A stretch of DNA of 64,000 nt from Myxococcaceae bacterium (GTDB taxonomy: Bacteria; Myxococcota; Myxococcia; Myxococcales; Myxococcaceae). Location of the stretch: positions 64,001-128,000 of the forward strand of contig JAXLYB010000002.1 of assembly GCA_046351675.1 (NCBI GenBank). The letters run 5' to 3'. Below are positions 1-64,000 of this stretch, piece by piece; positions within the stretch are counted from its first letter, which is position 1, and each line of letters opens with the position of its first letter. The position numbers and the translations under genes are program-made. A model generated the notes under the pieces. The model ran no database searches. It was not told the origin of the DNA and saw only the letters and a program-made list of their open reading frames with translations.

Positions 1-1661
1 TTCAGCTCGAGATGAACGCCGACCCGCACCAGTTCGGCGGCGACGGCTTCTCGCGGCTCGAGCAGCAGATGACGCACCTGGTGCAGAAGGCGCGTGACGC
101 GGCCGAGGCGCTCAACCTCCACGCGGTGCTGATCGGCATCCTGCCCACCATGCGCAAGGCCGACCTCGGCCTCGAGAACATGGTGCCCTCGCCGCGCTAC
201 CTCGCCCTCTCGCGGGCGGTGCACGAGCTGCGCGGCAGCGACTTCGAGATCAGCATTCGCGGCCTCGACGAGCTGGTCATCTCGCACGACTCGGTGATGG
301 TCGAGGCGTGCAACTCGAGCTTCCAGGTGCACCTGCAGGTCGACGCCGACGACTTCGCGCGCCAGTACAACCTCGCGCAGGTGCTCGCCGCGCCGCTGAT
401 GAGCGTGTCGTGCAACTCGCCGCTGCTGTTCGGCAAGCGCCTGTGGTCGGAGACGCGCATCGCGCTCTTCCAGCAGTCGGTCGACACGCGCACCAAGACC
501 CAGTTCCTGCGCGACGCCACGGCGCGCGTCACGTTCGGCACGCGCTTCATCGAGAAGAGCATCACCGAGATCTTCCGCGAAGACATCGCGCGCTACCGGG
601 CGCTGGTGGGCACCGACCTCGACGAAGACCCGATGGCGGTGCTCGACGAGGGCCGCGCGCCGCAGCTCAAGGCGCTGCGCCTGCACAACGGCACCATCTA
701 CCGGTGGAACCGCGCCTGCTACGGCATCATCGACGGCAAGCCGCACCTGCGCATCGAGAACCGCGTGATGCCGTCGGGGCCCTCGGTCGCCGACGAGATC
801 GCCAACGCCGCGTTCTGGTGCGGAATGATGGTGGAGTTCTCGCGCAAGTACGAAGACATCACGCGGCACATCGACTTCGACCACGCGGCGGGCAACTTCT
901 ACACCGCGGCGCGCGAGGGCTACGTGGCGCCGCTGCACTGGCTCGACGGCGAGGAAATCAACGCCCAGCGCCTGGTGCTCGACACCCTGCTGCCGGCGGC
1001 CGAGGCGGGCCTGCGCACGCGCAAGGTCCACGAGAGCGACATCAAGCGCTACCTGCACATCATCGAGGAGCGGGTGCGCAGCGGGAAGACCGGGGCGCGG
1101 TGGCTGACCAACTCGCTCCACCGCATGAAGGACGAAGGGAGCGCGGGCCAGCGGGCCTCGGCGCTCGTAGCAGCGACGCTCGCGCGGCAGCGCTCGGGCA
1201 AACCCGTCTCCGAGTGGGAGCTGGCACACTTGAGTGAAGCAGGCGCGACGAAGCACACGTACCAACGCATCGAGCAGTTCATGACCACCGACCTGTTCAC
1301 CGTCGAGGTGGACGACCCGGTCGACCTCGTGGCGCACATCATGGCCAGCGAGCGCGTGCGGTACGTGCCCGTCGAAGACAAGGAACACCGCCTGGTGGGG
1401 TTGATCAGCAACCGCGCGGTGCTGCGCTTCCTCGCGGCGGGCGGCAACCAGAAGGACGCGTCGGTCGCGGAGTTGATGAAGCGCGACGTGCTGACGATTT
1501 CGCCGCAGACACTGACGCTCGAGGCGATTCACCTGATGCGCAAGCACCGCATCGGGTGCCTGCCGGTGGTGCTCGACGGGAAGCTGGTCGGCGTGTTGAC
1601 CGAAGAGAACTACCTCAAGATTGCGGGCGACCTGCTCGAGGCCCAGCTCCGGGACCCGTGA
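1..1661 (+). CDS. GCS2/YbdK-like carboxylate-amine ligase fused to a C-terminal CBS-domain pair; 5' end truncated by the window edge
   Basis: ORF 12..1661 is open back to nt 1. The motif FQVHLQVD...LMSVSCNSPLLFGKRLWSETR resembles the YbdK/GCS2 signature (HVHVG...ALSANSP...G.DTG..S.R). The C-terminal ~150 aa show a tandem CBS-like pattern (VAHIMASERVRYVPVEDKEHRLVGLIS... / HLMRKHRIGCLPVVLDGKLVGVLTEEN). The expected N-terminal GCS2 motifs are missing, so the true start lies upstream of the window. Confidence 0.55.
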   Translation, partial: QLEMNADPHQFGGDGFSRLEQQMTHLVQKARDAAEALNLHAVLIGILPTMRKADLGLENMVPSPRYLALSRAVHELRGSDFEISIRGLDELVISHDSVMVEACNSSFQVHLQVDADDFARQYNLAQVLAAPLMSVSCNSPLLFGKRLWSETRIALFQQSVDTRTKTQFLRDATARVTFGTRFIEKSITEIFREDIARYRALVGTDLDEDPMAVLDEGRAPQLKALRLHNGTIYRWNRACYGIIDGKPHLRIENRVMPSGPSVADEIANAAFWCGMMVEFSRKYEDITRHIDFDHAAGNFYTAAREGYVAPLHWLDGEEINAQRLVLDTLLPAAEAGLRTRKVHESDIKRYLHIIEERVRSGKTGARWLTNSLHRMKDEGSAGQRASALVAATLARQRSGKPVSEWELAHLSEAGATKHTYQRIEQFMTTDLFTVEVDDPVDLVAHIMASERVRYVPVEDKEHRLVGLISNRAVLRFLAAGGNQKDASVAELMKRDVLTISPQTLTLEAIHLMRKHRIGCLPVVLDGKLVGVLTEENYLKIAGDLLEAQLRDP

Positions 1662-1731
1662 GCCGCGCGACGCAGTCGTGGACCGGAATGCGCAGCGAAG
1701 CGGAGCAGTCCGAAGGCGAACGACCCAGGAC

Positions 1732-2205
1732 ATGGGATCCGTGAGCAAGAAGACGCTCAAGGCCGAGCTCACCCGCACGCTCGAGAAGACGCTCGCCACG
1801 CTCGAGGCCGCGCACGCCGACACGCGCAGCGCCGCGACGCACGAAGAGGCCAAGCCCGAGAACGACAAGGACACCCGCGCGCTCGAGCAGAGCTACCTCG
1901 CGCGGGGCCAGGCGATGCGCATCGAGGCGCTCAAGGCCGGGCTCGCGGCGCTCGGCGCGATGAGCCTCGCGGCGATGAAGGTCGCGGGCCCGGGCGCGCT
2001 CGTGGAGTGCGAAGACGAAGACGGCCAGGCGCTGCGCTACTACCTCGCGCCCGAGGGCGGCGGCACGAAGCTGAGCGGTGGGGTGCAGGTGGTGACGCCC
2101 TCGTCTCCGGTCGGCGCGGCGCTGGTGGGCAAGAAGGCCGATGACGCGCTCGAGCTGACGCTGGGCGGGAAGAAGCGCGAGCTCACCGTGGTGGGTGTGT
2201 CATGA
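1732..2205 (+). CDS. GreA/GreB-family transcription elongation factor-like protein
   Basis: ATG at 1732 (MGSVSKKTLKAEL...) lies within ORF 1621..2205. The N-terminus is a coiled-coil-like region. The C-terminus (YYLAPEGGGTKLSGGVQVVTPSSPVGAALVGKKADDALELTLGGKKRELTVVGVS) matches the Gre C-terminal FKBP-like domain pattern. Its stop overlaps the next start as ATGA. Confidence 0.6.
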   Translation: MGSVSKKTLKAELTRTLEKTLATLEAAHADTRSAATHEEAKPENDKDTRALEQSYLARGQAMRIEALKAGLAALGAMSLAAMKVAGPGALVECEDEDGQALRYYLAPEGGGTKLSGGVQVVTPSSPVGAALVGKKADDALELTLGGKKRELTVVGVS

Positions 2206-2735
2206 GCGAGCCGGTCGTCTTCGTCGCGGGCATGGAAGGGTTGATCAAGGCCCTCGAGCCGCGCGTCGACGCCGCGTTCTGGAAGAGGCTGCGCGAGCGC
2301 GGCTTCGACAAGGACAAGCCGTTGCTCGCGGCGACTCCGGCGAAGACGTGGTTGCTGGTGTTGGAGGCGGGCGTCGAGGCCGTGGGTGGTGACCGCACCG
2401 CGGCGCAGCGGGCGCTCGGCGTCGCGGCCATCGAGGGGTTTCAGCAGACGCTCGTGGGGCGGGCGCTCTTTCCGCTGCTCAAGCTGATTGGGCTCAAGCG
2501 CGGGCTCGAGCGGATCAGCCGCAGCTTCCAGAGCGGCAACGACTTCCTCGACATGAAGCTCGTGTCGTTCGAGCCGGGTGAGGCGCGGCTCGAGGCGCGC
2601 GAGGTGCTCGGCGTGGGCGAGCACTTCGCCGGCATGCTCATCGCGGGGTGCACGGCCGTCGGCGCGCGCGAGGTGTCGTGTGAGACCCGGCCCGCGGGGA
2701 ATGGCGCGCACTTCGTCGTGAAGTGGTCGCGGTAG
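2202..2735 (+). CDS. TIGR02265 / DUF2378 family protein (Myxococcus paralogous family)
   Basis: 177 aa. It is a clear paralog of the gene at 5914..6495 (MSEPVVFVAGMEGLIKALEPRV... versus MNPELQPVVFGHAFEALVKALKDRV...). The start overlaps the upstream stop (ATGA). Confidence 0.7.
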   Translation: MSEPVVFVAGMEGLIKALEPRVDAAFWKRLRERGFDKDKPLLAATPAKTWLLVLEAGVEAVGGDRTAAQRALGVAAIEGFQQTLVGRALFPLLKLIGLKRGLERISRSFQSGNDFLDMKLVSFEPGEARLEAREVLGVGEHFAGMLIAGCTAVGAREVSCETRPAGNGAHFVVKWSR

Positions 2736-2755
2736 CTCGTGGCACACTTCGCCGA

Positions 2756-3097
2756 ATGCGAATCGTTCTCGGGCTGGTAGCGATGTCGTTGGTCGGCTGC
2801 GGTGGGGTGCTCGGCTCGTCGTCGTGTGATTTCCGCGATGGCGGCGCGAATGGGCCTGAGCCGCGGTGCCAGGAGCGCGTGCAGACGCTCGCCGCAGCGG
2901 CGTTCAAGGGTGCGTGCTCGGTGGCGCAGGGCGTGTCGGCCGATGGTGCGTGCCCGCGGACCGGGGCCGTTGGTGGGTGTGAGATCGGCACCCAGGGCGA
3001 CGGCAGCAAGGTGAACGACTGGTACTACGCGCCAAAGACGCGTGACGAAGTGCAGATGCAGTGCACGAAGGACAACGCGAAGTTCCTCGAGCCGTAG
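2756..3097 (+). CDS. small Cys-containing lipoprotein, hypothetical
   Basis: Internal ATG at 2756 gives MRIVLGLVAMSLVGCGG, a type II signal peptide with lipobox LVGC. The ORF 2723..3097 begins upstream, but that stretch lacks signal-peptide character. Confidence 0.5.
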   Translation: MRIVLGLVAMSLVGCGGVLGSSSCDFRDGGANGPEPRCQERVQTLAAAAFKGACSVAQGVSADGACPRTGAVGGCEIGTQGDGSKVNDWYYAPKTRDEVQMQCTKDNAKFLEP

Positions 3098-3108
3098 AGA
3101 ACAAAGAG

Positions 3109-3279
3109 CTCCCTCTCCTCCCGAGGAGGAGAGGGTTGGGGTGAGGAGTGAAGCATCGAGGCGCCAACGGGCTCATGCCTCGAGCGGTGGTGCTTTCCTC
3201 TCTGCTTCAGTTCAGCCGCACTCTGCGCTCCGGGGGTTCACTCCTCACCCCGACCCTCTCCTCTGAAGAGGAGAGGGAG
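3109..3279. repeat. inverted pair of the palindromic repeat family (units 3109..3148 and 3239..3279) flanking a ~90 nt spacer that itself contains a hairpin
   Basis: CTCCCTCTCCTCCCGAGGAGGAGAGGGTTGGGGTGAGGAG ... CACTCCTCACCCCGACCCTCTCCTCTGAAGAGGAGAGGGAG. It lies between the convergent gene ends at 3097 and 3291. Confidence 0.85.
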
Positions 3280-3290
3280 TTCGCAGTTCG

Positions 3291-5828
3291 TCAGCGCCGG
3301 CGCCTTGCGAACAGCGCACCGAGCGCGAGCACGAGCAGCGGCTCCGCGCCAACGCCCGAGCACCCACCACACCCGCCCTTCACCATCGACGGCTGCGTCG
3401 TCGCGCCCGTCTTCCGATACAGCGTGAGCGTCGCCGTCAGCGTCTGCCCCGTGGTCGCCGTCGCGGTCGCGGTGATGACGTTCTTCCCCTCGACCAACGG
3501 CACGGTCGCCGAGAACCCGCCACCACCGAGCAACTCAGCCGACACGTCATTCAACGTCACGCCGATGAGGTCCACGCCCGTCACCGTGCCGAAGATGGTC
3601 ACCGTCTCCGCGTTCACCGTCGACTCATCGGCCGGCTCGACGAACGTGAGCTCCGCGGCCGCGACCTCGTCGATGCCCGGCGTCAGCACCAGGTCGAGCG
3701 CCAACCGCGCATCGGCCGGCACCGTCACCGTCTCGGAGTGCGTGAGGAACCCGGTCTTCTTCACCACCACCAGGTAGTCCGCGGGCACCACCATCACCGG
3801 CGCGTAGTACGCCCCGCCCGCGTCGCTCATCACCGTCGACACCACGGTGCCGCTCGACGCCTCGCGCAGCTCGATGGACACACCCTCGAGGCGAGAGCTG
3901 TCCGCCGAGCTCGACACGAAGCCCGCCACGCCCGCGTTGAACGTCGCGGTGCTCGTCGCGCGGCCGGTGTTGTTCGCGCCATCGACCGCGGTCACCTCGA
4001 TGCTGTTGGTGCCGGGCTTCAGCTGCACCTCGACCTGGAACGCGCCGTTGGTGACCGGCACGTCGGTGCTCGCGCCACCATTGAGCGCCACCTTCACGGT
4101 CGCCACCGCGCCGCGGTCATCTGATGCGGTGCCCTTCAGGTCGATGCGCCCGAGGTCGAGGCTCGCCATGTTCGACGGGAAGCTGATGGCCACCATCGGC
4201 GCCTGCGTGTCGGCCGAGTTGGTCGTCGACAAGCCGACCGAGCCCCACACGGTCGCGTTCGCCGCGACGGTGCGTGACACCTGGTTCGCGACGTAGCCCG
4301 ACTTGGTGACGTTCACCGTGTACGTGCCGGGCGCGAGGTTGAAGAGGTACGCGCCGTCGGCCGCCGTGGTCTGCGTCTGCCCGCCCGCGGTCACCGTCGC
4401 GCCCGTGATGGCGACGTTCATGTTCGTCGGGTCGGCCGCGTTGTACGCGAAGATTTTCCCGCGCAGCACGCCGGTCGCCGCCGAGGCGTTGATCTCCATC
4501 GAGCCCCAGGTCTGCGTGCCCGCCGTCACCGTGCGCGTCACCGAGGTGCCCGCGAAGCCCGACTTGCTCACCGTCGCCGTGTACGAGCCCGGCGCGAGCG
4601 TGAACTGGTACAGGCCGTTAGCACCGGTGGTGACCGTCTGGCTGCCCACCGTCACCGTCGCGCCCGAGACGCGGTTGGCGGAGTTGCCGCCCGTGTAGAT
4701 GGCGCCGATCAAAACGCCGGTGGTGGTGGTCGGCGTCGAGCCGTTCACCAGGTTCATGTACTTCGTCCAGTTCCAGCCGCTGCCCGGGTCGGTGTGACCG
4801 CCGGTGTTGCACTGCGAGGGCACCTCGGCGTGGCCGATGATGTGCGAGCGGTTGCGCGGGATGTTGTGGCGATCGGCGATCCACCGCGTGAGCTTGGCGG
4901 ACTCCGTGTACATCGCGTCGGTGTACCAGGTGGCCGGATCGTTCACGAAACCCTCGTGCTCGATGCCGACCGAACGGCCGTTGTAACACTGCGCGTGCCA
5001 CGCGGTGTTCTTGTGCTCGACCATCTGGGTGATCTGCCCGTCGCTCGAGCGCACGATGTAGTGCGACGACACGTTGGAGTTCGGGTTCTGGAACCACGAC
5101 TTCGTGCCCGCGTAGCTGCCCTGCATGGTGTGAATCAGCACGAACTCGTACGTGCTGCGGCCCGAGGTGAAGTTCGGCGACGCGACCCAGCCGACCGCGC
5201 CCGGGTACTCGACGACGCCGTCACGCCGCGCGCTCGCGACCGGCGCGTGCGTGCGCCACGAGCTCGCCAGCGGCGCCTGCACCACGCCGTTGCCCGTGAA
5301 GCCCTGCTCGAGCGCGAGGAAGACGTCGGCGGCGTAGTCGGTCGAGGCCACCACCGAGTCGAAGCCCGGGTAGTACGAGACCGCGACGTACCAGTCGCCC
5401 AGCTCCTGCGAATCGAGCACCGGCTGGGAGCGCCGCGCGTCGTCGAAGAGCGCGCGCAACACCGCCGCCGCGCCGCGCACGTTGGCCGCCGAGTCGACGC
5501 GCAAGCGCCCTTCGGTCACGCCCGTCAGCGCCGCCGCGCGGCCGAGCGTGTCGACGCCATCGCGCCGGCTGAGCTGCATCACGCCCACGCCGCCCGTGCC
5601 CGACTCGAGGTTGGCGCGCGTGGACAACCGCGTCTCGACCCACGCGATGCTCTTCAGCACCGCGACCGGCACCTGGTACTCGCGCGAGGCCTGGGTGAAG
5701 GCCGTCTCCAGCGCGGTGTTGGTCGACGCCGAAGGGGCTGGAGTGACCGTCGAATCCGCGGGGTCGACCCCGCATGCCGACAGCACGGAGACCAGCGACA
5801 CCAGCACGGCCACGAGTGAGCGCTTCAT
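3291..5828 (-). CDS. multidomain secreted cell-wall hydrolase lipoprotein: SLT-like lytic transglycosylase + N-acetylmuramoyl-L-alanine amidase (amidase_2/PGRP) + CarboxypepD_reg/Ig-like repeats
   Basis: 845 aa. Signal peptide with lipobox (LVSVLSACG). There is an SLT-like motif (ESGTGGVGVMQLS) and amidase_2-like motifs (EFVLIHTMQGSYAGTKSWF...HYIVRSSDGQITQMV...GIEHEGF...HAEVPS...H). Multiple beta-sandwich repeats follow (GATVTVGSQTVTTGANGLYQF, GATVTAGGQTQTTAADGAYLF), and the protein ends with an alanine-rich C-terminal anchor-like tail. Confidence 0.7.
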   Translation of the reverse strand: MKRSLVAVLVSLVSVLSACGVDPADSTVTPAPSASTNTALETAFTQASREYQVPVAVLKSIAWVETRLSTRANLESGTGGVGVMQLSRRDGVDTLGRAAALTGVTEGRLRVDSAANVRGAAAVLRALFDDARRSQPVLDSQELGDWYVAVSYYPGFDSVVASTDYAADVFLALEQGFTGNGVVQAPLASSWRTHAPVASARRDGVVEYPGAVGWVASPNFTSGRSTYEFVLIHTMQGSYAGTKSWFQNPNSNVSSHYIVRSSDGQITQMVEHKNTAWHAQCYNGRSVGIEHEGFVNDPATWYTDAMYTESAKLTRWIADRHNIPRNRSHIIGHAEVPSQCNTGGHTDPGSGWNWTKYMNLVNGSTPTTTTGVLIGAIYTGGNSANRVSGATVTVGSQTVTTGANGLYQFTLAPGSYTATVSKSGFAGTSVTRTVTAGTQTWGSMEINASAATGVLRGKIFAYNAADPTNMNVAITGATVTAGGQTQTTAADGAYLFNLAPGTYTVNVTKSGYVANQVSRTVAANATVWGSVGLSTTNSADTQAPMVAISFPSNMASLDLGRIDLKGTASDDRGAVATVKVALNGGASTDVPVTNGAFQVEVQLKPGTNSIEVTAVDGANNTGRATSTATFNAGVAGFVSSSADSSRLEGVSIELREASSGTVVSTVMSDAGGAYYAPVMVVPADYLVVVKKTGFLTHSETVTVPADARLALDLVLTPGIDEVAAAELTFVEPADESTVNAETVTIFGTVTGVDLIGVTLNDVSAELLGGGGFSATVPLVEGKNVITATATATTGQTLTATLTLYRKTGATTQPSMVKGGCGGCSGVGAEPLLVLALGALFARRRR

Positions 5829-5913
5829 GGGCGGCGAAGGTAGGGCAGGCCTCGCACGGGTGGATCACCGCCCCCGGGAACAGTGTCGCGCGAAGGTGAC
5901 AGTCCCTTTTGGC

Positions 5914-6495
5914 CTACGACCAACTCACCTCGAACGTCACGTCCTGCCTCGTGAAGTCCGACGCGCTCAGCTTCACCGTGCCCGTCGCGCCGAGCGTGGT
6001 GAGCACCGCTTCGAGGAGGCCCTGGCGGTACTCCGCGATGAACGAGGTGCGGTCGGTCGTGTACGGGAGGTAGCGCTCGTTGGTGAAGGTGCGAATGCGC
6101 ACTGACTTCGGCCCCAGGTCGGCGATGTCGGCCTCGAGGTAGTTGGTCGCCTGCTTGAAGTTGCGGCCCATGCGCTGGAGCGTGCGCTTGACGCCGATGA
6201 GCTTCGCCACGGCGAGCACGGCCAGACCGAGCGGCGTCTGCACGAAGCCTTCCATGAAGAGGTGGCCCAACTGCCGCGTGCGCTCGGCGGGAGGGAGCCG
6301 CGGCAACAACTTCTCTCCCGTCAGCCGAATCACCTCGACCCACGTGTCCATCGGGTACGCGGCCTGCACCTTCGCGAGGTCGACGCCGAGCTTCTTGAGC
6401 TCGCCGCGCAGCTCGGGCGTCACGCGGTCCTTGAGCGCCTTCACCAGCGCCTCGAAGGCGTGACCGAAGACGACGGGCTGGAGCTCGGGGTTCAC
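5914..6495 (-). CDS. TIGR02265 / DUF2378 family protein (second paralog)
   Basis: 193 aa. It is similar throughout to 2202..2735 (for example GFVQTPLGLAVLAVAKLIGVKRTLQRMGRNFKQATNYLEADI versus GFQQTLVGRALFPLLKLIGLKRGLERISRSFQSGNDFLDMKL). Confidence 0.7.
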   Translation of the reverse strand: MNPELQPVVFGHAFEALVKALKDRVTPELRGELKKLGVDLAKVQAAYPMDTWVEVIRLTGEKLLPRLPPAERTRQLGHLFMEGFVQTPLGLAVLAVAKLIGVKRTLQRMGRNFKQATNYLEADIADLGPKSVRIRTFTNERYLPYTTDRTSFIAEYRQGLLEAVLTTLGATGTVKLSASDFTRQDVTFEVSWS

Positions 6496-6508
6496 GGCGC
6501 GCGCGACG

Positions 6509-7723
6509 TTAGCGCTTCGGGCGGAAGTCGGCGGGCACTCCGCGCTCGCGAATGAGCCGGCGGTACGCGTCGACCGCCTCGGTCGGCTTGCGACGCAGCG
6601 ACGGGTCGCGCTCGACGTCGACGGTGAAGAGGCCGAAGCGGCTGCGGTACTCGCCCCACTCGTAGTTGTCGGTGAGCGACCACACGTTGTACCCGACGAC
6701 GTCGAGCCCTTCGTCGCGCGCGCGCTGCAGGAAGTACACGTGGTCGCGCAGGTGCTCGCTACGCAGGTAGCCCTCGGGGCGCGGCAGGCCGTCGTCGGTC
6801 GCCATGCCGTTTTCCACGACGTAGAGCGGCAGCGTCGGCGCGCGGGCGTGCAGGTCTTTGAGCGCGGTGAGCAGCGCGGCGGGCGTGAACTTCACCTTCC
6901 AGTATTCGCCGCGCAGGGCGTGCATCGCCGAGAGGTCGAGTGACACCGAGTAGTAGAAGTCGACGCCGAGGTAGTCGAGGCGGTCCTTCACGCGCTCGAA
7001 GAACCAGTCGTCGAACCAGCTCGCGGGCGCGGGTTCCCACACCACGTTGGTGGTGACCGGCGAGCCCGGGTCGACGGTGTGCAGCACGTCGAACGCGCGC
7101 ACGTGGAGCTGCACGAGGTGTTCCTTCGCGAGCTCGACCTGGTCTTCGCGCACGCCGCCGTTGCGCCGCTCGAGCTGGAGGAACCACGCCGCTTCGTTGA
7201 GCGTCACCCACCACGCGTGGCGGCTGCGGTAGCGCGTCGCCACCAGCTTCACGAAGTCGCTGAACGCGTCGACGACTCCGGGGCTCGCGAGGCCACCCTC
7301 GTCGACCACCCAGCCGGGAATCACGAAGTGGAGCAGCGTCACCATCGGCACGAGTTGGTGGCGCTCGAGCAGGTCGAACACGTGGTCGTAGAAGCGCAGC
7401 GCCTCTTCGTCGATGACGCCGCGCTTCGGCATCACGCGCGCCCACTCGATGGAGAAGCGGAAGGTGTTGATGCCGAGCGACGCAGCGAGCGCGATGTCTT
7501 CGTCGGCGCGGTGGAAGAAGTCGACCGAGTTCCGGTACGGCCGGTGCGGCGTGCCCTCGCGCGCGGCGTAGCGGGACCAGTTGCTGTCGGGCGCGAAGCC
7601 CTCGCTCTGGAAGCCCGAGGTCGCCACGCCCCAGTGGAAGTCGTCGGGCAGTGGCTTCACCGCGGTCGCGCAGGCGCTCGAGGCGACGGCGAGGAAGACG
7701 AGCACGAGCGCAGTGCGGAACAT
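6509..7723 (-). CDS. glycoside hydrolase family 1 (beta-glucosidase-like), secreted
   Basis: GH1 motifs are present: FRFSIEWARVMP, the acid/base segment WVTLNEAAW, and the nucleophile segment LYVVENGMA. The start is placed at the internal ATG (cat 7721..7723) that gives signal peptide MFRTALVLVFLAVASSACA. The ORF is open to 7774, but that would overlap the divergent DTW gene. Confidence 0.7.
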   Translation of the reverse strand: MFRTALVLVFLAVASSACATAVKPLPDDFHWGVATSGFQSEGFAPDSNWSRYAAREGTPHRPYRNSVDFFHRADEDIALAASLGINTFRFSIEWARVMPKRGVIDEEALRFYDHVFDLLERHQLVPMVTLLHFVIPGWVVDEGGLASPGVVDAFSDFVKLVATRYRSRHAWWVTLNEAAWFLQLERRNGGVREDQVELAKEHLVQLHVRAFDVLHTVDPGSPVTTNVVWEPAPASWFDDWFFERVKDRLDYLGVDFYYSVSLDLSAMHALRGEYWKVKFTPAALLTALKDLHARAPTLPLYVVENGMATDDGLPRPEGYLRSEHLRDHVYFLQRARDEGLDVVGYNVWSLTDNYEWGEYRSRFGLFTVDVERDPSLRRKPTEAVDAYRRLIRERGVPADFRPKR

Positions 7724-7754
7724 GGCGAGCGGTGCGATATCAGAAGTCGCCGCC

Positions 7755-8249
7755 ATGACCCGCGTGGTCGTCATTCAGCACGTGCTCGAGCTCTCGCAGC
7801 GCAGCAACACCATTCGCCACTCGGGTGAGGTGCTCGCGCGCCTCGACGTGCGGGTGCTGGGCTCGCAGGAAGTGCCGCTGCGGCTCGATGACCTGCGTGC
7901 GGAGGATGGGGCGTGGTTGTTGTGGCCCGGTGGTGTGAGCACCGTGCCCGTGCCGAAGCCGAAGACGGTGGTGGTGCTCGATGGCTCGTGGAGCCAGGCG
8001 CGGCGGATGTTCCAGCGCGTGCCGGAGTTGAGGCGGTTGCCGCAGTGGTCGCTCGTCGCGCCCGAGGGACGGCGGAGTCTGCGCGAGGCGCCTCCGGGTG
8101 GCATGTCGTCGCTCGAGGCGGTGGCGCAGGCGGTGGAAGCGCTCGATGGCGTCGATGCGGCGAGGCCGTTTCACGAGGCGCACGAGGCGCTGGTGCAGAA
8201 GCAGCTCGGGCAGCGTGGGTACGTCGGTCCGATGAAGTCGCAGGTGTGA
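7755..8249 (+). CDS. DTW-domain protein (TapT/YfiP-like tRNA aminocarboxypropyltransferase family), short form lacking the N-terminal Cys cluster
   Basis: MTRVVVIQHVLEL...TVVVLDGSWSQARRMF corresponds to the YfiP VVFPASYAD...LFIMLDGTWPEARKMF DTW core. ORF 7581..8249 is open upstream, but that extension is antisense to the GH1 gene. Confidence 0.55.
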   Translation: MTRVVVIQHVLELSQRSNTIRHSGEVLARLDVRVLGSQEVPLRLDDLRAEDGAWLLWPGGVSTVPVPKPKTVVVLDGSWSQARRMFQRVPELRRLPQWSLVAPEGRRSLREAPPGGMSSLEAVAQAVEALDGVDAARPFHEAHEALVQKQLGQRGYVGPMKSQV

Positions 8250-8426
8250 GGCTCGCAGGGGTCCGCTCCCGGGGCCGCGTCGCGCAGCAGCAGGACCGCC
8301 ACCCTCGAGCCAGACCGAGGCGCGGCAGGCCTCAGGGCGACGCGGGGGGTGACGGGTTTCGGCCGTGCTCAGCGCGAGCAGCCCCTCGACTGCGAGCCGA
8401 GTTCACGCACGGTCGGGCCGACGCCG

Positions 8427-8461
8427 GTGCGGATAACGAGCTGTGGCAGCGTTATCCGCAC
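8427..8461. promoter_or_regulatory. perfect 12-bp inverted repeat GTGCGGATAACG-(11 nt)-CGTTATCCGCAC in a lower-GC convergent intergenic region
   Basis: Read directly in the 370-bp gap between the 3' ends of the DTW gene (8249) and the ATP-grasp gene (8619). There is no U-tract, so this is either a rho-independent-like terminator without a tail or a protein-binding palindrome. Confidence 0.4.
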
Positions 8462-8618
8462 CGCGGTCGACCGCTGGGCAGAGAAGTTGTTCTCCCAGAG
8501 CATCTTCTCTACCTGGTACCCCTCACGACGAGTGCGTCACCGAGTCACGACGCGTCCGCAGTGAGGAGCACGCGCGGTGCTTGGTACGGCTTCGGGCAAC
8601 CTGCACACCCACCCACCC

Positions 8619-9479
8619 TCAAGGCAGCAACGCCTCAGCAAAGCGGGCGGCCGCGGCGGGCTCGTGTCGAAAGAAGAGCTCTGGCTCGACGAGCTCGAGC
8701 TCCATCACGTGCAGGCGGCCTTGCCAGTCCACCGCGTCGACGCGGCCGTAGGTGCTGCCGGGCGCGGCTTGCGCGAGCAGCGCGGTGGCTTCGTCGATCT
8801 GCGCGCGCGTCGGCTGGAACGGTGAAGACTCGCCGCCGTAGTCGTGTTGCACGCGCCAGTCGCCCGACTTCGGGCGCTTGTGCACCGCGTGGCTGAAGAC
8901 GCCACCGAAGAAGATGAACGAGTACTCGCCCGTCGCGATGGACGGCACGAAGGGCTGCACCAGCCAGACTTCTCCGTCGGCGAGGGGCACTTCGGCGGCG
9001 CGGGTGAGCACCGCGTCACACTCGGCGGCGTCGAAGACCTGCGCGCCGACGGCGTTGGCCGTGAAGGCCGGCTTGAGCACGGCGCGCTTCCAGTTGCGCT
9101 CGGTGAGCACTGAGGGAAGGCGATGGAGCGTCTCTCGGGTGAGCTCGACGGTCGGCACCACGGCGACGTTCTTCGCGGCGAGCTTCGCGAGGTAGGTCTT
9201 GTCGGCGAAGGCCGCGAGCATCGGCTGCGGGTTCACCACGCGGGCGCGCGTCTGGGTGAGTTCGGTCGCGATGAAGCGGCGGAAGGCGTCTCGGTGGTGG
9301 AACCAGTCCCACGGGTTGCGCATCACGACGACGTCGAAGGTGTCCAGCGTGGTGGTGGGGGCGCGCGTCCAGGAGAGGGGGACGACTTCGTGGCCTCGGC
9401 GGCGGAGCTCGGTGGCGGCGAGTTGGTCGTCGTCCCAGAGGTGGGGGAACTTGTCGCAGGTCAGGAGTCCAACACGCAT
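8619..9479 (-). CDS. ATP-grasp domain protein (RimK/glutathione-synthetase-like ligase)
   Basis: 286 aa. The general ATP-grasp layout is present, with a small N-terminal domain and a central region that includes LKPAFTANAVGAQVF and WLVQPFVPSIATGEYSFIFFGG. Confidence 0.5.
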   Translation of the reverse strand: MRVGLLTCDKFPHLWDDDQLAATELRRRGHEVVPLSWTRAPTTTLDTFDVVVMRNPWDWFHHRDAFRRFIATELTQTRARVVNPQPMLAAFADKTYLAKLAAKNVAVVPTVELTRETLHRLPSVLTERNWKRAVLKPAFTANAVGAQVFDAAECDAVLTRAAEVPLADGEVWLVQPFVPSIATGEYSFIFFGGVFSHAVHKRPKSGDWRVQHDYGGESSPFQPTRAQIDEATALLAQAAPGSTYGRVDAVDWQGRLHVMELELVEPELFFRHEPAAAARFAEALLP

Positions 9480-9510
9480 GGCGAAGCCATATCTCGCTGA
9501 GGGGCCGACG

Positions 9511-9578
9511 GGTTACTCCTCACCCCGACCCTCTCCTCTGAAGAGGAGAGGGAGAGCGGTGATACGACGCGCATCACC
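9511..9578. repeat. palindromic repeat unit followed by a second small hairpin (GGTGAT-ACGACGCGC-ATCACC), ending 1 nt before the ATG at 9580
   Basis: GGTTACTCCTCACCCCGACCCTCTCCTCTGAAGAGGAGAGGGAGAG then CGGTGATACGACGCGCATCACC. It occupies the divergent promoter region between 9479 (-) and 9580 (+). Confidence 0.8.
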
Positions 9579-9579
9579 C

Positions 9580-10524
9580 ATGCGCGCGCTGCAGCTCAAA
9601 TCGTTCGGCGGCCCCGAGGTCCTCCACTTCACCGACGTCTCCGTCGGCGCCCCGGGCGAGAACGAGGTGCTCATCGACGTCTACTCGGCCGGCCTCAACT
9701 TCGCCGACACCGAGCGCCGCCGCGGCCTCTACCTCGCTGATCAACCGCTCCCCGCGACGCTCGGCCTCGAGGGCAGCGGCGTCGTCACCGCGCTGGGCGC
9801 AAAGGTGCCCGAAGTGTGGCTCGGCCGCCGCGTCGCCTTCCTCGCCAACGGCGCCTGCGCTGATCAATGCCTCGCGCCGGTCAGCAAGCTCATCCACCTC
9901 CCCGACTCGCTCGACTTCGCGCGCGGCGCCGCCTTTCCCGTGCAGTGGCTCACCGCGTGGCACCTCGTGCACACCGTCGCGAAGCTGCAGCGCAACGAGC
10001 GCGTGGTCATCCAGTCGGCCGCCGGCGGTGTCGGCCAGGCGCTCGTACAGCTCGCCCGCGAAGCCGGCGCGCAGGTGACCGCCGTCGTCTCGCGCGACGC
10101 GAAGAAAGACGTGGTCCGCGCGCTGGGCTGTGCCGACGTGCGCCTCCGCGGAGACGCCCTGCCCGTCGTCGACGTGGTGCTCGAAGCAGTCGGCGCCGAG
10201 GTCGTCACCTCGACCATCGCCGCGCTCACGCCCTTCGGCCGCTGGGTGAACTACGGCACTTCGTCCGGCCCGCTGCCCGCGCTCGACGTCGACAAGCTCC
10301 TCTTCCCCAAGTCACTCTCGTTCAGCTCGTACTGGCTGCGCAGCGAGCACCCGCCCGGGACGTGGGACACCGGCGTGCGTGAAGTGCTGGCGCGCCTCGT
10401 CGACGGCCGCGCGCGCATGCTCGTCACCAGCGCCCCGCTCGAAGACGCGGCGAAGTGGCACCGCCGGCTCGAGGGCGGCCTCACCACCGGCAAGGTCGTC
10501 TTTCAGGTGCGCGGCACGAGGTGA
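9580..10524 (+). CDS. MDR-family zinc-binding dehydrogenase / quinone oxidoreductase
   Basis: MRALQLKSFGGPEVLHFTDVSVGAPGENEVLIDVYSAGLNFAD... is a classic Qor/MDR N-terminus. The GxGxxG NAD(P)-binding segment is VIQSAAGGVGQALVQLAR. The ATG at 9580 is in frame inside the longer ORF 9199..10524, whose 5' part crosses the repeat. Confidence 0.75.
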   Translation: MRALQLKSFGGPEVLHFTDVSVGAPGENEVLIDVYSAGLNFADTERRRGLYLADQPLPATLGLEGSGVVTALGAKVPEVWLGRRVAFLANGACADQCLAPVSKLIHLPDSLDFARGAAFPVQWLTAWHLVHTVAKLQRNERVVIQSAAGGVGQALVQLAREAGAQVTAVVSRDAKKDVVRALGCADVRLRGDALPVVDVVLEAVGAEVVTSTIAALTPFGRWVNYGTSSGPLPALDVDKLLFPKSLSFSSYWLRSEHPPGTWDTGVREVLARLVDGRARMLVTSAPLEDAAKWHRRLEGGLTTGKVVFQVRGTR

Positions 10525-11360
10525 TTGCGCGCGGTGGCCTCGTGGTTCGAGAGGCCCTGGCGCGGCACCAGCTTCTCCATGCGCACCTTCGCGCCGCCCG
10601 CCGCTCGCAACTGCGCGTCGCGGTCCGCGGGGTACGAGCCGGTCGCCACCACCACGACGTCCTTCACGCCGTCGAGCCCGCCATTCTTCACCGAGTTGAG
10701 AATCGAGCTGAACGCGCCCGGCCCGTTGGTCGACTCGTAGAGACAGTCGAGCAGCACGAGCTGATCAGCCTTGAGCGAGTCGGCCTTCATCGCCGCCGCC
10801 AGCGCGCGCCCACCGGCCGAGTGCGCTGACACCACGTACTTCGTTCCGTCAGACGGAGTGACGCCTGCGCCCGCGAGTGCATCGCGCGTGGTCTGCGCCT
10901 CGTCCTTCACGTTGTTCCAGTTCGTCGAGCTCGCCCCGACGTTGGCCTGCGCCTCGGGCAGCACCCAGATGCGCTGCGGATCCTTCGTCAGCTGTTCCTT
11001 CATGTTGCCGGTGTGCGAGCCGTTGGCCGCGGCCACGCTGGTGACGTCACCGTGGTAGTGCGTCTGCACGGTCGCAGGCTTCGACGCATCGAATCCGGGC
11101 GGCACGATGCTCAGCACCGGCGCTCCGCCGTTGGCCTGCGTGGTGGTGACCATCAACTTCGCGGGCGGCGTGCGCGACAGGAACTCGCCGTACGTCTTCT
11201 TCGCGTCTTCGATGGTCTTGCCCAGCGACGGATTCGTCCGCTTGAGCTTGCCGAGCTCGTCGGCGCTCATTGAGCCGACGTCGTAGCTCTTCGGCGGCAT
11301 GGGCGGGGTCGACGGCGTGGTGACGTTCCCCACGGGGCGGGTTCCAATCGGGCCGGGCAT
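10503..11360 (-). CDS. hypothetical protein, possible alpha/beta-hydrolase (AHSAG nucleophile-elbow-like motif)
   Basis: 285 aa with no N-terminal signal peptide. VVSAHSAGG resembles a GxSxG-type elbow. Codon use is GC3-rich. It is divergent from the cyclase gene. Confidence 0.4.
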   Translation of the reverse strand: MPGPIGTRPVGNVTTPSTPPMPPKSYDVGSMSADELGKLKRTNPSLGKTIEDAKKTYGEFLSRTPPAKLMVTTTQANGGAPVLSIVPPGFDASKPATVQTHYHGDVTSVAAANGSHTGNMKEQLTKDPQRIWVLPEAQANVGASSTNWNNVKDEAQTTRDALAGAGVTPSDGTKYVVSAHSAGGRALAAAMKADSLKADQLVLLDCLYESTNGPGAFSSILNSVKNGGLDGVKDVVVVATGSYPADRDAQLRAAGGAKVRMEKLVPRQGLSNHEATARNHLVPRT

Positions 11361-11390
11361 GAACGGCAGTCTGCGCTAGAACGGCGCCGC

Positions 11391-12578
11391 TTGCGAACCG
11401 CGAACCTCGCCATCGTCTTCACCGACATCAAGGGTTTCACGGAACGCACCAGCAAGCAGACGCTCGAGCAGAACGAGAAGCTCCTCAAGACGCACAACGA
11501 GCTGCTCGCGCCCCTCTTCAAAGGCCTCGGCGGCCGCATCATCAAGACCATCGGCGACGCGTTCATGGTGACCTTCGAGTCGCCCACCGCCGCGGTGTGG
11601 TCGGGCGTCGCGATTCAAGACGCGCTGTGGAAGTACAACCAGTCGGCGAGCGCCGACGAGCAGCTCCACGTGCGCGTCGCCATCAACGTCGGCGAGGTGC
11701 GCGTCGAGGGCAACGACGTCTTCGGCGAGCCGGTGAACATCGCCGCGCGCGTCGAGGGCCAGGCCGAGGCCGACGAGGTGACGCTCACCGAGGCGGTGTA
11801 CCTCTCGATGAACCGCGCCGAGCTCGCCACCGAGGAGCTGGGCAAGTTCGAGTTCAAGGGCATCCCCGAGCCGGTGAAGCTCTTCAAGGTCGCGCGCAGC
11901 ACCACCGTGGCGACCGAAGCGCCGTACGGCAACAAGGGCCTGGCGAAGGTGCAGGAGAGCACCGGCACCCAGCGCGCGCTGGACCTGGCGAGCACCGCGG
12001 CGTCGGCGGCGAGCACCGCGCTCGCGGGCACCTCGCGCCTCGTGCAGCAGTCGCTCGAGACGGCGAAGAAGCAGCAGCTCCCGGTGAAGCAGCTGGGGCT
12101 CGGTGCAGTAGCGGTCCTGGTGGTCCTCGGGCTCGGCCTGCTGCTGTTCGGCAAGAGCCCGGTGCAGAAGGCCATCGACGAGGCCGCGAGCGCGAAGCCC
12201 GAAGACCGGCGCGCGAAGGTCGAGACGGCGAAGCGGCTGATCAACGACGAGAAGGACGCGAAGCAGCGCGACCTCGACCTCGGGTTGCTCGCAGAGAAGC
12301 TCGGCGAAGCGAACGCGGCCGGTCACTACGTGCGCGCGGCGAAGGCGGGCTCGTCGGAAGCCGAAGACCGGCTCGTGAAACTGCTCAGCCACGCGAAGTG
12401 CGGCGTGCGCGCGGCGGCGGCGGACGCGGTGGCCGACCTCGGCTTGAAGCGCGCGTGCGGCAAGCTCGAAGACCTCGCCGAGAGCGGCGGCCCCGATGAC
12501 GGCGAGCAGGTGCTCATCTTCGGCTGCAACTCGAAGGAAGCGGCGAACGTCGCGCTCAAGCGCCTGAAGTGCTCCTGA
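11391..12578 (+). CDS. class III adenylate/guanylate cyclase with transmembrane segment and C-terminal HEAT-like repeats
   Basis: The N-terminal cyclase homology domain motifs are FTDIKGFT...IKTIGDAFMVTF...GEVRVEG...FGEPVNIAARVE. A hydrophobic segment follows (LGLGAVAVLVVLGLGLLLFG), and then a repeat region (AAADAVADLGLKRACGKLEDLAES). Confidence 0.75.
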   Translation: MRTANLAIVFTDIKGFTERTSKQTLEQNEKLLKTHNELLAPLFKGLGGRIIKTIGDAFMVTFESPTAAVWSGVAIQDALWKYNQSASADEQLHVRVAINVGEVRVEGNDVFGEPVNIAARVEGQAEADEVTLTEAVYLSMNRAELATEELGKFEFKGIPEPVKLFKVARSTTVATEAPYGNKGLAKVQESTGTQRALDLASTAASAASTALAGTSRLVQQSLETAKKQQLPVKQLGLGAVAVLVVLGLGLLLFGKSPVQKAIDEAASAKPEDRRAKVETAKRLINDEKDAKQRDLDLGLLAEKLGEANAAGHYVRAAKAGSSEAEDRLVKLLSHAKCGVRAAAADAVADLGLKRACGKLEDLAESGGPDDGEQVLIFGCNSKEAANVALKRLKCS

Positions 12579-12617
12579 AGCCCTCGGGAGCCGGTACGCT
12601 CCCGCGCGGGGGAACAC

Positions 12618-14342
12618 ATGAACAAGGTGCTGCTGCTGTGCGCTGCAGTCGTCGTTGCGTCGTGCGCGTCGGTGCGGTGGGGCGGTGCGGCGTCGATGGC
12701 CGAGGAGAAGTTCCCGTCGCGCGCGGAGGTCGCGAAGCTGCTCGCGCGGCCGCCGGTGCTCGACGTCGCGAAGGTGAGCGCCGACCCGGTCGAAGAGTGG
12801 GAGCTCGTCGGGCCCTTCCCCGACACGCTGACCGCGACCCCGGTGCGCGCCGAGAGCGCGTGGGAAAAGGCGCTGGTGTCGGCGAACCCCGCCTTCGCGC
12901 AGGCGCTCACCGAGGACCACCGCTGCATCGCGCGCGAGGTCGCCCGCTACGTCGCGGCGAAACAGAAGAGCTACCCGGGCCACTCGCTGGAGCGCTTCAT
13001 CGAGTCCCGCTGCGCGACGACCGCGAAGGACGTGCACCTGCGCAGCCTCACCGGCACGGTGCCGAAGAACGTCACCGAGGAAAAGTGGCTCGAGGAATGG
13101 AAGGCCGACCTCGCGAAGATGGCGAAGCTCGACGGCGCCGACCTCGCCGGCATCGCCGTGGCGCGCGAGGGAGACTCCGCGGCGTTGATCATCGCCACCT
13201 CGGAAGCGGGCGCCATCTTCGCCAAGCCCGTGCCCGTGGTCGCGAAGGGGCTCACCACCGTGGAACTGCGCGGGCGGCTCGGCCGCGGGGGCGCGTATCG
13301 CATCGGCGCGGTCATCAACCAGGGTGAGCTCGGCTCGGAAGAGTGTCACCCGCTCGACGCGACCTCGCCGCCGGAGTTCGCGTTCAGCTGCACCGTGAAG
13401 GCCGGCGACACGCGCGCGGCCGTCGAGATTGGCGCGTTCGACGAGGGCCGCATTCTCGGGCGCAAGGTGGTCGACTTCGTCGTCTTTCCCACCGGCGAAG
13501 CGCCGAAGAAGTGGTCGCGGCCGAAGGGCTCGCAGAACGTGCCCGAGGGACTCTTCGCGGCGCGCTTCCTCGCCGAGGTGAACGCCTTCCGCCAGCGCGC
13601 GGGCCTGGGAATGCTGACCGAGGCGAAGGACCAGTCGGCGACCGCTGCGCTGCTCGCACCGCACTACTTCGCCGCGAGCTTCGGCCAGACCGACCCGCTC
13701 GACGGCGACCTCGTCGCGCTGGCGATGATGGCCGGGTGGGACGTCCCGCTGGAGAAGGTGAGCTCGCACTTCGGCGGCGAGTGGATGTCGGGCACCCGCG
13801 ACCTCGGGCTGTTCCTCGAATTCGTGCTCGACAGCCCGTTCCAACGCCAGGCGCTCACCGACCCGCGCGCCACGCACATCGGGCTGGGCGCGGTGGACTC
13901 ACCCGGCGCGCTCGGCGTGCTCTTCGCGACCTACGTGCCGCTGCCGAAGTTCGACCGCAAGGAAGCCGAGATCGCCATCATCACCCGCCTCAACACGCTG
14001 CGGCTCGAGCGCAGCCTGCCGCTCGCGCAGTGGACGCTGTGGCCCGAAGACGAGGGCCAGGTCATCGAGGCCCAGCTCGCTGCGCACCGCTGGGGCCCCG
14101 CCGACGCCAGCCAGCACGCGCTCGAGAAGACCGCCGCCGTCGCGAAGGGCCGCGTGCGCGGGTACCTCCAGCTCGTCGACGACCTCGACCACTTCCAGTT
14201 TCCGCCCGAGGTGCTGCTGCGGCCCGACATCAACGTCTTCCTCGCGGTCGCCACGTACAAGGGCGAAGACTGGGCGCAGACCCGCTACGTCGTCTGCTTC
14301 GTGCTCGCGTCGAAGGGCGACATCGAGACCGCGTCGCGTTGA
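12618..14342 (+). CDS. hypothetical lipoprotein
   Basis: 574 aa. Signal peptide with lipobox (LLLCAAVVVASCAS). No confident domain assignment. Confidence 0.5.
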   Translation: MNKVLLLCAAVVVASCASVRWGGAASMAEEKFPSRAEVAKLLARPPVLDVAKVSADPVEEWELVGPFPDTLTATPVRAESAWEKALVSANPAFAQALTEDHRCIAREVARYVAAKQKSYPGHSLERFIESRCATTAKDVHLRSLTGTVPKNVTEEKWLEEWKADLAKMAKLDGADLAGIAVAREGDSAALIIATSEAGAIFAKPVPVVAKGLTTVELRGRLGRGGAYRIGAVINQGELGSEECHPLDATSPPEFAFSCTVKAGDTRAAVEIGAFDEGRILGRKVVDFVVFPTGEAPKKWSRPKGSQNVPEGLFAARFLAEVNAFRQRAGLGMLTEAKDQSATAALLAPHYFAASFGQTDPLDGDLVALAMMAGWDVPLEKVSSHFGGEWMSGTRDLGLFLEFVLDSPFQRQALTDPRATHIGLGAVDSPGALGVLFATYVPLPKFDRKEAEIAIITRLNTLRLERSLPLAQWTLWPEDEGQVIEAQLAAHRWGPADASQHALEKTAAVAKGRVRGYLQLVDDLDHFQFPPEVLLRPDINVFLAVATYKGEDWAQTRYVVCFVLASKGDIETASR

Positions 14343-14487
14343 CGGAAGCCCACGCACGTCACCACCGGCTGCGGCGGATACTTCGGCAGCTCACCGTGCG
14401 CGCACCGCAGGAAGACCGAGCGCGCCTCGACCACGCGCAGGTGCGCGCACTGGTGACACCTGCTGAGGGGAAACGGGAGCTCCGCCA

Positions 14488-15224
14488 TCACTCGCGCGGC
14501 ACGAAGACGCGCAGCTCGCCCGTCGTCTTGTAGTGGCCGAGCGCGCCCTGGCCGTCACCCGAGAGGCCCTGCCCCTTCGCGTTCGGCGTCAGCGTGATGA
14601 CCTTGCCGGTGCCCGGGTCGTTCGCGCTGTAGGTCACCTTGCCGTCGGCGCCCACCGACTTGCCGGTGATGCACACCCAGTGGTCGGTGCCGTTGCTGCC
14701 GCCGTTGCTCCCGGCCTTGTAGTCGACGCCGACGACGACCGGCCGGCCGGCATCGAGCTGCGCGTCGATGGTGGCGCGCGTGAAGCTCTCGCGGCGCACG
14801 TCGAGGTTGCGGGCGCGGCCCACGCGGCTCCAGTCGAGCGCGTCGCCGGCGTAGCCCTTGTTGTCCTTGAGCCAGGCGTTGAGGCCCTCGGGCGTCACGG
14901 GCTTTCCGCTGATGGCGCTCATCGCCATCGCGCTCGACGACATCGCGCAGCCCGAGCGGGGGTGGTGGTGTCGCCCAGGCGCTGGTGGCCCCAGCGCGCG
15001 TCGCCTTGCTTGAAGACGGGGACGCCGTTCGACGAGGTGATGTCGGCGGGGAGCGTGATGGTGGGCGCGGGCTCGAGGGTCTTCGGCTTCTTCGGCTGCG
15101 CTTGCCAGCCGGCGGTGCGCGTGGCGTCGGCGGGCGCGGCGGCCACCGGAAGACGTGGGCGGTGCGCGGGCGCGGTCCCCGGCGTGGCGACGCGAGGGGC
15201 GTTGGGGGTCACACGCTGAGGCAT
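14488..15224 (-). pseudogene. peptidase C39-like (papain-fold) secreted protein, interrupted by a -1/+2 frameshift in a C5 homopolymer near 14950
   Basis: ORF 14919..15224 encodes ...VPVFKQGDARWGHQRLGDTTTP and then runs to a stop. The next frame continues ...SGCAMSSSAMAMSAISGKPV...DHWVCITG, and together these give the C39-like pattern Q...W...GC(A/G).S.AM...H. One extra C in the run ACCACCACCCCCGCT would restore ...GDTTTPRSGCAMSSS... Confidence 0.45.
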
Positions 15225-15243
15225 GCTCCCGAGTGTATGCGAG

Positions 15244-15774
15244 TCAGGGGCTGACGAACTGCACCCCGTCGAACGCCACGGGCGGCACGCCGTCAGAGCG
15301 CTTCTGGCGGCTCGCGTCGGACTCGAACGGGGTGACCGTCACGATGACCTTGCGCGTGGGAATCACGTCGGCCGAGCGCAGCTCGTACCGCCCCGAGATA
15401 CCCGGCTGGCACTGCGTCACCTTCGACAGCTGCGTGCCCAGCGCAGTGCTCGGCAGGAGGATGACACCGCCGTCAGCCACCACCACGCCTGCGTCCGTGA
15501 CGCCGGCGTCGCTGATCCCCGCGTCGCTGGTGCCCGCATCACCCGAGCCGGCATCGACGGGCGCAGGCTCCGACCACGTCGCCGTCATGCAGAGCTCGGT
15601 GACCCGCTCGAGGTCCGCCCCGCTCACGCCGAAGGTGCTCAAGCCCATGCTGGCCGTCACCAGCACCTTGCCGTCGCTCTCGCGCGCCGCGGTCACCGAC
15701 GTCGGGAAGAACTCGACGCGAGAGCCACACGCCACGACCAACAACACCGCTGCCACCAGGAGGGTTCGGTTCAT
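15244..15774 (-). CDS. hypothetical lipoprotein
   Basis: Internal ATG (cat 15772..15774) gives MNRTLLVAAVLLVVACGS with a lipobox, then an Asp/Gly/Ala-rich linker. It lies 20 nt upstream of the C39-like gene on the same strand and is divergent from the ECF sigma gene. Confidence 0.55.
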   Translation of the reverse strand: MNRTLLVAAVLLVVACGSRVEFFPTSVTAARESDGKVLVTASMGLSTFGVSGADLERVTELCMTATWSEPAPVDAGSGDAGTSDAGISDAGVTDAGVVVADGGVILLPSTALGTQLSKVTQCQPGISGRYELRSADVIPTRKVIVTVTPFESDASRQKRSDGVPPVAFDGVQFVSP

Positions 15775-15893
15775 GGCGGCCGCGCTGTGCAAGCCGGGCA
15801 CCAGCACGGTGGAGCGAGCGTGCGCCATCCCGCTCCCTTTCGCGCGCGACAGGAGCGTCACGGCACGGCCGCGCCTGTGCCACGCTCGCCCCG

Positions 15894-16688
15894 GTGACGC
15901 CCTTCACGGCCTGGCTCACGCACCACACCGCGGCACTCGCCGAGCGCTGGCCCGGCGTCGCCCCGCCCGCCGACCCCTCGGCGATCGAGGCCCGCCTCAA
16001 CGGCGCGACTGATCTCCACGCCCGCGCTGGCGCCGACCTCCTCCTCGCCGACGCGTGCTTGCGCGGCGACACCCGCGCCCTCGAGTACCTCGACGCGCTC
16101 CTCCGCACCGAGGTCCGCCGCGCCGTCACCCCGCTCGACGCGAGCGGCGTCTTCGTCGACGAAGTGACGCAGCTCGTGCGTGAGCGCCTGCTCCTGGGCA
16201 CCGAGGGCCGGCGCCGCCTCGAGGACTACGCCGGCGAAGGCTCACTCGCGGCCTGGGTCCGCGCCGTCGCCGTGCGCGTCGCCCTCAACGCCCGCGCCCG
16301 CACGGGAAAAGAGGAGCTCGTCTCCCAACTCCCCGACGCGCCGCTCGCCGACCCCGACCCCGAGCTCGCGCTCTTGCGCGCCCGCCACAAAGAAGCCTTC
16401 CGCGACGCCTTCACCGCCGCGCTCGAGGTGCTCTCGCCGCGCGACCGCACGCTGCTCCGCCTCACGTCCATCGACGGCCTCAGCCTCGCGCGCGTCGGCC
16501 AGATGTATGGAAAAGACGCCTCCACCATCTCGCGCTGGTTGGCCGCCAGCCGCGAGGTGTTGCTGCAGCGCACGCGCGCCACGCTGGCCACGCGCCTGCA
16601 ACTCACCGAATCGGCGCTCGACAGCGTGATGCGCGCCGCCGATTCCGAGCTGCACCTGAGCCTCGCCCGCCTGCTGGAGTCGCGGTGA
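15894..16688 (+). CDS. ECF-type RNA polymerase sigma factor (sigma-70 regions 2 and 4)
   Basis: The region-2-like segment is ALEYLDALLRTEV...VFVDEVTQLVRERLL. The region-4 HTH is LSPRDRTLLRLTSIDGLSLARVGQMYGKDASTISRWLAASREVL. The N-terminal extent is uncertain. Confidence 0.7.
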   Translation: MTPFTAWLTHHTAALAERWPGVAPPADPSAIEARLNGATDLHARAGADLLLADACLRGDTRALEYLDALLRTEVRRAVTPLDASGVFVDEVTQLVRERLLLGTEGRRRLEDYAGEGSLAAWVRAVAVRVALNARARTGKEELVSQLPDAPLADPDPELALLRARHKEAFRDAFTAALEVLSPRDRTLLRLTSIDGLSLARVGQMYGKDASTISRWLAASREVLLQRTRATLATRLQLTESALDSVMRAADSELHLSLARLLESR

Positions 16689-16745
16689 CGAACTATTTTG
16701 CAAGGCCCCGCCGCGGGCCCTGTCCCCTCGTCAGGAGGAAGCACC

Positions 16746-18791
16746 ATGTGCCCTGACGAGAACACCCTGCAGAAGTTCGCCAACGGCCAACTCACCGAGA
16801 TGACGGCCCTCGAGGCGCACCTCGACGGCTGTGAGGCGTGTCGCCGCGCGGTCGCCGCCGCCGCGTCAGACGCCACCCTGCCCGCCCAGCTGCCGTCGTC
16901 GACGCTGAGCCCCGGCCAGCGGGTGGCCCGGTACGAAGTCGAGCGCGAGCTCGGCCGCGGCGGCATGGGCGTCGTCTACCAGGCGCGCGACGTGACGCTC
17001 GACCGGCGCGTGGCGCTCAAGATTCTGCACGCGCGGCGCGACGAGGCGGCGCAGGCGCGGCTGCTGCGCGAGGCGCAGGTGATGGCGAAGCTGACGCACC
17101 CCAACGTGGTGCCGGTCTTCGAGCTGGGCGAGTGGAAGAACGACCTCTACCTCGTGATGGAGCTGGTGCCGGGCGTCACCCTCGAGGCGTGGCTCAAGCG
17201 CGAGAAGCACCGCCGCCGCGACATCGTGCAGGCCTTCCTCGCCGCGGGCCGGGGGCTCGCCGCTGCGCACGCCGCGGGCGTGGTGCACCGCGACTTCAAG
17301 CCGGCCAACGTGCTGATGGGCCTCGACGGCCGCGTGCGCGTCACCGACTTCGGCCTCTCGCGCCCCGGGCCCGCGCTGGAGCTGCCCGCGACCGACTCCG
17401 CGCTCGTCACGCGCGACGGCAGCATCGTCGGCACGCTGGCGTACATGTCGCCCGAGCAGCTCGACGGGAAGACGGCCGACGAGCGGTCTGATCAATTCAG
17501 CTTCTGCGTGTCGCTGGTCGAGGCGCTGCAGGGCACGCGCCCCTTCAAGGGCGAGAAATGGACCGAGCTCGCGAAGAGCGTGACGGAGCCGCCCTCGCTC
17601 TCGGGCGTGCCCCGCGCGATGCGCTCGGTGTTGAAGCGCGGCCTCGCGCACGACCCGGCGCACCGCTACGGCTCGCTGACCGCGCTGCTCAACGCGCTCG
17701 AGCGCAGCCAGCAGCTGGGCTGGGGCGCGGTGGGCGTCACCGGCACCATCGCGGCGATGGTCTCGTTCCTCTTCGTCGCGCCGCCCGCGTGGAGGCCCGC
17801 CGCGCTGCTCGGCTTCGACAAGTCCGCGCAGTCCATCACCTTCCCCGATGAGGACCTGGTGCCGGTGGTCATCGCCTCGCGCGACATCAAGGCCGGCACG
17901 GTGGTCGAGATGGAGATGCTCGCGCAGCGCGTGATGCCCAAGCCCTTCGTCACGCAGTCGGTGATCAGGCCCGACTCGGTCTCGTACATCGTCGGCCAGA
18001 AGCTCAACATCGACGTCTACACGGGCGACGTGCTGACCTGGCCGCAGTTCGAGACGGTCGAAGACGCGAAGAAGAACGCCGCGGCCGAGGAAGAGCGGCT
18101 GCCCGTGGTCGTCGCCGCGCACGACCTCCCCGCGGGCACGGTGGTGACCGCCGACATGCTGATGCAGCGCCAGTTGCCTCGGCAGTTCGCCACCACGTCC
18201 ATCGTGAAGCCCGACGCGCTCAGCTACGTGCTCGGCCAGAAGCTCCTCGTCGACGTGCAGGCCGGTGACCTCGTGCTGTGGTCGCAGTTCGAGACCAGCA
18301 AGCAGCAATCGGGTGAGGAGCTGGTGACGGTGCTCACCGCCGCCGACAACGTGCCCGAGGGCGCGACGCTCAGCCCCGACCGCATCGTGCACAAGCAGGT
18401 GCCGAAGTCGCTGGCCACCAAGTCGGTGCTGCGCCCGCAGCAGACGCCGCACGTGTGGGGCCACCCGCTGCTCGCCAATTTGAAGAAGGGCGACCTCCTG
18501 CTCTGGTCGCAGCTCTCGAAGGACCAGTTCACCGACGACGGCCTCGACTCACAGACCATCGCCAACCAGGCCGAGCGCCTCTCTCCGCTGATCACCGACT
18601 GCGCGAAGAGCGACCCGGCACCGCCGGTGAAGTTCAGCGTGCGCGCCGACGGCTCGCTCTTCGACGTGCGCGTGAACACCGAGAACGCGACGCTGAAGGA
18701 CTGCGTCTTGCGCGCGCTCGAGAAGGAGAAGCTGCCGAGCGCGAAGCACGCCACGTGGGACGTGAGCCTCACCATCAATTCCGTGCCGTGA
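16746..18791 (+). CDS. Ser/Thr protein kinase with N-terminal ZAS-type anti-sigma motif, one TM segment, three periplasmic SAF-domain repeats and a C-terminal domain
   Basis: ATG at 16746 has a good RBS (AGGAGGA 7 nt upstream). The N-terminus MCPDENTLQKFANGQLTEMTALEAHLDGCEACR carries the H-x3-C-x2-C ZAS motif. Kinase motifs are RYEVERELGRGGMGVVYQA, HRDFKPANVL, DFGLS and YMSPEQ. The TM segment is TGTIAAMVSFLFVAPP. Three repeats of ~70 aa of the form VV.A..D...GTVV...ML..R..P..F...S...PD..SY.LGQKL..DV..GD.L.W.QFE are SAF-like. Confidence 0.8.
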   Translation: MCPDENTLQKFANGQLTEMTALEAHLDGCEACRRAVAAAASDATLPAQLPSSTLSPGQRVARYEVERELGRGGMGVVYQARDVTLDRRVALKILHARRDEAAQARLLREAQVMAKLTHPNVVPVFELGEWKNDLYLVMELVPGVTLEAWLKREKHRRRDIVQAFLAAGRGLAAAHAAGVVHRDFKPANVLMGLDGRVRVTDFGLSRPGPALELPATDSALVTRDGSIVGTLAYMSPEQLDGKTADERSDQFSFCVSLVEALQGTRPFKGEKWTELAKSVTEPPSLSGVPRAMRSVLKRGLAHDPAHRYGSLTALLNALERSQQLGWGAVGVTGTIAAMVSFLFVAPPAWRPAALLGFDKSAQSITFPDEDLVPVVIASRDIKAGTVVEMEMLAQRVMPKPFVTQSVIRPDSVSYIVGQKLNIDVYTGDVLTWPQFETVEDAKKNAAAEEERLPVVVAAHDLPAGTVVTADMLMQRQLPRQFATTSIVKPDALSYVLGQKLLVDVQAGDLVLWSQFETSKQQSGEELVTVLTAADNVPEGATLSPDRIVHKQVPKSLATKSVLRPQQTPHVWGHPLLANLKKGDLLLWSQLSKDQFTDDGLDSQTIANQAERLSPLITDCAKSDPAPPVKFSVRADGSLFDVRVNTENATLKDCVLRALEKEKLPSAKHATWDVSLTINSVP

Positions 18792-18830
18792 CCTTGAGGC
18801 GAAGTGCCCTTCCGGTGGTATGGCCCGTTC

Positions 18831-20615
18831 ATGCTCTCCGCCCTGCGCCTCGCCATTCCGCTGTCGCTGTTCGCCGTGGTGCTCCTCGGGTGCCCCGAGA
18901 AGAAGTGTGACGCGTCGACCTGCGCGACGGGCTGTTGCAGCTCGACCAACCAGTGCGTGACGGCCACCAACGGCAGCCAGTGCGGCACGCTCGGCGGCGC
19001 GTGCGTCACCTGCGCGCCGACGCAGATTTGCCAGGTCGGGGTGTGCTCGGTCGCGTCGACGAGCGGCGGCGGCACGGGTGGCGGCACGGGCGGCGGCACC
19101 GGTGGCGGCACGGGCGGCGGCCTCGGAGGCGGCACCGGCGGCAGCCTCGGCGGTGGCACCGGCGGCGGGAGCAACATCCTCGGCACGTACCGCGACGTCT
19201 TCACGGCCTACTGCGACTACGCGGTGCGGTGCGGCTACCTGCCCTCGGCCCAGCGCGCCGACTGCATCGACCTCTACTCGATGTACTTCGTGGGCTCGGC
19301 GGCGAGCGCGACGCAGATCGACCACGTGGCGTTCACCGCCGCCGGCGCGGCCGCGATGGAATCGTGCCGCACGTCGCTCTCGACGCTGTCGTGCAGCCCC
19401 AACGCGGTGGGCAGCGCGTGCTCGGGCATCTCGTCGCCTGAAATCGTCGGCACCGTGCCGACCGGCGGCTCGTGCATCCAGTCGTCGTTCGAGTGCGCCA
19501 ACGCGTCCGACAGCTGCGTGGGCAACACGTGCCCGCGCCAGTGCCAGGCGGTCGCCGTCGGCTCGCTCGGCGCGCCCTGCCCGCGCACGGGTTCGTGCAA
19601 CGACGGGCTGTACTGCGACTCGATCAACGTCTGCCAGGCGCTGAAGGCCGGCGGCTCGACGTGCGGTGGCAGCTACGAGTGCCAGAGCGGTCAGTGCTCG
19701 ACGGGCACCTGCACCACGCCCGTTCCGCTCGGCGGGGTCTGCAACTTCAACGCGCCGTGCGTGTCGACCGCCTGGTGCGACGGCACCAACCACTGCGCCG
19801 CGCGCAAGTCGGGCGGCTCGCAGTGCAGCAACTACCCGCGCGAGTGCGCCGACCCCAACCAGTGCATCAACAACGTGTGCGTGGTGCCGTCGGGCGTCGG
19901 CGTGGTCTGCCGCAACTTCAACGAGTGCCGCAGCGACCTCGACTGTGACTCGGTGCTGCGCACCTGCCAGGCGTACGCCTCGGTCGACGCGGGCCAGCCG
20001 TGCACCAACTCCGCGGTGCAATGCAAAGGCTCGTTCTCGTGCATCGGCGCGGTGGTGAACCCCGACGGCGGCGTCGGCACGCAGGGCACCTGTGGCACCC
20101 GCGTCATCGGGTCGCCGTGCACGTCGAACTACCAGTGCCCCATCGCCTCGTTCTGCGATGGCACCAAGCACTGCGCGGCCTCCACCGTCGGCAGCTCGTG
20201 CGATGGCTCGCAGAACTGCCGCGCGACCGAGTACTGCGCGTCGACCGGCACCTGCGCGGCGCGTTTCGGCACCGGCGCGCAGTGCGACGTCACCGTGTCC
20301 GACTCGTGCGCGGTGGCGACCGAGCGCTGCATCGCGACGCCGACCGACGCGATTCGCAAGTGCCGCGCGCCGGCGGGCGCGGGCGGCGCGTGCCTCTCGC
20401 AAGACGGCTGCCAGGGTTTCCTGCTCGCGTGCCTGAACCAGACCTGCACCACGGTCGGCCACGTCGGCCAGCCCTGCTTCCAGAGCCGCTGCATCAACAG
20501 CGCGTGCGTCGACGCGGGCTGCGTCGCACCCCAGGCCAACGGCGCGAGCTGCAACGGCTTCGGCGACTGCCAGAGCCAGACCTGCTTCGACAGCGTCTGC
20601 TCGACCTGCCCGTGA
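18831..20615 (+). CDS. cysteine-rich repeat lipoprotein (Myxococcus cysteine-rich repeat, TIGR02232-like)
   Basis: Signal peptide with lipobox (MLSALRLAIPLSLFAVVLLGCPEKK). A Gly-rich linker follows (GGGTGGGTGGGTGGG...), and then more than 20 repeats of the pattern C..G.C....C.....C. Long antisense ORFs on the minus strand (18224..19204 encoding PPPVPPPV, and 18549..20462) are artefacts of this gene. Confidence 0.8.
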   Translation: MLSALRLAIPLSLFAVVLLGCPEKKCDASTCATGCCSSTNQCVTATNGSQCGTLGGACVTCAPTQICQVGVCSVASTSGGGTGGGTGGGTGGGTGGGLGGGTGGSLGGGTGGGSNILGTYRDVFTAYCDYAVRCGYLPSAQRADCIDLYSMYFVGSAASATQIDHVAFTAAGAAAMESCRTSLSTLSCSPNAVGSACSGISSPEIVGTVPTGGSCIQSSFECANASDSCVGNTCPRQCQAVAVGSLGAPCPRTGSCNDGLYCDSINVCQALKAGGSTCGGSYECQSGQCSTGTCTTPVPLGGVCNFNAPCVSTAWCDGTNHCAARKSGGSQCSNYPRECADPNQCINNVCVVPSGVGVVCRNFNECRSDLDCDSVLRTCQAYASVDAGQPCTNSAVQCKGSFSCIGAVVNPDGGVGTQGTCGTRVIGSPCTSNYQCPIASFCDGTKHCAASTVGSSCDGSQNCRATEYCASTGTCAARFGTGAQCDVTVSDSCAVATERCIATPTDAIRKCRAPAGAGGACLSQDGCQGFLLACLNQTCTTVGHVGQPCFQSRCINSACVDAGCVAPQANGASCNGFGDCQSQTCFDSVCSTCP

Positions 20616-20735
20616 CGGCCGTCGCGGGCTGGAACGTCAGCGCGACGCCGCGCTGAACAACTGTCTGGCGGGCACAGCGGTGTGCCCACCGACTGGACCG
20701 CACGGCCTCGCGCGCAGTGTTATTCGTGCAGTCGC

Positions 20736-21656
20736 ATGTCACGCCGCCGCCGCACGCTGAGCCGCCGACAGACCCTCGCCGCAGGAGCGGCGGTCGCCTC
20801 GTCTCTGGCGTGCGCCCGCCCCACCACGAGCCCCAGCATGTCTGCCACCGCCACGTCCGCCCGCCAGCCCGTCGCCTACCTCCCGCACGGAGGCGGCCCG
20901 TGGCCGTTCGTCGAGCTCGACTTCGCGACCAAGCAGGAAGACGCGGTGCTGCGCGGCTACCTCGAGGGCTTGCCGAAGCTGCTCAAGACGACGCCGAAGG
21001 CGATGCTCGTCATCAGCGCGCACTGGGAAGAGGCGGTGCCGACGGTGATGACCGCCGCGAAGCCGCCGATGCTCTTCGACTACTACGGCTTCCCCGAGGC
21101 CTCGTACCACCTGAGCTGGCCGGCCCCCGGTGCGCCCGAGCTCGCCCCGCGCGTGCGGCAGCTGCTCGAGGGCGCCGGCTTCCAGACCGCTGTTGACGCC
21201 GAGCGCGGCTTCGACCACGGCACCTTCGTGCCGCTGATGCTCGCGTTCCCCAAGCCCACCATTCCCACGCTGCAGCTCTCGCTCAAGCGCGGGCTCGACC
21301 CGGCGGAGCACCTCAAGATGGGCCGCGCGCTCGCCCCGCTGCGCGACGAGGGCGTGTTCATCGTCGGCAGCGGCATGACCTTCCACAACATGCGCGGCTT
21401 CGGCGCGCCGCAGGCCGGGCCCATCTCGCAGCAGTTCGACGGGTGGCTGCAGGAGACGATGAAGCTCCCGCAGGCCGAGCGTGACGCGCGCCTCACCGAC
21501 TGGGCGAAGGCGCCGATGGCGCGGCAGTGTCACCCGCGCGAGGAGCACCTGTTGCCGGCGATGGTGTGCGCGGGCGCGGCGGGCGCGGACCTGGGCAGCG
21601 TGGCGTACGCGAGCTCGTGGGCGTCGGTCGCGCTGAGCGCGTACCACTTCGGCTGA
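20736..21656 (+). CDS. LigB-family extradiol ring-cleavage dioxygenase (class III; YgiD/DODA-like) with Tat-type signal
   Basis: MSRRRRTLSRRQTLAAGAAVASSLACA is a twin-arginine-like signal. LigB-type motifs follow: VAYLPHGGGPWPF, LVISAHWEE, FDHGTFVPL and FIVGSGMTFHN. Confidence 0.7.
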   Translation: MSRRRRTLSRRQTLAAGAAVASSLACARPTTSPSMSATATSARQPVAYLPHGGGPWPFVELDFATKQEDAVLRGYLEGLPKLLKTTPKAMLVISAHWEEAVPTVMTAAKPPMLFDYYGFPEASYHLSWPAPGAPELAPRVRQLLEGAGFQTAVDAERGFDHGTFVPLMLAFPKPTIPTLQLSLKRGLDPAEHLKMGRALAPLRDEGVFIVGSGMTFHNMRGFGAPQAGPISQQFDGWLQETMKLPQAERDARLTDWAKAPMARQCHPREEHLLPAMVCAGAAGADLGSVAYASSWASVALSAYHFG

Positions 21657-21660
21657 AGCG

Positions 21661-23145
21661 CTACTCGTCGTCGGGCTTCTTCGGGGCGACCGGCAGCGGC
21701 CGCTCTTCGTCGATCTGCTTGAGCGCCAGCTCCGCCTTCTCGAGCTCGGCCGCCGCGCCTTCCATCACCTTCTCGAGCTTCTCGAGTTCCTTCACCAGCT
21801 TCGCGGGCGGGTTGTTCATGAACTCCATCTTCTTCTGCTGCTTCTCGAGCGCCGCGTTGGCCTTGTCGTAGCGGGCGCGCGCGCGGGCGAGCGCGGCGTT
21901 GGCGGCCTTGCGCTCGACGTCGACGAGGGTGACCGCGAAGGTCTGCGGCTTCGTCATGGGGCCGAACTTCTTCACCGCCCCGCCCCAGCCTTCCTTCTTC
22001 ACCTCGACGGTGGGCTTGCTCTTCGAGGCCACCGCGATGCTCGCCGGCGTCAGGCCCACCAGCTGGCCGTCGACCCACACCTCGGCCCCGGCCTCGGGCG
22101 CGCTGGTGACGGTGAGCACGATGCCCTGCGTGAGCTGCACCTCGAGCGACGACTCGCCGAGCGGGAGGTCGACCTTCTCGACGTGCGGCTGGTACCCGTC
22201 GAGCACCACCAGCAGCTCGGTCTCGCCCTTCTCGAGCGGGGCGGTGCGGCCGGGCGTCTTCGCCAGCACTTCCTTCATGCCCACCAGCACCCGCGCGCCC
22301 GGCGGCGTGCTCGTCACCTTCACGATGGCCGCGGGCTTGAGCGGGAAGGTGAGCGTGAGGTGCTCGTTCGCGTTCGGCATGCGGAACTGCGAGTCGGGGA
22401 AGTAGCCGTCGAGCTCGACGCGCACCTCGTTGTTCTTGCCCGCCGCCAGCTTCGTCTCGAGCGGCGTCTTCCCGCGTTCCTCGCCGTTGACGAAGACGCG
22501 CGCGCCTGGCGGCTCGCTGTCGACCTTCGACGTCGGGAACACGCCCACGTCGACGCCGCCGACCGCGGGGAGCCCGGTCTTCGTCGCGCATTCCTGGCGC
22601 TGCGCCTCGAGCCACGCCGCCAGCGGGCCGGCTTCCTTGCCGCTCGCGAGCGTCAGGCGATCTGACTCGGTGCGGTCCTGCGCGGCGTCGGCGATGCACG
22701 AGCACACCCGCGTGGGGCTCTGCTCGGCGCACCGCCCGATGAACTGCGCGCGCGTGTCGAAGGCCGAGATGCCGGCGACCTCCGCGATCTTCGCCTTGAG
22801 CATCTGACCCGCGAACGCTGCGGCGATGAGCCCGAGCACGAAGAAGAGCGCGTGGAGAATGGCCATCACCAGCGCCAGCACCCGCGCGCCGGTCGAGTAG
22901 TCGCGGTTGCGCCAGATGAACCAGCCGAAGATGCCGGGGAGGAACGCGGTGCCCAGCGCGAGCGGCCAGTCGACGCCGCCGCCGCGGTAGGCCGCCGTGA
23001 AGAGCACCACCCACACCAGCGAGCAGCAGCCGCCGCCACCCGCCCCGTTCGCGGCGAGCGCGACGTCGGCGAGCACGAAGAACGGTGCGAGCGCGACCAG
23101 GGTGCGACGAAACGCGGGCGACCACCTCGGCGCGAGCGGCCTCAT
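21661..23145 (-). CDS. membrane protein with multiple PEGA domains and C-terminal coiled coil
   Basis: The start is placed at MRPLAPRW (cat 23143..23145) within ORF 21661..23811. Upstream of this the ORF is antisense to 23173..23946. There are TM helices and PEGA-like repeats (PPGARVFVNGEERGKTPL, PPGARVLVGMKEVLAKTPG, AEVWVDGQLVGLTP). Confidence 0.65.
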   Translation of the reverse strand: MRPLAPRWSPAFRRTLVALAPFFVLADVALAANGAGGGGCCSLVWVVLFTAAYRGGGVDWPLALGTAFLPGIFGWFIWRNRDYSTGARVLALVMAILHALFFVLGLIAAAFAGQMLKAKIAEVAGISAFDTRAQFIGRCAEQSPTRVCSCIADAAQDRTESDRLTLASGKEAGPLAAWLEAQRQECATKTGLPAVGGVDVGVFPTSKVDSEPPGARVFVNGEERGKTPLETKLAAGKNNEVRVELDGYFPDSQFRMPNANEHLTLTFPLKPAAIVKVTSTPPGARVLVGMKEVLAKTPGRTAPLEKGETELLVVLDGYQPHVEKVDLPLGESSLEVQLTQGIVLTVTSAPEAGAEVWVDGQLVGLTPASIAVASKSKPTVEVKKEGWGGAVKKFGPMTKPQTFAVTLVDVERKAANAALARARARYDKANAALEKQQKKMEFMNNPPAKLVKELEKLEKVMEGAAAELEKAELALKQIDEERPLPVAPKKPDDE

Positions 23146-23172
23146 GGCAGGTGAATCTGGCACGATGCGACG

Positions 23173-23946
23173 ATGGCGCCGAAAGAGAAACCGCTCAGCC
23201 CCGCCCGCCGGTTGGCGCGCTCGCTGCCGAAGCCCGGGCCAAAGCTGAGAGAGGCCTGTGCCGCGCTGTGGACCGACGCGCAGTGCGATGCGTGGGGCCG
23301 CCGCGCGAAGCCGAAGGACGCGTGGAAGCAGGCCTGCGACTGGCTGCTGGTGGCCGACGCCGCGCTGCGCAAGGCGCCCGAGGACCTGCCGTATTCCCGC
23401 GCGCGGTTGGCGTGGTTGGCCGAGCTCACCGTGCAGCTCGAAGACGAGCTGAGCGGGGCGGTGACGGGCGAGCAGAAGGACGCGCGGGCACGGCGTGACG
23501 CGCGGCTGGGCGAGGCGAAGAAGCTCCGGGCGCGGGCGTTGAGCCGGCTGCAGCTGTGCGTCGGGGGTGAGGAAGACCGCGGCGCGGCGCTCGCCGTGGC
23601 CAACAAGGGCAGCCGGAATGCGGGCGAGGTGGCCGGCACGCTCGTCGCGCTCGGTGAGCTGATGGACCACTGGCGCAAGCGGGAGCGGCTGCGGGTGTTG
23701 CTCGACGAGCTCGGGCTCGATGACGATTTCATCGAGGCGATGGAACGCGCGGCGAAGGAGCTCCAGACGGCCGTGGCGGACGCCGAGACGCTCGCCGGCC
23801 ACGCCACGCACCGCCTCGCGGGTCGATTGTTGAGAGAGCTGCGCGCGCTGCAGCTGGCATTCGAAACGGCTCGAGCAGAAGGGTTGGCGGTGCCGCGCAA
23901 CGTGCTCCCTCTCCTCCTCAGAGGAGAGGGCCGGGGTGAGGAGTAA
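23173..23946 (+). CDS. hypothetical protein (helical, Arg/Ala-rich)
   Basis: GC3-rich codon usage. It is divergent from the PEGA gene. The last ~13 codons and the stop (TAA in GAGTAACC) are supplied by a palindromic repeat unit. Confidence 0.5.
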   Translation: MAPKEKPLSPARRLARSLPKPGPKLREACAALWTDAQCDAWGRRAKPKDAWKQACDWLLVADAALRKAPEDLPYSRARLAWLAELTVQLEDELSGAVTGEQKDARARRDARLGEAKKLRARALSRLQLCVGGEEDRGAALAVANKGSRNAGEVAGTLVALGELMDHWRKRERLRVLLDELGLDDDFIEAMERAAKELQTAVADAETLAGHATHRLAGRLLRELRALQLAFETARAEGLAVPRNVLPLLLRGEGRGEE

Positions 23947-23948
23947 CC
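23905..23948. repeat. palindromic repeat unit (GAGTAACC-tail variant) overlapping the stop of 23173..23946
   Basis: CTCCCTCTCCTCCTCAGAGGAGAGGGCCGGGGTGAGGAGTAACC, between convergent gene ends. Confidence 0.85.
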
Positions 23949-23961
23949 GGCCGGAGCGGAG

Positions 23962-24768
23962 CTACCAGACGGCGATGGCCGTGGTGAGCAACGCCGCACC
24001 AACCGCCGCGCTCGCCCCCGCAATGCCGAACTCGACCGACGCACCATCATTGAGCCGCTGCGCCTCGGCGCCCGTGAACTCGGAATAGGTCAACCCATCG
24101 CTCCCCGGCACGCCCGTCGACAGCCGCCCGCGCTGCGCGAGACCACTGACGAGAAACCCGACGCCAACGCTCAGCGCCGCGATGCCCAGCCCACCGACCA
24201 CGATGCTCGCCGCATGCGAACGCGGCGGAGGCTCGGGCGTGAGCGGCACGGTGGTGTCGGGCCCGGTGTTCGGCGGCGTGATGACCGGGTCGCTCTTCAC
24301 CAGCGGCGCGTCCTTCGGAGGTTCCGCGCTGCTGCTGCCGATTCTCGAGCCGACCTTCTTCACGAAGGCGTCCAACTGCGCCGGAGTGACGTCACCACGT
24401 CGCGCGAGCAGCAGTGATTCCCGCTCGACGACCTCGGCCTTGCCCACGCGAAAGAGCTCGAGCGCGAGGCTCTGGTCGGTGCCGATCTGACTGACCGACA
24501 CCAGCACCAGCCACGACACCTTGAGCTGGCGGGCGACCTCGACGTGACAGTCCGCGCCGCCGTTGCAGTTGGTCGCGTCCTTGAGGCCGAGCGCGGCGAG
24601 GCGCTTCTGCGAGTCGGCGAACGGCAGGAAGTCCGGGCCCGCGACGGCGTTCGACACCTTGTCGAGCAGCGCGCTCGCGTCAGCCGGCGACACCGAGGTG
24701 CGGCGCGCGAGAACGACGGCAGCGCGGGGGTCTACGGTCAACGTCAACGCCACGAGCGCGGAGAACAT
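23962..24768 (-). CDS. hypothetical secreted/membrane protein
   Basis: Internal ATG (cat 24766..24768) gives the signal-like MFSALVALTLTV. There is a C-terminal hydrophobic segment (IVVGGLGIAALSVGVGFLVSGL). ORF 23962..24807. Confidence 0.5.
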   Translation of the reverse strand: MFSALVALTLTVDPRAAVVLARRTSVSPADASALLDKVSNAVAGPDFLPFADSQKRLAALGLKDATNCNGGADCHVEVARQLKVSWLVLVSVSQIGTDQSLALELFRVGKAEVVERESLLLARRGDVTPAQLDAFVKKVGSRIGSSSAEPPKDAPLVKSDPVITPPNTGPDTTVPLTPEPPPRSHAASIVVGGLGIAALSVGVGFLVSGLAQRGRLSTGVPGSDGLTYSEFTGAEAQRLNDGASVEFGIAGASAAVGAALLTTAIAVW

Positions 24769-24857
24769 CGGCCTGGGAGTGTACCGCACCGCCGCTGGAA
24801 CCCACACGTGACGTCCCGGGGTGCGGGCGCTCCCTTCCCGGCGCTGGGCGTGCGAGC

Positions 24858-26726
24858 GTGGCTGGCGTGCGTCATTCCCGACTCATCTCGCTGTGCCTCT
24901 CGCTCGCCGCGCTCGGTGGGTGCGGCCCCGTCACCCCGCCGCCCGAGCCGCCGCACTTCCTGTGGTCGGCCGACCCGACGAGCGTCGACAACCCGTTCCC
25001 TGATCAACGCATCGTCGCCGACACCTCGCAGCGGCCGCGCTGGTACCAGACGTTCCTCCCGAGCAAGGCCGTCACCGCGCGCTCGGCGGCGTACTTCAAC
25101 AAGGTCGGCGCGCAGTTCTCCCGCGAGGTCGAGGGCACCGGCGCGTTCGGCGGCACGCTGCTGCCCGCGAGTGAGGCGCTCGACCCGGACACCGTGCAGG
25201 GCTCCATCGCGCGCCTGAAGAAGAACGCGAGCGGCGGCTGGGACGTGCTCGAGCGCGCCGTGCCCGTCGACCACCTGCGCGACGTCTTCGCGCGCCGTGG
25301 CATGCCGCTGCCCGAGGGCTCACCGGAATTCCTGTCGACCCGCCCCACCGTGCCGCTGCCCGAAGACACCGACGGCCTGCTGGTGGTGCTCGCCGGCCCA
25401 AAGACGAAGAGCGGCGTCGCGTTCGGGCGCGCGCAGGCGTGGACCGACACGAAGCCCGACGTGAGCGCAGTCGCCCAGGCGCTCGGCGTCACGCCCGAGA
25501 GCGTGCTCTTCACGCTGCCGCAGCACGCCCCGAAGGTGACCGCCGTGCCGCGCGCGCTCGCTGCGTGGGCCAACGCGCACCCGCCGGCCGCGACGATTCC
25601 ACCGCACGCGGTGCTCGCCGACGGCAACGCCACGCGCCCCGTCGGCAAGTGGACGCCCGCCGACGCCGACTGGTCCGAGCTGCTGCGCTGGCTCGAGCGT
25701 CACCCGTTCAGCCAACCCGCCGCGCACGTGGGCCAGGTCTTCATCGGAGAGCTCGCGGCGCGCGACCTGCGCGACGGCAGCACCATCAGCCGCGCGTGGA
25801 CGGCGGACCCCTCGCAGGCGCCCGTGGTGCCGCTGCGCTTCGTGCTCACGCTGCCATCGGGGCCGAAGCCCGCGGGCGGGTGGCCGGTGGTGATGGGCGC
25901 GCACGGCGTCAACGCGCGCAACACGCCGAAGAGCTCGGTGCTCGACGCGTACTGCCTCGAGTGGGCCGAGCCGCTCGCCGCGAAGGGCCTGGGCTGCATC
26001 GGCATCGACGCGCCGGAGCACGGCAGCCGCGGCAACTTCACCAACTTCTTCAGCATGGACGACCTGCCCGCGATTCGGGACCGGCTGCGCGAGATGACGT
26101 TCGACCTCTTGCAGGTGGAGTCGGCGCTGCAGACCCTCGACGTCGACGGCGATGGCCAGCCCGACGTGGCGCCGCGCGTGCGCTACTTCGGCAACTCGCT
26201 GGGGGCCATCATGGGCGGCAACTTCGTACCGGTGTCGAACCGCGTCTCGACCGCGGTGCTCAACGTGCCCGGCGGGGGGCTGTCGAACGTGGTGATGAGC
26301 CAGGAGCTGCAGGACCTCATCGGTCTCCTCATCGTCGCGCAGACCGACCTGGCCTTCGATTCACCCGAGTACGTCGCGTCGTTCCCGCTCTTCCGCGCGG
26401 TGGCGCAGCCGCTGTTCGACCCGGGCGACCCCATCACCCAGGCGCAGGCCGCGCGGCCGGAGATGGCGGTGCTGCTGCAGGAAGGCGTGGGTGACCGCAC
26501 CATTCCCAACGACACGAGCCGGGACCTCGCGGCGGCGTTGAAGCTCTCGGTGCCTCCGACCGATGCGACGCACGCGTTCGTCGAGGTGGACCCGACGTGG
26601 TTCCGCCCCGCGGCGCAGCTGCAGGACTACAACGCGCACGGCGTCATCTGGGACTTCGCGCCGGTCAGGGAAGAAGCGATGACCTTCCTCGGCTCGGACG
26701 GCGCGACGTTGTTGATGCCGCGTTGA
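24858..26726 (+). CDS. lipoprotein with C-terminal alpha/beta-hydrolase-like domain
   Basis: Lipobox (LSLAALGGCG). The GxSxG nucleophile elbow is YFGNSLGAIMGG. 622 aa. Confidence 0.5.
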   Translation: MAGVRHSRLISLCLSLAALGGCGPVTPPPEPPHFLWSADPTSVDNPFPDQRIVADTSQRPRWYQTFLPSKAVTARSAAYFNKVGAQFSREVEGTGAFGGTLLPASEALDPDTVQGSIARLKKNASGGWDVLERAVPVDHLRDVFARRGMPLPEGSPEFLSTRPTVPLPEDTDGLLVVLAGPKTKSGVAFGRAQAWTDTKPDVSAVAQALGVTPESVLFTLPQHAPKVTAVPRALAAWANAHPPAATIPPHAVLADGNATRPVGKWTPADADWSELLRWLERHPFSQPAAHVGQVFIGELAARDLRDGSTISRAWTADPSQAPVVPLRFVLTLPSGPKPAGGWPVVMGAHGVNARNTPKSSVLDAYCLEWAEPLAAKGLGCIGIDAPEHGSRGNFTNFFSMDDLPAIRDRLREMTFDLLQVESALQTLDVDGDGQPDVAPRVRYFGNSLGAIMGGNFVPVSNRVSTAVLNVPGGGLSNVVMSQELQDLIGLLIVAQTDLAFDSPEYVASFPLFRAVAQPLFDPGDPITQAQAARPEMAVLLQEGVGDRTIPNDTSRDLAAALKLSVPPTDATHAFVEVDPTWFRPAAQLQDYNAHGVIWDFAPVREEAMTFLGSDGATLLMPR

Positions 26727-27534
26727 TCAGCGTGAGGCCGTAGCGAAATTGTCCCTCGGGTGTGCGGGCGTCGGGCGGGCCGGTGAGCACCGCTTCGAGC
26801 GCGCCGGGGTGACCGCCGCGTCGCGCGAGCTGAAGGAAGAGGACTCCGCACAACGCCGCGATTCGCTGCCGCACGCGCAGGAATCGCTCGGGCAGTGTGG
26901 TGAGGGGCGCTCCGTCGTAGGCCGAGAGCAGGTGCGCGGTGTCTGCGTCATCGAGCCGGAAGAAGAGCGAGAGCGTCGCGAGGTCGTGCAGCGGCTCGTT
27001 CGGGCCTGCCGAGTCCCAGTCGACGAAGAGCACGCGGTCGCCGGCGTCGAGGAGGTTGGTGGGGTTCAGGTCGTTGTGGCTCAGCACCGGCGACTGATCA
27101 GACGGCGGCAGCGGGTGGTCGAGCACGGCGCGCACGGTGTCGATGGCCCACGCGGGCACAGGGAAGTCAGAGAGGCTGGCCCAGGTCTCAGCGAGGAAGG
27201 CGTGCGCGTCGCGCGTCGTCGCGTCCGGTGGAATCGGCAGTGCATGCAAGCGGCGGACGGTCGCGCCGAGCTGCGTGAGCGTGGCCGCACGCGTGGCGGG
27301 CGCGGCGAGGCGCGGGAAGAGCGGGTGCGGTGCCACGTATTCGGTGATGACCGTGCGTCCGCTCTCGTCGGCCTTCACGAAGGTTGGGGCGAGGCCTGCG
27401 CTCGCGGCGGCTCGAAGAATTTCCACGCGGGCTCGCCAGGCGTCGAGCGGCTCGTCAGCGGAGGTGGTCTTGAGCATGCAGAGGCGGCCGTTGAGTTCGA
27501 CTCGGCTGACTTGCGCTCCGGACAGACCGGGCAT
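26665..27534 (-). CDS. aminoglycoside/choline-kinase-like phosphotransferase (APH family)
   Basis: Brenner motif (LSHNDLNPTNLL) and FVDWDSAG. The start is placed at MPGLSGAQV (cat 27532..27534). The longer ORF to 27594 has an N-terminal extension (MSPLSPSPPEEERVGVRR) translated from a palindromic repeat and is rejected. Confidence 0.6.
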   Translation of the reverse strand: MPGLSGAQVSRVELNGRLCMLKTTSADEPLDAWRARVEILRAAASAGLAPTFVKADESGRTVITEYVAPHPLFPRLAAPATRAATLTQLGATVRRLHALPIPPDATTRDAHAFLAETWASLSDFPVPAWAIDTVRAVLDHPLPPSDQSPVLSHNDLNPTNLLDAGDRVLFVDWDSAGPNEPLHDLATLSLFFRLDDADTAHLLSAYDGAPLTTLPERFLRVRQRIAALCGVLFLQLARRGGHPGALEAVLTGPPDARTPEGQFRYGLTLINAASTTSRRPSRGRSSLLP

Positions 27535-27540
27535 CGGGTT

Positions 27541-27584
27541 TCTCCTCACCCCGACCCTCTCCTCCTCGGGAGGAGAGGGAGACA
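27541..27584. repeat. palindromic repeat unit in the 56-nt gap between co-directional genes
   Basis: CTCCTCACCCCGACCCTCTCCTCCTCGGGAGGAGAGGGAG. Confidence 0.85.
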
Positions 27585-27590
27585 GGGGGC

Positions 27591-28067
27591 TCACTCGGGT
27601 CGCAGGTACATCACCCTGACTGGCCCGTCTGGTGTCGCAACGACCAACACGCGCTCGAGCACCTTGCCGCTCGCGTCAGTGGCCATCACGTTGAAGCTCC
27701 ACACCAGCGAGGTCGCGCCGGGCTCACCGCCAGGTCCGCCATCGACCGACATCACGCGCACGGTGACGCCGGGCTTCACGCTCAGCGCCTTCACCTCGAC
27801 GCGCACCGGCGACTTGCCCGCGAAGCGCGCACACGAGACGTCGGCGGTCTCGATGGCCAGCTCCCAATCGGTCGTCAGGCTCGAGATCTTCTCCACGCGC
27901 CGCGTCGGCGTGCCGCTCGTCGTCGCGGGAATCAGCTCGCCCACCGCCAGCGCCTTGCCCGCGAAGGTCCACGTGAAGGGCAGCGTCGGCGTCGAAGTCG
28001 AAGAGCGCATGGGGCACCCCGCAAGAAGGAGAAGTCCACCGGCCGCGAGTGCGACGCGCGCGCTCAC
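27591..28067 (-). CDS. small lipoprotein, hypothetical; GTG start overlapping the upstream stop (GTGA)
   Basis: GTG (cac 28065..28067) gives M/VSARVALAAGGLLLLAGCP with lipobox LLAGC. There is no in-frame ATG upstream of the signal peptide. The same frame continues as the meaningless ORF 27591..28577. Confidence 0.5.
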   Translation of the reverse strand: MSARVALAAGGLLLLAGCPMRSSTSTPTLPFTWTFAGKALAVGELIPATTSGTPTRRVEKISSLTTDWELAIETADVSCARFAGKSPVRVEVKALSVKPGVTVRVMSVDGGPGGEPGATSLVWSFNVMATDASGKVLERVLVVATPDGPVRVMYLRPE

Positions 28068-30334
28068 TTGTTGATGACCACCGTGGCGTCGGTGCCGTTG
28101 GTGTTGCCCGACGCGTCGGTGAGCGCGCTCATCGGCACGGTGACCGTGTACGCGCCCGTTTGCGTCATCGTGTCGTCGCTGATCCACGCCAGCTCGACGT
28201 CGCTCCAGGTGAAGCGCACGTTGAGGTTGGTGCCCGACGGCGCGCGCACCACGAAGTTGTGTGACGCCCCGGCCGCGGGGTGCGCGTGGGCTCCGAGCGT
28301 CGGGCTGGCATCGGAATCCCACAGGCGGAAGTGGTCGGTCACGTCGTCGATGCCGCCGGTGTACACGCTCGGGTTCGGCGGGAAGCGCGCCTCGAGCACG
28401 AGCCGGTCGTTGCTCAGCCGCCCGGTGACCGCGACGGCGAGGCTGGCGGTGACGGTGAACGCGCGGCTGGTGAGCTCGTACGTGCTCTTCGCGCCGCCCT
28501 GCTGCGCCGTGCCGCGGGCGACGAAGCGGTATTCCCCGAGCGGCAAATCGGGCACCGCCTCGAACTTCGCGGTCCACTGGTGGGTGCGCACGGTCGCCTG
28601 GTCGTCGCTCTTGAAGGTCGGCGTCGCGGCGTAGCGCAGGAGCACCTCGGGCCCGTTCACCACCGGCCGCGTGGCGCTCGCCATCAGCGGTACGAACGCG
28701 CCGTTCACCTTCTGCTCGACCGAGACCCTGGGGAGCCCGAGGCCCGGGTCGCCGCCCTCGAACTGGAAGACGAAGGTGCGCAGGCGCTCTTGATCAACCG
28801 GCTCGGTCACCACCTGCGGCGCGCGCATCGAGTCGTCCGGCACGCGCGGCGTCGGGTCGGTCAGCGGCGCCGCGTCGACCGCGGGCTGCGTCTCGTCGTA
28901 CGTCGCCGCGAAGGTCGACAGCTCGCTCAAGAGATACGGGCCGAACTTCCACCCGAAGGCCGACACCGTGGGCTCGTACCCGCCGCGCAGCCAGTCATCG
29001 GCTTCGAGCAGGTAGCCGAAGTGATCTTGCGAGTAGCCGACCGGCAGCGTGGTCTTCGCGCCGAGGCCCGCGAGCGCCTCTTCCATCTTGCGCGTCAGCC
29101 CCGTGCCCGGCTCGCCGGGCAGCGTGAAGAACAAGAGGTCGTCACCGAGCCGCACCATCGAGAGCGAGGTGTGGAAGGGACGCTTGCGCTCGAGCGGCAG
29201 GCACAGCACCTGCGACGGCGTCGACACCACTTCACCGCACGCGCCCGGACCGCCCGCCTGGCACTGGAGCCCGCCCGACTCGGGGAATTCGCCCGGCGCG
29301 TACCCGATGGCCTCGCGGCTCACCAACACGCCGCGCTCACGGAAGTCGAGCCGCACGCCGGCGGGCGCGTTGCCCGGCGCAGCGGCCTTCCACGCCTGCT
29401 CGACGACGAGCGCCGCGACGCGCCCCTGCCGCTCGATGTTCTGCAGGTCGCGGTGACCGAAGGGGCTGCCGCGCGGTGACACGTCGCCCGCCGCGCCCTG
29501 CACGTACTGCACGGGGATGCCGAGGCGGTCGCTCGCGTAGAGCTCCATGCCGCCCGGGCCGTCGGTGGACTGGAGCGTGTTGTCGCTGCCCAGCACCGTG
29601 CCGTGCATCGCGTAGTGCACCAGCGCGGTGAGCGGCTTGATGGGCGCGCCGCTGCCGTCGACCACGTCGAAGCGAATCACGGTGACCGCGGTGTCGCGGA
29701 AGTCGTGTCCGTAGATGGGGTCGTTCTCGCAGCGGCGGTCGTTGTTGAAGTCACTGCCGTCGGCGCTGCCGATGCCGACGCTCACCGGCTGCAGCGAGGC
29801 GAAGGCCCGCGTGATGGCGTCGACGATGGCGGTGGTGAGGCGCGCGTCCTGCTCGGCGTCGTAGTGGTCCATCACCAGCGCGACGAAGTCGGTGCCGTTC
29901 GGGTCGCCGAGGTGCGCGGGCGGCATGAAGCGCGCGGGGCCGGCGTGGGTGTGCGTCGAGTAGAGCACCACGTTCGCGGTCTCCCCGGTCGCGGCGAGCG
30001 CGGCGCGCACGCGGGTGCGCAGCGTGGGCGAGACGATGGTGAGGTCGAGGCGCACGAAGGCGACGCGCGAGATGCCGTTGCTCAGCGCCAGCGCGCGCGC
30101 GGTCGGCTCGACGTGCATGCCCTGGCTCGCGGGGAACTGAATCGCCCACGGCGAGCCGGGGTCGGAGCCGGGGCGCGTGCGGAGGTAACCACCCATCGGC
30201 ATGCCGACTGGCGAGTCGAGCAGGGTGGTGGCGGTGCCGGCCTGCAGCGGGCCGGGCGGAGGCGGCGGCGCGGGCTTCGGTGGAGGACAGGCGCTGATCA
30301 GCGCGGCAACGGACAGAACGAGGAGACGACGCAT
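28064..30334 (-). CDS. neutral/alkaline ceramidase-family lipoprotein
   Basis: Lipobox (LVLSVAALISACP). VAFVRLDLTIVS...NVVLYSTHTHAGP matches the neutral ceramidase N-terminal catalytic region (VVFVNTDLGMI...LAATHTHSGP). 756 aa, with a C-terminal beta-sandwich-like tail. Confidence 0.6.
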   Translation of the reverse strand: MRRLLVLSVAALISACPPPKPAPPPPPGPLQAGTATTLLDSPVGMPMGGYLRTRPGSDPGSPWAIQFPASQGMHVEPTARALALSNGISRVAFVRLDLTIVSPTLRTRVRAALAATGETANVVLYSTHTHAGPARFMPPAHLGDPNGTDFVALVMDHYDAEQDARLTTAIVDAITRAFASLQPVSVGIGSADGSDFNNDRRCENDPIYGHDFRDTAVTVIRFDVVDGSGAPIKPLTALVHYAMHGTVLGSDNTLQSTDGPGGMELYASDRLGIPVQYVQGAAGDVSPRGSPFGHRDLQNIERQGRVAALVVEQAWKAAAPGNAPAGVRLDFRERGVLVSREAIGYAPGEFPESGGLQCQAGGPGACGEVVSTPSQVLCLPLERKRPFHTSLSMVRLGDDLLFFTLPGEPGTGLTRKMEEALAGLGAKTTLPVGYSQDHFGYLLEADDWLRGGYEPTVSAFGWKFGPYLLSELSTFAATYDETQPAVDAAPLTDPTPRVPDDSMRAPQVVTEPVDQERLRTFVFQFEGGDPGLGLPRVSVEQKVNGAFVPLMASATRPVVNGPEVLLRYAATPTFKSDDQATVRTHQWTAKFEAVPDLPLGEYRFVARGTAQQGGAKSTYELTSRAFTVTASLAVAVTGRLSNDRLVLEARFPPNPSVYTGGIDDVTDHFRLWDSDASPTLGAHAHPAAGASHNFVVRAPSGTNLNVRFTWSDVELAWISDDTMTQTGAYTVTVPMSALTDASGNTNGTDATVVINK

Positions 30335-30354
30335 CGGGCGCTCACCGTACCGTA

Positions 30355-30459
30355 CTCCCTCTCCTCCCGAGGAGGAGAGGGTCGGGGTGAGGAGAAAAGC
30401 GTCGAAGCGCCACCCCTCTCGTTCCGGCGCAACCCTCTCCTCCCGAGGAGGAGAGGGAG
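30355..30459. repeat. full palindromic repeat unit plus a second partial unit filling the divergent promoter region between 30334 (-) and 30472 (+)
   Basis: CTCCCTCTCCTCCCGAGGAGGAGAGGGTCGGGGTGAGGAG ... AGCGTCGAAGCGCC ... CCCTCTCCTCCCGAGGAGGAGAGGGAG. Confidence 0.85.
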
Positions 30460-30471
30460 TGTTGGAGTACG

Positions 30472-32223
30472 GTGCTCGCGATGGACGTCGCGCGCATCAG
30501 GCTCAACGACACGTGCAACCTCGCGTGCGCGTTCTGCAATGCCCGCGCTGACGTCGAGACACCTTCGTTCGCCGCGGCCGGCGCGGTGAAGCAGCGCATC
30601 GACGCCGCGCTGCGCTCGGGCGCCAAACAGCTCGTGCTCACCGGTGGAGAGCCGACGCTCCGCCGCGACCTGCCCGACATCGTGCGCTACTGCGCGCAGA
30701 ACGACCGCCGCGTCACGCTCGAGACCAACGCGCTGCTCATCGACGGCGCGCTCGCTGCACGACTGAAGGCGGCTGGCCTCGCGCACGCGCTGGTGCACCC
30801 GGTGACCGCGCAGACCCGCGATGGACTCCGCGCGCTGCACGACGCGGGCGTCACGCTCGAGGCGGTGCTTGCCCTCACGCGCACGTCAGCGCCGAGCGTC
30901 GCGAGTTGGCCGGCGGAGGTGCGCGCGATCGGCGTGCCGCTCGCTGGCCTGGTCGCCGTGATCCCCGTCGAGAGCCCCGCGCCCGGCGAAGTGCTCGACC
31001 TGCGCGATGCCGGTCGCCTGGTCGAACAGCTCGACACGGCCGCGCGCCACGAGGGCCTGCCGTTGCGCCTGGCCGACGGCGTCGCGCTCCCGCCCTGCCA
31101 GGTCGACGCGCCCGCACGGCTCTCGCACCTCTTCCACCTCTCGCGCGGCGGCGCACAACGCGACGACTGCGCTCGCCGGCCCGGCTGCACGGACTGCGTG
31201 GTCGCCTCGATGTGTCCCGGTCTCCCGCTCGCGGCGCCCGCGGCCCAGGAGCGCCCGCTCCACGGCGAGGCGCTGCGCCGGCGGCTCTCGAGCATCAGCA
31301 GCTTCGCCGAGCAGATCGACCGCGAACTGGTGACGCGCACGCAGCGCAACCGCGGCCAGTGGGCGGTGCGCGAGCACATCGTGCGCATCAACTTCCGCTG
31401 CAACCAGGCGTGCCGCTTCTGCTTCGTGTCGACGCACCTGCCGAGCGCCGAAGACCGCGCCATCGAGGCGGCGATTCTCGACGTGGCGCGCGAGGGCGGC
31501 GTGGTGACGCTCTCGGGCGGAGAGCCGACGCTCAACCCGAAGCTCGAGCAGTGGGTGCGCCTCGCGAAGTCGAGTGGCGCGAGCCTCGTCGAGCTGCAGA
31601 CCAACGCCACGAAGCTGGGTGACCGTGCGCTGACCGAGCGGCTCGTCGCGGCGGGCGTCGACGTGGCGTTCGTCTCGCTGCACGGCTCGACCGCGGCGGT
31701 GAGCGACGTGGTCACGGGAGCGCCGGGCACGTTCGACGAGACGGTGCGTGGCCTCGACGAACTGCACCTCACGAGCGTGAAGCTGCTGATCAACTTCGTG
31801 CTCTGCGAGGCGAACTACCGCGACTTCCCCGCGTTCATCGAGCTGCTCGGCGCGCGCTGGCCCCGCGCCACGGTGAACGTCAGCTTCGTCGCGCCCTCGA
31901 CCGACGTGGTGCCGCGCGAGACCTCGCTCATTCCCCGCTACACCGACGCGATGCCCTTCCTCGCCGACGGGCTGCGGGCGACCGAGAAGCTGGGCCTCAC
32001 GGTGGTGGGCTTCGACTCGATGTGCGGGCTGCCGCTGTGTCTCGTGCCGACCGACGTCTCGAAGTTCTTCACGCTCGGCGACGCGCCGGATTCCGAGGGC
32101 GAGTTCGAGAAGCCCGAGACGTGCCGCGCGTGCTCACTGCAGCGCGAGTGCTTCGGCCTGCGGCGCGGCTACGCCGAGCTGTACGGCACGGGCGAGCTGC
32201 GCGCGGTCACCACGCAATCCTGA
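30472..32223 (+). CDS. double radical-SAM protein: two complete radical SAM domains, each followed by a Cys-rich SPASM/twitch-like segment
   Basis: Module 1 has CNLACAFCN (CxxxCxxC) and LTGGEPTL, then CARRPGCTDCVVASMC. Module 2 has CNQACRFCF and LSGGEPTLNP, then C-terminal CGLPLC...CRACSLQREC. The start is GTG 30472 or ATG 30481. Confidence 0.75.
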   Translation: MLAMDVARIRLNDTCNLACAFCNARADVETPSFAAAGAVKQRIDAALRSGAKQLVLTGGEPTLRRDLPDIVRYCAQNDRRVTLETNALLIDGALAARLKAAGLAHALVHPVTAQTRDGLRALHDAGVTLEAVLALTRTSAPSVASWPAEVRAIGVPLAGLVAVIPVESPAPGEVLDLRDAGRLVEQLDTAARHEGLPLRLADGVALPPCQVDAPARLSHLFHLSRGGAQRDDCARRPGCTDCVVASMCPGLPLAAPAAQERPLHGEALRRRLSSISSFAEQIDRELVTRTQRNRGQWAVREHIVRINFRCNQACRFCFVSTHLPSAEDRAIEAAILDVAREGGVVTLSGGEPTLNPKLEQWVRLAKSSGASLVELQTNATKLGDRALTERLVAAGVDVAFVSLHGSTAAVSDVVTGAPGTFDETVRGLDELHLTSVKLLINFVLCEANYRDFPAFIELLGARWPRATVNVSFVAPSTDVVPRETSLIPRYTDAMPFLADGLRATEKLGLTVVGFDSMCGLPLCLVPTDVSKFFTLGDAPDSEGEFEKPETCRACSLQRECFGLRRGYAELYGTGELRAVTTQS

Positions 32224-32280
32224 AGCAGCCATGAAGAAGCCGTGAAGGAGCGGCCGCCCATTCCGGGTGTCCTTCTCTTC

Positions 32281-33813
32281 ATGAAAACCAACCCCGCCCG
32301 TCTCGCCCTCTTCGCGCTCGCGGCCGTCGTCGCCGTGGGGTGCTCGTACTCGGCCTACCCGCACCCGCGCGCGATGCTCGAAGTCGAACCCTCCGAGGCG
32401 CCGCTGCCTGCTGACGCCAACCGCGAGCGCTACGAGTTCATCAGCGAGCAGCCGTTCCTCGCGGTGACTGATCAGCCGCTCTCGACCTTCTCCATCGACG
32501 TCGACACCGCCTCGTACGCCAACGTGCGCCGCTTCCTGTCGCAGGGCGAGCGCCCGCCGAAGGACTCGGTGCGCATCGAGGAGCTGCTCAACACCTTCCC
32601 CTTCGCGTACCCCGCGCCGACCGACGACGCGCCGTTCGGCGTGCACGCGGAGGTCTTCACCTGCCCGTGGGCGCCCGAGCACCGCTTGCTCAAGCTGGGA
32701 CTCAAGGCGCGCGAGGTCGAGCTGAAGGACCGGCCGCGCGCGAACCTCGTCTTCCTGCTCGACGTCAGCGGCTCGATGGACGCGCCGAACAAGCTCCCGT
32801 TGCTCAAGTCGGCGTTCAAGCTGCTCGCTTCGCGGCTGCGCGCGGACGACACGGTGGCCATCGTGGTCTACGCGGGCGCGTCGGGCCTGGTGCTCCCGCC
32901 CACGCGCGGCAATGACGAGGCGCGCATCGCCAACGCGCTCGACCAGCTGATGGCCGGGGGCTCGACGCACGGGAGCTCGGGCATCGAGCTCGCCTACCGC
33001 ACGGCCGAAGAGCACTTCGTGAAGGGCGGCATCAACCGCGTCATCCTCGCGACCGACGGCGACTGGAACGTCGGCACCACCAGCGACGGCGCGCTGATTC
33101 GCCTCGTGGAAGAGAAGGCGAAGTCGGGCGTGGCGCTCACGGTGCTCGGGTTCGGCATGGGCAACTACAACGACTCGATGCTCGAGAAGCTCGCCGACCA
33201 CGGCAACGGCAACTACGCGTACATCGACAACCTGAACGAGGCGCGGCGGGTGCTGGTCGAGCAGGCGAGCGGCACGCTGCTGACGCTCGCGAAGGACGTG
33301 AAGCTGCAGGTCGAGTTCAACCCGGCGCGTGTCGGTGCGTACCGGCTCATCGGCTACGAAGACCGGGCGCTGCGCACGCGTGACTTCAACGACGACCAGA
33401 AAGACGCGGGCGAGCTGGGGGCGGGCCACAATGTCACGGCGCTGTACGAGCTGATTCCCGCGGGGCGCGCTGAGGTGCCGCTCGTCGAGCCGCTGCGCTA
33501 CCAGCAGCAGGGCAGCGCGGTGCCGAGCACCGAGCTGGCGGCGGTGAAGGTGCGCTTCAAGGCGCCCGAGGCGACCACGAGCCAGCTCCGTCGCTATGTG
33601 GTCAGCGACGAGGGGCACTCGTTGGCCCAGGCGTCGTCGGAAGCGCGCTTCGCCGCGGCGGTCGCAGAGTTCGGGCTCTTGCTGCGCGACTCGGCGTTCA
33701 AGGGCAAGGCGTCGTACGAAGACGTGCTCGCGCTCGCGACGCCGGCGGCGAACACGCAAGCGCGGCAGGAGTTCCTCGACCTCACGAAGCGAGCGGCGCA
33801 ACTCGCCCACTGA
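32281..33813 (+). CDS. von Willebrand factor type A (VWA) domain lipoprotein (YfbK-like)
   Basis: ATG 32281 gives MKTNPARLALFALAAVVAVGCS with a lipobox. The VWA MIDAS segment is LVFLLDVSGSM...TDG. The ORF is open from GTG 32242. Confidence 0.7.
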   Translation: MKTNPARLALFALAAVVAVGCSYSAYPHPRAMLEVEPSEAPLPADANRERYEFISEQPFLAVTDQPLSTFSIDVDTASYANVRRFLSQGERPPKDSVRIEELLNTFPFAYPAPTDDAPFGVHAEVFTCPWAPEHRLLKLGLKAREVELKDRPRANLVFLLDVSGSMDAPNKLPLLKSAFKLLASRLRADDTVAIVVYAGASGLVLPPTRGNDEARIANALDQLMAGGSTHGSSGIELAYRTAEEHFVKGGINRVILATDGDWNVGTTSDGALIRLVEEKAKSGVALTVLGFGMGNYNDSMLEKLADHGNGNYAYIDNLNEARRVLVEQASGTLLTLAKDVKLQVEFNPARVGAYRLIGYEDRALRTRDFNDDQKDAGELGAGHNVTALYELIPAGRAEVPLVEPLRYQQQGSAVPSTELAAVKVRFKAPEATTSQLRRYVVSDEGHSLAQASSEARFAAAVAEFGLLLRDSAFKGKASYEDVLALATPAANTQARQEFLDLTKRAAQLAH

Positions 33814-33814
33814 A

Positions 33815-33924
33815 CTCCCTCTCCTCTTCAGAGGAGAGGGTCGGGGTGAGGAGTAACCAAACTCCCACGCCCGAAGTCGGCCCCTCACCCCAGCCCTCTC
33901 CCCGCTTTCGCAGGGAGAGGGAGA
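33815..33924. repeat. inverted pair of palindromic repeat units (33815..33858 and 33881..33924) starting 2 nt after the VWA stop
   Basis: CTCCCTCTCCTCTTCAGAGGAGAGGGTCGGGGTGAGGAGTAACC ... CCCCTCACCCCAGCCCTCTCCCCGCTTTCGCAGGGAGAGGGAGAG. The second unit is a stem variant with a longer loop. Confidence 0.85.
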
Positions 33925-33939
33925 GTACGCTCCGCCGAC

Positions 33940-34980
33940 GTGAGCGCCGTCCCCCCGCCCGGCCTGGTGTTGCCCGACGCCTGGTTCGTCGCGTGCACGA
34001 GCGACGAACTCCGCACCGCGCCCAAAGCAGTCACCATCCAGGGCCGCCCACTCGTCCTCTTCCGCAACACCAACGGGCAACCCACCGCCCTCGCCGACCG
34101 CTGCCCGCACCGCAACGTCCCGCTCTCGATGGGCCGCGTGGTGCGCGGCGAGCTCGAGTGCGCGTACCACGGCTGGAAGTTCGACCACGCCGGCGCCTGC
34201 ACCTCCGTGCCCGGCCTGATGACGCAAGACCCGAGCCTCAAGAGCCGCTGCGCCGAAGCACACGCCACGCGCGAGCTCGACGGCTTCATCTGGGTCTACT
34301 CGTCCCCCGCACGCGAACCCAAAGACGAGCCCTTCCGCTTCCCGCACCTCGACACGCGCGGCTACACGACGGTGCGCCGTCGCTTCGTGGTCGAGGCCGG
34401 CCTGCACGCCGCGCTCGAGAACACGCTCGACGTGCCGCACACCGCGTACCTCCACGGCGGCCTCTTCCGCACCGAGGAAAAGAAGAACGTCATCGACGTG
34501 GTGGTCCAACGCCACGCGCGTCACGCCGAGGCGCGCTTCATCGGCGAACCCGCACCACGAGGACTCGCCGGCCTCGTCCTCGCCCCGCGCGGAGGCGTGG
34601 TGGAGCACGTCGACCGCTTCCTCCTGCCGTGCATCGCGCAGGTCGAGTACCGCCTCGGCGAGCGCGCACACCTGCTCGCGACGACCGCCTTCACGCCCGC
34701 CAGCGACGACGAGACGCACGTGTTCGCGGTGGTGACGTTGCGGCTCCCGGTGCCGGGCTGGCTGGTGCGCCCCTTCATCGCGCCCATCGCGACCCGCATC
34801 TTCGCGCAGGACCGCGTGATGCTCCGGCGCCAGCGCGAGCAGGTGAAGCGCTTCGGCGGCGAGAAGTACACCAGCACCGAGCTCGACGTGCTCGGGCCGC
34901 AAATCACGCTGCTGCTCAAGCACGCCGCCAACGGCGAAGACGCCACCGCGCACGAGCACCGCCTGCAGATGAGGACCTGA
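33940..34980 (+). CDS. Rieske [2Fe-2S] non-heme iron oxygenase, alpha-subunit-like (class IA/KshA- or phthalate-dioxygenase-like)
   Basis: The Rieske motif is CPHRNVPLS...CAYHGWKF. The mononuclear Fe motif is NTLDVPHTAYLHGG (D-x2-H-x4-H). GTG start at 33940. The stop overlaps the next gene (TGATCATG). Confidence 0.7.
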   Translation: MSAVPPPGLVLPDAWFVACTSDELRTAPKAVTIQGRPLVLFRNTNGQPTALADRCPHRNVPLSMGRVVRGELECAYHGWKFDHAGACTSVPGLMTQDPSLKSRCAEAHATRELDGFIWVYSSPAREPKDEPFRFPHLDTRGYTTVRRRFVVEAGLHAALENTLDVPHTAYLHGGLFRTEEKKNVIDVVVQRHARHAEARFIGEPAPRGLAGLVLAPRGGVVEHVDRFLLPCIAQVEYRLGERAHLLATTAFTPASDDETHVFAVVTLRLPVPGWLVRPFIAPIATRIFAQDRVMLRRQREQVKRFGGEKYTSTELDVLGPQITLLLKHAANGEDATAHEHRLQMRT

Positions 34981-34982
34981 TC

Positions 34983-35630
34983 ATGCCGCCGCTCATCACC
35001 CTGCTCTGCCTCGCCCACGCGCTCGAAGGTGTGCCCGCCACCGGCAAGAGCCCCGCCGAGTTCGCGCCGAAGGGCTGGGCCGTCGAATCGGAGCTGACCG
35101 CCGAGCTGAACGGCGACGCGCTGCCCGACCGCGTGGTGGTGTTGCTCCAGGTCGCGCACGGAGACGACGAGCGTCACCGCGCCTTGCTCTGGCTCCACGG
35201 CACGAAGGACGGCGGCTTCGAGCTCATCGACAGCAACGTGGGCCTGCTCGCGCCGCTCAACGGCCTCGGCATGAAGGGCGGCACCGCGGAGCCCGAGCTC
35301 GAGCTCAACAAGAACGTGCTCAACGTCAGCAACTGGGGTGGCTCGGCCGACAGCTACGGCTCGACGCACCGCTTTCGCTTCGAGAAGGGCGTGGTGCGCC
35401 TCATCGGCGTCGACAAGAGCAACATGAACACGCTCACCATGGAGGAGAGCGGCACCAGCACCAACCTCGTCACCGGCGCGAGCGAGTCGTACTGGAACCC
35501 GCCGCAAGACGACGGCACCGGCCAGCCCACCGGCAAGAAGGGGTGGAAGAAGAAGACGAAGGTGGCCGTCGGTGCGCCCCAACGCCTCCGCGACGTCGTG
35601 GAATACGACCGCGACGCGCCCGTGCGGTAG
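34983..35630 (+). CDS. hypothetical secreted protein
   Basis: ATG 34983 gives MPPLITLLCLAHALEGVPA, which is signal-like. 215 aa, with a Lys-rich C-terminal region. It is tightly coupled to the Rieske gene. Confidence 0.5.
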   Translation: MPPLITLLCLAHALEGVPATGKSPAEFAPKGWAVESELTAELNGDALPDRVVVLLQVAHGDDERHRALLWLHGTKDGGFELIDSNVGLLAPLNGLGMKGGTAEPELELNKNVLNVSNWGGSADSYGSTHRFRFEKGVVRLIGVDKSNMNTLTMEESGTSTNLVTGASESYWNPPQDDGTGQPTGKKGWKKKTKVAVGAPQRLRDVVEYDRDAPVR

Positions 35631-35639
35631 AACGAGCAC

Positions 35640-36407
35640 GTGAAGTTCGTCTGCCCGGCGTGCGAGCGCCTCCTCGAGCTCGAGCAGTTTCGCTTCGACC
35701 CGCCCGCGCTGGTGGTGAGTTGCTCGCGGTGTGGCGTCGAGTCGCGCCTCACGCCCGGCGCTGGTCGCACCGAAGCTGCTGCGCCCCCGGCCGCGCTCCC
35801 CGACACCCGCTTTCCGCCGCGCGTCTCGCTCGAGTCTGCCGAGGGCGCGAGCAACGTGGTGGTGCTGAAGACCGCCTCGCACGACGCCGTGCGCCGCGCC
35901 GCCGAGGCCGCTGCGAACCCGTTCGCGATCCCCGATGGGCTGTGCCCCAAGTGCCTCGTGCGCCGCAACGGAGACGCCGAGTGCCGCAACTGCGGGCTGC
36001 GCTTCGACGGCTTCGACGAGAACGCGATGCTCCCGCCGAAGGTGCTGCGCGACGACTGGGTGGGCTTGCTCGGCGAGTGGGGCAACGAGCAGCGGCACGC
36101 GCTCTTCCGCCGCAAGGCGCAGCAGCTCGACGCGCTCGCCGCGGTCGGCCGGCTCTACCGCCTGCGCCAGGCGCACTTCCCCGAAGACCCGCTCGCCGCC
36201 GCCGCGCTCTCGGACATCTTGCGCATCGCCGCGGTGCCGATGGGGCTGCCGCGCACCGACGAGGGCTCCGAGCAGCGCCGCCGCACCATCGTGCTCACGG
36301 CCGCCATCGTGGTGGTCATCTTGCTCCTGGGGCTGCTCGTGAAGGTGCTGTTCGGCGGGCCGCCGCCGAACAGCGTGCTTCCGCCGCCGCCCGTACCGCC
36401 GGGGTGA
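35640..36407 (+). CDS. zinc-ribbon protein with C-terminal transmembrane segment
   Basis: GTG start. MKFVCPACERLLE...CSRCG and CPKCLVRRNGDAECRNCG form two CxxC...CxxC ribbons. The TM helix is IVLTAAIVVVILLLGLLVKVLF, followed by a Pro-rich tail. Confidence 0.5.
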   Translation: MKFVCPACERLLELEQFRFDPPALVVSCSRCGVESRLTPGAGRTEAAAPPAALPDTRFPPRVSLESAEGASNVVVLKTASHDAVRRAAEAAANPFAIPDGLCPKCLVRRNGDAECRNCGLRFDGFDENAMLPPKVLRDDWVGLLGEWGNEQRHALFRRKAQQLDALAAVGRLYRLRQAHFPEDPLAAAALSDILRIAAVPMGLPRTDEGSEQRRRTIVLTAAIVVVILLLGLLVKVLFGGPPPNSVLPPPPVPPG

Positions 36408-36997
36408 GCGCGCTCGACGACAGGGCGTGGCTCGTCATCGCCGACCGCTTCACCGAGGCCGGCAACCCGCTGGGCGAGTACATCGTGCTCGAGCTGCGAC
36501 ATGGCGAGGACATGCCCGTGCGCGAGACACGGCGTCAGCGCCAACTGGTGCGCGAGTGGAACAGCAGCTTCGCGCCATGGTCGAAGTTCGTCGCCTGGTC
36601 GACCGCGCGACTGACGCTGCGATTCAAGGACAGCGCCACGGTGCTCGCACACGCGCGTGAGCTGAAGGACCTCGCCGTGCCGCTCGAGCTGGAGATCGGC
36701 GACGGCAGCCGCTCGCTGCAACGCTGCGTCTTCGACGAGGGCTTCACCCGCCTCGCGTGGACCGAGGAGACGAGCAGCGTCGAAAACCAGAACCACTCGC
36801 CCGGCATGGACGAGACCTGGCACCACTGGACCGCCGTGAAGGTGTGGCGCGTCGCCGACGGAGTGCTGCTCTACGCCGGCGGAGTCGAAGGCCGCGCGCG
36901 CGTCGAGCTGCGGCCGGACGGGGTGTGGGCGCTCGAGAACGGACGCGCCCAGCACCTTCATCCCCCTCTCCCCCCGTGGGGGAGAGGGTTGGGGTGA
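36404..36997 (+). CDS. TIGR02996 repeat-companion-domain protein (LV.AD...E.G.P.GE.I.L motif)
   Basis: The GTG start overlaps the upstream stop (GTGA). The N-terminus LDDRAWLVIADRFTEAGNPLGEYIVLELRHGE matches the TIGR02996 signature (pRLVYADWLEE.GDP.RAEFIRLQ). The last ~10 codons and the TGA come from a palindromic repeat. Confidence 0.5.
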   Translation: MSALDDRAWLVIADRFTEAGNPLGEYIVLELRHGEDMPVRETRRQRQLVREWNSSFAPWSKFVAWSTARLTLRFKDSATVLAHARELKDLAVPLELEIGDGSRSLQRCVFDEGFTRLAWTEETSSVENQNHSPGMDETWHHWTAVKVWRVADGVLLYAGGVEGRARVELRPDGVWALENGRAQHLHPPLPPWGRGLG

Positions 36998-37069
36998 GGG
37001 GAAATCCGACGATGGCGCTGCGACGGTTTACTCCTCACCCCGACCCTCTCCTCTGAGGAGGAGAGGGAG
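36962..37069. repeat. inverted pair of palindromic repeat units (CCCC/GGGG stem variant at 36962..37005; canonical unit at 37029..37069)
   Basis: CCCCTCTCCCCCCGTGGGGGAGAGGGTTGGGGTGAGGGG ... CTCCTCACCCCGACCCTCTCCTCTGAGGAGGAGAGGGAG. It lies between convergent gene ends. Confidence 0.85.
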
Positions 37070-37075
37070 ACGACC

Positions 37076-38434
37076 TCAGTTCTCGGGATACGCCGTCCAG
37101 CCGGTGGTCCAGTCGTCGGTGCCGACCGCGCCCACGAACGTCGCGCTCGAATCGAAGAACCCGTCGCTCGGCGGCGTCGCGCCCCCCATCAGCGCCGGCG
37201 AATCCGCGAGCGGCTTGAAGACCGGCGCCGTGACGTTGGTCGCCGCGACGAGCTTCGGGTCGATGTCGAGGCGGTTGTTGAGCGACGGCGCCTGCATCGC
37301 GCTCAGCTCATCGAACATGTTGTCGCTCACGCCACCGTCCGCCAGCGCGGGCGCGTGGTAGTCGACGACGCCGTTCACCGGGTTCTGGAAGAAGATGGAG
37401 TTCTTCACCGCGAGCGCCCCCATCGACCACTGCTCCTTCGACGGGTTGCCGTTCACGATGAGCCCCGTGTCGGTGAAGTTGGTGACGACGACGTTGTGCA
37501 GCAGCCCCGCGGTGCCCGCGCGCAAGATGATGCCGCGCGAAGGACCTTCCGACGCCGCCATGTCCGGGTTCCGGCCGACGAGCGTGACGTTGTAGAGCAC
37601 CGGCGCGCTGCGGGGCATGAGGTCGGCGTTGGTCGCGTCGTTGTCGGCCTCGATGCCGTGGTTGCCGCGCCCGGGGACCTGCGCCGCGATGACGAACTGC
37701 GCCTTGCCGCGCCAGCCCTTGTCCCAGTCGAGGCCGTCGTCGTCGCTGCCGGTGATGACGAGGTGCTTCATGTTCACCGTGCCACCGAACAGCTCGATGC
37801 CGTCGTCGACGCCGCGGTGCACCTGCACGAAGTCGATGGTGGTGCCGCTGCCGCACCCGTTGAGCGTGATGCCGTTGAGCTCGTTGTTCGCCGAGAGGGG
37901 ACGGCCGGCGAACTCCACGCGCACGTACTTGAGCGTGCCGCAGTCGTAGGCGTCGTCGGTGCCGCCGTACTTGTTCTTCGGATCATCGACGAGGCCTTCG
38001 GCGTTGCCCTCGCCGCCCATGGTGTTGATCACCGCGCGCCCGAGGAACACCAGGCCGCCCCAGTCACCCTGCACGCTGCCGCGCTGGCCGGCCGGCAGGC
38101 TCGAGGTGAAGACGATGGGCTCGCTCGCCGTACCCGCCGCCACCAGCTTCGCGCCGCGCGAGACGATGAGCGCCGACGCCGCGTCACCCGCGATGGTGGT
38201 GCCCGGCTGAATCGTCAGCGTCGCGCCCGTCACGTAGGTGAGCTGCTTCAAGATGTAGACGTGGTCCTTCGTCCACGTGGTGTCGGTGGTGATGTCAGCC
38301 GTCACGTCGATGGTCGCCGACGCGCCACCACCTCCGCCCGCACCGCCACCCGTACCGCCATCGGGGGTCACGGTCGCAGGGCACGCCAACAACAACGTCG
38401 AGACACACAGCGCCAGCAGCAGCTTCGCGTTCAT
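37076..38434 (-). CDS. secreted lipoprotein, probable right-handed beta-helix fold, co-transcribed downstream of the TonB-dependent receptor
   Basis: ATG (cat 38432..38434) gives MNAKLLLALCVSTLLLACP with a lipobox. This start overlaps the receptor stop as ATGA. The protein is rich in G/D/N/T with repeated turn-like segments. ORF 37076..38710 is open upstream, but that part is antisense to the receptor's 3' end. Confidence 0.6.
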   Translation of the reverse strand: MNAKLLLALCVSTLLLACPATVTPDGGTGGGAGGGGGASATIDVTADITTDTTWTKDHVYILKQLTYVTGATLTIQPGTTIAGDAASALIVSRGAKLVAAGTASEPIVFTSSLPAGQRGSVQGDWGGLVFLGRAVINTMGGEGNAEGLVDDPKNKYGGTDDAYDCGTLKYVRVEFAGRPLSANNELNGITLNGCGSGTTIDFVQVHRGVDDGIELFGGTVNMKHLVITGSDDDGLDWDKGWRGKAQFVIAAQVPGRGNHGIEADNDATNADLMPRSAPVLYNVTLVGRNPDMAASEGPSRGIILRAGTAGLLHNVVVTNFTDTGLIVNGNPSKEQWSMGALAVKNSIFFQNPVNGVVDYHAPALADGGVSDNMFDELSAMQAPSLNNRLDIDPKLVAATNVTAPVFKPLADSPALMGGATPPSDGFFDSSATFVGAVGTDDWTTGWTAYPEN

Positions 38435-41400
38435 TTCTTCTCCTCGGTGAGGTTCCAGGAAAGGGTCGCCATGAACTGCACGCCCGGTGGGTTGACGAGC
38501 ACGTCCACGCCGTTCTGTTGAAACCTGACGGCCTGGTTGAGCACGTTGGCCGCGGACACCTTGAGCGACAGGCCCGCGGGCAGAGGCTGGGTCACGGTGA
38601 CGTCCAGCCGGTGGAAGGGCTGCTCGACGATGTCGGGCAACCCGTTGAAGCCCACGTCGGAAATGCGCGGGCCGTACACGTTGTAGAAGACGCCGAGCTC
38701 GGTGCCCCACGTCGGGTGCGCCACGGTGACGAACGCGTTGGCGATGAAGGGCGACTGACCCTGCAGCGGCCGCGCGGAGTTCGTCTGCGGCGAGTTCGGG
38801 TCGAGCTGAATGCGCGACCAGATGAGCGAGAGGTTGCCGCCCACCGTCACCGGCTTCAGCGCGGGCGAGAAACGCGAGAGGTTGCTGCGCGCCTCGAGCT
38901 CACCGCCGATGAGCGTCGCCGCCTTCGAGTTGCGGAACGTCACGTCGCCCGCCAGCGAGCTGGTGCCGTAGATGACGCGCTCGATGGGCTGCTCGAACTG
39001 CTTGGCGAACGCGCTCACCGCGATGACGTCGCTCTCGCCCAGGAACCACTCGCCGCGCAGGTCCATGTTGTGGATGCGCGTGTTGACGAGGTCGGGGTTG
39101 CCGCTGACGTTGCGGCGGCGAACCATGTCGAAGAAGAGGAACGGCGCCAGCTCGCGGAAGCTCGGCCGCGCGAGCGTGTACGCGTACGAGGCCCGCAGGT
39201 TGAGCGCGCTGGTCGGCGACCACACCACGTTGGCGGTCGGCACCACGTCGACGCGCTGGCGCGCCACGCTCGGAATGCCCGCCGACACGCCCGTCGCGAA
39301 CGGAGAGCCACCCACCAGCGTCTGCGTCGAGCCCTCGACCCGCACTCCCGCGAGCGCGCGCAGCGTGGGCAGCGGCTTCCACTCGGTGCTGACGTACCCG
39401 CCGTAGACCGCGAGCGACGCGGAGTAGCGGTCGTACGCCTGCGTCGTCTCCTCGAGCGTGAGCACCTGGTCGCCGGTCACCGGAGGACCGAAGCGCTCGG
39501 GCACCAGCAGCTCCTCGAGCGGGTACTTCTCGAGCTCGGCGCTCAGCCGGCCGAGGTAGCGGAAGCGGCGCCCGTCGAAGCTTCGCCCCGAGACCTGCCC
39601 CAGGCCGCCCGCCTTGAACTTGAAGCTGCGCCACGGGACGGTGAGGTTGAGCGTGCCGCCGCCCTGGTCTTCGTGGAGCGTGAGGAAGAAGCGCTCCACC
39701 GAGTTGGGCTGAATGCGCACCTGCGTGCTGCCATCGGCGTTCACCATGTACCGCGCGTCGCGAATGTCGGGCTCGTCGCGGTTGACGCGCGAGTAGTTGA
39801 GCTGCCACTCGAGCTCCGCGTCGCCGAGCGTGGGGAAGCGGTGCGTGCCCTTGAGCTGGTTGAAGAAGAGCTGGCGCGCGGTGAACTGCAGGCGGCTGCC
39901 GGTGACGTTCTGCGTTTCCTGCTGGTCGAAGCCGGCGCTGGTGGTGGCGCTGGTGTCGGCGTTGAAGAGATAGAGGCCGAGTGCGCTGATCTCGTGGTGG
40001 CGATCGAGCTGCAGCCCGGCGTTGAGCAACGCGCTGGTGGCACCACTCACGGTGCCAATCTGCGTCGTGAAGTCGCTCTCGCCCGCGTCGAGGCTGATGG
40101 TGCGCACCTGCAGCACCTGCCGCCGCTCGCGCCGTGAAATCTGGCCCGACGCGAGGAAGCCGAGCTTCGCCTCGCGCCCCAGCGAGAACGTGTCGCCCGC
40201 GGTGAAGCCGAACGTGCCCGACGGGAGGCTGTTCACGACGCCCGGGGTCCACCGCTGGCTGAAGGCCGACGCCGCCGCCTTTTGGACGTCAGCGCCGACG
40301 CCCGAGCCACCGATGCGCGCGGGCACCAGCGGTTGATCAGCCGGAATCGCCGAGGGCAGCGCGCGCGAGGCGTTCGCGAAGCCGATCGACTCCAGCGCCG
40401 TCGAGGCCTCGTTGGGCCGCGCCTGGAACGTCGTCATCGTGTCGCCCGACACCTGCGCGCGCAGCTTCACCTCGAGCTTGGTGGGGAAGGTGTTGGTGTC
40501 GATGGTCACCGAGCCGCCCGCGAAGGTGGCGGGCAGCTCCGGCGTGTAGGTCTTGATGACGTTCAAGTTCGACAGCAGCCCGACAGGAAAGAGGTCGAGC
40601 GGCACCGAGGGCTCGTCCGGTTCCGGGCTCGGCATCAGCGTGCTGTTGAGCAGCGTCTGCGTGTAACGGCCGCCCAGCCCGCGAATGAAGACGTACTTGC
40701 CGTCGACCAGCGTCGCGCCGACCACGCGCTTCACCGCGTCGCCGGCGTTCGAGTCCGGCGTCTTGGCGATGGCCTGCGCGCCGAGCGAGTCCTGCGCGAC
40801 GACGGCCTTCTTGCGTTCCTGCACCAGCGCCGCCTCGTTGCGCTTGTCGACCTTCGCCTCGACGACGACTTCCTGCACCGCCTTCGCGTCGCGCGAGAGC
40901 GCGACGTCGAGCGGCACCGCCTCGCCCGGCTTCACCACCACGCCGGTCAGCTTGCGGCCCTCGTACAGCTCGTAGAACACGCGCAGGTCGTACGTGCCTG
41001 GCGGGAGCTTCAGCTTGAAGTTGCCGTCGACGTCGGTGAGCGCCGACTTCTTGATGGGGCCGGCGAGGACCTTGATGGTCGCCTCGATGAGCCCCTCGCC
41101 GGTGCGAGCGTCGATGACGCGGCCGCGAACGCCGACGAACGCCTTGCCCGAAGGCGAAGGCGGCGGAACGACGGAACTGAGCTCCCTCTCCCCCGCGGGG
41201 GAGAGGGTCGGGGTGAGGGGAAGAAGTCCGGCGTCGACCGCCGAACTGAGCTCCGTGAGGGGAAGCACCAACCCGCCATCGGCCCCCGCGTCGACCGCCG
41301 AACTGATCTCCCTCTCCCCCGCGGGGGAGAGGGTCGGGGGAAAAACCGACGCGCCAGCGACTCCCGAGTCGACCACCGATGGCAGCACGCCCGCGTCGTC

Positions 41401-41460
41401 GAGCGACTGCGCCCGCACCGCCACCGACGTCACCAGCACCGCGAGGAAGACCGTTCGCAC
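38431..41460 (-). CDS. TonB-dependent outer-membrane receptor with N-terminal carboxypeptidase-regulatory-like domain (Oar-like)
   Basis: 1009 aa. Signal peptide MRTVFLAVLVTSVAVRAQS, then the CarbopepD_reg-like domain (GRVIDARTGEGLIEATIKV). The C-terminus ends ...LSWNLTEEKK with a terminal aromatic-region barrel. Two palindromic repeat copies lie in frame between the signal peptide and the first domain. Confidence 0.8.
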   Translation of the reverse strand: MRTVFLAVLVTSVAVRAQSLDDAGVLPSVVDSGVAGASVFPPTLSPAGEREISSAVDAGADGGLVLPLTELSSAVDAGLLPLTPTLSPAGERELSSVVPPPSPSGKAFVGVRGRVIDARTGEGLIEATIKVLAGPIKKSALTDVDGNFKLKLPPGTYDLRVFYELYEGRKLTGVVVKPGEAVPLDVALSRDAKAVQEVVVEAKVDKRNEAALVQERKKAVVAQDSLGAQAIAKTPDSNAGDAVKRVVGATLVDGKYVFIRGLGGRYTQTLLNSTLMPSPEPDEPSVPLDLFPVGLLSNLNVIKTYTPELPATFAGGSVTIDTNTFPTKLEVKLRAQVSGDTMTTFQARPNEASTALESIGFANASRALPSAIPADQPLVPARIGGSGVGADVQKAAASAFSQRWTPGVVNSLPSGTFGFTAGDTFSLGREAKLGFLASGQISRRERRQVLQVRTISLDAGESDFTTQIGTVSGATSALLNAGLQLDRHHEISALGLYLFNADTSATTSAGFDQQETQNVTGSRLQFTARQLFFNQLKGTHRFPTLGDAELEWQLNYSRVNRDEPDIRDARYMVNADGSTQVRIQPNSVERFFLTLHEDQGGGTLNLTVPWRSFKFKAGGLGQVSGRSFDGRRFRYLGRLSAELEKYPLEELLVPERFGPPVTGDQVLTLEETTQAYDRYSASLAVYGGYVSTEWKPLPTLRALAGVRVEGSTQTLVGGSPFATGVSAGIPSVARQRVDVVPTANVVWSPTSALNLRASYAYTLARPSFRELAPFLFFDMVRRRNVSGNPDLVNTRIHNMDLRGEWFLGESDVIAVSAFAKQFEQPIERVIYGTSSLAGDVTFRNSKAATLIGGELEARSNLSRFSPALKPVTVGGNLSLIWSRIQLDPNSPQTNSARPLQGQSPFIANAFVTVAHPTWGTELGVFYNVYGPRISDVGFNGLPDIVEQPFHRLDVTVTQPLPAGLSLKVSAANVLNQAVRFQQNGVDVLVNPPGVQFMATLSWNLTEEKK
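41181..41220. repeat. palindromic repeat unit (CCCC/GGGG stem variant) in frame inside the receptor ORF
   Basis: GCTCCCTCTCCCCCGCGGGGGAGAGGGTCGGGGTGAGGGG. In the receptor frame it translates to PLTPTLSPAGERELSS. Confidence 0.85.
41307..41340. repeat. second in-frame palindromic repeat unit inside the receptor ORF, flanked by a duplicated AACTGA(G/T)CTCC junction
   Basis: TCTCCCTCTCCCCCGCGGGGGAGAGGGTCGGGGG. In the receptor frame it translates to PTLSPAGEREISS. Confidence 0.85.
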
Positions 41461-41528
41461 GCCGCGCCTTGTGCGCTCTTCGCGTGGCGCCTTTCGGGCG
41501 CGAGCGTCAATTCACTGCGCCAGTCGCG

Positions 41529-41969
41529 TCACGGCTCCGCAACGACCGGCTCAGCGAGCACCGCGAGCGTCTCCACGCCGCCGCCGCGCACCTGGTCCAT
41601 CACCTCGAGCGCGCGCCCGTAATCCATCGCGGAATCGGCATCGAAGAACACGACCTTGTCCGGCCGCGCGTTGAGCATGCGCACCAGCCGCGCGTTCAAG
41701 TCCGCGCGCGCGATGGCCTCGCCGTTCACCTTCGTCGTGCCGTCGCCGTCCACCGTGAGCACGAGCGGCGGCAGCGCATCCGGCGGAGGCGGCGGCTGGT
41801 TCTCCTCGGGCTTCGGCGGCACGTTGAGCCACACCTGCTTGCTGAGCATCGGCGTGACGACCATGAAGATGATCAACAGCACCAGCACCACGTCGACCAG
41901 CGGCGTGATGTTCATCTGCGGCCGAATGCGCTTCTTGCCGCCCTTGCCGTCGTCGAGTTCGACACCCAT
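41529..41969 (-). CDS. exbD: ExbD/TolR biopolymer transport protein
   Basis: Start at MGVELDDGKGGKKRIRPQMNITPLVDVVLVLLIIFMVV (cat 41967..41969), followed by the periplasmic domain. The longer ORF to 42125 is rejected. Confidence 0.75.
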   Translation of the reverse strand: MGVELDDGKGGKKRIRPQMNITPLVDVVLVLLIIFMVVTPMLSKQVWLNVPPKPEENQPPPPPDALPPLVLTVDGDGTTKVNGEAIARADLNARLVRMLNARPDKVVFFDADSAMDYGRALEVMDQVRGGGVETLAVLAEPVVAEP

Positions 41970-41973
41970 TTCT

Positions 41974-42408
41974 TCACCCGTGGTTCTGGTTCGCGCGGTC
42001 GATGACCTGCAGCGCCGCGCCGGGAAACCCGATCTCCTGGCACCGCTTGAACATCGCGCGCACCTTCCCGTACGCGACCGCGGCATCGGCCTTGAGCACC
42101 ACGCGCGCGCTCGGCTTGTCGGCATGCAGCTTCGTCAACCGCGCCACCAACTCATCCTCCGCGACCTGCTCCTTCTCGAAGAACAGCCGCCCGTCCTTCG
42201 TGAGCGTGACGGTGGTCGGCTCGAGCGCGCCGTTGCCCTGGTCGGGGTTGAGAATCGACGGCAGCGTCACCGCGGCGCCCGCTTCCATCTGCGGCGCGAC
42301 GACCATGAAGATGATCAACAGCACCAGCACCACGTCGACGAGCGGCGTGATGTTGATGTCTGGTTTGGCGCCCGCGCGCCGCGTGGTCGAAGGAACGTCA
42401 GCCGCCAT
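41974..42408 (-). CDS. exbD: ExbD/TolR biopolymer transport protein (second copy)
   Basis: DINITPLVDVVLVLLIIFMVVAP is the ExbD TM signature. 144 aa. Confidence 0.8.
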   Translation of the reverse strand: MAADVPSTTRRAGAKPDINITPLVDVVLVLLIIFMVVAPQMEAGAAVTLPSILNPDQGNGALEPTTVTLTKDGRLFFEKEQVAEDELVARLTKLHADKPSARVVLKADAAVAYGKVRAMFKRCQEIGFPGAALQVIDRANQNHG

Positions 42409-42411
42409 GAC

Positions 42412-43179
42412 TCAAGTCTCCAGCGCGTGCTTCGCCTTCCACAGCTCGGTGGGCTCCTCGAGCGCGCCCTTGAGCGCCTCTTCACCGCGCTGAGGCTCCA
42501 CCTTCACGGCCGGTCGAAGCCCCTCCGTGTGCCGCGCCTCCAGGAAGTCGATGAACTCACCGCGCACCTGCTCGAGCGCCAGCAGCAGCGCGTCGGCCTG
42601 CGCCGAGAGCCAGTTGAACGCCAACACCGCGGGAATCGCGACAACCAGGCCGAGCGCCGTCTCGTACAGCGCCTCCGAGATGCCCATCGACACCGCGCCG
42701 AGGCCGCCCGAGCCCTCCTTCGCGATGCCCTGGAACGCGGTGATGATGCCGAACACCGTGCCGAGCAGCCCGACGAACGGCGCGATGGAGCCGACCGACG
42801 CGATGATGCTCATGCCGCGCCGCACGTCGGCCGCGACCGCCTCGGTCTTGCGCAGCAATTCCCGGCGCGCCGCCTCGACTGGTGACAGCGACGTGGGCTT
42901 GCTCGACGCTGCGACGTACGTCTTCGCGCCCGCGCCGAGCAGCTGCGCGAGGTGACCGCGGCTCTCATCGGCCTTCTTCGCCAGGCCCGCGGTGTCGCCG
43001 CTCTCGAGCAACGCGCGCGCAGTCGCCGCGAACTTCCGCGACGCCGAACGCGAGCGCCAGAACGCGAAGAGCCGCTCGAAGAAGATGGCCAGCGACGCGA
43101 GCGCCATCGCGAGCAGCGTCGAGGCGACCGCGATGGCCGGCGCGCCCATGTGGTGGAAGATGTTGGTCAGCGTGTCCAT
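42412..43179 (-). CDS. exbB: ExbB/TolQ/MotA-family proton channel
   Basis: Three TM segments. The conserved region is GMSIIASVGSIAPFVGLLGTVFGIITAF...GISEALYETALGLVVAIPAV. Confidence 0.8.
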   Translation of the reverse strand: MDTLTNIFHHMGAPAIAVASTLLAMALASLAIFFERLFAFWRSRSASRKFAATARALLESGDTAGLAKKADESRGHLAQLLGAGAKTYVAASSKPTSLSPVEAARRELLRKTEAVAADVRRGMSIIASVGSIAPFVGLLGTVFGIITAFQGIAKEGSGGLGAVSMGISEALYETALGLVVAIPAVLAFNWLSAQADALLLALEQVRGEFIDFLEARHTEGLRPAVKVEPQRGEEALKGALEEPTELWKAKHALET

Positions 43180-43183
43180 GGCT

Positions 43184-44044
43184 TCACTCCCGCAGTGAGA
43201 AGGTGATGTTGACGATCTTGAAGACGGTGATGGGCGTGCCCTCGAGCGTCGCCGGCTCGTAGGTCCACGTGCGCACCACGGCGAGCGCGGCCGAGACGAA
43301 CGGCTCCTCGCCCTTGAGCACCTGGATGCGGCCGACCTTGCCGTCGCTCTCGACGACGATTTTCAGCACCACCTTCGCCTCCTGGCCGGTGGTGCGCGCG
43401 CTCTCGGGGTACTCGGGCTGCGCGTTCTCTTCGTTGGGCACCGGCGGGTCGGCGTCTTCCGGCAGGTTCACCGGGCCCTTCGTCTGCGCGCTCGCGATGA
43501 CCGGCGCGGCCGACTCGTCTTCGTCGCGCGGCGCGGGCGCAACGGGAGCCGCGTCGAGCTTGCCGTCACCGGTGCCACCGACCGCGACCGCGATGGCCTG
43601 CACCGCGGTGTCCGACTCCTTCGGCTTCTCCTTCGGCACTTCCTTCGGCGCGACCATCGCGGCGGGCGCAGGCGGCGGCGCTTCGACGGCGACGGGCGGC
43701 GGAGGCGGCGGCTTCACCTTCGGCTTGGGCGGCGGCGGCGGCTCGACCTTCACCGGCTCCGGCGGCGGAGGCGGCGGACGGAAGCTCACGTCGACCTGCT
43801 TTTCCTTCACCGCGCTCGCGGGCCGGTTCGCGATGGCCGCGACCACCACGCCGAAACCGCCGAGCGTCAGCGCCGCCGCGACGAACGCCACCACCAGCCG
43901 CTTGCGCAGCGCGCCGACGTCAGCCTGGGCGACCTCGAAACCCTGGAACACGCGGGCGGCTTGTAGAGACGACGCACGGCAGGCCGGTGAAGCGCTCGTT
44001 CCGAGTCGGTCACAAGCTCGTCGCGTCCCCGCAACAGCGCGCAC
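43184..44044 (-). CDS. tonB: TonB energy transducer (Pro-rich spacer, C-terminal TonB_C domain)
   Basis: The TM anchor is LVVAFVAAALTLGGFGVVVAAI. The Pro-rich tract is PPPPPPEPVKVEPPPPPKPKVKPPPPPP. The C-terminus is YPESARTTGQEAKVVLKIVVESDGKVGRIQVLKGEEPFVSAALAVVRTWTYEP. The exact start is uncertain. Confidence 0.75.
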   Translation of the reverse strand: MRAVAGTRRACDRLGTSASPACRASSLQAARVFQGFEVAQADVGALRKRLVVAFVAAALTLGGFGVVVAAIANRPASAVKEKQVDVSFRPPPPPPEPVKVEPPPPPKPKVKPPPPPPVAVEAPPPAPAAMVAPKEVPKEKPKESDTAVQAIAVAVGGTGDGKLDAAPVAPAPRDEDESAAPVIASAQTKGPVNLPEDADPPVPNEENAQPEYPESARTTGQEAKVVLKIVVESDGKVGRIQVLKGEEPFVSAALAVVRTWTYEPATLEGTPITVFKIVNITFSLRE

Positions 44045-44176
44045 CTGGAACTGAAATGAAACGGCGCGCCTCCCAGAGGGAAGCGCGCCGCTGAACGTCA
44101 GAAACGAAGTCGCTTCAGAACGACTTGGCGCAGAAGCCGCCCGACGTAGTCGCGCGCACCGCCCCGCCAGTCTCTC

Positions 44177-45652
44177 TCAGGGCCTGGGAATGGAAGCCTT
44201 CATGAGGGCCACGGCCCTGGACAGCTCGCCCTCGTTCAGGTGCCCAAACCCCAATCGCATGAAGGGAATGGCGGCGCCCGACGGCACGTAGGGGCGCCCG
44301 GTGAAGAAGCGCACGCCCTTCTTGAGCGCCCGCGCGGCCCACGCCTCGACGTCGACCTCATGCACGCGCGCCCACACCGCGAGGCCAGCGCGAGGCACTT
44401 CGAACTCCAGCACGTCGCCCAATTCGCGCCGCAGCGTTTGCACCAACACGTCACGCCGCGCGTGAAACGCCCGCTTCGCGCGGAGCGCATGACGCTGCAC
44501 CTCGCCGTCTTCCATCAGCTCCGCCACCGCGTTCTCGAGGCCGAGGTCGCCGACACGATCGACCTGGCCGCGCACCGCGAGCAGCGTCTCGAGCAGCGCC
44601 TTCGGAGCGGCGACGAAGCCCATGCGCAGGCCCGGCGCGACCGCCTTCGACAGCGTGCCCACCAGCACCACCACCCCGTGCGGATCGCTCGCGGCCATGG
44701 GAAAGACCGGCGCGCCCTCGAACTGGAACTCGTGGTCGTAGTCGGCCTCGAGCACCGCCAGCGAGTGCTTCGCCGCCAGCTCGAGCAGCCGCAGCCGCCG
44801 CCGCGCGCTCAGCGTCACGGTCGTCGGGTCGTGGCAGTGCGGCGTCACGTACAGCGCGCGCACCTTCGTCTTCTTCAGCGCGCGCTCGAGCGCGTCGACG
44901 TCGAGCCCTTCTCCGTCGACCGGAATCGGCAACAGCTTCGCGCCCATCAACGAGAACGCCTCGCGCGCCGAGGGGTAGCCCGGTGACTCCACCGCGACCA
45001 CGTCGCCAGGCTTCAGCAACGCGATGGACAGGAAGTGCAGCGCGAGCTGGCTGCCGCGCGTGATGAGCAGCTCGTCGACGCCCACCTGCACGCCGCGGCG
45101 CTCGGCGAGGTGACGCACCAACTGCTCGCGCAGCTTGAGGCTCCCCGCGGGGCTGCCGAACGCGAGCGCGCGCCCCGAGCCCAGCTTGAGCGAGCGCCGG
45201 TACGCCCGCGCCAACAGCACCGAGGGGAACAGCCGCGCGTCGGGCAGCCCACCGGTGAAGTCGAGCACCTCGCGCGACACCGCCTCGAAGCCGCGCGCCG
45301 AGTTGTGAAACGGCCGCAGCGCAAAGCCCGGCTCGCTCGCGCGCCGCGGCCGCGGAGCCTGCGCCTCGCCCAGCGGCAAGGTCGCCGTCACGCGCGTGTG
45401 CGAGCCGTGCACCGTCTCGAGCCAGCCCTGCGCGCGCAGCTCGTCGAAGGCCGCCACCACGGTGTTGCGGTGCACGCCCAGCTGCTCGGCCGCCGTGCGC
45501 GAGCCGGGCAACACCACGCCGCGCGGCAGCGCGCCCTCTCGAATCGCCTCGGCCAACCGCGCCGCCAACCGCTGCGCGAGCGGCAGGTGCCCCCGCGCGT
45601 CACGCAGCTTCTGGAGGCCGCCGAGCCCGGCGAGGCTGAAGGTGTCCCTCAC
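44177..45652 (-). CDS. MocR/PdxR-type transcriptional regulator (GntR HTH fused to aminotransferase class I/II domain)
   Basis: The N-terminal GntR-like HTH is LPGSRTAAEQLGVHRNTVVAAFDELRAQGW. The fold-type I aminotransferase domain has the PLP lysine region VVVLVGTLSKAVAPGLRMGFV. Confidence 0.75.
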   Translation of the reverse strand: MRDTFSLAGLGGLQKLRDARGHLPLAQRLAARLAEAIREGALPRGVVLPGSRTAAEQLGVHRNTVVAAFDELRAQGWLETVHGSHTRVTATLPLGEAQAPRPRRASEPGFALRPFHNSARGFEAVSREVLDFTGGLPDARLFPSVLLARAYRRSLKLGSGRALAFGSPAGSLKLREQLVRHLAERRGVQVGVDELLITRGSQLALHFLSIALLKPGDVVAVESPGYPSAREAFSLMGAKLLPIPVDGEGLDVDALERALKKTKVRALYVTPHCHDPTTVTLSARRRLRLLELAAKHSLAVLEADYDHEFQFEGAPVFPMAASDPHGVVVLVGTLSKAVAPGLRMGFVAAPKALLETLLAVRGQVDRVGDLGLENAVAELMEDGEVQRHALRAKRAFHARRDVLVQTLRRELGDVLEFEVPRAGLAVWARVHEVDVEAWAARALKKGVRFFTGRPYVPSGAAIPFMRLGFGHLNEGELSRAVALMKASIPRP

Positions 45653-45685
45653 GCGCCCCAGACTGGCACATGGGAATCAGCGAAA

Positions 45686-46090
45686 TCAGCTCAAACCCAG
45701 GGGCCAGGGCGTCGGTCGCAGGCCGGCCTGCCAGTTGTCGTGGCGCCCGTCCCAATAGGCGAAGGTGAACTCGCCGAGGTCGACGTCGTCGAGCGTGTTG
45801 ACGTTGATGCCCACGAAGGCGCCGCCGAGCTCGGGCAGCGTGCCGCGGGAAAAGCAGTGCACGCCGCAGCGGCTGCAGAAGTGCCGCTGGGCGATGTCGG
45901 GGTGGCGCGCGTAGCGGGCGAGCACCTCTTCGCCCTGCAGCAGGCGAAACCGCGGCGGCTGGGTGATGGCGCCGCTGACGCCGAGCTTGGTGCAGATGGT
46001 GCAGTTGCACCGCGTCGCCCGGCCCTCGAGCTGGAGTTCGACTTCGTAGCGGACTGCGCCGCAGTGACAGCTGCCGTGGTGGGTCTTCAT
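45686..46090 (-). CDS. GFA / CENP-V family protein (glutathione-dependent formaldehyde-activating-enzyme-like Zn-binding fold)
   Basis: MKTHHGSCHCGAVRYEV...CNCTIC...HFCSRCGVHCF gives the Cys pattern CxC...CxC...C..C that is typical of the family. Confidence 0.65.
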   Translation of the reverse strand: MKTHHGSCHCGAVRYEVELQLEGRATRCNCTICTKLGVSGAITQPPRFRLLQGEEVLARYARHPDIAQRHFCSRCGVHCFSRGTLPELGGAFVGINVNTLDDVDLGEFTFAYWDGRHDNWQAGLRPTPWPLGLS

Positions 46091-46126
46091 GGTGCGCGCA
46101 GCGTGCCGCCGGCTCGCGTCACAGGG

Positions 46127-46143
46127 TTGTCAGGTTTGTCAGG
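46127..46143. promoter_or_regulatory. tandem direct repeat TTGTCAGG-T-TTGTCAGG in the divergent promoter region between 46090 (-) and 46218 (+)
   Basis: Read directly: GGTTGTCAGGTTTGTCAGGGCG. It is a candidate regulator-binding site. Confidence 0.3.
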
Positions 46144-46217
46144 GCGCCAAAGTGGCACATCTGTTTTCGGCCAACCGGCCATCTTCTGCAGGTCCAGTTC
46201 AGGCGAGGGTGCGCCCC

Positions 46218-47204
46218 ATGAACGACCTCGCCCCCGTCCGCAGCGTCCGCTTCGCGCTCCTCGCCACCCTGCTCGCCTTCACCGCGTGCGGCCCCGACTT
46301 CGATTCCCAGGCGGCGCTCGACGAGGGCAGCGGCACCGACGTCGCCGAAGGTGAGTTGAAGACGCTGCCCAGCGAAGACCGCGCGACGACGCTCGACGTC
46401 GGCTCGTGGAACGTGGAGTGGTTCGGCTCGCCCGACGACGGCCCGCTCGACGACGCGCTCCAGCAGAAGAACGTCACGCTCGTGCTGCAGCAGCTCAAGC
46501 TCGACCTCGTCGGCCTGGTGGAAGTGGTCGACCCCGCCGCCTTCACGCGCGTGGTCGAACAGCTGCCCGGCTACGAGGGCCTGCTGGTGACCGACCCGCG
46601 CGTCACCGACGGCACGAAGTACTACTCGGCGCGCGAGCAGAAGGTGGCGCTGGTCTTCAAGAGCCGCTTCCACGTCGACTCGGCCCGCGTCGTCGTGCCC
46701 GAGGCCGCGTACAACTTCGGCGGCCGCCCCCCGATGGAGGTGACGCTCTCGTTCACCGAGAACGGCGCGCCGCGCACGCTGGTGGTGGTGGTCGCGCACT
46801 TCAAGGCGATGGCGAACTACGACGGGTGGAACCGCCGCACGCTCGCCTCGGCGTCGTACAAGGCGTGGCTCGACGCGACGTACGCCAGGCGCTGGGTGCT
46901 CACCATCGGCGACTGGAACGATGACCTCGACGTCTCGACGTACCAGCACCGCCTGAGCCCGTTCTCGAACTTCGTCGGCGACGCGACGCGCTACTCGTTC
47001 ACCACGCAGGCGCTCACCGCCTCGAACACCTCGACCACCGCGACGTTCGGCTCGACCATCGACCACCACATGGCCACCGCTGCGCTCGCGACGCGCTTCC
47101 AGGCCGGGAGCGCGAAGGTGGTGCGGCCCGACGTGGTGGTGCCGAACTACGCGCTCACCACGAGCGACCACTACCCCGTCGTGACTCGCTACGACCTGCG
47201 CTGA
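46218..47204 (+). CDS. endonuclease/exonuclease/phosphatase (EEP) family lipoprotein
   Basis: ATG 46218 gives MNDLAPVRSVRFALLATLLAFTACG with a lipobox. The EEP motifs are VGSWNVEWF near the N-terminus and the C-terminal SDHYPV. The ORF is open from 46089. Confidence 0.65.
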   Translation: MNDLAPVRSVRFALLATLLAFTACGPDFDSQAALDEGSGTDVAEGELKTLPSEDRATTLDVGSWNVEWFGSPDDGPLDDALQQKNVTLVLQQLKLDLVGLVEVVDPAAFTRVVEQLPGYEGLLVTDPRVTDGTKYYSAREQKVALVFKSRFHVDSARVVVPEAAYNFGGRPPMEVTLSFTENGAPRTLVVVVAHFKAMANYDGWNRRTLASASYKAWLDATYARRWVLTIGDWNDDLDVSTYQHRLSPFSNFVGDATRYSFTTQALTASNTSTTATFGSTIDHHMATAALATRFQAGSAKVVRPDVVVPNYALTTSDHYPVVTRYDLR

Positions 47205-47216
47205 CTTCGCTGCTGA

Positions 47217-47621
47217 TCAGCGCGAGGCGCCCTCGAGGAGCACCGCGCCGATGGAGAAGATGGCGTACGGCACCATGCCCGCCGCGGCCGCGTAGTCCTT
47301 CGCGATGCGCTGCCCGAAGAAGAGCGCCAGCACGTTGACCCCCGCGAGCGCCGCGCCGAAGAAGGCGAACGTCGAATCGCGGGTCAGCGCCACGGCCACG
47401 CAGCCCGCGGCCGAGATGACGCCAGCGAAGACCTCGAGCACCGTGATTTGAAACAGCATCAACGTGCTGAAGCGGCGCAGCGGCGTCTTGCTGAAGAAGC
47501 CGCCGATGTATTCCTTGTTCCCTTTCCAATCGAGGACCTTGTCCAGGCCCGACTGGAGGAAGAGGACGGCGAGGAAACCCGCGGCCAGGGTCTGCGCTAC
47601 CCACAGCGCCATGTCGTGCAT
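47217..47621 (-). CDS. DoxX-family membrane protein
   Basis: Start at MHDMALWVAQTLAAGFLAVLFLQSGLDKV (cat 47619..47621). There are 3-4 TM helices. The longer ORF to 48095 is antisense to 47662..48828. Confidence 0.65.
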   Translation of the reverse strand: MHDMALWVAQTLAAGFLAVLFLQSGLDKVLDWKGNKEYIGGFFSKTPLRRFSTLMLFQITVLEVFAGVISAAGCVAVALTRDSTFAFFGAALAGVNVLALFFGQRIAKDYAAAAGMVPYAIFSIGAVLLEGASR

Positions 47622-47661
47622 GACGCGCGACGTACCACATGCGCTACACAAGTCGCCGATG

Positions 47662-48828
47662 GAGAAGGACGACCTCCGCAAGCGGCTCGAGGGTGACGCC
47701 GAGGCGCTCGACCGCGCGGTGGTGCGCCTGCGGGCGCTGGTGCCGGCGCTCGGCGCGTGGACGTGGAAGGCGCGGGTGCGCGGCCTGGCCGACGTCGCGC
47801 GCGCCGTGGCCCGCAGCGAGCTGACCACGCGCAAGGCCATCGATCGCGCGCTGCGCCGCGCCCGCGCCGAGGCCTGGCCGCGCGGCGCGACCCGCTCGCT
47901 CGTCGAAGACGCCGCGTCACTGTTCGAGTCGCTCGACGCGCAGCTCGAGCGGCACGGCTTCGCGACGCTCGACGACCTGGTGCTCGCGGTGGTGGGCCAG
48001 CGACGCGCCGTGGGGCTCGCCGAGCGCGAGTCGGCCGCGGCCGAGGTGCTCGACCCGGAAGATCCGCTCGTCGCGCGCCTCTCGCGCTTCACCACCGCCG
48101 TCGCCCCGCTCTACGGGCGCCCCCGCGACGCGCGCGCGCTGCCGCTCTCGCGCACCGAGCACGCGGCGCTCACCGACGCGTGGACCGACGGGCTCCTCGC
48201 GCTCACCGAAGCCTGGCGGCGCGTCGACGGGCTCGACGAGAGCGGCGGCGTCACCCGCTGGCTCCAACGGCGCGCGGGCGTCGCGCCGAAGTCGACCCGC
48301 ACGCTGCGCACCGGCCCCGGCGCGCTCGCCGGCGCGGAGTACTGGAAGCACCACGCGCTCGCCGCGCAGGCCTTCGCGGTCGAGACGCACTTCGCCCCGG
48401 TGAAGGTGGCGGAACCCGAGCGCGCCGCGTGCTTCGAGTTCCTGCTGCGGCGGCACGATGACGGCTCGGCGCGGCTCGACCTCGACCCGCAGCCCGCCAG
48501 CCCCCCCTCGAAGCGCACCACCGCGGGCCGCGCGCGCACCGACAGCCCGCAGGAAGAGCGCGCCCGCGCGGCGTTGCTGATGCTCGCACACGAGCTGCGC
48601 GGCGGCGCGCCCGGGCGGGCCGCGCTCGAGGGCGGCGTGCGCCAGGTCGCGCAGTGGGCGAGCACCGCCGACGCGCTGCAGGGCGAGCCCGACTGGACCT
48701 CGCTGCGCGACGCCCTGCGCCTCGTCACCGCGCGCAGCTTCCAGCGTTCCCTTCCGCCCCTCGCCCAGAAAGGCGGGCCGCGGCGCCCGCTGGAGCAGAA
48801 GCTCGCCGACTTCTTCCCGGGTTCGTGA
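47662..48828 (+). CDS. hypothetical protein (Arg/Ala-rich, no recognisable domain)
   Basis: It has GC3-rich coding character. The start is uncertain, because in-frame ATGs at 47611, 47620 and 47662 are all possible. I chose 47662 to avoid overlap with the divergent DoxX start. Confidence 0.4.
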   Translation, partial: EKDDLRKRLEGDAEALDRAVVRLRALVPALGAWTWKARVRGLADVARAVARSELTTRKAIDRALRRARAEAWPRGATRSLVEDAASLFESLDAQLERHGFATLDDLVLAVVGQRRAVGLAERESAAAEVLDPEDPLVARLSRFTTAVAPLYGRPRDARALPLSRTEHAALTDAWTDGLLALTEAWRRVDGLDESGGVTRWLQRRAGVAPKSTRTLRTGPGALAGAEYWKHHALAAQAFAVETHFAPVKVAEPERAACFEFLLRRHDDGSARLDLDPQPASPPSKRTTAGRARTDSPQEERARAALLMLAHELRGGAPGRAALEGGVRQVAQWASTADALQGEPDWTSLRDALRLVTARSFQRSLPPLAQKGGPRRPLEQKLADFFPGS

Positions 48829-48840
48829 GAGAGAGGCGTC

Positions 48841-49404
48841 ATGAAGCACCTCGCCCTCGTCGTGATGCTCGTTTCCGCCGCCGCGCTCGGCGCGCCGAAG
48901 AAGAAGGGCCCTCCGCCGCCGCCTCCTCCGGTCACCGAGCCGACGCTCAAGGTCACCGAGGCCCTGGGCGACACCGTGCTCGGCTTCGTCATCAACGCGT
49001 CGAAGGTGCAGGCGTGGCGCGTCGCTGACTCCGGCGGGCTGCGCCCCGAGGCGAGCAAGGCCATCGGGTCCGACTTCGTGCGCGGCGCGGCGGGCAGCGA
49101 GCTCGACGCGAAGGCCCTCGAGGCGCTGCGCAGCGTGCTCTACGACGACAAGAGCTACCGCTTCGAGGCCGACGTCTCGAAGTGCCGCTTCGTGCCGCAC
49201 CTCTCGTTCCAGCTGCAGGTCGGGCTCGACACGCTCGAGGCGCTGGTCAGCTTCTCGTGCAACGAGGTGCTCTTCTACGTGGGCAAGCAGGGCGGCCGCT
49301 GGGTGCCGCAGGGCACGTTCGACGTGAAGCCGGCGCGCAAGAAGCTGCTCGAGCTCGCGAAGGCGACGCTGCCGCAAGACAAGGAAACGCAGAACCTGAA
49401 GTGA
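48841..49404 (+). CDS. hypothetical secreted protein
   Basis: Signal peptide MKHLALVVMLVSAAALGAP, then KKKGPPPPPPPV. 187 aa. It lies 12 nt downstream of the previous gene. Confidence 0.55.
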   Translation: MKHLALVVMLVSAAALGAPKKKGPPPPPPPVTEPTLKVTEALGDTVLGFVINASKVQAWRVADSGGLRPEASKAIGSDFVRGAAGSELDAKALEALRSVLYDDKSYRFEADVSKCRFVPHLSFQLQVGLDTLEALVSFSCNEVLFYVGKQGGRWVPQGTFDVKPARKKLLELAKATLPQDKETQNLK

Positions 49405-49494
49405 CGCCCCAGCAGGAGACCGCTGGAAACACCAGCGCCCCGACCTCCGTGCTGGAGATCGAGGCGCTCATGCACCGCAGAAAAGAAGCAGGGG

Positions 49495-50016
49495 TTACAG
49501 CTCGCGGCTCATCAGCAGCCGCAGCTTCCCGCTCTTCTTCGACACCACGGTGGCGACCGTGGTGAAGCCGGCCTTGCGGTAGAACGACACGGCGGGCCCG
49601 TTCGCAGGGTCCACGCGCAGCGCGAGCGTCTTGCGGTTCATGTCGCGCGCCATCGACAAGCCTTGATCGAGCAACACGTGGCCGAGCCCCTTCTGGCGGA
49701 ACTCGGGCTTCACCACGATGTTGCGCAGGTACGCGGCGCCGGGCACCGGGCCATCACGCTCGATGGTGACGTAGCCCGCCAGCCCGCCGGAGTACTTGCC
49801 GACCGAGATGAAGGGACGCAGCTTGGTGAGCGCCTCGAGGCTCTCGGCCTGGGTCTCGCCGCGCGACTTCCACGGGTCGGAACCCGAGCGCAGGTTCGCG
49901 AGCGCGTTCATGTCTTCGTCGGTGGGCGCGGCGAACTTCACCTGCTTCCAATCGGTGGTGACCGGCATGGGGGGTGCCGCAGATGTTGCGCCACCGTCCA
50001 GCTGCTTTTCAGTCAT
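49495..50016 (-). CDS. GNAT-family N-acetyltransferase
   Basis: The acetyl-CoA-binding motif is RNIVVKPEFRQKGLGHVLLDQGLSMA, followed by the C-terminal VSFYRKAGF. Confidence 0.7.
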   Translation of the reverse strand: MTEKQLDGGATSAAPPMPVTTDWKQVKFAAPTDEDMNALANLRSGSDPWKSRGETQAESLEALTKLRPFISVGKYSGGLAGYVTIERDGPVPGAAYLRNIVVKPEFRQKGLGHVLLDQGLSMARDMNRKTLALRVDPANGPAVSFYRKAGFTTVATVVSKKSGKLRLLMSREL

Positions 50017-50222
50017 CGCCTCTCCTCCGGGTTGCTGCTCGGCCTCAAGTGGTGATCCTAACCACCAATGTCAACGCGGTGCACGAGGAGACATTTCAAA
50101 CCTGACAGACCGGTGTAGGCCCAGCGGCCACAACCGCCCCACGTGAGCCCCGGGGCGGATCAGCACGAGTGTCGGGCGTTTTCGGGTGCGGTGGCGCTGC
50201 ATTCGCCGCAAACTCCCGAGAC

Positions 50223-50930
50223 GTGCAACTGAATCACGCGCAGCGCGAGCTCACGGTCAAGATCGTCTATTACGGGCCTGGTCTGTCGGGGAAGACGACC
50301 AACCTGCAGATGATCCACCAGCGCACCAGCCCCGAGGTGCGCGGGCGGCTGCTGACCGTCGAGACCCACGACGACCGCACGCTCTTCTTCGACCTGCTGC
50401 CGGTGTTCTTCAGCACCGCCAACGGCTTCAAGGTGAAGGTGAAGCTCTTCACGGTGCCGGGCCAGGTGATTCACAACGCCACGCGCCGCATCGTGCTGCA
50501 GGGCGCCGACGGCGTGGCCTTCATCGCCGACAGCCGCCGCGCCGCCGCGCAGGAGAACAACGCGTACTGGAAGAACCTGCAGGAGAACATGCGGGAGAAC
50601 AACCTCGACCCCGCGCAGGTGCCGATCGTCATCCAGTACAACAAGCGCGATCTCCCCGACACGAAGACCGACGCGGAGATCGAAGAGACGAAGAAGAAGG
50701 GCAAGGAACCGGTCGTCGGCGCCATCGCGATTCGCGGCGTCGGCGTGCTCGAGACGCTCTTCGCGGTGCTGCAGACCGCCTACCGCTCGCTCGAAGCGCG
50801 CGCGGGCCTGAGCAAGGCCATCGGCCTGACCGAGCGCGAGTTCCTCACCCAGGTGTTCGCCAACATCGACGTCGCCGGCACCGAGCTCGAGAAGGTGTTG
50901 CCTCCGCGCGCCCCGGGGGCCCGCCCGTGA
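50223..50930 (+). CDS. MglA-family Ras-like small GTPase with ~40 aa C-terminal extension
   Basis: KIVYYGPGLSGKTTNL is the MglA-type P-loop (MglA has KIVYYGPGLCGKTTNL). LFTVPGQV corresponds to the MglA Gln82 region, and the G4 motif is IQYNKRDL. GTG 50223 gives 12 residues before KIVYYGPG, the same as MglA. The ORF is open from GTG 50169. Confidence 0.7.
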   Translation: MQLNHAQRELTVKIVYYGPGLSGKTTNLQMIHQRTSPEVRGRLLTVETHDDRTLFFDLLPVFFSTANGFKVKVKLFTVPGQVIHNATRRIVLQGADGVAFIADSRRAAAQENNAYWKNLQENMRENNLDPAQVPIVIQYNKRDLPDTKTDAEIEETKKKGKEPVVGAIAIRGVGVLETLFAVLQTAYRSLEARAGLSKAIGLTEREFLTQVFANIDVAGTELEKVLPPRAPGARP

Positions 50931-50944
50931 GACAGGGTGAGTCG

Positions 50945-52402
50945 GTGCTCCAGCGGCGCATCTCCCTCTCGGAGATGCTCGATACCGAGTCGTTCACCGA
51001 GGTGGTGAAGGGCTTCGTCGAGCTCTACCGCGTCGGCATCAAGGTGTTCGACGACAAGGGCGGGAAGATCGCCGACATCAAGATCGGCAACGGCGACTTC
51101 TGCGGCTACGTCTTCAGCTTCCCCGAGGGGCGGCGGCGCTGCACCGCGACGGTCGGCCGCGTGAAAGACGGCCCGCTCGGCACCACGCACGGCGCGCGGC
51201 TGCCGGTGCTCGAGCCCGACCTCGTGCCCACCAGCAAGGGCATGCTCACCGTGCCCTGCTTCACCGGGCTGCGGTACCTCATCGTGCCGATCTTGTGGGA
51301 AGGCGACACGCTCGGCCGCGTGGTGTTCGGCCCGTTCTTCCCCGAAGACCTCGCGCAGTTCCCGCCGCGCACGCTGACCGAGATCTCCGAGGGGCTCGAC
51401 GTCGGCAACGCGAAGGCGCTCGTCGAGAAGGTGCGCAAGGCGCCCGAGGGCACCATCGCGCGGGTGATGCTGCACTTCGGCCAGCTGCTGCAGACGATGC
51501 TGTTCGGCGGCCAGAAGATGTACCTGACCTCGCAGCTGCACATCGAGGCGACGCTCGACAGCAACCGCGAGCTCGAAGAGCGGAACAAGAAGCTCGAAGA
51601 CGCGAACGTGAAGCTGAAGGAGCTCGATCGCCTCAAGAGCGCCTTCCTCGCGACGGTCAGCCACGAGCTGCGCACGCCGCTGACCAGCATCATCGGCTAC
51701 AGCGAGATGCTGGCTGAAGGATTGGCCGGTGCGCTCAACGGTGAGCAGCTCGACTACGTGCGCACCATCATGGAGAAGGGCGAGACGCTGCTGAAGCTGA
51801 TCAGCAGCATCCTCGACATCTCGCAGATCGAAGCCGGCAAGGTGCGCCTCAACTTCGAGCCGATGGACGCGGTGGAGCTGATCAACTCGTCGGTCAGCTC
51901 GCTCAAGCCGCAGACGCAGAAGAAGGGCGTGCTGCTCGAGGCGAAGGCGCCGCAGAAGATGCCGCAGGTCACGGGCGATCGAGACCGCCTGCGCCAGGTC
52001 ATCGTCAACCTGCTGACCAACGCGATGAAGTTCACGCCCAAGGGCGGCCGCATCGCGGTGACGCTGACCGAGGTGCAGCACCAGCCCGACCTGAACGCGC
52101 CGGGCTACCGCATTCTCGTGGAGGACTCGGGCGTCGGCATTCCGGCTGATCAGTTCGACAAGATCTTCCAGAGCTTCTACCAGGTCGATTCGTCGTCGAC
52201 GCGCGAGTACGGCGGCGCGGGCCTGGGGCTCGCCATCGTGAAGAGCTTCGTCGAAGGGCACGGCGGCGTAGTGCGCGTCGCGTCGGAGGTCGGCAAGGGC
52301 AGCCGCTTCACGCTCGTGCTCCCTGCGACGCCGGGCAACACCGCGCAGGCGTTCATCGCGCCGCCCGTCACGTCGGTCGGCCCGGTCGACGATCGCTTCT
52401 GA
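50945..52402 (+). CDS. sensor histidine kinase (HisKA + HATPase_c) with N-terminal cytoplasmic sensory domain (PocR-like, Cys-containing)
   Basis: The H-box is LATVSHELRTPLTSIIGYSEM, the N-box is NLLTNAMKFTP, and the G-boxes are DSGVGIP and GGAGLGLAIVKS. The start is GTG 50945 or ATG 50975. The long ORF from 50186 is a frame artefact over the GTPase gene. No response regulator is adjacent. Confidence 0.8.
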   Translation: MLQRRISLSEMLDTESFTEVVKGFVELYRVGIKVFDDKGGKIADIKIGNGDFCGYVFSFPEGRRRCTATVGRVKDGPLGTTHGARLPVLEPDLVPTSKGMLTVPCFTGLRYLIVPILWEGDTLGRVVFGPFFPEDLAQFPPRTLTEISEGLDVGNAKALVEKVRKAPEGTIARVMLHFGQLLQTMLFGGQKMYLTSQLHIEATLDSNRELEERNKKLEDANVKLKELDRLKSAFLATVSHELRTPLTSIIGYSEMLAEGLAGALNGEQLDYVRTIMEKGETLLKLISSILDISQIEAGKVRLNFEPMDAVELINSSVSSLKPQTQKKGVLLEAKAPQKMPQVTGDRDRLRQVIVNLLTNAMKFTPKGGRIAVTLTEVQHQPDLNAPGYRILVEDSGVGIPADQFDKIFQSFYQVDSSSTREYGGAGLGLAIVKSFVEGHGGVVRVASEVGKGSRFTLVLPATPGNTAQAFIAPPVTSVGPVDDRF

Positions 52403-52405
52403 GAA

Positions 52406-52447
52406 CTCCCTCTCCCTGCGGAGCGGGGAGAGGGTCGGGGTGAGGGG
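52406..52447. repeat. palindromic repeat unit (CCC/GGG stem variant, 8-nt loop) in the 52-nt gap after the HK stop
   Basis: CTCCCTCTCCCTGCGGAGCGGGGAGAGGGTCGGGGTGAGGGG. It contains a spurious in-frame ATG (52440) for the downstream gene. Confidence 0.85.
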
Positions 52448-52454
52448 CCGAACC

Positions 52455-53276
52455 ATGTACAGCCGCGTGAAGTTTCTGATCCTCGCCCTGATCGTCGCAG
52501 CGCCAGCCCTCGCGCAGCGTGGCGAGCCCCTCACCTTCGGCACCTCGTACCGCCTCGTCTCGAAGAACCTCCGCGGCGAAGCAAAGCACCTCAACGTGCT
52601 CCTGCCGCCCGACTACGAAAAATCAGGCGCGAAGTACCCGGTGCTCTACCTGCTCGACGGCGGCGCTGATCAAGACTTCTTCCACATCGCCGGCCTGGTG
52701 CAGATTCTCATCGGCAATGGCTCGATGGCCCCGCTCATTCTCGTGGGCGTCGAGAGCGGCGACCGCAAGCGCGACCTCACCTTCCCCACGAAGGTCCCCG
52801 ACGAGCAGAAGCTCGCGAAGGTGGTGGGGCAATCAGCCGACTACCGCTCGTTCTTCGTGACCGAGGTCTTCCCCTTCGTCGAGCGCACCTTCCGCACCAC
52901 GGGCGAGCGCGGGCTGATGGGAGAGTCGCTGGCCGGGCTCTTCGTGCTCGAGACGTTCTTCCTCGCGCCCAACCTCTTCGACGCCTGGCTCGCGGTGAGC
53001 CCGAGCCTCTGGTGGAACGAGAAGTCGCTGGTGAAGGACGCGGCCGTGGCGCTCAAGAAGTTCCCCACGCAGCCCGAGCGGCTGGTGGTGGCGGTGGAGG
53101 AAGAAGACTTCAACGAAGGCGTCAGCGCGCTGCAGAAGGTGCTCGAGGCGGGCGCGCCGAAGAGCGTCAACGCCACGGTGAAAATCTTCCCGGGCGAGAC
53201 GCACGGCACGGTGTTCCACCCCGCGGCGCTCGACGGGCTGCGGCGGTTGTTCCCCGGTCCACCCCCGGCGAAGTGA
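52455..53276 (+). CDS. secreted esterase of the 'putative esterase'/enterochelin-esterase-like alpha/beta-hydrolase family
   Basis: ATG 52455 gives MYSRVKFLILALIVAAPALA as a signal peptide. YPVLYLLDGG...LMGESLAGLF is the family signature with its serine elbow. Confidence 0.55.
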   Translation: MYSRVKFLILALIVAAPALAQRGEPLTFGTSYRLVSKNLRGEAKHLNVLLPPDYEKSGAKYPVLYLLDGGADQDFFHIAGLVQILIGNGSMAPLILVGVESGDRKRDLTFPTKVPDEQKLAKVVGQSADYRSFFVTEVFPFVERTFRTTGERGLMGESLAGLFVLETFFLAPNLFDAWLAVSPSLWWNEKSLVKDAAVALKKFPTQPERLVVAVEEEDFNEGVSALQKVLEAGAPKSVNATVKIFPGETHGTVFHPAALDGLRRLFPGPPPAK

Positions 53277-53293
53277 GTTAGCCTTCGCGTCAC

Positions 53294-54742
53294 ATGAACG
53301 TGTTGTTCCTGAGTTCCGAGGTGGCGCCCTTCGCGAAGACGGGCGGCCTGGGTGACGTGGCCTCGGCGCTCCCGCGCGCGCTGCACCGGCGGGGGCACGA
53401 CGTGCGCGTGTTCATGCCGATGTACTCGCGCATCGAGCAGCAAAAGTTCCGCTTCCGGTCGATCGACTCGCTGCGCGGCATGAAGGTGATGTTCGGCACG
53501 CGCAGCTTCGAGGTGAGCATCTTCGCGGCCGCCCTGCCCGGCTCGAGCCTCGAGGTCTTCTTCGTGCACTGCCCGCAGCTCTACGGCCGGCACGCCATCT
53601 ACGCGCACGACGGCGACGAGCACCTGCGCTTCCTGGTGCTCTGTTACGCGGCGCTCGAGGCCGCCCAGCGCATGCGGTTCGCGCCCGACGTGGTGCACTG
53701 CAACGACTGGCAGACGGCGATGGTGCCGTTGCTCTTGAAGACGCGCTTCGCGTGGGACGGCGCCATCTTCGGCCGCACCAAGTCGGTGCTCACCATTCAC
53801 AACCTGAACTACCAGGGCACCTTCCCCGCGAGCGTGCTGCCCGAGACGGGGCTGCTGCGCGACAAGCACCTGCTCCACCAGGACCAGCTGAAGGACGGGC
53901 GCATCAACTTCCTGCTGCACGGCATTTTGTACGCGAACGCCGTCACCACGGTGAGCCCGACCTACGCGCGGGAAATTCGTACGCCGGAGTTCGGCGCGTG
54001 GCTCGACCCCTTCTTGCGCGCGCGCGAGTCGAGCGTGTTCGGCATCTTGAACGGCGTCGACTACGACGAGTGGAGCCCGCAGGCCGACCGCCTCATCCCC
54101 GCGCGCTACGACGTCGACCACCTCGAGGGGAAAGAGCGGTGCAAGGCGGCGCTGCTGTCACGCGCGCGGCTGCCGTCACTGCCGGGCGTGCCGCTGCTGG
54201 GCATCGTGTCGCGGCTGGCGGGCCAGAAGGGCTTCGACCTGTTGCCCGACGCGCTCGGGCTCGCGCTGCGCGAGGGCAAGTTCCAGCTCGTGGTGCAGGG
54301 CAGCGGCGAGAAGCGGTTCGAGCGGCTGTTCCACGAGCTGCGCGCGCGTTTCCCGCGGCAGGTGCGCTTCCAGACGCAGTTCGACAACGCGCTCGCGCAC
54401 TGGATCCAGGCCGGCAGTGACTTCTTCCTGATGCCCAGCAAGTACGAGCCGTGTGGGCTGACGCAGCTCTACGCGCTCAAGTACGGCACGGTGCCCATCG
54501 TGCGGAAGACGGGCGGGCTCGCCGACACCGTGCAGCTGTGGTCGCCGCGCACCAACCAGGGCACCGGCATCGTGTTCGACGACTACAACGCGAAGGCCGT
54601 GCACTGGGCGCTCGAGGCGGCGTTCAACATCTACCGCGACCGGCCGGTGTACCGGCGGCTGCAGCGCAACGGCATGGTGCAGGACTTCTCGTGGGAGCAC
54701 CAGGTGCAGAAGTACGAGGGGCTCTACTCCGCGCTCCGTTGA
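53294..54742 (+). CDS. glgA: glycogen synthase (ADP-glucose type, GT5)
   Basis: MNVLFLSSEVAPFAKTGGLGDVASALPRAL is the canonical GlgA N-terminus with the KTGGL motif. 482 aa. Confidence 0.9.
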   Translation: MNVLFLSSEVAPFAKTGGLGDVASALPRALHRRGHDVRVFMPMYSRIEQQKFRFRSIDSLRGMKVMFGTRSFEVSIFAAALPGSSLEVFFVHCPQLYGRHAIYAHDGDEHLRFLVLCYAALEAAQRMRFAPDVVHCNDWQTAMVPLLLKTRFAWDGAIFGRTKSVLTIHNLNYQGTFPASVLPETGLLRDKHLLHQDQLKDGRINFLLHGILYANAVTTVSPTYAREIRTPEFGAWLDPFLRARESSVFGILNGVDYDEWSPQADRLIPARYDVDHLEGKERCKAALLSRARLPSLPGVPLLGIVSRLAGQKGFDLLPDALGLALREGKFQLVVQGSGEKRFERLFHELRARFPRQVRFQTQFDNALAHWIQAGSDFFLMPSKYEPCGLTQLYALKYGTVPIVRKTGGLADTVQLWSPRTNQGTGIVFDDYNAKAVHWALEAAFNIYRDRPVYRRLQRNGMVQDFSWEHQVQKYEGLYSALR

Positions 54743-54772
54743 TCAGGCCGGCGCTGGTACCCTCGCGCCACC

Positions 54773-55996
54773 ATGCACGTCGTCTTCATCGAGCCCCGCT
54801 TCCCCGCCAACCAGCGCTTCTTCGTGCGCGCGCTCAAAGAAGTCGGCGCGACCGTCACCGCCATCGGAGAAGGCAGCAAGGACTCGCTGCCCGGCGACCT
54901 GCGCCACGCGCTGACGCACTACGAGCAGGTGAGCTCGGTGGTGAACGAGGCCGAGGTGTTCCGCGCGGCGAAGTTCATTCAATCGCGCGCGCGCATCGAC
55001 CGGCTCGAGGCGGTGGTCGAGGCGCACATCATGTCGACCGCCAAGGTGCGCGAGATGCTCGGCATCGAGGGCACGTCGGTGAAGACCTCGTGGCTGTGCC
55101 GCGACAAGCCGTCGATGAAGGCCGCGCTGCGCGAGGCGGGCATTCCGTGCGCGCAGTCGACCGCCGCGTCGAGCGTCGCGGAGGTCATCGAGTTCGCCAA
55201 GCAGGTCGGCTTCCCGCTCATCTTGAAGCCGCGTGACGGCGCCGGCGCGTCGGGCACGGCGCGGGTGAACTCCATCGCCGACGTGCAGCGCGCGGCGTCA
55301 GACCTCGGGCTCGATCGTGGCCGCTCGGTCGCCGTCGAGGAATTCATCGAGGGCCACGAGGGCTTCTACGACACCATCACCATCGGCGGCCGCGTGGTGC
55401 ACGAGTTCGCCACGCACTACTACCCGAACGTGCTCGAGGCGATGCGCACGCGGTGGATCAGCCCGCAGTTCATCACCACCAACCGCATCGACAGCGCGCC
55501 CGGCTACCAGGAGCTCAAGGTGCTGGGCCAGAAGGTGGTGCGCGCGCTGAACATCGGCACCTCGGCGACGCACATGGAATGGTTCGTGGGGCCCAAGGGG
55601 CTCAAGTTCTCCGAGATCGGCTGCCGCCCGCCCGGCGTGCGCGCGTGGGACCTCTACAACGTCGGCAACGACGTCGACCTCTACCGCGAGTGGGCGATGG
55701 CCATCGTGCACGGCCGCCCGGGTGCGCGGCTCTCGCGGCGCTTCGCGACCGGCATCGTCGCGCTGCGGCCCACGCAAGACGGCCGCATCGCCGGGTACCA
55801 CGGCCTCGACAAGGTCGAGCGCGCGTTCGGCCAGTGGATGATCGACGCGCACATTCCGCCCGAGGGCTCGCCGACCCAGCCGGTCGAGGCCGGCTACATG
55901 GCCAACGCGTGGATGCGCTTCAAGCACCCCGACTACGACCAGCTGCGGCAGATGCTGAACACGGTCGGTGAGACGGTGAAGGTCATCGCCCGCTAA
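54773..55996 (+). CDS. ATP-grasp domain enzyme (carboxylate-amine ligase-like)
   Basis: 407 aa. The central ATP-grasp segment is FPLILKPRDGAGASGTARV...EEFIEGHEGFYDTI. Its position after glgA is notable. Confidence 0.5.
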   Translation: MHVVFIEPRFPANQRFFVRALKEVGATVTAIGEGSKDSLPGDLRHALTHYEQVSSVVNEAEVFRAAKFIQSRARIDRLEAVVEAHIMSTAKVREMLGIEGTSVKTSWLCRDKPSMKAALREAGIPCAQSTAASSVAEVIEFAKQVGFPLILKPRDGAGASGTARVNSIADVQRAASDLGLDRGRSVAVEEFIEGHEGFYDTITIGGRVVHEFATHYYPNVLEAMRTRWISPQFITTNRIDSAPGYQELKVLGQKVVRALNIGTSATHMEWFVGPKGLKFSEIGCRPPGVRAWDLYNVGNDVDLYREWAMAIVHGRPGARLSRRFATGIVALRPTQDGRIAGYHGLDKVERAFGQWMIDAHIPPEGSPTQPVEAGYMANAWMRFKHPDYDQLRQMLNTVGETVKVIAR

Positions 55997-56035
55997 TCCC
56001 CCTCTCCCCCTGGGGAGAGGGTCGGGGTGAGGGGA
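55997..56035. repeat. palindromic repeat unit (CCCC/GGGG variant) between convergent gene ends
   Basis: TCCCCCTCTCCCCCTGGGGAGAGGGTCGGGGTGAGGGGAGT, starting 1 nt after the TAA at 55994..55996. Confidence 0.85.
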
Positions 56036-56036
56036 G

Positions 56037-56357
56037 TCACTTCACGAAGTACGAAAACGACACCGGCCCACCACGAGGCTGGTGCCCATCGTTCTTCCAC
56101 CCCTCGACGACTTCCTTCACGCACCGCACATCGCTCGCGCTGGCCTCGACCTTCACCACCCGCAAGTCGGGCCCCGACGAAAACTCGCCCTTCACGCTGA
56201 CCACCTCGTCCTTCGCGCTCGCCGGCGTGCACTTCGCGAGCGAGGGCAAGTTCGCGACGAGCCACGGCTTGAGCGCCGGCACGTTGAGCCCCTGCAGCGA
56301 CTTGAGCTGAGGGCCGGGAGCACCAGACAGCGCAAGCGCGGCCACGAGGGAGAGCAT
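56037..56357 (-). CDS. small secreted hypothetical protein (106 aa)
   Basis: Start at MLSLVAALALSGAPG (cat 56355..56357). The long ORF 56037..58085 upstream of this start is antisense to the FAD-oxidase gene. Confidence 0.45.
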   Translation of the reverse strand: MLSLVAALALSGAPGPQLKSLQGLNVPALKPWLVANLPSLAKCTPASAKDEVVSVKGEFSSGPDLRVVKVEASASDVRCVKEVVEGWKNDGHQPRGGPVSFSYFVK

Positions 56358-56417
56358 CAGGTGCGCTGATGATGCCACGGTCGACTCGCCGAGGCGGGGT
56401 GCTAGAGCGCGAACAGC

Positions 56418-57770
56418 ATGTCTGCGTCGCGCGTCGAGCTGTCGGGCTGGGGGCTGTACCCAAAGAGCTCGTGCGAGGTGCGCGAGCCCGAGACCGAAGC
56501 CGGCGTGCGCGCCGCGCTCGACCCCAACGGCACCATCGCCCGCGGGCTGGGCCGCTCGTACGGCGACGCGGCGACCAACGACCTCCGCGTGGTGCTCGAC
56601 ATGACGCGCATGGACCGCGTGCTCTCGTTCGACGAGGCCACGGGCGAGGTGCGCTGCGAGGCGGGCGTGTCGCTGTCGGCGCTCATCGAGCGCTTCGCGC
56701 CACGCGGCTTCTTCCCGCTCATCACGCCGGGCACGCGCTTCGTCACCGTCGGCGGGTGCATCGCCAACGACGTGCACGGCAAGGCGCACCACGCGCAGGG
56801 CTCGTTCCTCGAGTCGGTGAAGTCGATGCGCGTGCTGCTCGCCGACGGGCGCGTGGTGGAGTGCAGCCGCGAGCGCGAGGCCGACCTCTTCTTCGCGTCG
56901 TTCGGCGGCATGGGCCTGCTCGGGGTGATTCTCGAGGCCACGCTGCAGCTGCGGAAGGTGAGCACCACCTGGTTCCGCCAGCAGTCGTACGAGGGCCGCG
57001 ACCTCGACGAGCTGCTCGACCTGATGGCCGAGCACGACGCGCGCGTGCCGTACTCGGTGGCGAGCATCAACCCGCTGGCGACCGGGCGCTCGCTCGGAAC
57101 GGGCGTGTTGACCTGCGGCGACCACGCGCAGCCCGACGAGCTGCCCGCGAAGTTCCGCGCCCGTATGTTGGCCGTCGGTGGCGACGCGCTCCTCGACATT
57201 CCCGTGCGGCTGCCGGAGCTGACGCTCAACCCGCTCACCCTGCGCGTGGTGCACGCCGGCATTCGGCAGGTGATGTTGCGCGCCGCGCCGCTGGTGCACG
57301 CTGATCAGTTCTTCTACCCGCTCGATGGGCTGCTCTCGAACTGGAACCGCGGGTACGGGCGGCGCGGCTTCACGCAGTACCAGTTCGTGATTCCGAAGGC
57401 CGACGGGCCGAAGAACCTGCGCGCGTTGCTGACCACCATCGTGGAGGCGAAGCAGCTGCCGACGCTCAACGTGCTCAAGCGCATGGGGCCGGGGAACGCG
57501 GCGCCGCTGTCGTTCCCGATGGAGGGTTACACGCTGGCCATCGACTTTCCGATTCTGGGCGACACCGCTGAGCTGGCGCACCGGCTCGACGCGATGGTCG
57601 AGGACATGGGCGGGCGGATCTATCTCGGGAAGGACGCGTTCCTGCGGCCCGAGTCGTTCAATCGCATGTACCCGCGGCACGGGGAGTGGCGAGCGGTGAA
57701 GCGGCGGGTCGACCCGAATGAACTCTTCTCGTCCGACCTGTCGCGGCGCGTCGGTCTCACGGCGAGATAG
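56418..57770 (+). CDS. FAD-linked oxidoreductase (PCMH-type FAD-binding domain; DprE1/arabinono-lactone-oxidase-like)
   Basis: The FAD-binding PCMH motifs are ARGLGRSYGD and FVTVGGCIANDVHGKAHH. 450 aa. Confidence 0.65.
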   Translation: MSASRVELSGWGLYPKSSCEVREPETEAGVRAALDPNGTIARGLGRSYGDAATNDLRVVLDMTRMDRVLSFDEATGEVRCEAGVSLSALIERFAPRGFFPLITPGTRFVTVGGCIANDVHGKAHHAQGSFLESVKSMRVLLADGRVVECSREREADLFFASFGGMGLLGVILEATLQLRKVSTTWFRQQSYEGRDLDELLDLMAEHDARVPYSVASINPLATGRSLGTGVLTCGDHAQPDELPAKFRARMLAVGGDALLDIPVRLPELTLNPLTLRVVHAGIRQVMLRAAPLVHADQFFYPLDGLLSNWNRGYGRRGFTQYQFVIPKADGPKNLRALLTTIVEAKQLPTLNVLKRMGPGNAAPLSFPMEGYTLAIDFPILGDTAELAHRLDAMVEDMGGRIYLGKDAFLRPESFNRMYPRHGEWRAVKRRVDPNELFSSDLSRRVGLTAR

Positions 57771-57880
57771 CTCCCTCTCCTCTTCAGAGGAGAGGGTTGG
57801 GGTGAGGAGTAGACCGTCGAAGCGCTCAACAGTGGTTCTCTCCTCACCCCGGCCCTCTCCTCTGAAGAGGAGAGGGAGAG
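57771..57880. repeat. inverted pair of palindromic repeat units (57771..57810 and 57838..57880) around a 27-nt spacer, directly after the TAG at 57768..57770
   Basis: CTCCCTCTCCTCTTCAGAGGAGAGGGTTGGGGTGAGGAGT - AGACCGTCGAAGCGCTCAAC... - CTCCTCACCCCGGCCCTCTCCTCTGAAGAGGAGAGGGAGAG. Confidence 0.85.
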
Positions 57881-57897
57881 TAGAGTCACCCTCCTCC

Positions 57898-58251
57898 ATG
57901 GGCTTCTTCACCGACAACCTCGAGGCCGAAGTCAACGACCGCCACTTCGCGGTGCGCACCATCGCCACCGTCCTCGGCGCGCAGGTGGCCTTCCACGTCG
58001 ACGGTCGCAAGGTCGACGAGGTCAGCTTCTGGCTCTTCGACCGCGGCACGCTGAGCGCCACGGTCGACGGAGAGCTGGTGATCATCGAGGCCGTGATTCG
58101 CCCGTGGGGTTGCCGCTACCGCCTCTTCGTCGGAGACCTCGAGGTGCAGCTGCGGCTCGAGGCCGGCGAATCGGGGCTCGGCGTCTTCGTGCCGCTGCCG
58201 CGCTTTGCCGAAGTGCCCGTGCGCCGCGCGCTGCCGCCCGGCCGCCGCTGA
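57898..58251 (+). CDS. small hypothetical protein (117 aa)
   Basis: ATG 57898 (MGFFTDNLEAEVNDRH...) is the first start after the repeat pair. The longer ORF from 57718 reads through the repeats. Confidence 0.45.
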   Translation: MGFFTDNLEAEVNDRHFAVRTIATVLGAQVAFHVDGRKVDEVSFWLFDRGTLSATVDGELVIIEAVIRPWGCRYRLFVGDLEVQLRLEAGESGLGVFVPLPRFAEVPVRRALPPGRR

Positions 58252-58368
58252 GCCGCCCGCCCCGTGTGGGCAGGCGCCGACATCACCCCCAGTGGAAATG
58301 GTTGTGGTCGGCCTGACCGAAACGCATCATTCGCGCGCGCAACCAGGACCACGGCGAGGTGTGAGCAC

Positions 58369-59295
58369 GTGAAGGGCGTATTGCTGGGCCCGCAACAACT
58401 GAAGCAGTCGCTCGGCGCAGCCGTGTCCGCGCTGGGTCGCGAGGGGCCGATCGCCCTCGTCACGGCTGGCTGGCAGGAACGAGAAGACCAGGACGACGAG
58501 TTGCCCGCGCAGCTCGGCCGCAAGGTGGTGAACCTGCGGCTCTACGAGCGCGCCGAAGAGGTGCTCGCGAAGGACTCGGAGTACGCGCGCGCGCACCGCG
58601 CCCGGCAGGACCAGCTCCGGCAGATCCAGGAATTCTACAAGCTGCGCCTCGAGCGCCTCTTCGACGCCGCGCTCGACATCGCGCGCAAGGCCGCGGGCAC
58701 CGACCTCGAGCAGGAAGAAATCCGTCTCTCCATCGAGCACGTGAAGCGCATCGACCAGGAACACCTCGAGCGCGTCACCGCGTTGCGCGAGGCGTACGAG
58801 CTGCAGACGCGGCCGCTGGCGCGCCCGTCGATCGCCAGGCACCGCGCCGAGCTCGAGAAGTTGCTCAGCAGCGTCGGCACCGTCGCCATCGCCGGCGGCC
58901 ACGTCGCGGTGCTGCTCAACCGCCTGCGCATGTTCGGTCTCAAAGAGCTGCTCAAGAACCACGCGCTCATCGCCTGGTCGGGCGGCGCGATGGTGACCAG
59001 CGAGCGGGTGATTCTCTTCCACGAGTCTCCGCCCGAGGGCGCGGGCATCAGCGAGGTGCTCGAGGCGGGCCTCGGACTCCACTCTGGCGTGGTGCCGCTG
59101 CCCAACCCGAAGCTGCGGCTCAAGCTCGACGACCCGCTGCGCGTGGGCTGGCTCGCGCGGCGCTACTCGCACAGCCGGTGCGTGGCGTTCGACCAGGGCG
59201 ACTTCGTGCAGTTCGACCACGGGCGGTGGTTCGGCTCCGACGGCACGGTGCTGCTCAAGCCCGACGGCTCGGTCAACGCGGAGTGGGCGCGATGA
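58369..59295 (+). CDS. peptidase S51-like (cyanophycinase/dipeptidase E, class I glutamine amidotransferase-like fold) with N-terminal coiled-coil region
   Basis: GTG 58369. IAGGHVAVLLNRL and IAWSGGAMVTSERV correspond to the S51 GG.. motif and the GxSAGA nucleophile segment. Confidence 0.45.
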   Translation: MKGVLLGPQQLKQSLGAAVSALGREGPIALVTAGWQEREDQDDELPAQLGRKVVNLRLYERAEEVLAKDSEYARAHRARQDQLRQIQEFYKLRLERLFDAALDIARKAAGTDLEQEEIRLSIEHVKRIDQEHLERVTALREAYELQTRPLARPSIARHRAELEKLLSSVGTVAIAGGHVAVLLNRLRMFGLKELLKNHALIAWSGGAMVTSERVILFHESPPEGAGISEVLEAGLGLHSGVVPLPNPKLRLKLDDPLRVGWLARRYSHSRCVAFDQGDFVQFDHGRWFGSDGTVLLKPDGSVNAEWAR

Positions 59296-60449
59296 TCATC
59301 ACCGGCGCGCACCAGATCCTCGCCATCGACCTGCTCAAGGCGAGCCACCCCGACATGGCGGCGGTCGACGCCTTCATGAAGGACAAGACCTTCCCCCTCG
59401 TGGAAGGCACGAAGGTCACCTTCATCTTCCGCGGCGCGGCCGACGGCGTGTACCTGAAGACCTGGGTGTACGGCCTCGACAACTCGCACCCGCTGCACCG
59501 CGTGGGCGAGACCGACCTCTGGTACCTGACGCTCGACATCCCGCGGAAGTCGCGCGTCGAATACAAGCTGGAGATCGTCCGCAACGGCCACGGCCAGTGG
59601 ATCCAGGACCCGCTCAACAAGTACCTCGCGACTGATCCGTTCGGCGCCAACTCGGTGGTGCACGGCGAAGGCTACGTCGTGCCGGAATGGACGCAGCACG
59701 ACCCCGAGGCGCGCCCGGGCACGCTGCAGCCGTGGGTGGTGAAGAGCCGCGCCTTCAACGACACGCGCGAGTTCCTCGTCTACCTGCCCGCGCGCTTCCG
59801 CAAGACGCGGCGCTACCCGCTCATCTTCGTGCACGACGGGCCCGACTACATGCGCTTCGCCAACCTGCGCACGGTGCTCGACAACCTGATCCACCGCCTC
59901 GAGATCCCCGACCTCATCGTCGCGCTCTCGGGCTCACCCAACCGCATCGGCGAGTACGCCAACGACGAGCGCCACGCGCGCTTCGTCACCGAAGAGGCGA
60001 TTCCCGACCTCGAGGCGCGGTTGCCGCTCATCGGCCAGCCGCGCGGCCGCTGCTTGATGGGCGCGTCGTTCGGTGGCGTGGCGTCGCTCTCGACCGCGGT
60101 GCGCTACCCGGGCTTCTACGGGCGGCTGTTGCTCCAGTCGGGCAGCTTCGCGTTCAACGACATCGGGCATCAGAACAAGCGCGGCCCCGCGTTCGAGCCG
60201 GTCATCAAGTTCATGAACAAGTTCCGCGAGAACCCCACGCTCGTCGCGGAGAAGTCGTTCATCAGCTGCGGCATGCACGAGTCGCTCATCTACGAGAACC
60301 GCTCGCTGGTCCCGATGCTCCAGGCCACCGGGATGGAGCTGCGGTACGTCGAAGCGCGCGACGGTCACAACTGGGAGAACTGGCGCGATCGCCTCCGTGA
60401 GGGCCTCGCGTGGCTGTTCCCCGGGCCGCTGCGCCTCGTCTACGAGTGA
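59292..60449 (+). CDS. enterochelin-esterase-like esterase (N-terminal Ig/CBM-like domain + 'putative esterase' alpha/beta-hydrolase domain)
   Basis: The ATG overlaps the upstream stop (ATGA). The N-terminal beta-sandwich is TFPLVEGTKVTFIFRG. The hydrolase motifs are YPLIFVHDGPDY, MGASFGGVASL and a C-terminal His region. Confidence 0.6.
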   Translation: MIITGAHQILAIDLLKASHPDMAAVDAFMKDKTFPLVEGTKVTFIFRGAADGVYLKTWVYGLDNSHPLHRVGETDLWYLTLDIPRKSRVEYKLEIVRNGHGQWIQDPLNKYLATDPFGANSVVHGEGYVVPEWTQHDPEARPGTLQPWVVKSRAFNDTREFLVYLPARFRKTRRYPLIFVHDGPDYMRFANLRTVLDNLIHRLEIPDLIVALSGSPNRIGEYANDERHARFVTEEAIPDLEARLPLIGQPRGRCLMGASFGGVASLSTAVRYPGFYGRLLLQSGSFAFNDIGHQNKRGPAFEPVIKFMNKFRENPTLVAEKSFISCGMHESLIYENRSLVPMLQATGMELRYVEARDGHNWENWRDRLREGLAWLFPGPLRLVYE

Positions 60450-60458
60450 GCCGTCACT

Positions 60459-61256
60459 TCACTTGAGGCGGCACGACGCGTTCTGCCGCGCCGCCTCGGT
60501 CTCGCTCAGCCCCGCCGCGCTCGCACCACGCGCGTGCTTCAGGAAGTACTTGGTGTCCTTCTCCGAGTAGCGCAGCGCCTCGCTGGTGCGCACCACGGGG
60601 ATTCCGCGCACCGCCTTCGAGACGCGCTCTTCGTCGTCGGTGCGCACGTACACCTTCAGCGCGCACGAGCGGGCGTTCGCCGTTTCCAACAACTTCGCGC
60701 GCGACATGACGTGCGGATCGAACTGCAGCTCCACCACTTCGTCACCGCCGAGGAAGCCGACGCGCGATGACTTCACGGCGTCCAGGTCTCCGAGCGCGGC
60801 CTCGCATTCCCAGAAGCAGCCGGCCGCGAGCGTGGCGCGCTCGAGCTTCGGCGCGGCGACCTGGTCGAGCACCGCGAGGAACGCGGCCTTCGTGTACGGG
60901 CCCTCGAAGCGCGGCGCGAGCGGCTGGCGGTCGGCGTCGATGACGCGCACCACCGGGTTGTTCCACGTCGGCTCGCCGAAGCTCGCGAGCACCTTCGCGT
61001 CGGCGCCGCCCACGTTGTTGAACACGGCCACCGGCACGAAGTCGCGCTGCACGCGCTCGACGACGGCGGGGTCGCTCAACGCCCCTTCACCGAAGCCCAG
61101 CACCGTGCTGCAGCCGGGCACCTCGTCGAAGAGCACCAGCAGCGGCTTGCCGGTCTCGCGTGCGCGGGCGGTGGCTTGCTCGAAGTCGCGCAGCCACGTG
61201 ACCTTGCCGAGCTCGGGTGGGTTCGCCGCCAGCACCGCGAGGAGGAGCGTCGCCAT
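60459..61256 (-). CDS. thioredoxin-fold domain fused to a peptide-methionine-sulfoxide-reductase (MsrA)-like domain
   Basis: AAGCFWECEA resembles the MsrA GCFWG/C active-site motif. The N-terminal ~120 aa are Trx-like. Confidence 0.45.
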   Translation of the reverse strand: MATLLLAVLAANPPELGKVTWLRDFEQATARARETGKPLLVLFDEVPGCSTVLGFGEGALSDPAVVERVQRDFVPVAVFNNVGGADAKVLASFGEPTWNNPVVRVIDADRQPLAPRFEGPYTKAAFLAVLDQVAAPKLERATLAAGCFWECEAALGDLDAVKSSRVGFLGGDEVVELQFDPHVMSRAKLLETANARSCALKVYVRTDDEERVSKAVRGIPVVRTSEALRYSEKDTKYFLKHARGASAAGLSETEAARQNASCRLK

Positions 61257-61286
61257 GGGTGCAGTACGCGTGCGGCGACCCGGCGG

Positions 61287-62600
61287 TTACTTCTTCATCG
61301 CGGCGTCGAGCACCTCGAGACCGGTGGCGCCCATGTCGTGCTTCGCCGTCTCGCGCACGTGCTTCTGCACGTCGGCCGGCGCATTCTCGAGCAGCTGCCC
61401 GAACTTCGTGACCGCGAGCTGGAGCGCATCTCCCGGGTGCGTGCGCTCGACAGCACCGAGCAGCATGTCGAACTGCTCAGCCGTCATCGCCTTGAGCGTG
61501 GCTGGCTCACTGGCGAGTTTCTCGACGAGGAGGTCGACGCGGTTGCGGTTGGTCTTCTTCTCGTTGCCCGCGGCGTAGTCGAGCCCCGATTCGCCGGCGT
61601 ACATCGACGCCACGCGCGCGCGGAACGCGTCGGGCTGGTCGAGCAGCTTGCCGTAGGCCTCGAGGCCCGCGCCGTCACCGTCGGGCAGCTTCGGGTCCTT
61701 CGGGTCGCCCTTGAGCTGCGCGAAGACCTCGGCGCCCGCGCGGTTGCCGAGCACTTCCTCGGTGAGCAGGTCGTTGGTGCCGCCGCCCTTGAAGTCGGCG
61801 GAGTGCGTGCCCTCGTGCGCGAGCACCGCGGCGAGGCCTTCGGGGCTGCCGGCGAGCTTCGGGTCGAGCGTGATGTCTCCCGTCGCGGGGTCGGTGTGCG
61901 CGCGCCCGCGGCCCGCTTCCCACGACACCTGGCCAGCGCTGAGCTTCTCGCGCAGCTGCGTGACGACGGCGGCGTTGGCCGCGCCCCACTTCGTGCGCGC
62001 CGCGAGCTCGGCGCCGATGGCGGCATCACCGGGACCCGGTGATGCGGGGCCGCGCGTGCGGAGCGCCTTCTGCGCGGCGGCGAGCTCGGCGTTCGACATC
62101 GAGCGGGTGATGGCCACCGCGAGACCACCGAGAATCTTCGAGGGGTCCTTGTTGAACTCCGCGACCAGCGCCGCGCGGGTCGCCTTCGGCAGCGCGTTGA
62201 AGACCGCGAGCTGCTGGTCGGGCGGGAGCGAGATGGTCGCCGTCGAGATGGCCGTGGCCGACTTGTCCTTCGAGGCGTTGATGGCCTTGAGCGCCTGCTT
62301 GCCCGCGGCGTCGAGCGTGGGCGCGCTGCTCTTCGTGGCGCCCTGCGCGCGCTGGAGGTCCTTCACCTGCAACGTGCCCGCGGGGGCTCCGCCGTTTCGC
62401 GCGACCGGCGGCAGGCGGGTGTTCGTCTTGCCGAGGCTCATCAACTTCTTCTTCGCGTCAGCGAACGTGGAGTCGATGCCAGGCAGCGAGCCCTGCGACG
62501 TCGAGGTCGGCCCCTGCGACGCGGGCTTCGTCACCTCGGGCTGCGCGGGCACGTCGACGGTGAGTCGGGGCTTCGAGCCATCGAGGGGGCGAATGGTCAT
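61287..62600 (-). CDS. hypothetical protein with HExxH-type motif (LAHEGTHSAD); possible zinc-metallopeptidase-like effector
   Basis: 437 aa. The N-terminal ~60 aa are polar and low-complexity with no signal peptide. There is a single HEGTH. It sits 25 nt downstream of 62625..63638 on the same strand. Confidence 0.45.
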   Translation of the reverse strand: MTIRPLDGSKPRLTVDVPAQPEVTKPASQGPTSTSQGSLPGIDSTFADAKKKLMSLGKTNTRLPPVARNGGAPAGTLQVKDLQRAQGATKSSAPTLDAAGKQALKAINASKDKSATAISTATISLPPDQQLAVFNALPKATRAALVAEFNKDPSKILGGLAVAITRSMSNAELAAAQKALRTRGPASPGPGDAAIGAELAARTKWGAANAAVVTQLREKLSAGQVSWEAGRGRAHTDPATGDITLDPKLAGSPEGLAAVLAHEGTHSADFKGGGTNDLLTEEVLGNRAGAEVFAQLKGDPKDPKLPDGDGAGLEAYGKLLDQPDAFRARVASMYAGESGLDYAAGNEKKTNRNRVDLLVEKLASEPATLKAMTAEQFDMLLGAVERTHPGDALQLAVTKFGQLLENAPADVQKHVRETAKHDMGATGLEVLDAAMKK

Positions 62601-62624
62601 GCGCGCGAGTCTGCCTGATCACCC

Positions 62625-63638
62625 TCACTTCTTCACTTCGCTCAAGAGCCACGCGAGCAACCCCGCACGCGCCTTGCCGCGCAGCGAGCTCTTGATCCAC
62701 CGCGGCTCGGGGTTCCACCGGCAGCGCGCGCCCTTCGCCACGCTGGCCAGCCAGGCCGGCAGCGCATTGAGCGACGCGAGCTTCGGAAAGCGCGCCGAGT
62801 TCTCCGGCGTCTTGCCGTCTTCCCAGCGAAAGCGGTCGGCGTTGAGGGTGCGCGTGGCGCGCGTGCCGAAGATGCTCGCCTGCGGGCTGGAGCGCGCGTC
62901 GAACCAGAACGACATCGTCAGCTGCCCATCGCCGTGCCGCTGCTCGACCGTCTCGAAGCCGACGTGGAACACGAAGTTCTTCCGCTCGCCGCCAAACCGC
63001 TCTGCGAGGTCGCCCACCTTCGACACCTTCGCGTACGCGTCGACGGCCTCGGTCGCCGACGCCAGCATCGCCTTCATCAACGGCGAGGTGCCCTTCTGGA
63101 GCGCCGCTTCGAGAAAGGTGAGGTCCTCGCCCTTCTTCTTCTGCGCGCGGTCCCACAGCGGGAGAAGCACGTCGGCCGACTCCGCGCTGCCATCGGCGAC
63201 GAGGAGGTCGAGGTAGAGCCATGCCTCGAGGCCCTTCGCCGCGACGGTCGCCTGCGCCGCCGCGATGACGTCGCCCTGCTTCAGCAGTGAGTTGACGAGC
63301 GCGGTGCGCTTCGACGACGGCTCGAAGCCCAGGCCCACCAGCGCCTTCACCAGCTCGCGAAACCGCGGCCCGCTCGGCGTGCCCGGCAAGCTCGAGAAGA
63401 ACACCGCCTCGCACGTCTTCTTCTTCTTCAGCACCTCGAGCGCGAGGGGCACGTACTCGTCGCTCAAGGTGCTGCCGAAGGTGTGCAGGTTCTCGGCTTC
63501 GGACAGCAGCGTGCCGAACGCGCGTCGCACGAAGGCGGGGTCGAGGTTCTTCGGCAGCGTCCTCGCCGCGCGGGCGCCGTACCAGGTGCCGCGCTTCAGC
63601 TCCTTCTCGAACTTCTTCTGCGCTTCCGCGTGGGCCAT
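62625..63638 (-). CDS. hypothetical protein (partner of the HExxH protein)
   Basis: Start at MAHAEAQKKFEKEL (cat 63636..63638). The ORF is open to 63737. 337 aa, helical and Lys/Leu-rich. Confidence 0.45.
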   Translation of the reverse strand: MAHAEAQKKFEKELKRGTWYGARAARTLPKNLDPAFVRRAFGTLLSEAENLHTFGSTLSDEYVPLALEVLKKKKTCEAVFFSSLPGTPSGPRFRELVKALVGLGFEPSSKRTALVNSLLKQGDVIAAAQATVAAKGLEAWLYLDLLVADGSAESADVLLPLWDRAQKKKGEDLTFLEAALQKGTSPLMKAMLASATEAVDAYAKVSKVGDLAERFGGERKNFVFHVGFETVEQRHGDGQLTMSFWFDARSSPQASIFGTRATRTLNADRFRWEDGKTPENSARFPKLASLNALPAWLASVAKGARCRWNPEPRWIKSSLRGKARAGLLAWLLSEVKK

Positions 63639-63712
63639 CGATGCAGAATACCGGCTCGCTCGCGAGCTGCTGTCGGCTTTCACATCGGAACGGTCTGGAG
63701 GGTTCTCGGCGC

Positions 63713-64000
63713 ATGCGTCTTCTCGCTGTGGCAGCACTGGCGGTGGTGGTGAGCGGTTGCCTCAAGGGCGAGGCGCCGCTGAGCGCGAAGACGGTCGAAG
63801 CGTCTTCGGTTGGCTACACCATCGAGGTGAAGACGCTGCCGGGCCTCGAGGTGGAAGTCTCGAGCCAGCGCGGCGTGGCCGACGACACCGGGCTCGCGCG
63901 GGTGAAGCTGAGCGTCGCGTCGCTGAGCTACGCGAAGAACATGTCGTCGACCCCCGTCAGGGTGCACGGCACGAAGGGCCTCACGAAGTACTTCGGGTCA
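63713..64000 (+). CDS. lipoprotein, hypothetical; 3' end truncated by the window edge
   Basis: ATG 63713 with RBS GGAGGG ~10 nt upstream. MRLLAVAALAVVVSGCLKG carries a lipobox. The frame is open to nt 64000. Confidence 0.5.
   Translation, partial: MRLLAVAALAVVVSGCLKGEAPLSAKTVEASSVGYTIEVKTLPGLEVEVSSQRGVADDTGLARVKLSVASLSYAKNMSSTPVRVHGTKGLTKYFGS

Follow-up and report, generated by a model that had tools for sequence, protein, structure and literature searches.

Among characterised enzymes, two catalytic radical-SAM (rSAM) domains in one chain are very rare, and FbiC is the standard example. In this FO synthase of F420 biosynthesis, a fused CofG-CofH, one polypeptide holds two rSAM domains, and two separate 5′-deoxyadenosyl radicals are used for one overall reaction (PMC11917521). 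Two rSAM activities are also combined in the HXS antiphage system, where they belong to the pair HxsB and HxsC, encoded in the order D-B-C; HXS is 99.7% Pseudomonadota (PMC13128918). An HXS system is recognised by an adjacent HxsD, a paired HxsB rSAM protein and an HxsA effector with His-Xaa-Ser repeats. Literature searches on tandem, double or two-domain rSAM proteins and on myxobacterial examples yielded no description of the protein family presented here; what they brought up besides FbiC was a pair of CxxxCxxC motifs in Tes, together with the HXS paper.

The double-rSAM gene lies in the 64,000-nt stretch of DNA that was analysed as a whole (the window), and its open reading frame was confirmed over the full interval given in Table 1. 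The identical NCBI protein P0001 is shorter than the product read from the GTG start, which implies the ATG start. Because GC3 is ~0.91 in this frame, it represents a real coding frame; the gene is real and intact, and its product is a cytoplasmic enzyme of two tandem, paralogous rSAM modules, each equipped with a CX3CX2C site for the [4Fe-4S] cluster that cleaves SAM and with a GGE(P) motif for SAM binding. All motifs quoted in the preliminary description were found in the translation: CNLACAFCN (residues 15–23), LTGGEPTL (56–63) and the 16-residue Cys run CARRPGCTDCVVASMC (233–248) in the N half, and CNQACRFCF (310–318), LSGGEPTLNP (347–356), CGLPLC (518–523) and CRACSLQREC (551–560) in the C half. 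Pfam Radical_SAM (PF04055) matched two separate stretches, with a whole-protein score of 121.6 bits against a gathering threshold of 29.5 bits; at E = 4.9e-35 over two stretches this is not a chance match. The AlphaFold2 model (mean pLDDT 86.4, pTM 0.73) contains two consecutive (beta-alpha)6 units, residues 6–193 and 297–507, joined by a linker of two short helices and then strands running into module 2. The protein is thus a member of the radical-SAM superfamily, with PF04055 matched above threshold, CX3CX2C (aromatic residue ahead of the third Cys) and GGE present twice and two (beta-alpha)6 units modelled. Motifs, PF04055 and model agree with the initial view of two complete rSAM modules, each followed by a Cys-rich auxiliary segment.

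Table 1. Position of the double-rSAM gene and of its sequence features in the window.
Feature	Position	Strand	Remarks
Double radical-SAM gene	30472..32223	+	583 aa from GTG 30472; 580 aa from ATG 30481 (start implied by P0001)
Module 1 cluster motif C15-x3-C19-x2-C22 (CNLACAFC)	30514..30537	+	invariant among orthologs
Module 1 GGEP, G58-P61, SAM-binding motif	30643..30654	+	invariant
Module 1 auxiliary-cluster segment	31096..31215	+	four invariant Cys: C209 (PPC), C239-x2-C242-x5-C248, then PG
Inter-module linker, residues ~249-300	31216..31371	+	conserved; invariant R269, R270, L272, Q281, R284, E285
Module 2 cluster motif C310-x3-C314-x2-C317 (CNQACRFC)	31399..31422	+	within invariant FCFVSTHLP
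Module 2 GGEP, G349-P352, SAM-binding motif	31516..31527	+	invariant
C445, extra invariant Cys of module 2 core	31804..31806	+	no counterpart in module 1
Module 2 auxiliary-cluster segment	32023..32151	+	C523 and C551-x2-C554-x5-C560 match the four Cys of module 1

Over their full length the two halves share 29% identity, and the alignment includes the auxiliary Cys, whose spacing is the same. They are paralogs of each other, so this is an ancient internal tandem duplication and not a fusion of two different maturases; the preliminary description had seen a resemblance to two fused ones. In a 24-sequence alignment (A1), both modules showed invariant Cys in the cluster motif and in the auxiliary segment, and an invariant GGEP; within the N-half Cys run this applied only to C239, C242 and C248, together with the upstream C209, while C233 varies. 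Both copies of CX3CX2C, GGEP and CX2CX5C were kept in all 119 full-length homologs examined. Module 2 is therefore not degenerate, an outcome that the preliminary description had left open. Mean identity between the window protein and the 23 aligned orthologs was 45% in the N half, rising to 58% in the C half; both halves are under constraint.

The lower conservation of the N half could also mean that only one module is catalytic and the other a pseudo-enzyme with a structural or regulatory role, able to bind clusters or SAM but not to turn over, for which some duplicated enzymes provide a precedent. In the alignment, the lineage of the window protein lacks ~16 residues that Polyangia orthologs have behind strand beta-4 of module 1; this module could therefore be functionally altered there. 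Moreover, two extra invariant Cys, C445 and C518 (SMCG, within the auxiliary segment), occur in module 2 only. However, the retention of every cluster and auxiliary Cys and of GGEP in each module by 119/119 homologs, and the modelling of module 1 at pLDDT >90, make a single active module improbable.

The auxiliary segments had been called SPASM/twitch-like. The SPASM signature comprises 7–8 Cys in the arrangement CX9-15GX4C ... CX2CX5CX3C ... C and two auxiliary [4Fe-4S] clusters, whereas a twitch domain, short and built of a beta-hairpin and helix, follows the rSAM core and has 3–4 Cys and one auxiliary Fe-S cluster. Each module of the double-rSAM protein has four invariant Cys in the pattern C...CX2CX5C, without the CX3C extension of SPASM, and Pfam SPASM (PF13186) gave no match at E<=1. 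Hence the SPASM part of that label does not hold (no PF13186 match, four Cys instead of seven); the Cys pattern is twitch-like. The four Cys have matching spacing in the two modules; no dedicated twitch model matched this putative cluster site. Judged from the Cys pattern, the C-terminal segment of each module is probably of the twitch or HxsC type.

Among 18,950 curated NCBIfam models, the C half alone matched best to HxsC4 (85.2 bits) and HxsC (73.5 bits), and module 2 aligned to nearly the whole HxsC model (positions 32–288 of 292). The whole protein reached 91.6 bits for HxsC (TIGR03977; curated cutoff 267.9) and 109.1 bits for HxsC4 (NF038332; cutoff 500). The N half was closest to MoaA and AhbD, not to HxsB. 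For MoaA (TIGR02666/TIGR02668), the whole protein scored 98–117 and the N half 57–65 bits, below the cutoffs of 284/325 bits. MoaA carries a C-terminal three-Cys cluster, CX2CX13C, and a GG tail, unlike the CX2CX5C auxiliary motif with four Cys found here. The models for AhbD, NirJ and PqqE remained far under their cutoffs (106 vs 500, 92 vs 515 and 77 vs 381, respectively), and no anSME model was among the best 25 NCBIfam matches, with only a weak PDB profile match (E 3.5e-4). With no curated cutoff reached (MoaA, AhbD, NirJ, HxsC, PqqE and others), the protein did not fall into one of the known single-function families considered at the outset; of the HMM classification proposed there, PF04055 was found in two stretches, while neither PF13186 nor any curated maturase family was. 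PADLOC defence-system models returned only a generic similarity to viperin (rSAM).

The best matches in the PDB, by structure as well as by sequence, were enzymes of the twitch/SPASM subgroup. BlsE, a cytosylglucuronate decarboxylase, was the best solved structure by sequence (E 4.5e-17), followed by the ‘Fe-S radical SAM’ entry 8wm2, SkfB, MoaA and GDGT-MAS, and it was also the top Foldseek match. This likeness is that of the rSAM core which these enzymes share, with PFL-AE, SkfB and anSME scoring equally. BlsE, MoaA, SkfB, anSME, BtrN and PqqE resemble the double-rSAM modules in having a Cys-rich auxiliary-cluster domain C-terminal to a (beta-alpha)6 core. They differ in being single-module proteins, so that each match spans about half of the double-rSAM protein (Foldseek TM-score normalised to query ~0.3). 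The domains of FbiC come from two separate families that are not known to have auxiliary clusters of the twitch or SPASM type, whereas the modules described here are duplicates with auxiliary Cys segments. No specific sequence relationship to FbiC was found, CofG and CofH models being absent from the best 25 NCBIfam matches. As a functional analogy, FbiC is the best available for a two-site rSAM enzyme.

Homologs of the protein are numerous. At least 120 are full-length, 117 of them at 47–65% identity, and the other three are shorter (59–65% identity) or identical entries; all are named only ‘radical SAM protein’ or generically. The search for the same layout elsewhere in Myxococcota revealed a conserved family in 196 species genomes, mostly of this phylum and mainly Polyangia, with 376 representative clusters at E<=1e-30. 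The layout, described before as uncommon, is rare among characterised enzymes and not in nature, where hundreds of Myxococcota proteins share it. In a neighbor-joining tree the window protein lies inside the single main ortholog clade; it is an ortholog of the conserved, mainly Polyangia, family. Orthologs are mostly single-copy and strongly conserved, with variable contexts, and occur in cultured strains of Polyangium, Chondromyces, Minicystis and Paraliomyxa.

According to Pfam and NCBIfam scans, the gene is surrounded in the window by genes for a ceramidase-like protein, a YfbK/VWA lipoprotein, a Rieske protein, small lipoproteins, and phospholipase-like and kinase-like proteins. The VWA gene follows closely, as stated in the preliminary description; it most likely starts at ATG 32281, so that the gap measures 57 nt and not ~58. 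The supposed Rieske-oxygenase operon consists of one Rieske gene (33940..34980), after which come unrelated small genes. Rfam gave no matches across the whole window, and promoter and terminator scans stayed at chance level. The position of the VWA gene, co-directional after a short gap without a convincing terminator, would suit a double-rSAM enzyme that matures the product of an adjacent gene, mainly the exported YfbK-type VWA lipoprotein or alternatively the ceramidase-like lipoprotein. HXS offers a precedent in the rSAM maturation (HxsB/C) of exported HxsA, and the same order of ceramidase-like, rSAM and VWA genes recurs in the Archangium metagenome-assembled genome (MAG) L001. There, however, the gap between rSAM and VWA genes is 634 nt and holds an opposite-strand ORF. 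Synteny of the ceramidase-like, VWA and c17 genes is confined to two close Archangium MAGs (59–63% identity), and tblastn detected no homologs of the three within ±8 kb at ~75 other related loci. The other five window neighbours that were searched with tblastn against 80+ related loci were found at none, and the Rieske gene matched no related locus. Thus, the window neighbours were rejected as conserved partners and give no functional clue, and conservation does not support a role for VWA, ceramidase-like or Rieske proteins, be it as partner or as substrate. High conservation of the rSAM family extends to lineages without a VWA neighbour, and therefore its conserved substrate must be something else. 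Taken together, maturation of an adjacent window gene product is very unlikely.

A precursor peptide was sought among 2,833 short ORFs (20–130 aa) outside large genes at 82 loci. After clustering, no conserved small ORF was found beside the gene at any of the 82 loci, only antisense rSAM shadows and low-complexity groups. Neither the window nor L001 had a conserved peptide gene upstream or downstream, and the window lacks the small ORFs that precede the gene in L001. The earlier remark that no precursor peptide gene is adjacent was borne out, and the proposed scan for a conserved short ORF produced no candidate. The double-rSAM protein also lacks an RRE/PqqD-like leader-recognition domain, for which there is no room because the first cluster motif begins at residue 15, with 14 residues before it. 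It therefore differs from RiPP maturases with an RRE, having neither an N-terminal RRE nor an adjacent precursor gene.

At 42 of 69 related loci, one or more extra rSAM paralogs lie within ±8 kb, and the paralogs near family members carry one to four rSAM modules. In one clade, an HxsD-like part comes first, then an HxsC4-like rSAM and then the double rSAM. Its HxsD-like part is a standalone ORF in L018 (NF038315, 67.6 bits vs cutoff 41). In L020, L036, L051, L058 and L059, the protein encoded directly upstream of the ortholog (cluster c5) combines a common N-terminal domain with an rSAM domain and a 2Fe-2S ferredoxin; in the three c5 proteins run against NCBIfam, the N-terminal domain was HxsD-like at 40.7–41.5 bits. 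A membrane protein gene after the L020 ortholog was considered as a conserved downstream gene of this clade and rejected, as it is not conserved.

Our best guess, to which we give an even chance, is an Hxs-related two-site maturase whose substrate is encoded elsewhere. This reading is based on module 2 being closest to HxsC4 and HxsC among the curated models, and on the clade in which an HxsD-like protein or domain and an HxsC4-like rSAM come immediately before the ortholog, mirroring the D-B-C order (PMC13128918). Further likenesses to HXS are the CxxC-containing second-cluster segment at the C terminus of module 2, as in HxsC, and the combination of two rSAM activities. The differences are that both modules form one chain and are mutual paralogs, in place of the HxsB and HxsC pair, that the family is found in Myxococcota, and that its conservation looks vertical and does not follow a mobile-defence-island pattern. 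In addition, the window itself does not contain an HXS system: a six-frame translation of the 64 kb revealed neither an HxsD-like domain nor an HxS-repeat stretch or HxsA, and there is no second rSAM protein. HxsD-like partners exist only at related loci of another clade. Several observations count against an Hxs relationship, namely HxsC/HxsC4 scores far under cutoff (73–109 bits vs 268 and 500), an HxsD-like context in one clade only with other contexts mixed or sugar-related, no RRE-type leader-binding domain and no conserved small ORF in 82 loci, and an N half nearest to MoaA/AhbD and not HxsB.

Each four-Cys segment is expected to bind an auxiliary Fe-S cluster, so that one polypeptide would have as many as four clusters. 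Both modules are probably catalytically active, and the protein would be a covalently linked pseudo-dimer that generates two 5′-deoxyadenosyl radicals. These would initiate, by H abstraction, two steps on a single substrate, much as CofG and CofH are joined in FbiC. C445 and C518 of module 2 may provide an H-atom donor or contacts to a substrate or metal.

The sugar-related contexts point elsewhere. In Polyangium spp., a two-module paralog fused to a GFO_IDH_MocA sugar-dehydrogenase domain adjoins the ortholog in divergent orientation; its operon includes a GT2 glycosyltransferase and a UDP-GlcNAc 2-epimerase, and an NDP-sugar epimerase/dehydratase is nearby. In Minicystis the ortholog is followed by GH1, GH113 and DUF2961 genes, and in L079 a UbiA prenyltransferase adjoins it. 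Together with BlsE as best sequence and structure match, the failure to find a precursor peptide or RRE domain, and the housekeeping-like appearance of a family whose orthologs are strongly conserved and mostly single-copy while their contexts vary, they would fit a small-molecule tailoring enzyme instead of a protein or peptide maturase. Its two modules would carry out successive radical steps, a possibility we regard as tentative; equally tentative are the particular steps (dehydrogenation, decarboxylation, epimerisation or C-C coupling) and the choice of a nucleotide-sugar, glycan, cofactor or lipid intermediate as substrate. None of the sugar or lipid contexts recurs beyond a few loci, however, module 2 has its nearest curated families in HxsC and HxsC4, which mature proteins, one clade has HxsD-like partners, and the resemblance to BlsE is that of the common core noted above. 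On balance, the likelihood of a small-molecule substrate, such as a sugar, comes close to that of an Hxs-related maturase. Of the recurrent neighbour clusters, many (c2 of ~910 aa, c4, c8, c14 and c16) have no Pfam or NCBIfam family, and the others are mixed, with B12-rSAM, acyl-CoA dehydrogenase, GT2, epimerases, glycoside hydrolases, UbiA and CoA ligase; in this annotation no single pathway emerged from the recurrent clusters.

The dense rSAM neighbourhoods might also reflect an undescribed modular rSAM class in Myxococcota, of which the window protein would be the two-module form. Such a class, a speculative proposal, would repeat an HxsC-like rSAM plus auxiliary unit of ~300–320 aa one to four times, its genes lying in rSAM-dense islands and sometimes carrying HxsD-like, ferredoxin or Gfo/Idh/MocA fusions. 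If this is true, the proteins could work like an assembly line, in which a single macromolecule, either protein or glycan, undergoes one radical reaction after another.

With ~600 aa, a soluble product and many orthologs, the family is a defined target. Two SAM-cleaving and two auxiliary clusters that one chain appears to carry, conservation throughout one class of myxobacteria, three- and four-module relatives and the Hxs-type partners of one clade point to unexplored radical chemistry, which could be multi-step protein or peptide maturation related to the HXS antiphage system, or a new sugar or cofactor pathway.

The ORF at 30472..32223 (+) has a GC3 of ~0.91 in its frame, against an overall GC of 0.70, and is therefore read as the coding frame. 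An identical NCBI protein (P0001, 580 aa, "MAG: radical SAM protein [Myxococcaceae bacterium]") implies a start at ATG 30481; residues are numbered here from GTG 30472. All motifs quoted in the preliminary description were found in the translation. Pfam matched Radical_SAM (rSAM; PF04055) in two separate stretches (whole-protein E 4.9e-35), and the AlphaFold2 model, for which 24 sequences were aligned (mean pLDDT 86.4, pTM 0.73), contains two successive (beta-alpha)6 units, residues 6-193 and 297-507, with a less regular stretch rich in cysteines behind each. The protein thus belongs to the radical-SAM superfamily twice over, and its two-module architecture is confirmed far beyond chance. SPASM was not matched, so that by Pfam this is not a SPASM-domain protein.

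Comparison of the halves by BLASTP (residues 1-293 vs 294-583) gave 29% identity end to end (E 2e-11). Besides CX3CX2C and GGEP, the alignment takes in the TN motif behind beta-3 as well as the auxiliary cysteines, pairing LPPC209 with LPLC523 and C239-x2-C242-x5-C248 with C551-x2-C554-x5-C560. Therefore, a whole rSAM-plus-auxiliary-cluster module was duplicated in tandem within the protein long ago; two different maturases were not fused. Across 24 aligned orthologs (A1; 48-65% identical to the window protein), both CX3CX2C triads, both GGEP motifs and four auxiliary cysteines per module are invariant, as are C445 and C518 in module 2, the C-terminal half, and the linker motif R269, R270, L272, Q281, R284, E285. 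Of the 120 best database homologs, every full-length one (119/119) has two copies each of CX3CX2C, GGEP and CX2CX5C, so that the degenerate second motif considered beforehand is not seen. Module 2 is the better conserved half: on average, the window protein shares 58% identity with the 23 aligned orthologs there, against 45% in module 1. In the window protein and two Archangium MAG proteins, ~16 or more residues are lost after strand beta-4 of module 1, which all Polyangia orthologs in A1 retain (consensus HLPAWGxxxDxITRDxGGF); this deletion may affect module 1 activity in the window's lineage.

A word-indexed search yielded at least 120 full-length homologs, 117 of them 47-65% identical; the other three entries are identical or shorter (59-65%). 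Those that have a name are labelled "radical SAM protein" or carry generic MoaA/NifB/PqqE-type names. By pattern scan, 196 of 185,579 species genomes encode a relative, and the best 80 of these 196 are overwhelmingly Myxococcota (Polyangium, Chondromyces, Minicystis, Byssovorax, Nannocystaceae, Sandaracinaceae, Paraliomyxa), with a few MAGs labelled Archangium, Binatia or otherwise. HMMER, run exhaustively over 1.84 billion 50%-identity representatives, returned 376 proteins at E<=1e-30; of the 149 best, two CX3CX2C motifs are present in 97, one in 38 (some are fragments), three in eight and four in one (P0171, 1318 aa). Two relatives carry three such modules ~320 aa apart, and NCBIfam recognized three rSAM stretches in the one from Minicystis rosea (L063). 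Proteins of the superfamily therefore contain between one and four copies of the rSAM-plus-auxiliary-cluster unit. An NJ tree of the two-module proteins encoded in the fetched loci places the window protein inside the clade of central genes, which makes it a main-family ortholog; outside that clade lie second copies, Gfo/Idh/MocA-fused copies and three-module proteins.

The window protein scored below the cutoff of every NCBIfam model, which speaks against the known single-function family raised as an alternative. The N half is nearest to MoaA (57-65 bits vs cutoffs of 231-325) and AhbD (55 vs 500), the C half to HxsC4 (85 vs 500); HxsC gave 73.5 bits vs 268, covering model positions 32-288 of 292. 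By the curated cutoffs it is not a member of HxsC, MoaA, AhbD, NirJ or PqqE; anSME appeared only as a weak PDB profile match. No description of the double-rSAM family was found in the literature, where FbiC was the sole characterised two-rSAM-domain enzyme to surface.

The order ceramidase-like/rSAM/VWA is shared only by the window, an Archangium MAG (L001, rSAM-VWA gap 634 nt) and, within the limits of its contig, L006, and the ceramidase-like, VWA and other neighbouring genes are absent within ±8 kb in ~75 other loci. The neighbours thus represent lineage-specific synteny, not conserved partners, and the adjacent VWA lipoprotein, proposed earlier as a possible substrate, is very unlikely to be one. 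The single Rieske protein has a weak best match (SdmA 4beta-methylsterol monooxygenase model, 66 bits vs cutoff 600). The 64-kb window contains neither another rSAM paralog nor an Rfam element. Several lipid-hydrolase-type genes lie upstream, coding for a VolA/Pla-1-like phospholipase (70 bits, below cutoff), an APH/choline-kinase-like phosphotransferase and the ceramidase-like lipoprotein; they may make up a cluster for lipid scavenging that has no connection with the rSAM gene. Four perfect copies of a 23-nt palindromic element, CTCTCCTCCCGAGGAGGAGAGGG, are present vs 0 expected by chance, two of them in the 138-nt divergent region between the ceramidase-like and rSAM genes. The element has the look of a REP-like intergenic repeat and produces recurring "SPSPPEEERVG" strings in spurious ORF translations. 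Further downstream, the C-terminal part of ORF 35543..36997 (+) reads DDRAWLVIADRFTEAGNPLGEYIVLELRHG... and presumably resembles the TIGR02996 "repeat-companion" domain, which is common in Myxococcota and Planctomycetes.

Positions of features in the window and in related loci of other genomes (L numbers)
Feature	Locus	Position	Strand	Remark
CTCTCCTCCCGAGGAGGAGAGGG, perfect	window	3113-3135, 27555-27577, 30359-30381, 30435-30457		
CTCTCCTCCCGAGGAGGAGAGGG, imperfect	window	36966-36988		3 mismatches
Lipid-hydrolase-type genes	window	24858-26726 (+), 26665-27594 (-), 28064-30334 (-)		upstream of rSAM gene
Ceramidase-like lipoprotein gene	window	28064..30334	-	upstream, divergent; Pfam Ceramidase_alk N-terminal domain, E 6.9e-14
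Module 1, with deletion after beta-4	window	30472-31350		A1 columns about 148-176; lineage-specific remodelling
YfbK-type VWA lipoprotein gene (vWF_A + VWA + YfbK_C)	window	probable start 32281		downstream, 57-nt gap
Rieske protein gene	window	33940..34980		next after VWA gene
Small lipoprotein and Zn-ribbon-like genes, TonB-dependent receptor	window			after Rieske gene
TIGR02996-like part of ORF	window	about 36410-36997	+	
c5 proteins	L020, L036, L051, L058, L059	5772-7970, 5688-8000, 5647-7923, 384-2669, 872-3094		directly upstream of ortholog
c5 copy	L037	5043-7247	-	strand opposite to ortholog
HxsD-like protein	L018	4739-4990		standalone
Three-module relatives	L055, L063	2864-5989, 1947-4895		
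Cys-motif protein	L066, L063, L011, L014, L055, L062	9945-12689 (-), 13771-16464 (-), 13676-16516 (L011)		
Paralogs of ~1000 aa, two rSAM modules + Gfo/Idh/MocA NAD-binding oxidoreductase domain	L002, L008, L009, L010, L028	6931-9951 (-) (L002), 10569-13556 (-) (L028)		

Genes were called by GC3 in 82 non-redundant loci and clustered by BLASTP. No conserved short ORF was found around the ortholog across these loci, in line with the earlier remark that no precursor-peptide gene is adjacent. At least one further rSAM homolog lies within ~8 kb in 42 of the 69 loci in which the central gene was called, adding up to 76 extra rSAM genes in ~1.04 Mb, a density that we judge far above any plausible background. 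One clade (MAGs labelled Binatia or delta-proteobacterium) has the ortholog preceded by a single-module rSAM (cluster c1) or by a ~750-aa protein (cluster c5) in which an HxsD-like N-domain is joined to an HxsC4-like rSAM and, at the C-terminus, a plant-type 2Fe-2S ferredoxin; NCBIfam, applied to three c5 N-domains, gave 40.7-41.5 bits (NF038315 cutoff 41). At L018 the HxsD-like protein is a standalone one (84 aa; NF038315, 67.6 bits), and the genes after it encode first an HxsC4-like rSAM, then the double rSAM. The order HxsD-like, HxsC4-like rSAM, double rSAM reproduces the order D-B-C of the His-Xaa-Ser (HXS) system, and the loci with HxsD-like parts may constitute an Hxs-related system outside Pseudomonadota. 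By gene content, the window protein itself is not part of an HXS system, with neither an HxsD-like domain nor an HxS-repeat ORF in the 64 kb.

Elsewhere, an operon in L011/L086 comprises the double rSAM, a second double rSAM, a ~655-aa SPASM/N-twitch rSAM and a ~910-aa Cys-motif protein, a set that recurs with varying order and strand in L014, L026, L055, L062, L063 and L066. The Cys-motif protein (~900-950 aa; SGCPF...GCTFCLD and GYPxCC...SHHxCSPxC) is conserved, always found in multi-rSAM operons and has no Pfam or NCBIfam match; it could represent a divergent B12/rSAM-like enzyme, or else serve as partner or substrate. The remaining contexts are mixed (GH1, GH113 and DUF2961 genes, UbiA, CoA ligase, B12-rSAM).

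With two SAM-cluster/SAM-binding motif sets, two strictly conserved four-Cys auxiliary segments and a conserved linker in one polypeptide, the window protein could hold up to four Fe-S clusters. Both modules would cleave SAM, and the covalent pseudo-dimer would perform two radical-initiated steps on one substrate, a two-step, two-module action for which FbiC offers a functional analogy. Because module 2 has a specific HxsC/HxsC4 affinity and HxsD-like partners occur in one clade, we tentatively favour a substrate that is a protein or peptide and is processed in an Hxs-like manner. In HXS itself, the exported HxsA is matured jointly by HxsB, HxsC and HxsD, with HxsC binding HxsD (PMC13128918); the window protein would, at most, work like a fused, duplicated HxsC-type enzyme. 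A sugar, nucleotide or other small molecule is only slightly less likely as the substrate. It is favoured by similarity to BlsE, by the absence of a peptide gene and an RRE, and by a two-module paralog fused to Gfo/Idh/MocA in Polyangium spp. This divergent gene is the first of an operon that also includes GT2 glycosyltransferase and UDP-GlcNAc 2-epimerase genes; an NDP-sugar epimerase/dehydratase is encoded nearby.

The window copy is a lone gene without informative context, to which computation assigns no function. The double-rSAM family as a whole is uncharacterised, conserved and tandem-duplicated, with multi-module relatives, and its architecture together with the rSAM-dense islands in Polyangia is of real interest for radical-SAM enzymologists.

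Follow-up and report, generated by a model that had tools for sequence, protein, structure and literature searches.

The receptor locus

The window, i.e. the whole 64-kb stretch of DNA that was analysed, contains on its minus strand, at 38431–41460, a coding sequence of 1009 aa that was identified from its ORF and Pfam matches as a TonB-dependent receptor with an N-terminal CarboxypepD_reg domain. The Pfam matches (families PF07715, PF00593 and PF13620) place CarboxypepD_reg at residues 111–189, Plug at residues 220–304 and the barrel at residues 509–973. The barrel, which has 22 strands in TonB-dependent receptors, is visible in the AF2 model. Upstream of the receptor, on the same strand at 41529–44044, a tonB-exbB-exbD-exbD cluster was recognized by NCBIfam matches to the neighbouring genes; the end of exbD and the start of the receptor are separated by 68 nt. 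Thus, Plug and barrel, signal peptide and linkage to tonB/exbBD are all present. The protein matches the NCBI model P0001, from a Myxococcaceae MAG, with 100% identity and 100% coverage.

The N-terminus of the receptor is MRTVFLAVLVTSVAVRAQS, representing a GTG start and signal peptide (residues 1–19) at 41404–41460 on the minus strand. All of the in-frame starts of the receptor were checked, and a hydrophobic h-region was found downstream only of the start at 41460; a signal-peptide helix was predicted by AF2 at residues 2–14. Orthologous receptors share the ...RRV[NK] context of the GTG start and the AQS|L..DAG junction. Judged from these sequence comparisons, the gene truly begins at the annotated GTG with its signal peptide, both being homologous across the orthologues. 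The translation then runs ...FPPTLSPAGEREISSAVDAG...LPLTPTLSPAGERELSS... before entering GRVIDARTG. The first folded domain past the linker is CarboxypepD_reg, at 40894–41130 on the minus strand (Pfam E = 6e-15; pLDDT approximately 88–91). When the receptor ORF was scanned from 41268 to 40980 for in-frame ATG, GTG and TTG codons, none was found, and the codon at 40980 falls within the CarboxypepD_reg domain. Copy a of the repeat described below must therefore be translated if CarboxypepD_reg is to be intact. An earlier note, made from the sequence, had situated the repeats in frame between the signal peptide and the first domain, with no usable start or signal peptide downstream of them. Both statements are borne out, the former by the ORF, Pfam and start-codon analyses and the latter by the position of the sole start with an h-region.

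Repeat units within the receptor gene

A 24-nt palindrome, CCCTCTCCCCCGCGGGGGAGAGGG, is present in exact copies at 41184–41207 and 41310–41333, and none was obtained in 100 shuffles of the sequence. The corresponding 40-nt units, at 41174–41213 and 41300–41339, are 98% identical and are spaced by 126 nt (42 codons). Copy a, on the plus strand at 41182–41222, is a complete triplex motif, CCCTCTCCC-CCGCGG-GGGAGAGGG-TCG-GGGTGAGGG, which shows the published TMECO pattern exactly and aligns with intergenic copies; on the mRNA strand it encodes LPLTPTLSPAGERE. Copy c, on the plus strand at 41308–41338, has an intact hairpin and a third block shortened by an in-frame loss of 6 nt. It encodes FPPTLSPAGERE and, because its third block is incomplete, it does not conform to the full TMECO pattern. 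Each hairpin has an energy of –23 kcal/mol in Watson–Crick folding, and the two identical palindromes are able to pair with one another over long range.

Between these copies lies unit b (plus strand, 41243–41265), a repeat remnant in which the left flank GAACTGAGCTCC is fused to the third block GTGAGGGGAAG, the inner 27 nt having been lost in frame. It encodes LPLTELSS. The junctions AACTGAGCTCC and AACTGATCTCC, as well as the repeated peptide E[LI]SSAVDAG, are present in the receptor, and a third AACTGAGCTCC, at 41244–41254, forms part of unit b, which keeps both repeat ends. Unit b was also considered as an empty pre-insertion site; this was ruled out, as it retains the third block of the family (GTGAGGGG) together with the left flank (GAGCTCC).

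The offsets and indels in the array are 69, 57, 27 and 6 nt, each of them a multiple of three. By our own calculation, the chance that four of four independent values would be multiples of three is approximately (1/3)^4, or about 1%. The earlier note had described two repeat units, which is correct for the full hairpins, but the array consists of three units and remnant b had been missed. Its duplicated junctions and duplicated SSAVDAG-type peptide are indeed present, and the insertion and subsequent local duplication that it proposed are supported by the three-unit array and by the preservation of the frame throughout.

The repeat family in the window

Family membership was assessed against the published pattern CCCTCNCCC-N3-6-GGGNGAGGG-N3-GGGNGAGGG, which defines TMECO (also BoxC or PIT), a G/C-rich intrastrand triplex motif (Holder et al. 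2015, PMC4666352). For the repeats studied here, Watson–Crick folding was computed, and the triplex assignment rests on this sequence pattern. The strict pattern is exact in copy a (41184–41219) and at 56000–56033, whereas most of the other copies in the window carry GGGTGAGGAG as the third block and miss it by one base. Approximately 17 copies of the family are present in the window. Their core, of about 41 nt, is CTCCCTCTCC-loop-GGAGAGGG-TCG-GGGTGAGGRG, and in an alignment of 16 copies the two ends, CTCCCTCTCC and GGGGTGAGGRG, are conserved. Copy a was aligned with 14 intergenic copies and has the same three blocks, spacing and CTCC lead-in. With about 41 nt, the core does not make up a whole number of codons, and the original event in the receptor gene would have needed an extra adjustment, which is a difficulty for the explanation preferred below.

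Apart from those in the receptor gene, the copies in the window (approximately 15) are all situated past stop codons or in 5′ leaders, two of them directly upstream of start codons. This agrees with the earlier note, in which the repeat was regarded as normally intergenic. The intergenic location of TMECO is thus seen in these copies and not in those at 41184 and 41310; it is a habit of the family and not a structural criterion. Four inverted pairs were found (3112/3255, 33818/33895, 36965/37045 and 57774/57854), and the inverted doublet at 36960–37070 folds at –77.9 kcal/mol (z = –7.1). In 1.47 Mb, comprising the window and related loci, only a single palindrome, probably a chance match, is flanked on either side by sequence with a strong coding signature.

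A scan of the whole window against Rfam at gathering thresholds gave no match; the repeat is therefore not a curated RNA family. In the literature, searches for REPs in Myxococcus yielded nothing relevant, and searches for BoxC, TMECO or PIT yielded the paper by Holder et al. alone.

The linker and its orthologues

The segment that hosts the repeats (minus strand, 41131–41403) corresponds to residues 20–110 and is predicted, from the AlphaFold model and the orthologues, to be a disordered linker of x(n)-DAG units, including the repeat-derived segments. In the AlphaFold model, residues 9–105 have pLDDT values of 21–34 and zero secondary structure. Among 120 homologues, the corresponding segment is of low complexity, ranges from approximately 20 to 200 residues and is hypervariable in both length and sequence. 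Outside the repeats, GC1/2/3 values for the linker are 0.75/0.55/0.77, vs 0.66/0.48/0.93 for the whole gene; GC3 periodicity is weak, with only the GC2 minimum in the expected frame, and was not taken as evidence of coding. The predicted disorder and the hypervariability suggest a linker that is unconstrained and that would accept almost any sequence. The earlier view that the repeats are tolerated as a linker is supported both by the predicted disorder and by the range of orthologue lengths.

The motif recurs within the same linker in orthologues of at least three clades; all three reading frames (0, 1 and 2) are represented, as are both orientations, the reverse-oriented copy being that of L008. 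Its position varies from approximately codon 25 to codon 100 from the start. The motif is absent from the close relatives L001, L002 and L004, and is decayed or half-deleted in P0006 and P0093; relatives without it have similar DAG-LL(A/P)xT units at the corresponding place. Motif density is 0.52 per kb in linkers vs 0.025 per kb in the rest of the loci, an enrichment of approximately 20-fold that represents only some 3–5 independent events and that includes L080 and L081, which were fetched because they bear the motif. No true copy other than that in the linker is present in the 17–23 kb loci L040, L051, L053 and L005.

Conserved in-frame copies were found in Archangium species, among them A. 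gephyra, A. minus and A. lansingense; the receptors of A. gephyra and A. minus include the sequence HPHPDPLP(E/G)GEG. The 34-nt motif is 88–100% identical among these species, while their four-fold sites are only 69–87% identical. Across six Archangium loci the stems hardly vary, unlike the loop and flanking linker, and the motif retains the disfavoured codons CCT and GGA; AT-ending codons persist in a gene with a GC3 of 93%. The N-termini of L036 and L051 are near identical, but between the LIEAT motif and the C-terminus the two share only 62% identity, and the N-terminal segments of the Archangium lineages look recombinant. The argument from conservation is confounded, since these segments are mosaic. 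The conservation hints at constraint or gene conversion over drift, and is ambiguous given 34 sites and mosaic N-termini.

Possible origins of the in-frame repeats

The explanation that is preferred here, and that is considered probable, is that a normally intergenic repeat was acquired in frame by a tolerant linker, was then subject to duplication and deletion of the slippage type, and is a passenger. In this view, the 5′ region of the receptor gene would have received a genome-wide, GC-rich TMECO/BoxC hairpin/triplex repeat at a point where its sequence encodes the disordered x(n)-DAG linker, which follows the signal-peptide cleavage site and precedes CarboxypepD_reg in the periplasm. The repeat has zero stop codons in any frame in the receptor orientation, and no folded structure would be upset in the linker; the repeat could therefore simply be translated, as (L)PLTPTLSPAGERE. 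The DAG unit with its repeat would then have been duplicated in tandem to give three units, and trimmed afterwards by the loss of 27 nt, with the hairpin, from unit b and of 6 nt from the third block of copy c. Only frame-preserving products would have survived. Such duplication and deletions would fit replication slippage at a hairpin-forming repeat; small deletions and rearrangements have been reported to occur locally at TM motifs, and replication slippage was proposed as the cause (PMC4666352). We infer the manner of insertion, the role of slippage and the selective neutrality of the repeat from this arrangement; to our knowledge, no transposase has been assigned to the TMECO/BoxC family.

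It was of interest to consider whether selection at the DNA or RNA level might instead maintain the hairpin/triplex motif near the 5′ end of the coding sequence, with the peptide being incidental. Candidate roles would be to pause translation 30–100 codons past the start, as the signal peptide is emerging; to affect mRNA processing or stability where exbD meets the receptor gene; or to act as a built-in hotspot of slippage through which linker length is varied. The enrichment in linkers, the loci in which the linker copy is the sole one, the near-invariant Archangium stems with their AT-ending codons, and the stability of the hairpins with their potential for long-range pairing are all in keeping with selection. 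The enrichment, however, reflects few independent events and two loci chosen for the motif; three close relatives lack the motif and two others have lost part of it; its placement is inconstant; and the recombinant N-termini (L036/L051) confound the conservation. Moreover, TMECO motifs showed neither promoter nor terminator activity in E. coli (PMC4666352). Selection of this kind is accordingly regarded as unlikely. Slightly less likely still is the specific proposal that the motif is a conserved cis-element in the early coding part of this receptor family, retained in Archangium and re-acquired elsewhere, that tunes translation, export or the fate of the operon mRNA, or that destabilizes linker length.

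Two further explanations dispense with the acquisition or with the translation of the repeat. The palindromes might have originated where they now stand, through a process such as template-switch (quasi-palindrome) mutation acting on a linker rich in Pro, Gly and Glu, as could be suggested by the DAG-LL(A/P)xT units at the same site in relatives without the motif. Neither a transposase nor a target-site duplication was evident at the receptor repeats, which also favours an origin in situ. This is nevertheless very improbable, as copy a has every family feature of the intergenic copies and as the reverse copy in L008, together with the use of three frames, would be hard to generate in situ. Alternatively, the repeats could be non-coding, in a 5′ leader ahead of a true start downstream or as a REP-like stabilizer after exbD, or they could be an assembly artefact. 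The leader and post-stop positions of the other copies, the GC3 of only 0.77 in the linker and the fact that the exact protein is known from one contig would be compatible with such readings. Against them stand the lack of an in-frame start between 41268 and 40980, the restriction of the signal peptide to the start at 41460, a frame that is open throughout with all indels in multiples of three, and the order of signal peptide, motif-bearing linker and domain in many orthologues from independent assemblies; the contig itself is 1.27 Mb in length. In addition, a scan of 40900–41700 found no consensus match to a sigma-70-like promoter, which is weak evidence limited to sigma-70-type sites. Non-coding repeats or an artefact are thus the most improbable of the explanations considered.

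Comparison with known repeat systems

The window copies resemble TMECO in the three-block pattern (compare the E. coli example CCCTCTCCCTGTGGGAGAGGGTCGGGGTGAGGGC with CCCTCTCCCCCGCGGGGGAGAGGGTCGGGGTGAGGG from the window), in the presence of many copies per genome with frequent inverted pairs, and in small local deletions and rearrangements. They differ in that TMECO is reported to be intergenic without exception in E. coli MG1655 (PMC4666352), whereas two copies and a remnant are predicted to be translated here; in that the host is a myxobacterium, myxobacteria not being mentioned in PMC4666352; and in the third block, GGGTGAGGAG in most copies, which fails the strict pattern. Where the earlier note spoke of a mobile or structured DNA element, the repeat belongs to the published TMECO/BoxC family (PMC4666352), for which mobility is putative.

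The closest precedent is provided by the Rickettsia palindromic elements (RPEs), which, like intragenic MITEs/ERICs, form in-frame fusions (reviewed in PMC10969869). These, too, are short palindromes that occur as a family, some of them intergenic and others in frame within coding sequence, and they add a peptide outside the folded core that does not destroy the host protein. RPEs are, however, approximately 100–150 bp in length, have a Rickettsia-specific consensus and occur in many different genes. The repeat described here is set apart by size and description, with about 41 nt and the TMECO consensus, and in the sequence sampled it occupies the disordered N-terminal linker of one gene only, recurrently across species. 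Similarities to the RAYT-mobilized REP/REPIN elements include short GC-rich palindromes, a mostly extragenic location near gene ends and inverted doublets that form long hairpins, but the 16-copy alignment shows no GTAG or CGTC tag at the element ends, and the third, G-rich block is foreign to REPs. As for the host protein, it shares with CarboxypepD_reg TonB-dependent receptors (Oar-like/SusC-like) the order of signal peptide, CarboxypepD_reg, Plug and barrel and the clustering with tonB-exbB-exbD, and differs in the long low-complexity spacer before its first domain.

The receptor case is thus a further member of known phenomena, the TMECO family and in-frame palindromic repeats. The earlier note had considered such an element in coding sequence unusual; copies that appear to be translated were indeed found, but the motif is shared by orthologues of several clades, and palindromes in frame have been described (PMC10969869). 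These results suggest that BoxC/TMECO motifs, described as strictly intergenic, can reside inside a gene as translated sequence where the segment that receives them is disordered, and that one receptor linker has collected the motif repeatedly across myxobacterial lineages. If the cis-element reading were true, this would be the first function for the long-enigmatic BoxC/TMECO repeats, exerted within an ORF. For annotation, the peptides PTLSPAGERE or HPHPDPLPEGEG inside real proteins would be repeat-derived and no sign of a wrong gene start. Carriers, relatives without the motif and decayed copies form a natural series in which to ask whether the motif is selected or tolerated, and how local duplication and deletion are driven. 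A possible decayed motif is seen in L002, with approximately 50% identity to copy a by our own hand count.

Palindromic units in the receptor linker

The TonB-dependent receptor gene (38431..41460, minus strand) lies in DNA of about 70% G+C and encodes 1009 residues, beginning MRTVFLAVLVTSVAVRAQS and then LDDAGVLPSVVDSGVAGASVFPPTLSPAGEREISSAVDAGADGGLVLPLTELSSAVDAGLLPLTPTLSPAGERELSSVVPPPSPSGKAFVGVRGRVIDARTG. Its Pfam domains are CarboxypepD_reg (residues 111-189), Plug (220-304) and the TonB-dependent barrel (509-973). NCBI has an identical 1009-aa model, located on a 1.27-Mb contig of a Myxococcaceae MAG. Within the linker, between the signal peptide and the CarboxypepD_reg domain, a perfect 24-nt palindrome, CCCTCTCCCCCGCGGGGGAGAGGG, was found at 41184-41207 and 41310-41333, where chance would give none; the 40-nt units around the two are 98% identical and spaced by 126 nt. 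These exact matches, inside the open reading frame, confirm the palindromic repeats reported in the earlier note, which read a real feature correctly overall. Its count of two units needs amending: both palindromes are present, but the region holds three related units.

Copy a (41182-41222, in plus-strand coordinates, as for the others) is complete and translates to LPLTPTLSPAGERE-LSSVV. Copy c (41308-41338), translated FPPTLSPAGERE-ISSAVDAG, has an intact hairpin and a third block 6 nt shorter. Unit b (41243-41265), translated LPLT-ELSSAVDAG, still has the left flank GAACTGAGCTCC as well as the block GTGAGGGGAAG, and the 27 nt between them, including the hairpin, are gone. Because both ends of the element are retained, unit b was read as a deletion derivative, and its reading as an empty site was rejected. 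Within the array, each independent offset or indel (69, 57, 27 and 6 nt) is divisible by three, for which a simple calculation gives a chance of about (1/3)^4, or ~1%; this is the pattern that selection for an open frame would leave. As the sequence itself shows, all three frames of the motif are free of stop codons when it is oriented as in the receptor.

Translation of the repeat-bearing segment

Several lines of sequence evidence agree in indicating that this segment is translated. Among in-frame starts, the GTG at 41460 alone precedes a hydrophobic h-region. From 41268 to 40980, a position already within the CarboxypepD_reg domain, the frame contains no ATG, GTG or TTG, so copy a must be translated for that domain to be complete; the proposal that no alternative start lies downstream of the repeats is thereby upheld. 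Orthologues have a homologous start context (...RRV[NK]... in many loci) and signal peptide, and the cleavage region AQS|L..DAG is common to the homologous receptor P0005 and the related locus L003. No sigma-70-like promoter was found in 40900-41700, which is weak evidence. Upstream, on the same (minus) strand, lie tonB, exbB and two exbD genes, the last gene ending 68 nt before the receptor start. Codon-position G+C was 0.75/0.55/0.77 in the linker outside the repeats, versus 0.66/0.48/0.93 for the whole gene. This weak frame signal, as expected if the sequence is young or unconstrained, was not leaned on as coding evidence.

The adjacent exbD paralogues, otherwise diverged, share a 66-nt stretch (41850-41915 and 42292-42357) that is 95% identical, which suggests gene conversion between them. 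Downstream, the start of a lipoprotein gene (MNAKLLLALCVSTLLLAC...; 37076-38434, minus strand) overlaps the receptor stop codon. The equivalent neighbour at locus L080 matches Pfam Beta_helix_4, and receptor and lipoprotein may form a conserved pair.

Assignment to the TMECO family

A full-text literature search with the third-block sequence led to the TMECO family of Holder et al. 2015 (PMC4666352), a G/C-rich intrastrand triplex motif earlier named BoxC or PIT. Its pattern is CCCTCNCCC-N3-6-GGGNGAGGG-N3-GGGNGAGGG, with 3610 copies in 262 proteobacterial genomes, in part as inverted tandems. The 23 copies in E. coli MG1655 are always intergenic, and the motif is without promoter or terminator activity and is associated with local deletions or rearrangements, for which replication slippage was the proposed cause (PMC4666352). 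Exact matches were found in copy a and in a copy at 56000-56033; judged by this strict pattern, the receptor repeat is a TMECO/BoxC family member. Rfam contains no model for it.

A looser pattern, GGAGAGGGTCGGGGTGAGGGG, gave 15 matches within the window, which holds about 17 hairpin units in all. Alignment of 16 copies defined a core of ~41 nt, CTCCCTCTCC-loop-GGAGAGGG-(T/C)(C/T)G-GGGTGAGGRG, with unconserved flanks. Four inverted pairs were observed (3112-3148/3241-3271, 33818-33853/33881-33920, 36965-37001/37031-37066 and 57774-57809/57840-57870), often right after a stop codon, as in REPINs. The repeat resembles REP/REPIN elements as an extragenic palindrome forming inverted doublets, but their GTAG or CGTC tag is absent from the aligned copies. 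The doublet at 36960-37070 folds into a single long hairpin (-77.9 kcal/mol, z = -7.1).

Locations were judged from stop-to-stop ORFs with a high-GC3 coding signature and from N-terminal translations. All window copies other than those of the receptor follow a stop codon or sit in a 5' leader, in keeping with the earlier description of the repeat as routinely intergenic elsewhere. In 1.47 Mb (window plus related loci), just one palindrome, probably a match by chance, was flanked on either side by sequence of strong coding signature within a single open frame.

Events of known kinds account for the receptor feature. Rickettsia palindromic elements and other intragenic MITE/ERIC cases are likewise read in frame, adding peptide outside the folded core (PMC10969869). 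What is new is the presence of this family within a coding sequence, contrary to its published, strictly intergenic habit; its occurrence in Myxococcota; and its repeated capture and retention in one receptor's linker.

Recurrence in orthologous linkers

AlphaFold2, run with a 34-sequence alignment, assigned residues 9-105 a pLDDT of 21-34 without any secondary structure, and the beta-sandwich at residues 110-188 one of ~88-91. Among 120 homologues the segment from signal peptide to domain is of low complexity and spans ~20 to >200 residues, with x(n)-DAG repeats in close relatives and long PAQ- or TAQQPG-type repeats in Myxococcus and Corallococcus. The predicted disorder, this length range and the stop-free motif bear out the suggestion that the linker tolerates repeats.

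Motif-derived peptides were found at the same linker in orthologous proteins (P-numbers) and loci (L-numbers). In the window's clade, P0003/L080 carry LPLSPTLSPSGGEGE in the frame and position of copy a, P0005/L081 carry SSPQPSPPQEERG in another frame, P0006 has a decayed QRVAPPQAERG, and P0002, P0004 and L001 have no motif. A second clade (P0010, P0011, P0013-P0016, P0021, P0022, L005 and L006) shows SPLPDPLPxGERE in a third frame. L008, absent from the tree and assumed from 67% identity to belong to this clade, has GERVGVRG and two copies, one reversed. Archangium species (L032, L036, L037, L039, L040, L051 and L053) carry HPHPDPLP(E/G)GEG in the second clade's frame. The motif is absent from the Myxococcus, Corallococcus, Pyxidicoccus and Cystobacter orthologues. 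Under a fairly strict definition, the linkers, 26.9 kb in total, contained 14 hairpins, or 0.52 per kb, versus 28, or 0.025 per kb, in the 1.10 Mb outside them, where the former reduce to perhaps 3-5 independent events, L080 and L081 were fetched for having the motif, and the comparison DNA is mostly ordinary coding sequence, in which the motif would be lethal.

The receptor N-terminus at L033 (BNCN01000009.1), titled Comamonas sp. KCTC 72670, almost equals those of Myxococcus xanthus orthologues; that assembly is probably mislabelled or contaminated.

Tolerance or selection

It is quite likely that the in-frame motif is merely tolerated in the linker. It is missing in close relatives, occurs in decayed or half-deleted versions (P0006, P0093) and lies at variable distances from the start codon, and in the window's own array gain and loss are still under way. 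Selection on the hairpin or triplex for a nucleic-acid role seems unlikely by comparison, even though identity of the 34-nt motif among six Archangium loci is 88-100%, against 69-87% at four-fold sites of the same genes. Variation there is mostly confined to the loop, and CCT and GGA, codons ending in T or A, have been kept despite the gene's 93% GC3. At L040, L051, L053 and L005, no true copy besides the one in the linker lies within 17-23 kb. This conservation argument draws on few sites, however, and is weakened by signs of recombination, since L036 and L051 have near-identical N-terminal segments yet only 62% identity from the LIEAT motif to the C-terminus. Each hairpin has a calculated energy in RNA of -23 kcal/mol and the two identical palindromes can pair mutually, so that it is physically plausible for such structures to affect translation or mRNA. 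The feature is of interest mainly as a natural setting in which to study how triplex-motif repeats function and how unstable they are.

Near-identity of upstream regions, signal peptides and linkers between L036 (A. gephyra SDU49) and L051 (an Archangium MAG), and likewise between L032 and L053, with ~62-64% identity from LIEAT to the C-terminus, points to mosaic genes formed by recombination within the receptor.

Other observations in the window

Two copies stop just short of a start codon, a few bases upstream: 52409-52447 (ATG near 52455) and 30358-30394 (minus-strand lipoprotein gene starting near 30340). Their G-rich blocks (GAGGGG, GGAGG) lie at the Shine-Dalgarno position, and the ribosome-binding site may thus be provided by the repeat. 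In a divergent intergenic region, 76 nt separate a complete copy from one that lacks the third block and consists of the hairpin only (CCCTCTCCTCCCGAGGAGGAGAGGG; 30434-30456). At 19065-19112, a GC-rich stretch contains at least three copies of a 12-nt, GGCGGCGGCACG-like tandem repeat.

Follow-up and report, generated by a model that had tools for sequence, protein, structure and literature searches.

A putative sofG locus in an uncultured Myxococcaceae genome, with a PocR-domain histidine kinase gene adjoining the small GTPase gene

SofG is among the very few bacterial Ras-like GTPases that have been characterised. In Myxococcus xanthus, the localisation of PilB and PilT, the ATPases of type IV pili, to a pole depends on SofG working together with the bactofilin BacP, and later papers on this organism report that MglB, which is encoded elsewhere, is the GAP for SofG. 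SofG has been described as a 239-aa orphan paralog of MglA (Wuichet and Sogaard-Andersen, 2015), and Table S2 of that study contains one orphan of roughly 230-239 aa per Myxococcaceae genome. The catalytic roles of the intrinsic arginine and of the G3 glutamine in the MglA family have also been described in the literature. Among related systems, the GTPase of the actinobacterial conservons has been proposed to be part of the signalling output, and the ligands predicted for PocR sensors are growth substrates or simple hydrocarbon derivatives.

Here, we analyzed a 64,000-nt stretch of DNA (the window) from a metagenome-assembled genome of an uncultured Myxococcaceae bacterium (the contig that encodes P0290), in which an MglA-family GTPase gene is directly followed by a histidine kinase gene. 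The features of this locus are as follows (positions are those of the window):

49495-50016, - strand: GNAT acetyltransferase gene (Pfam Acetyltransf_1, 55.7 bits), divergent from the GTPase gene; ortholog of MXAN_6704
50017-50222, no strand: divergent intergenic region of 206 nt, containing the conserved motif GATCCTAAC(C/T)AC
50223-50930, + strand: small GTPase of 235 aa with a GTG start, predicted ortholog of SofG
50274-50300, + strand: P-loop of the GTPase (GPGLSGKTT)
50376-50378, + strand: Arg52 of the GTPase (switch I intrinsic arginine finger)
50463-50465, + strand: Gln81 of the GTPase (G3 motif)
50640-50651, + strand: NKRD of the GTPase (G4 motif)
50805-50927, + strand: C-terminal extension of the GTPase (residues 195-235), missing in MglA
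50927-52402, + strand: soluble sensor histidine kinase of 491 aa, probable GTG start
50972-51502, + strand: PocR sensory domain of the kinase (PF10114)
51635-51838, + strand: HisKA (DHp) domain of the kinase (PF00512, 74.5 bits)
51974-52330, + strand: HATPase_c catalytic domain of the kinase (PF02518, 108 bits)
52408-52434, + strand: GC-rich hairpin with a 12-bp stem, 6 nt past the kinase stop codon

Identity of the small GTPase

The GTPase contains KIVYYGPGLSGKTTNL, DDRTLFFD, TVPGQV and NKRD. When it was compared with the criteria for MglA group 1 (Wuichet and Sogaard-Andersen, 2015), the P-loop GxxxxGK[ST] was represented by GPGLSGKTT and the G4 motif [NT]KxD by NKRD, both of which are invariant in orthologs. 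Arg52, in DDRTLFFD, aligns with Arg53 of MglA, and TVPGQV supplies Gln81 of the (T/V)PGQ motif. The MglA hallmarks that had been noticed from the letters alone (P-loop, TVPGQV and NKRD) are thus all present. Similarity to MglA extends over the full length and the fold: the alignment with the M. xanthus MglA structure (5ymx) is gapless over MglA residues 4-193 (E 2e-51), that with the Thermus thermophilus MglA structure (3t12) has an E-value of 2.4e-49, and the top 14 Foldseek matches of the GTPase model were all MglA, with target-normalised TM-scores of 0.76-0.79.

The start codon at GTG 50223 is supported by comparison with orthologs, which are 232-239 aa long. In two loci (L002 and L041), an in-frame stop 10 codons upstream makes the equivalent of this GTG the sole possible start, and the residues that would be added by the alternative start at 50169 are not conserved. 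The C-terminal extension of about 40 aa, which had also been pointed out before, is real and holds a conserved helix, GLTEREFLTQVF (residues 201-212, nt 50823-50858). Its consensus, GL(T/S)ExEF(L/V), occurs throughout the SofG clade and is absent from longer paralogs, and at least 95% of 99 orthologs retain each of the residues E204, F207 and L208. In the AlphaFold2 model of the GTPase, helices were predicted at residues 175-194, 196-200 and 204-212 with a pLDDT of 86-91.

A different picture from that of the sequence-only reading, which had placed this protein in a clade of its own beside MglA and SofG, emerged from the wider comparison. An ungapped, full-length alignment (234 residues, the extension included) gives 73% identity between the GTPase and M. 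xanthus SofG (P0226), whereas the identity of the GTPase to MglA is 47% by tblastn and approximately 47-52% across comparisons. With 235 aa and a C-terminal extension, it falls within the length range of the SofG group (about 230-240 aa), and it is closer to SofG than to MglA or to the long PATAN-linked paralog. In a neighbor-joining tree, one clade comprised SofG, all kinase-linked GTPases and all representatives of 226-292 aa except two (P0456 and P0471), with modest bootstrap support (13/30 and 9/20). Gene order is shared as well: in M. xanthus, SofG sits between the GNAT MXAN_6704, described as such in PMC4048283, and a PocR kinase, near the PilT paralogs MXAN_6705 and MXAN_6706, so that the order PilT paralogs, GNAT, GTPase and PocR kinase matches MXAN_6706 down to MXAN_6702. 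The GNAT and the kinase of the window are 69% and 63% identical, respectively, to their M. xanthus counterparts. The ortholog in Myxococcus sp. Y35 (L050) is 77% identical to the window GTPase and 95% identical to the representative of a 90%-identity cluster that holds a protein annotated as 'MglA-like protein [M. xanthus DK 1622]' and a 239-aa protein of M. fulvus HW-1. On the basis of these comparisons, the window GTPase is almost certainly the ortholog of M. xanthus SofG (MXAN_6703) and not a member of a new clade.

The absence of MglB should be considered in the same context. Most members of MglA group 1 are coupled to mglB within four genes, which is not the case at this locus: no Pfam match to Robl_LC7 (Roadblock/MglB) was obtained when GC3-supported ORFs were scanned across the 64-kb window. 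The GTPase is therefore placed among the 59 orphans, like SofG, for which the lack of a neighbouring mglB gene is already known. It had been proposed that the locus forms a self-contained, MglB-independent GTPase/two-component module built on a new MglA paralog that is neither MglA nor SofG. The lack of MglB and response regulator genes in the window and the limited identity to MglA would fit such a proposal, which is nevertheless very improbable, and was rejected, in view of the identity to SofG, the common gene order and the position of M. xanthus SofG inside the kinase-linked clade. In addition, a dependence of the module on MglB is probable, considering that MglB encoded elsewhere reportedly acts on SofG. 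What stands of the claimed distinctness from MglA/MglB is that the GTPase and kinase genes form a unit separate from mglA-mglB.

The adjoining histidine kinase

The kinase carries a PocR domain (64.5 bits, cut-off 23.9; residues 10-186 of a 485-aa form) followed by HisKA and HATPase_c domains, and the same three domains were precomputed for all homologs among the matches listed (at least 120). As the gene has 63% identity to the M. xanthus kinase gene product, whose called start likewise overlaps sofG by 4 nt, it appears to be the ortholog of the gene 3' of sofG, which we infer to be MXAN_6702. Earlier, translation had been thought to begin 14 nt past the GTPase stop, that is, at GTG 50945. 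The start is more probably GTG 50927, which overlaps the GTPase stop TGA at 50928-50930 (GTGA). A kinase-frame start overlaps the GTPase stop by 4 nt in 105 of the 129 loci and by 1 nt in three more, whereas many loci have GTC or GTT in place of the downstream GTG, so that no start is possible there. The called length of most kinase orthologs is 491-492 aa.

No hydrophobic segment could be found in the kinase (maximum Kyte-Doolittle 19-mer of 1.5), and its sensory domain is cytoplasmic and contains cysteines, as the sequence-only reading had stated. Three cysteines of the PocR domain (codons 51101-51103, 51140-51142 and 51257-51259) are 98-100% conserved in 99 orthologs and are kept even in kinases with 31% identity. 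The phospho-acceptor histidine lies in VSHELRTPL (codon 51662-51664), the H-box shows no variation among 31-99 orthologs, and the N, G1, F and G2 boxes of HATPase_c are intact and conserved in orthologs; thus the kinase has the H-box histidine and the four boxes that define the HisKA class. AlphaFold2 modelled the HATPase_c domain with a pLDDT of 85-93, whereas the model of the PocR domain (pLDDT <50) is unreliable, the alignment being shallow (64-91% identity). A sequence search retrieved no solved structure resembling the PocR sensor domain.

An adjacent response regulator, which may be expected for this class, was not found: GC3-supported ORFs across the 64-kb window gave no Pfam match to Response_reg, and no such gene lies beside the pair in the M. 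xanthus locus or in the distant loci. The earlier observation that neither a Roadblock/LC7 nor a response regulator gene is nearby therefore holds across all ORFs scanned. However, the orphan kinase had also been taken as a sign of a non-canonical output, and a missing adjacent response regulator is no evidence for that.

Conservation and possible role of the gene pair

Synteny of the two genes, suggested from a single locus, proved to be extensive. The kinase gene lies directly 3' of the GTPase gene in about 130 loci, including all genome loci with downstream DNA and, with one exception (L110), all metagenome loci in which 150 nt or more follow the GTPase gene. The pair persists in distant members, with GTPase identities of 49%, 46% and 41% and kinase identities down to about 31%, and in the distant loci that keep it the flanking genes all differ. 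It should be noted that the kinase of one distant member has no detectable PocR domain, so the sensor is not invariant, and that common descent accounts for part of the conservation of the pair, which was observed for the most part in Myxococcota-like lineages. These data support the view that the GTPase and kinase genes are a real unit under selection, apart from the mglA-mglB pair, and the overlapping, conserved arrangement makes it very probable that they form an operon with translational coupling.

The surroundings of the pair are less constant. Its immediate neighbours in the window are the GNAT gene and an esterase gene. The upstream GNAT is kept in Myxococcaceae-like loci and missing from distant clades, and was for this reason not accepted as a third component present in every such module. 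In an alignment of 11 loci including M. xanthus, the intergenic motif GATCCTAAC(C/T)AC at 50054-50065 was nearly invariant and the rest of the region diverged. A scan of positions 49400-52700 for sigma-70 promoters yielded no consensus match. The region of the downstream hairpin (52395-52460) has an RNA folding energy of -32.5 kcal/mol with a z-score of -2.4; the hairpin possibly marks the end of the operon, and, having no T-run, it was not called by the terminator scan. Rfam and tRNA scans of the whole window found nothing, and no genes for BacP, PilB or PilT are present in the window.

Natural fusions provided a further line of evidence. One 665-aa polypeptide (P0379) joins a SofG-like G domain with the helix, a PocR-like domain, HisKA and HATPase_c in a single chain; it falls inside the SofG clade, and its junction is open with no sign of a frameshift. 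This PocR fusion is a singleton from one MAG contig. A second, independent fusion (P0455), found in at least two separate assemblies, consists of an MglA-like G domain, a GAF domain and a kinase. In both, the G domain is N-terminal to the sensor and the kinase.

Taken as a whole, the best explanation, which we consider probable, is that the locus is the sofG operon of an uncultured Myxococcaceae bacterium with the kinase coupled to SofG. Its genes would be co-transcribed and translationally coupled, and SofG and the kinase would act as one signalling module, probably by direct contact. The nucleotide state of SofG, together with a PocR ligand or redox input, would set the activity of the kinase, whose output would pass to a response regulator encoded elsewhere, whereas MglB from another locus would stimulate GTP hydrolysis by SofG. 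Direct functional coupling of the two proteins is fairly likely from the comparative evidence. It competes with the possibility that they share only a transcript, with the kinase signalling to an unrelated pathway and never acting on or with SofG. The absence of a response regulator or other common partner nearby, and of any joint mention of the kinase and SofG in the literature searched, would agree with a shared transcript only; this is unlikely, given that the pair, its order and the 4-nt overlap survive to 41% GTPase and approximately 31% kinase identity while every neighbour differs, and that single-polypeptide fusions exist.

The direction of signalling is a more tentative matter. Because the G domain stands at the N-terminal (input) end in the fusions, control of kinase activity by the nucleotide state of SofG is the arrangement we favour, and we put forward this direction, from GTPase to kinase, only tentatively. 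In the opposite direction, the kinase would be upstream of SofG: its PocR sensor would control the nucleotide state or location of SofG, serving as an anchor, as a helper of a GAP or in the manner of a GEF, and the transfer of phosphate to a response regulator would be secondary. No GEF is known for SofG, and its confinement to one subpolar BacP patch is unexplained in the literature; moreover, adjacency and overlap are conserved, and the family-specific C-terminal helix could serve as a docking element. On the other hand, both fusions place the G domain in the usual input position, and conservation of all kinase catalytic motifs argues that phosphotransfer matters, which leaves a kinase acting upstream of SofG rather unlikely.

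The pairing points to the kinase as the missing partner of SofG. In its broadest form, the proposal is that, across Myxococcota-like lineages, a SofG-type GTPase and its downstream kinase constitute an obligate pair of proteins, in effect a G-protein-coupled histidine kinase, sometimes joined in a single chain. The kinase would then be the missing regulator or effector of SofG and would link a cytoplasmic metabolite or redox signal, perceived by the three-Cys PocR domain, to placement of type IV pilus motors. We regard this extension as plausible but short of an even chance. The pairing appears to be unstudied: in the literature searched, which included SofG papers other than the primary ones (Bulyha 2013; Kanade 2021), each checked for a kinase link, the kinase was not mentioned, and searches for PocR with GTPase and Myxococcus, MXAN_6702 and MXAN_6703 returned no matches. 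If the kinase, as the ortholog of MXAN_6702, is indeed the partner of SofG, control of SofG would become directly testable in M. xanthus by standard genetics and biochemistry. Taken alone, the window is a modest result: the locus is known, and the copy here, from the genome of an uncultured Myxococcaceae bacterium, is an unremarkable ortholog. With a known GTPase in an ordinary orthologous locus, it is the pairing that constitutes a solid, testable lead.

Comparison with described systems

SofG is the closest described system. The window GTPase has in common with it the intrinsic arginine, the mglB-orphan status and the flanking GNAT and PocR kinase genes, whereas the M. xanthus locus has the PilT paralogs MXAN_6705 and MXAN_6706 beside the GNAT and no counterparts of them occur in the window. 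The function of SofG (BacP binding and placement of PilB and PilT) may be carried over to the window protein by analogy with M. xanthus. MglA (MXAN_1925) shares the fold and catalytic residues of the window GTPase; however, it has 195 aa without the C-terminal helix, and its gene is paired with mglB, whereas the window GTPase gene is paired with a kinase gene. Among PocR-domain sensor kinases, the order PocR, connecting helix, HisKA and HATPase_c is a known architecture, and the window kinase has the same. What sets its subfamily apart is that it directly follows a SofG-type GTPase gene, apart from the exception mentioned above, and has three near-invariant cysteines.

Actinobacterial conservons (CvnA-D; Mfp) also encode an MglA-family GTPase together with a histidine kinase and no adjacent response regulator, and a conservon-like system (CvnA kinase, CvnB Roadblock, CvnC and CvnD GTPase) was considered on these grounds. 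Such an assignment is hardly credible: there is neither a Roadblock gene nor a CvnC-like gene at the window locus, the GTPase has the canonical NKxD of group 1 and not the deviant G4 of group 2, and the kinase is soluble with a PocR domain, whereas the conservon kinase is a membrane HAMP protein with an LPxR tail. With only the kinase and the GTPase of the four-gene set present, it was rejected. If SofG and its adjoining kinase are truly coupled, they would join the conservons as a second and simpler case in which a small GTPase is connected to a histidine kinase.

Identity of the GTPase gene

On the basis of sequence comparison, the GTPase gene of the window (G+C 70%) is an ortholog of sofG, the M. 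xanthus paralog of mglA (MXAN_6703). The gene and its divergent neighbor, which encodes a GNAT acetyltransferase, are located as follows.

50223 (GTG)-50930, + strand: GTPase ORF, 235 aa
49495-50016, - strand: GNAT gene, ortholog of MXAN_6704, divergent from sofG

The motifs KIVYYGPGLSGKTTNL, DDRTLFFD, TVPGQV and NKRD could be read from the ORF; the first, third and fourth are MglA hallmarks that had already been recognized in a sequence-only reading of this DNA. With Pfam and NCBIfam, the protein was recognized no more specifically than as a small GTPase (Arf, 26 bits; small_GTP, 33 bits). M. xanthus MglA structures (residues 4-193, E 2e-51) and T. thermophilus MglA were aligned to the protein without gaps, and the 14 best fold matches of its AlphaFold2 model (pTM 0.77) were MglA structures. 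The previously proposed start, GTG 50223, was supported by the length of the orthologs (232-239 aa) and by several loci in which the equivalent codon is the sole possible start.

Three group-1 MglA members have been described per Myxococcaceae genome (Wuichet and Sogaard-Andersen): a 195-aa MglA adjoining MglB, an orphan of ~230-239 aa (MXAN_6703, that is, SofG with 239 aa, LILAB_12945, STAU_1215 and A2cp1_4477) and a ~370-aa form adjoining a PATAN protein. The window GTPase was 77% identical to a 239-aa protein of Myxococcus sp. Y35. The latter shares 95% identity with the representative of a 90% cluster whose members include a 239-aa protein of M. fulvus HW-1 and an 'MglA-like protein [M. 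xanthus DK 1622]'. Direct comparison with M. xanthus SofG gave 73% identity over 234 residues, gapless and with the C-terminal extension included. The order of the M. xanthus locus, namely two T2SSE ATPases (369 and 574 aa), GNAT, GTPase and PocR kinase, agreed with the published MXAN numbering, in which MXAN_6704 is the GNAT (PMC4048283) and MXAN_6705 and MXAN_6706 are PilT paralogs, MXAN_6705 having the longer N-terminus. The GNAT and kinase of the window were 69% and 63% identical to their M. xanthus counterparts. This combination of 73% identity to SofG with retained GNAT and kinase genes argues for a SofG ortholog and rules out a third clade of MglA paralogs beside MglA and SofG, in which the sequence-only reading had placed the gene.

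Neighbor-joining analysis of the G domain grouped M. xanthus SofG with all kinase-linked GTPases and, except for P0456 and P0471, all representatives of 226-292 aa. This clade was separate from the long paralogs and MglA and had modest bootstrap values (13/30 and 9/20). SofG itself thus falls within the kinase-linked clade that had been expected to stand apart from it. A helix of the C-terminal extension, GL(T/S)ExEF(L/V) (pLDDT 86-91), was kept across the whole SofG clade and missing from MglA and the long paralogs, and further positions conserved within the clade were also unlike MglA, among them PVFF after switch I, QVIHNATRR and NNxxW.

The two PilT paralogs of Myxococcus lie just past the GNAT gene, near sofG (loci L143, 4215-7050, and L062, 4111-6925), which is notable since SofG positions PilB and PilT; they were not present in this 64-kb window.

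The downstream kinase and its pairing with SofG

Pfam identified PocR (64.5 bits), HisKA and HATPase_c domains in the kinase, which contains no hydrophobic segment. Its start had been placed at GTG 50945, 14 nt past the GTPase stop, and is corrected here to GTG 50927, which overlaps the stop codon TGA (50928-50930) to give GTGA. Of 129 related loci, 105 had a start in the kinase frame with a 4-nt overlap with the GTPase stop, and three others had one with a 1-nt overlap. In many close relatives, GTC or GTT at position +14 leaves the overlapping codon as the sole start candidate. Since gene callers also gave 491-492 aa for most orthologs, the kinase gene most likely spans 50927-52402 (491 aa), its translation being coupled to that of the GTPase. 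A GC-rich hairpin of 12 bp (-32.5 kcal/mol, z -2.4) lies 3' of the kinase stop. The H-box and the N, G1, F and G2 boxes were all kept, and the connector from sensor to DHp is a long helix carrying a conserved H-x-E. Conservation of three Cys in the PocR domain was 98-100% and extended to kinases with just 31% identity. Domains of the PocR type are predicted to sense growth substrates or simple hydrocarbon derivatives.

Adjacency of the two genes, the conservation of which the sequence-only reading had left to be checked, was kept in both genomes and metagenomes. Among 61 genome loci, the kinase directly followed in each of those with downstream DNA, including a distant group with 59-63% identity in the GTPase and 42-49% in the kinase. 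Among 80 metagenome loci, it was also found in all those with 150 nt or more of downstream sequence, the lowest GTPase identity being 52%, except L110. In this sole exception, similarity to the family ends at residue 215 of the GTPase frame (1499-2143), beyond which the sequence is hydrophobic and unrelated; assembly chimerism or gene disruption could account for it. Among representatives of more distant 50% clusters, a PocR kinase came next in P0383 and P0469 (49% and 41% GTPase identity, the latter with a 4-nt overlap), a kinase with a 4-nt overlap and no detectable PocR domain in P0491 (46%), an overlapping ORF truncated at the end of its contig in P0496 (44%), and a weakly PocR-like ORF in P0392 (47%). 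The flanks were lineage specific: esterase and GlgA in the window, NYN in Myxococcus, and PspA and PFK, AIRS or CNNM elsewhere, with GNAT retained solely in Myxococcaceae-like loci. Mere co-expression of the two genes is a less likely explanation of the pairing because its conservation runs so deep.

Two proteins join both functions in a single chain, with the G domain in the N-terminal, input position. P0379 (665 aa), inside the SofG clade, combines a SofG-like G domain and C-terminal helix with a weak PocR match (19.5 bits), HisKA and HATPase_c. It is a singleton from a single MAG contig (L152, 3045-5042, GCA_964429075.1). Its junction lies in an open frame in DNA of 38% G+C, and stop codons abound in both alternative frames, which makes a frameshift unlikely. 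P0455 (702 aa), outside the SofG clade, carries an MglA-like G domain with GAF, HisKA and HATPase_c and was found in at least two independent assemblies.

Several further observations were made on these families. Only one Cys is left in the sensor region of P0379. The P0455 cluster (L153/L154, 4268-9485) encodes a SpoIIE phosphatase, a single-domain response regulator, an RsbW-like HATPase_c_2 protein and a further HisKA protein. The top 150 library matches to the G domain were mostly proteins of 300-800 aa with an MglA-like N-terminus and long, varied C-terminal parts, and P0437 had a CHAT-domain match just below threshold (23.9 bits, cut-off 24); MglA-type small GTPase domains are joined to a wide range of partners. 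In locus L054, a 422-aa protein (5514-6779, - strand) whose bactofilin match stays below threshold (25.5 bits, cut-off 27.9) is encoded about 3 kb upstream of a distant SofG-like gene. Given that BacP, which SofG binds, is a bactofilin, this neighbor is noteworthy.

Missing partners and the window neighborhood

Genes of the whole 64-kb window were called by third-position G+C and scanned with Pfam, and neither a Roadblock/LC7 nor a receiver domain was found among them. Therefore, the earlier observation that MglB-type and response regulator genes are missing nearby stands, and holds for the entire window. Two later papers reported that MglB, encoded elsewhere with mglA, acts as a GAP for SofG, and the absence of a local MglB is a known SofG trait.

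M. xanthus mutants in MXAN_6704 fail in aggregation and sporulation and have few lipid bodies (PMC4048283), and a 2026 Tn-seq preprint grouped the fitness profile of this gene with pilT and frzS; together, these data hint at a link between the GNAT and the pilus pathway served by sofG. Between GNAT and sofG, the motif GATCCTAAC(C/T)AC (50054-50065), a candidate promoter element or regulator site, was nearly invariant in 11 loci including M. xanthus, the rest of the intergenic region being divergent among them.

Elsewhere, the window contains a complete TonB-dependent uptake cluster (38431-44044, - strand; CarboxypepD_reg receptor, two ExbD genes, ExbB and TonB) and, upstream of GNAT (47464-49404, + strand), genes for 454-aa and 187-aa proteins without Pfam match, conserved in the closest relatives only (41-47% and 60-79% identity). 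It also contains a closely spaced pair of DUF2378 paralogs (2202-2735, + strand; 5914-6495, - strand), a nucleotide cyclase with HEAT repeats (11391-12578, + strand), and a sigma-70-like protein and, next after it, a Ser/Thr kinase that has two SAF domains (15894-18791, + strand).

Proposed mechanism and comparison with known systems

With the gene identity, the tight, conserved and overlapping gene pair, intact catalytic motifs in both proteins and existing fusions established, we propose that sofG and the kinase gene would share one transcript with coupled translation, and that their products would be functionally, and probably physically, coupled. The nucleotide state of SofG and the PocR input would together set kinase output toward an unlinked response regulator, and MglB would act on SofG in trans. 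The opposite direction, in which the kinase regulates SofG, is nearly as plausible. By analogy with M. xanthus, we infer that the cellular role would be BacP-dependent placement of PilB and PilT.

The GTPase is already known, and the window locus is one more ortholog. In the searched literature, which did not include the primary SofG papers, no paper tied SofG to a downstream kinase or named MXAN_6702, which is probably the kinase gene downstream of sofG; the Wuichet survey states that group 1 neighborhoods 'vary widely', and the kinase beside SofG-type genes goes unmentioned there. The conserved pairing is presented as a sound, testable lead of moderate interest. The module does not belong to the actinobacterial conservons, because Roadblock and CvnC genes are missing, the GTPase belongs to group 1, and the kinase is soluble with a PocR sensor. 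However, it would work somewhat like a conservon, in which an MglA-family GTPase is likewise combined with a kinase without a response regulator.
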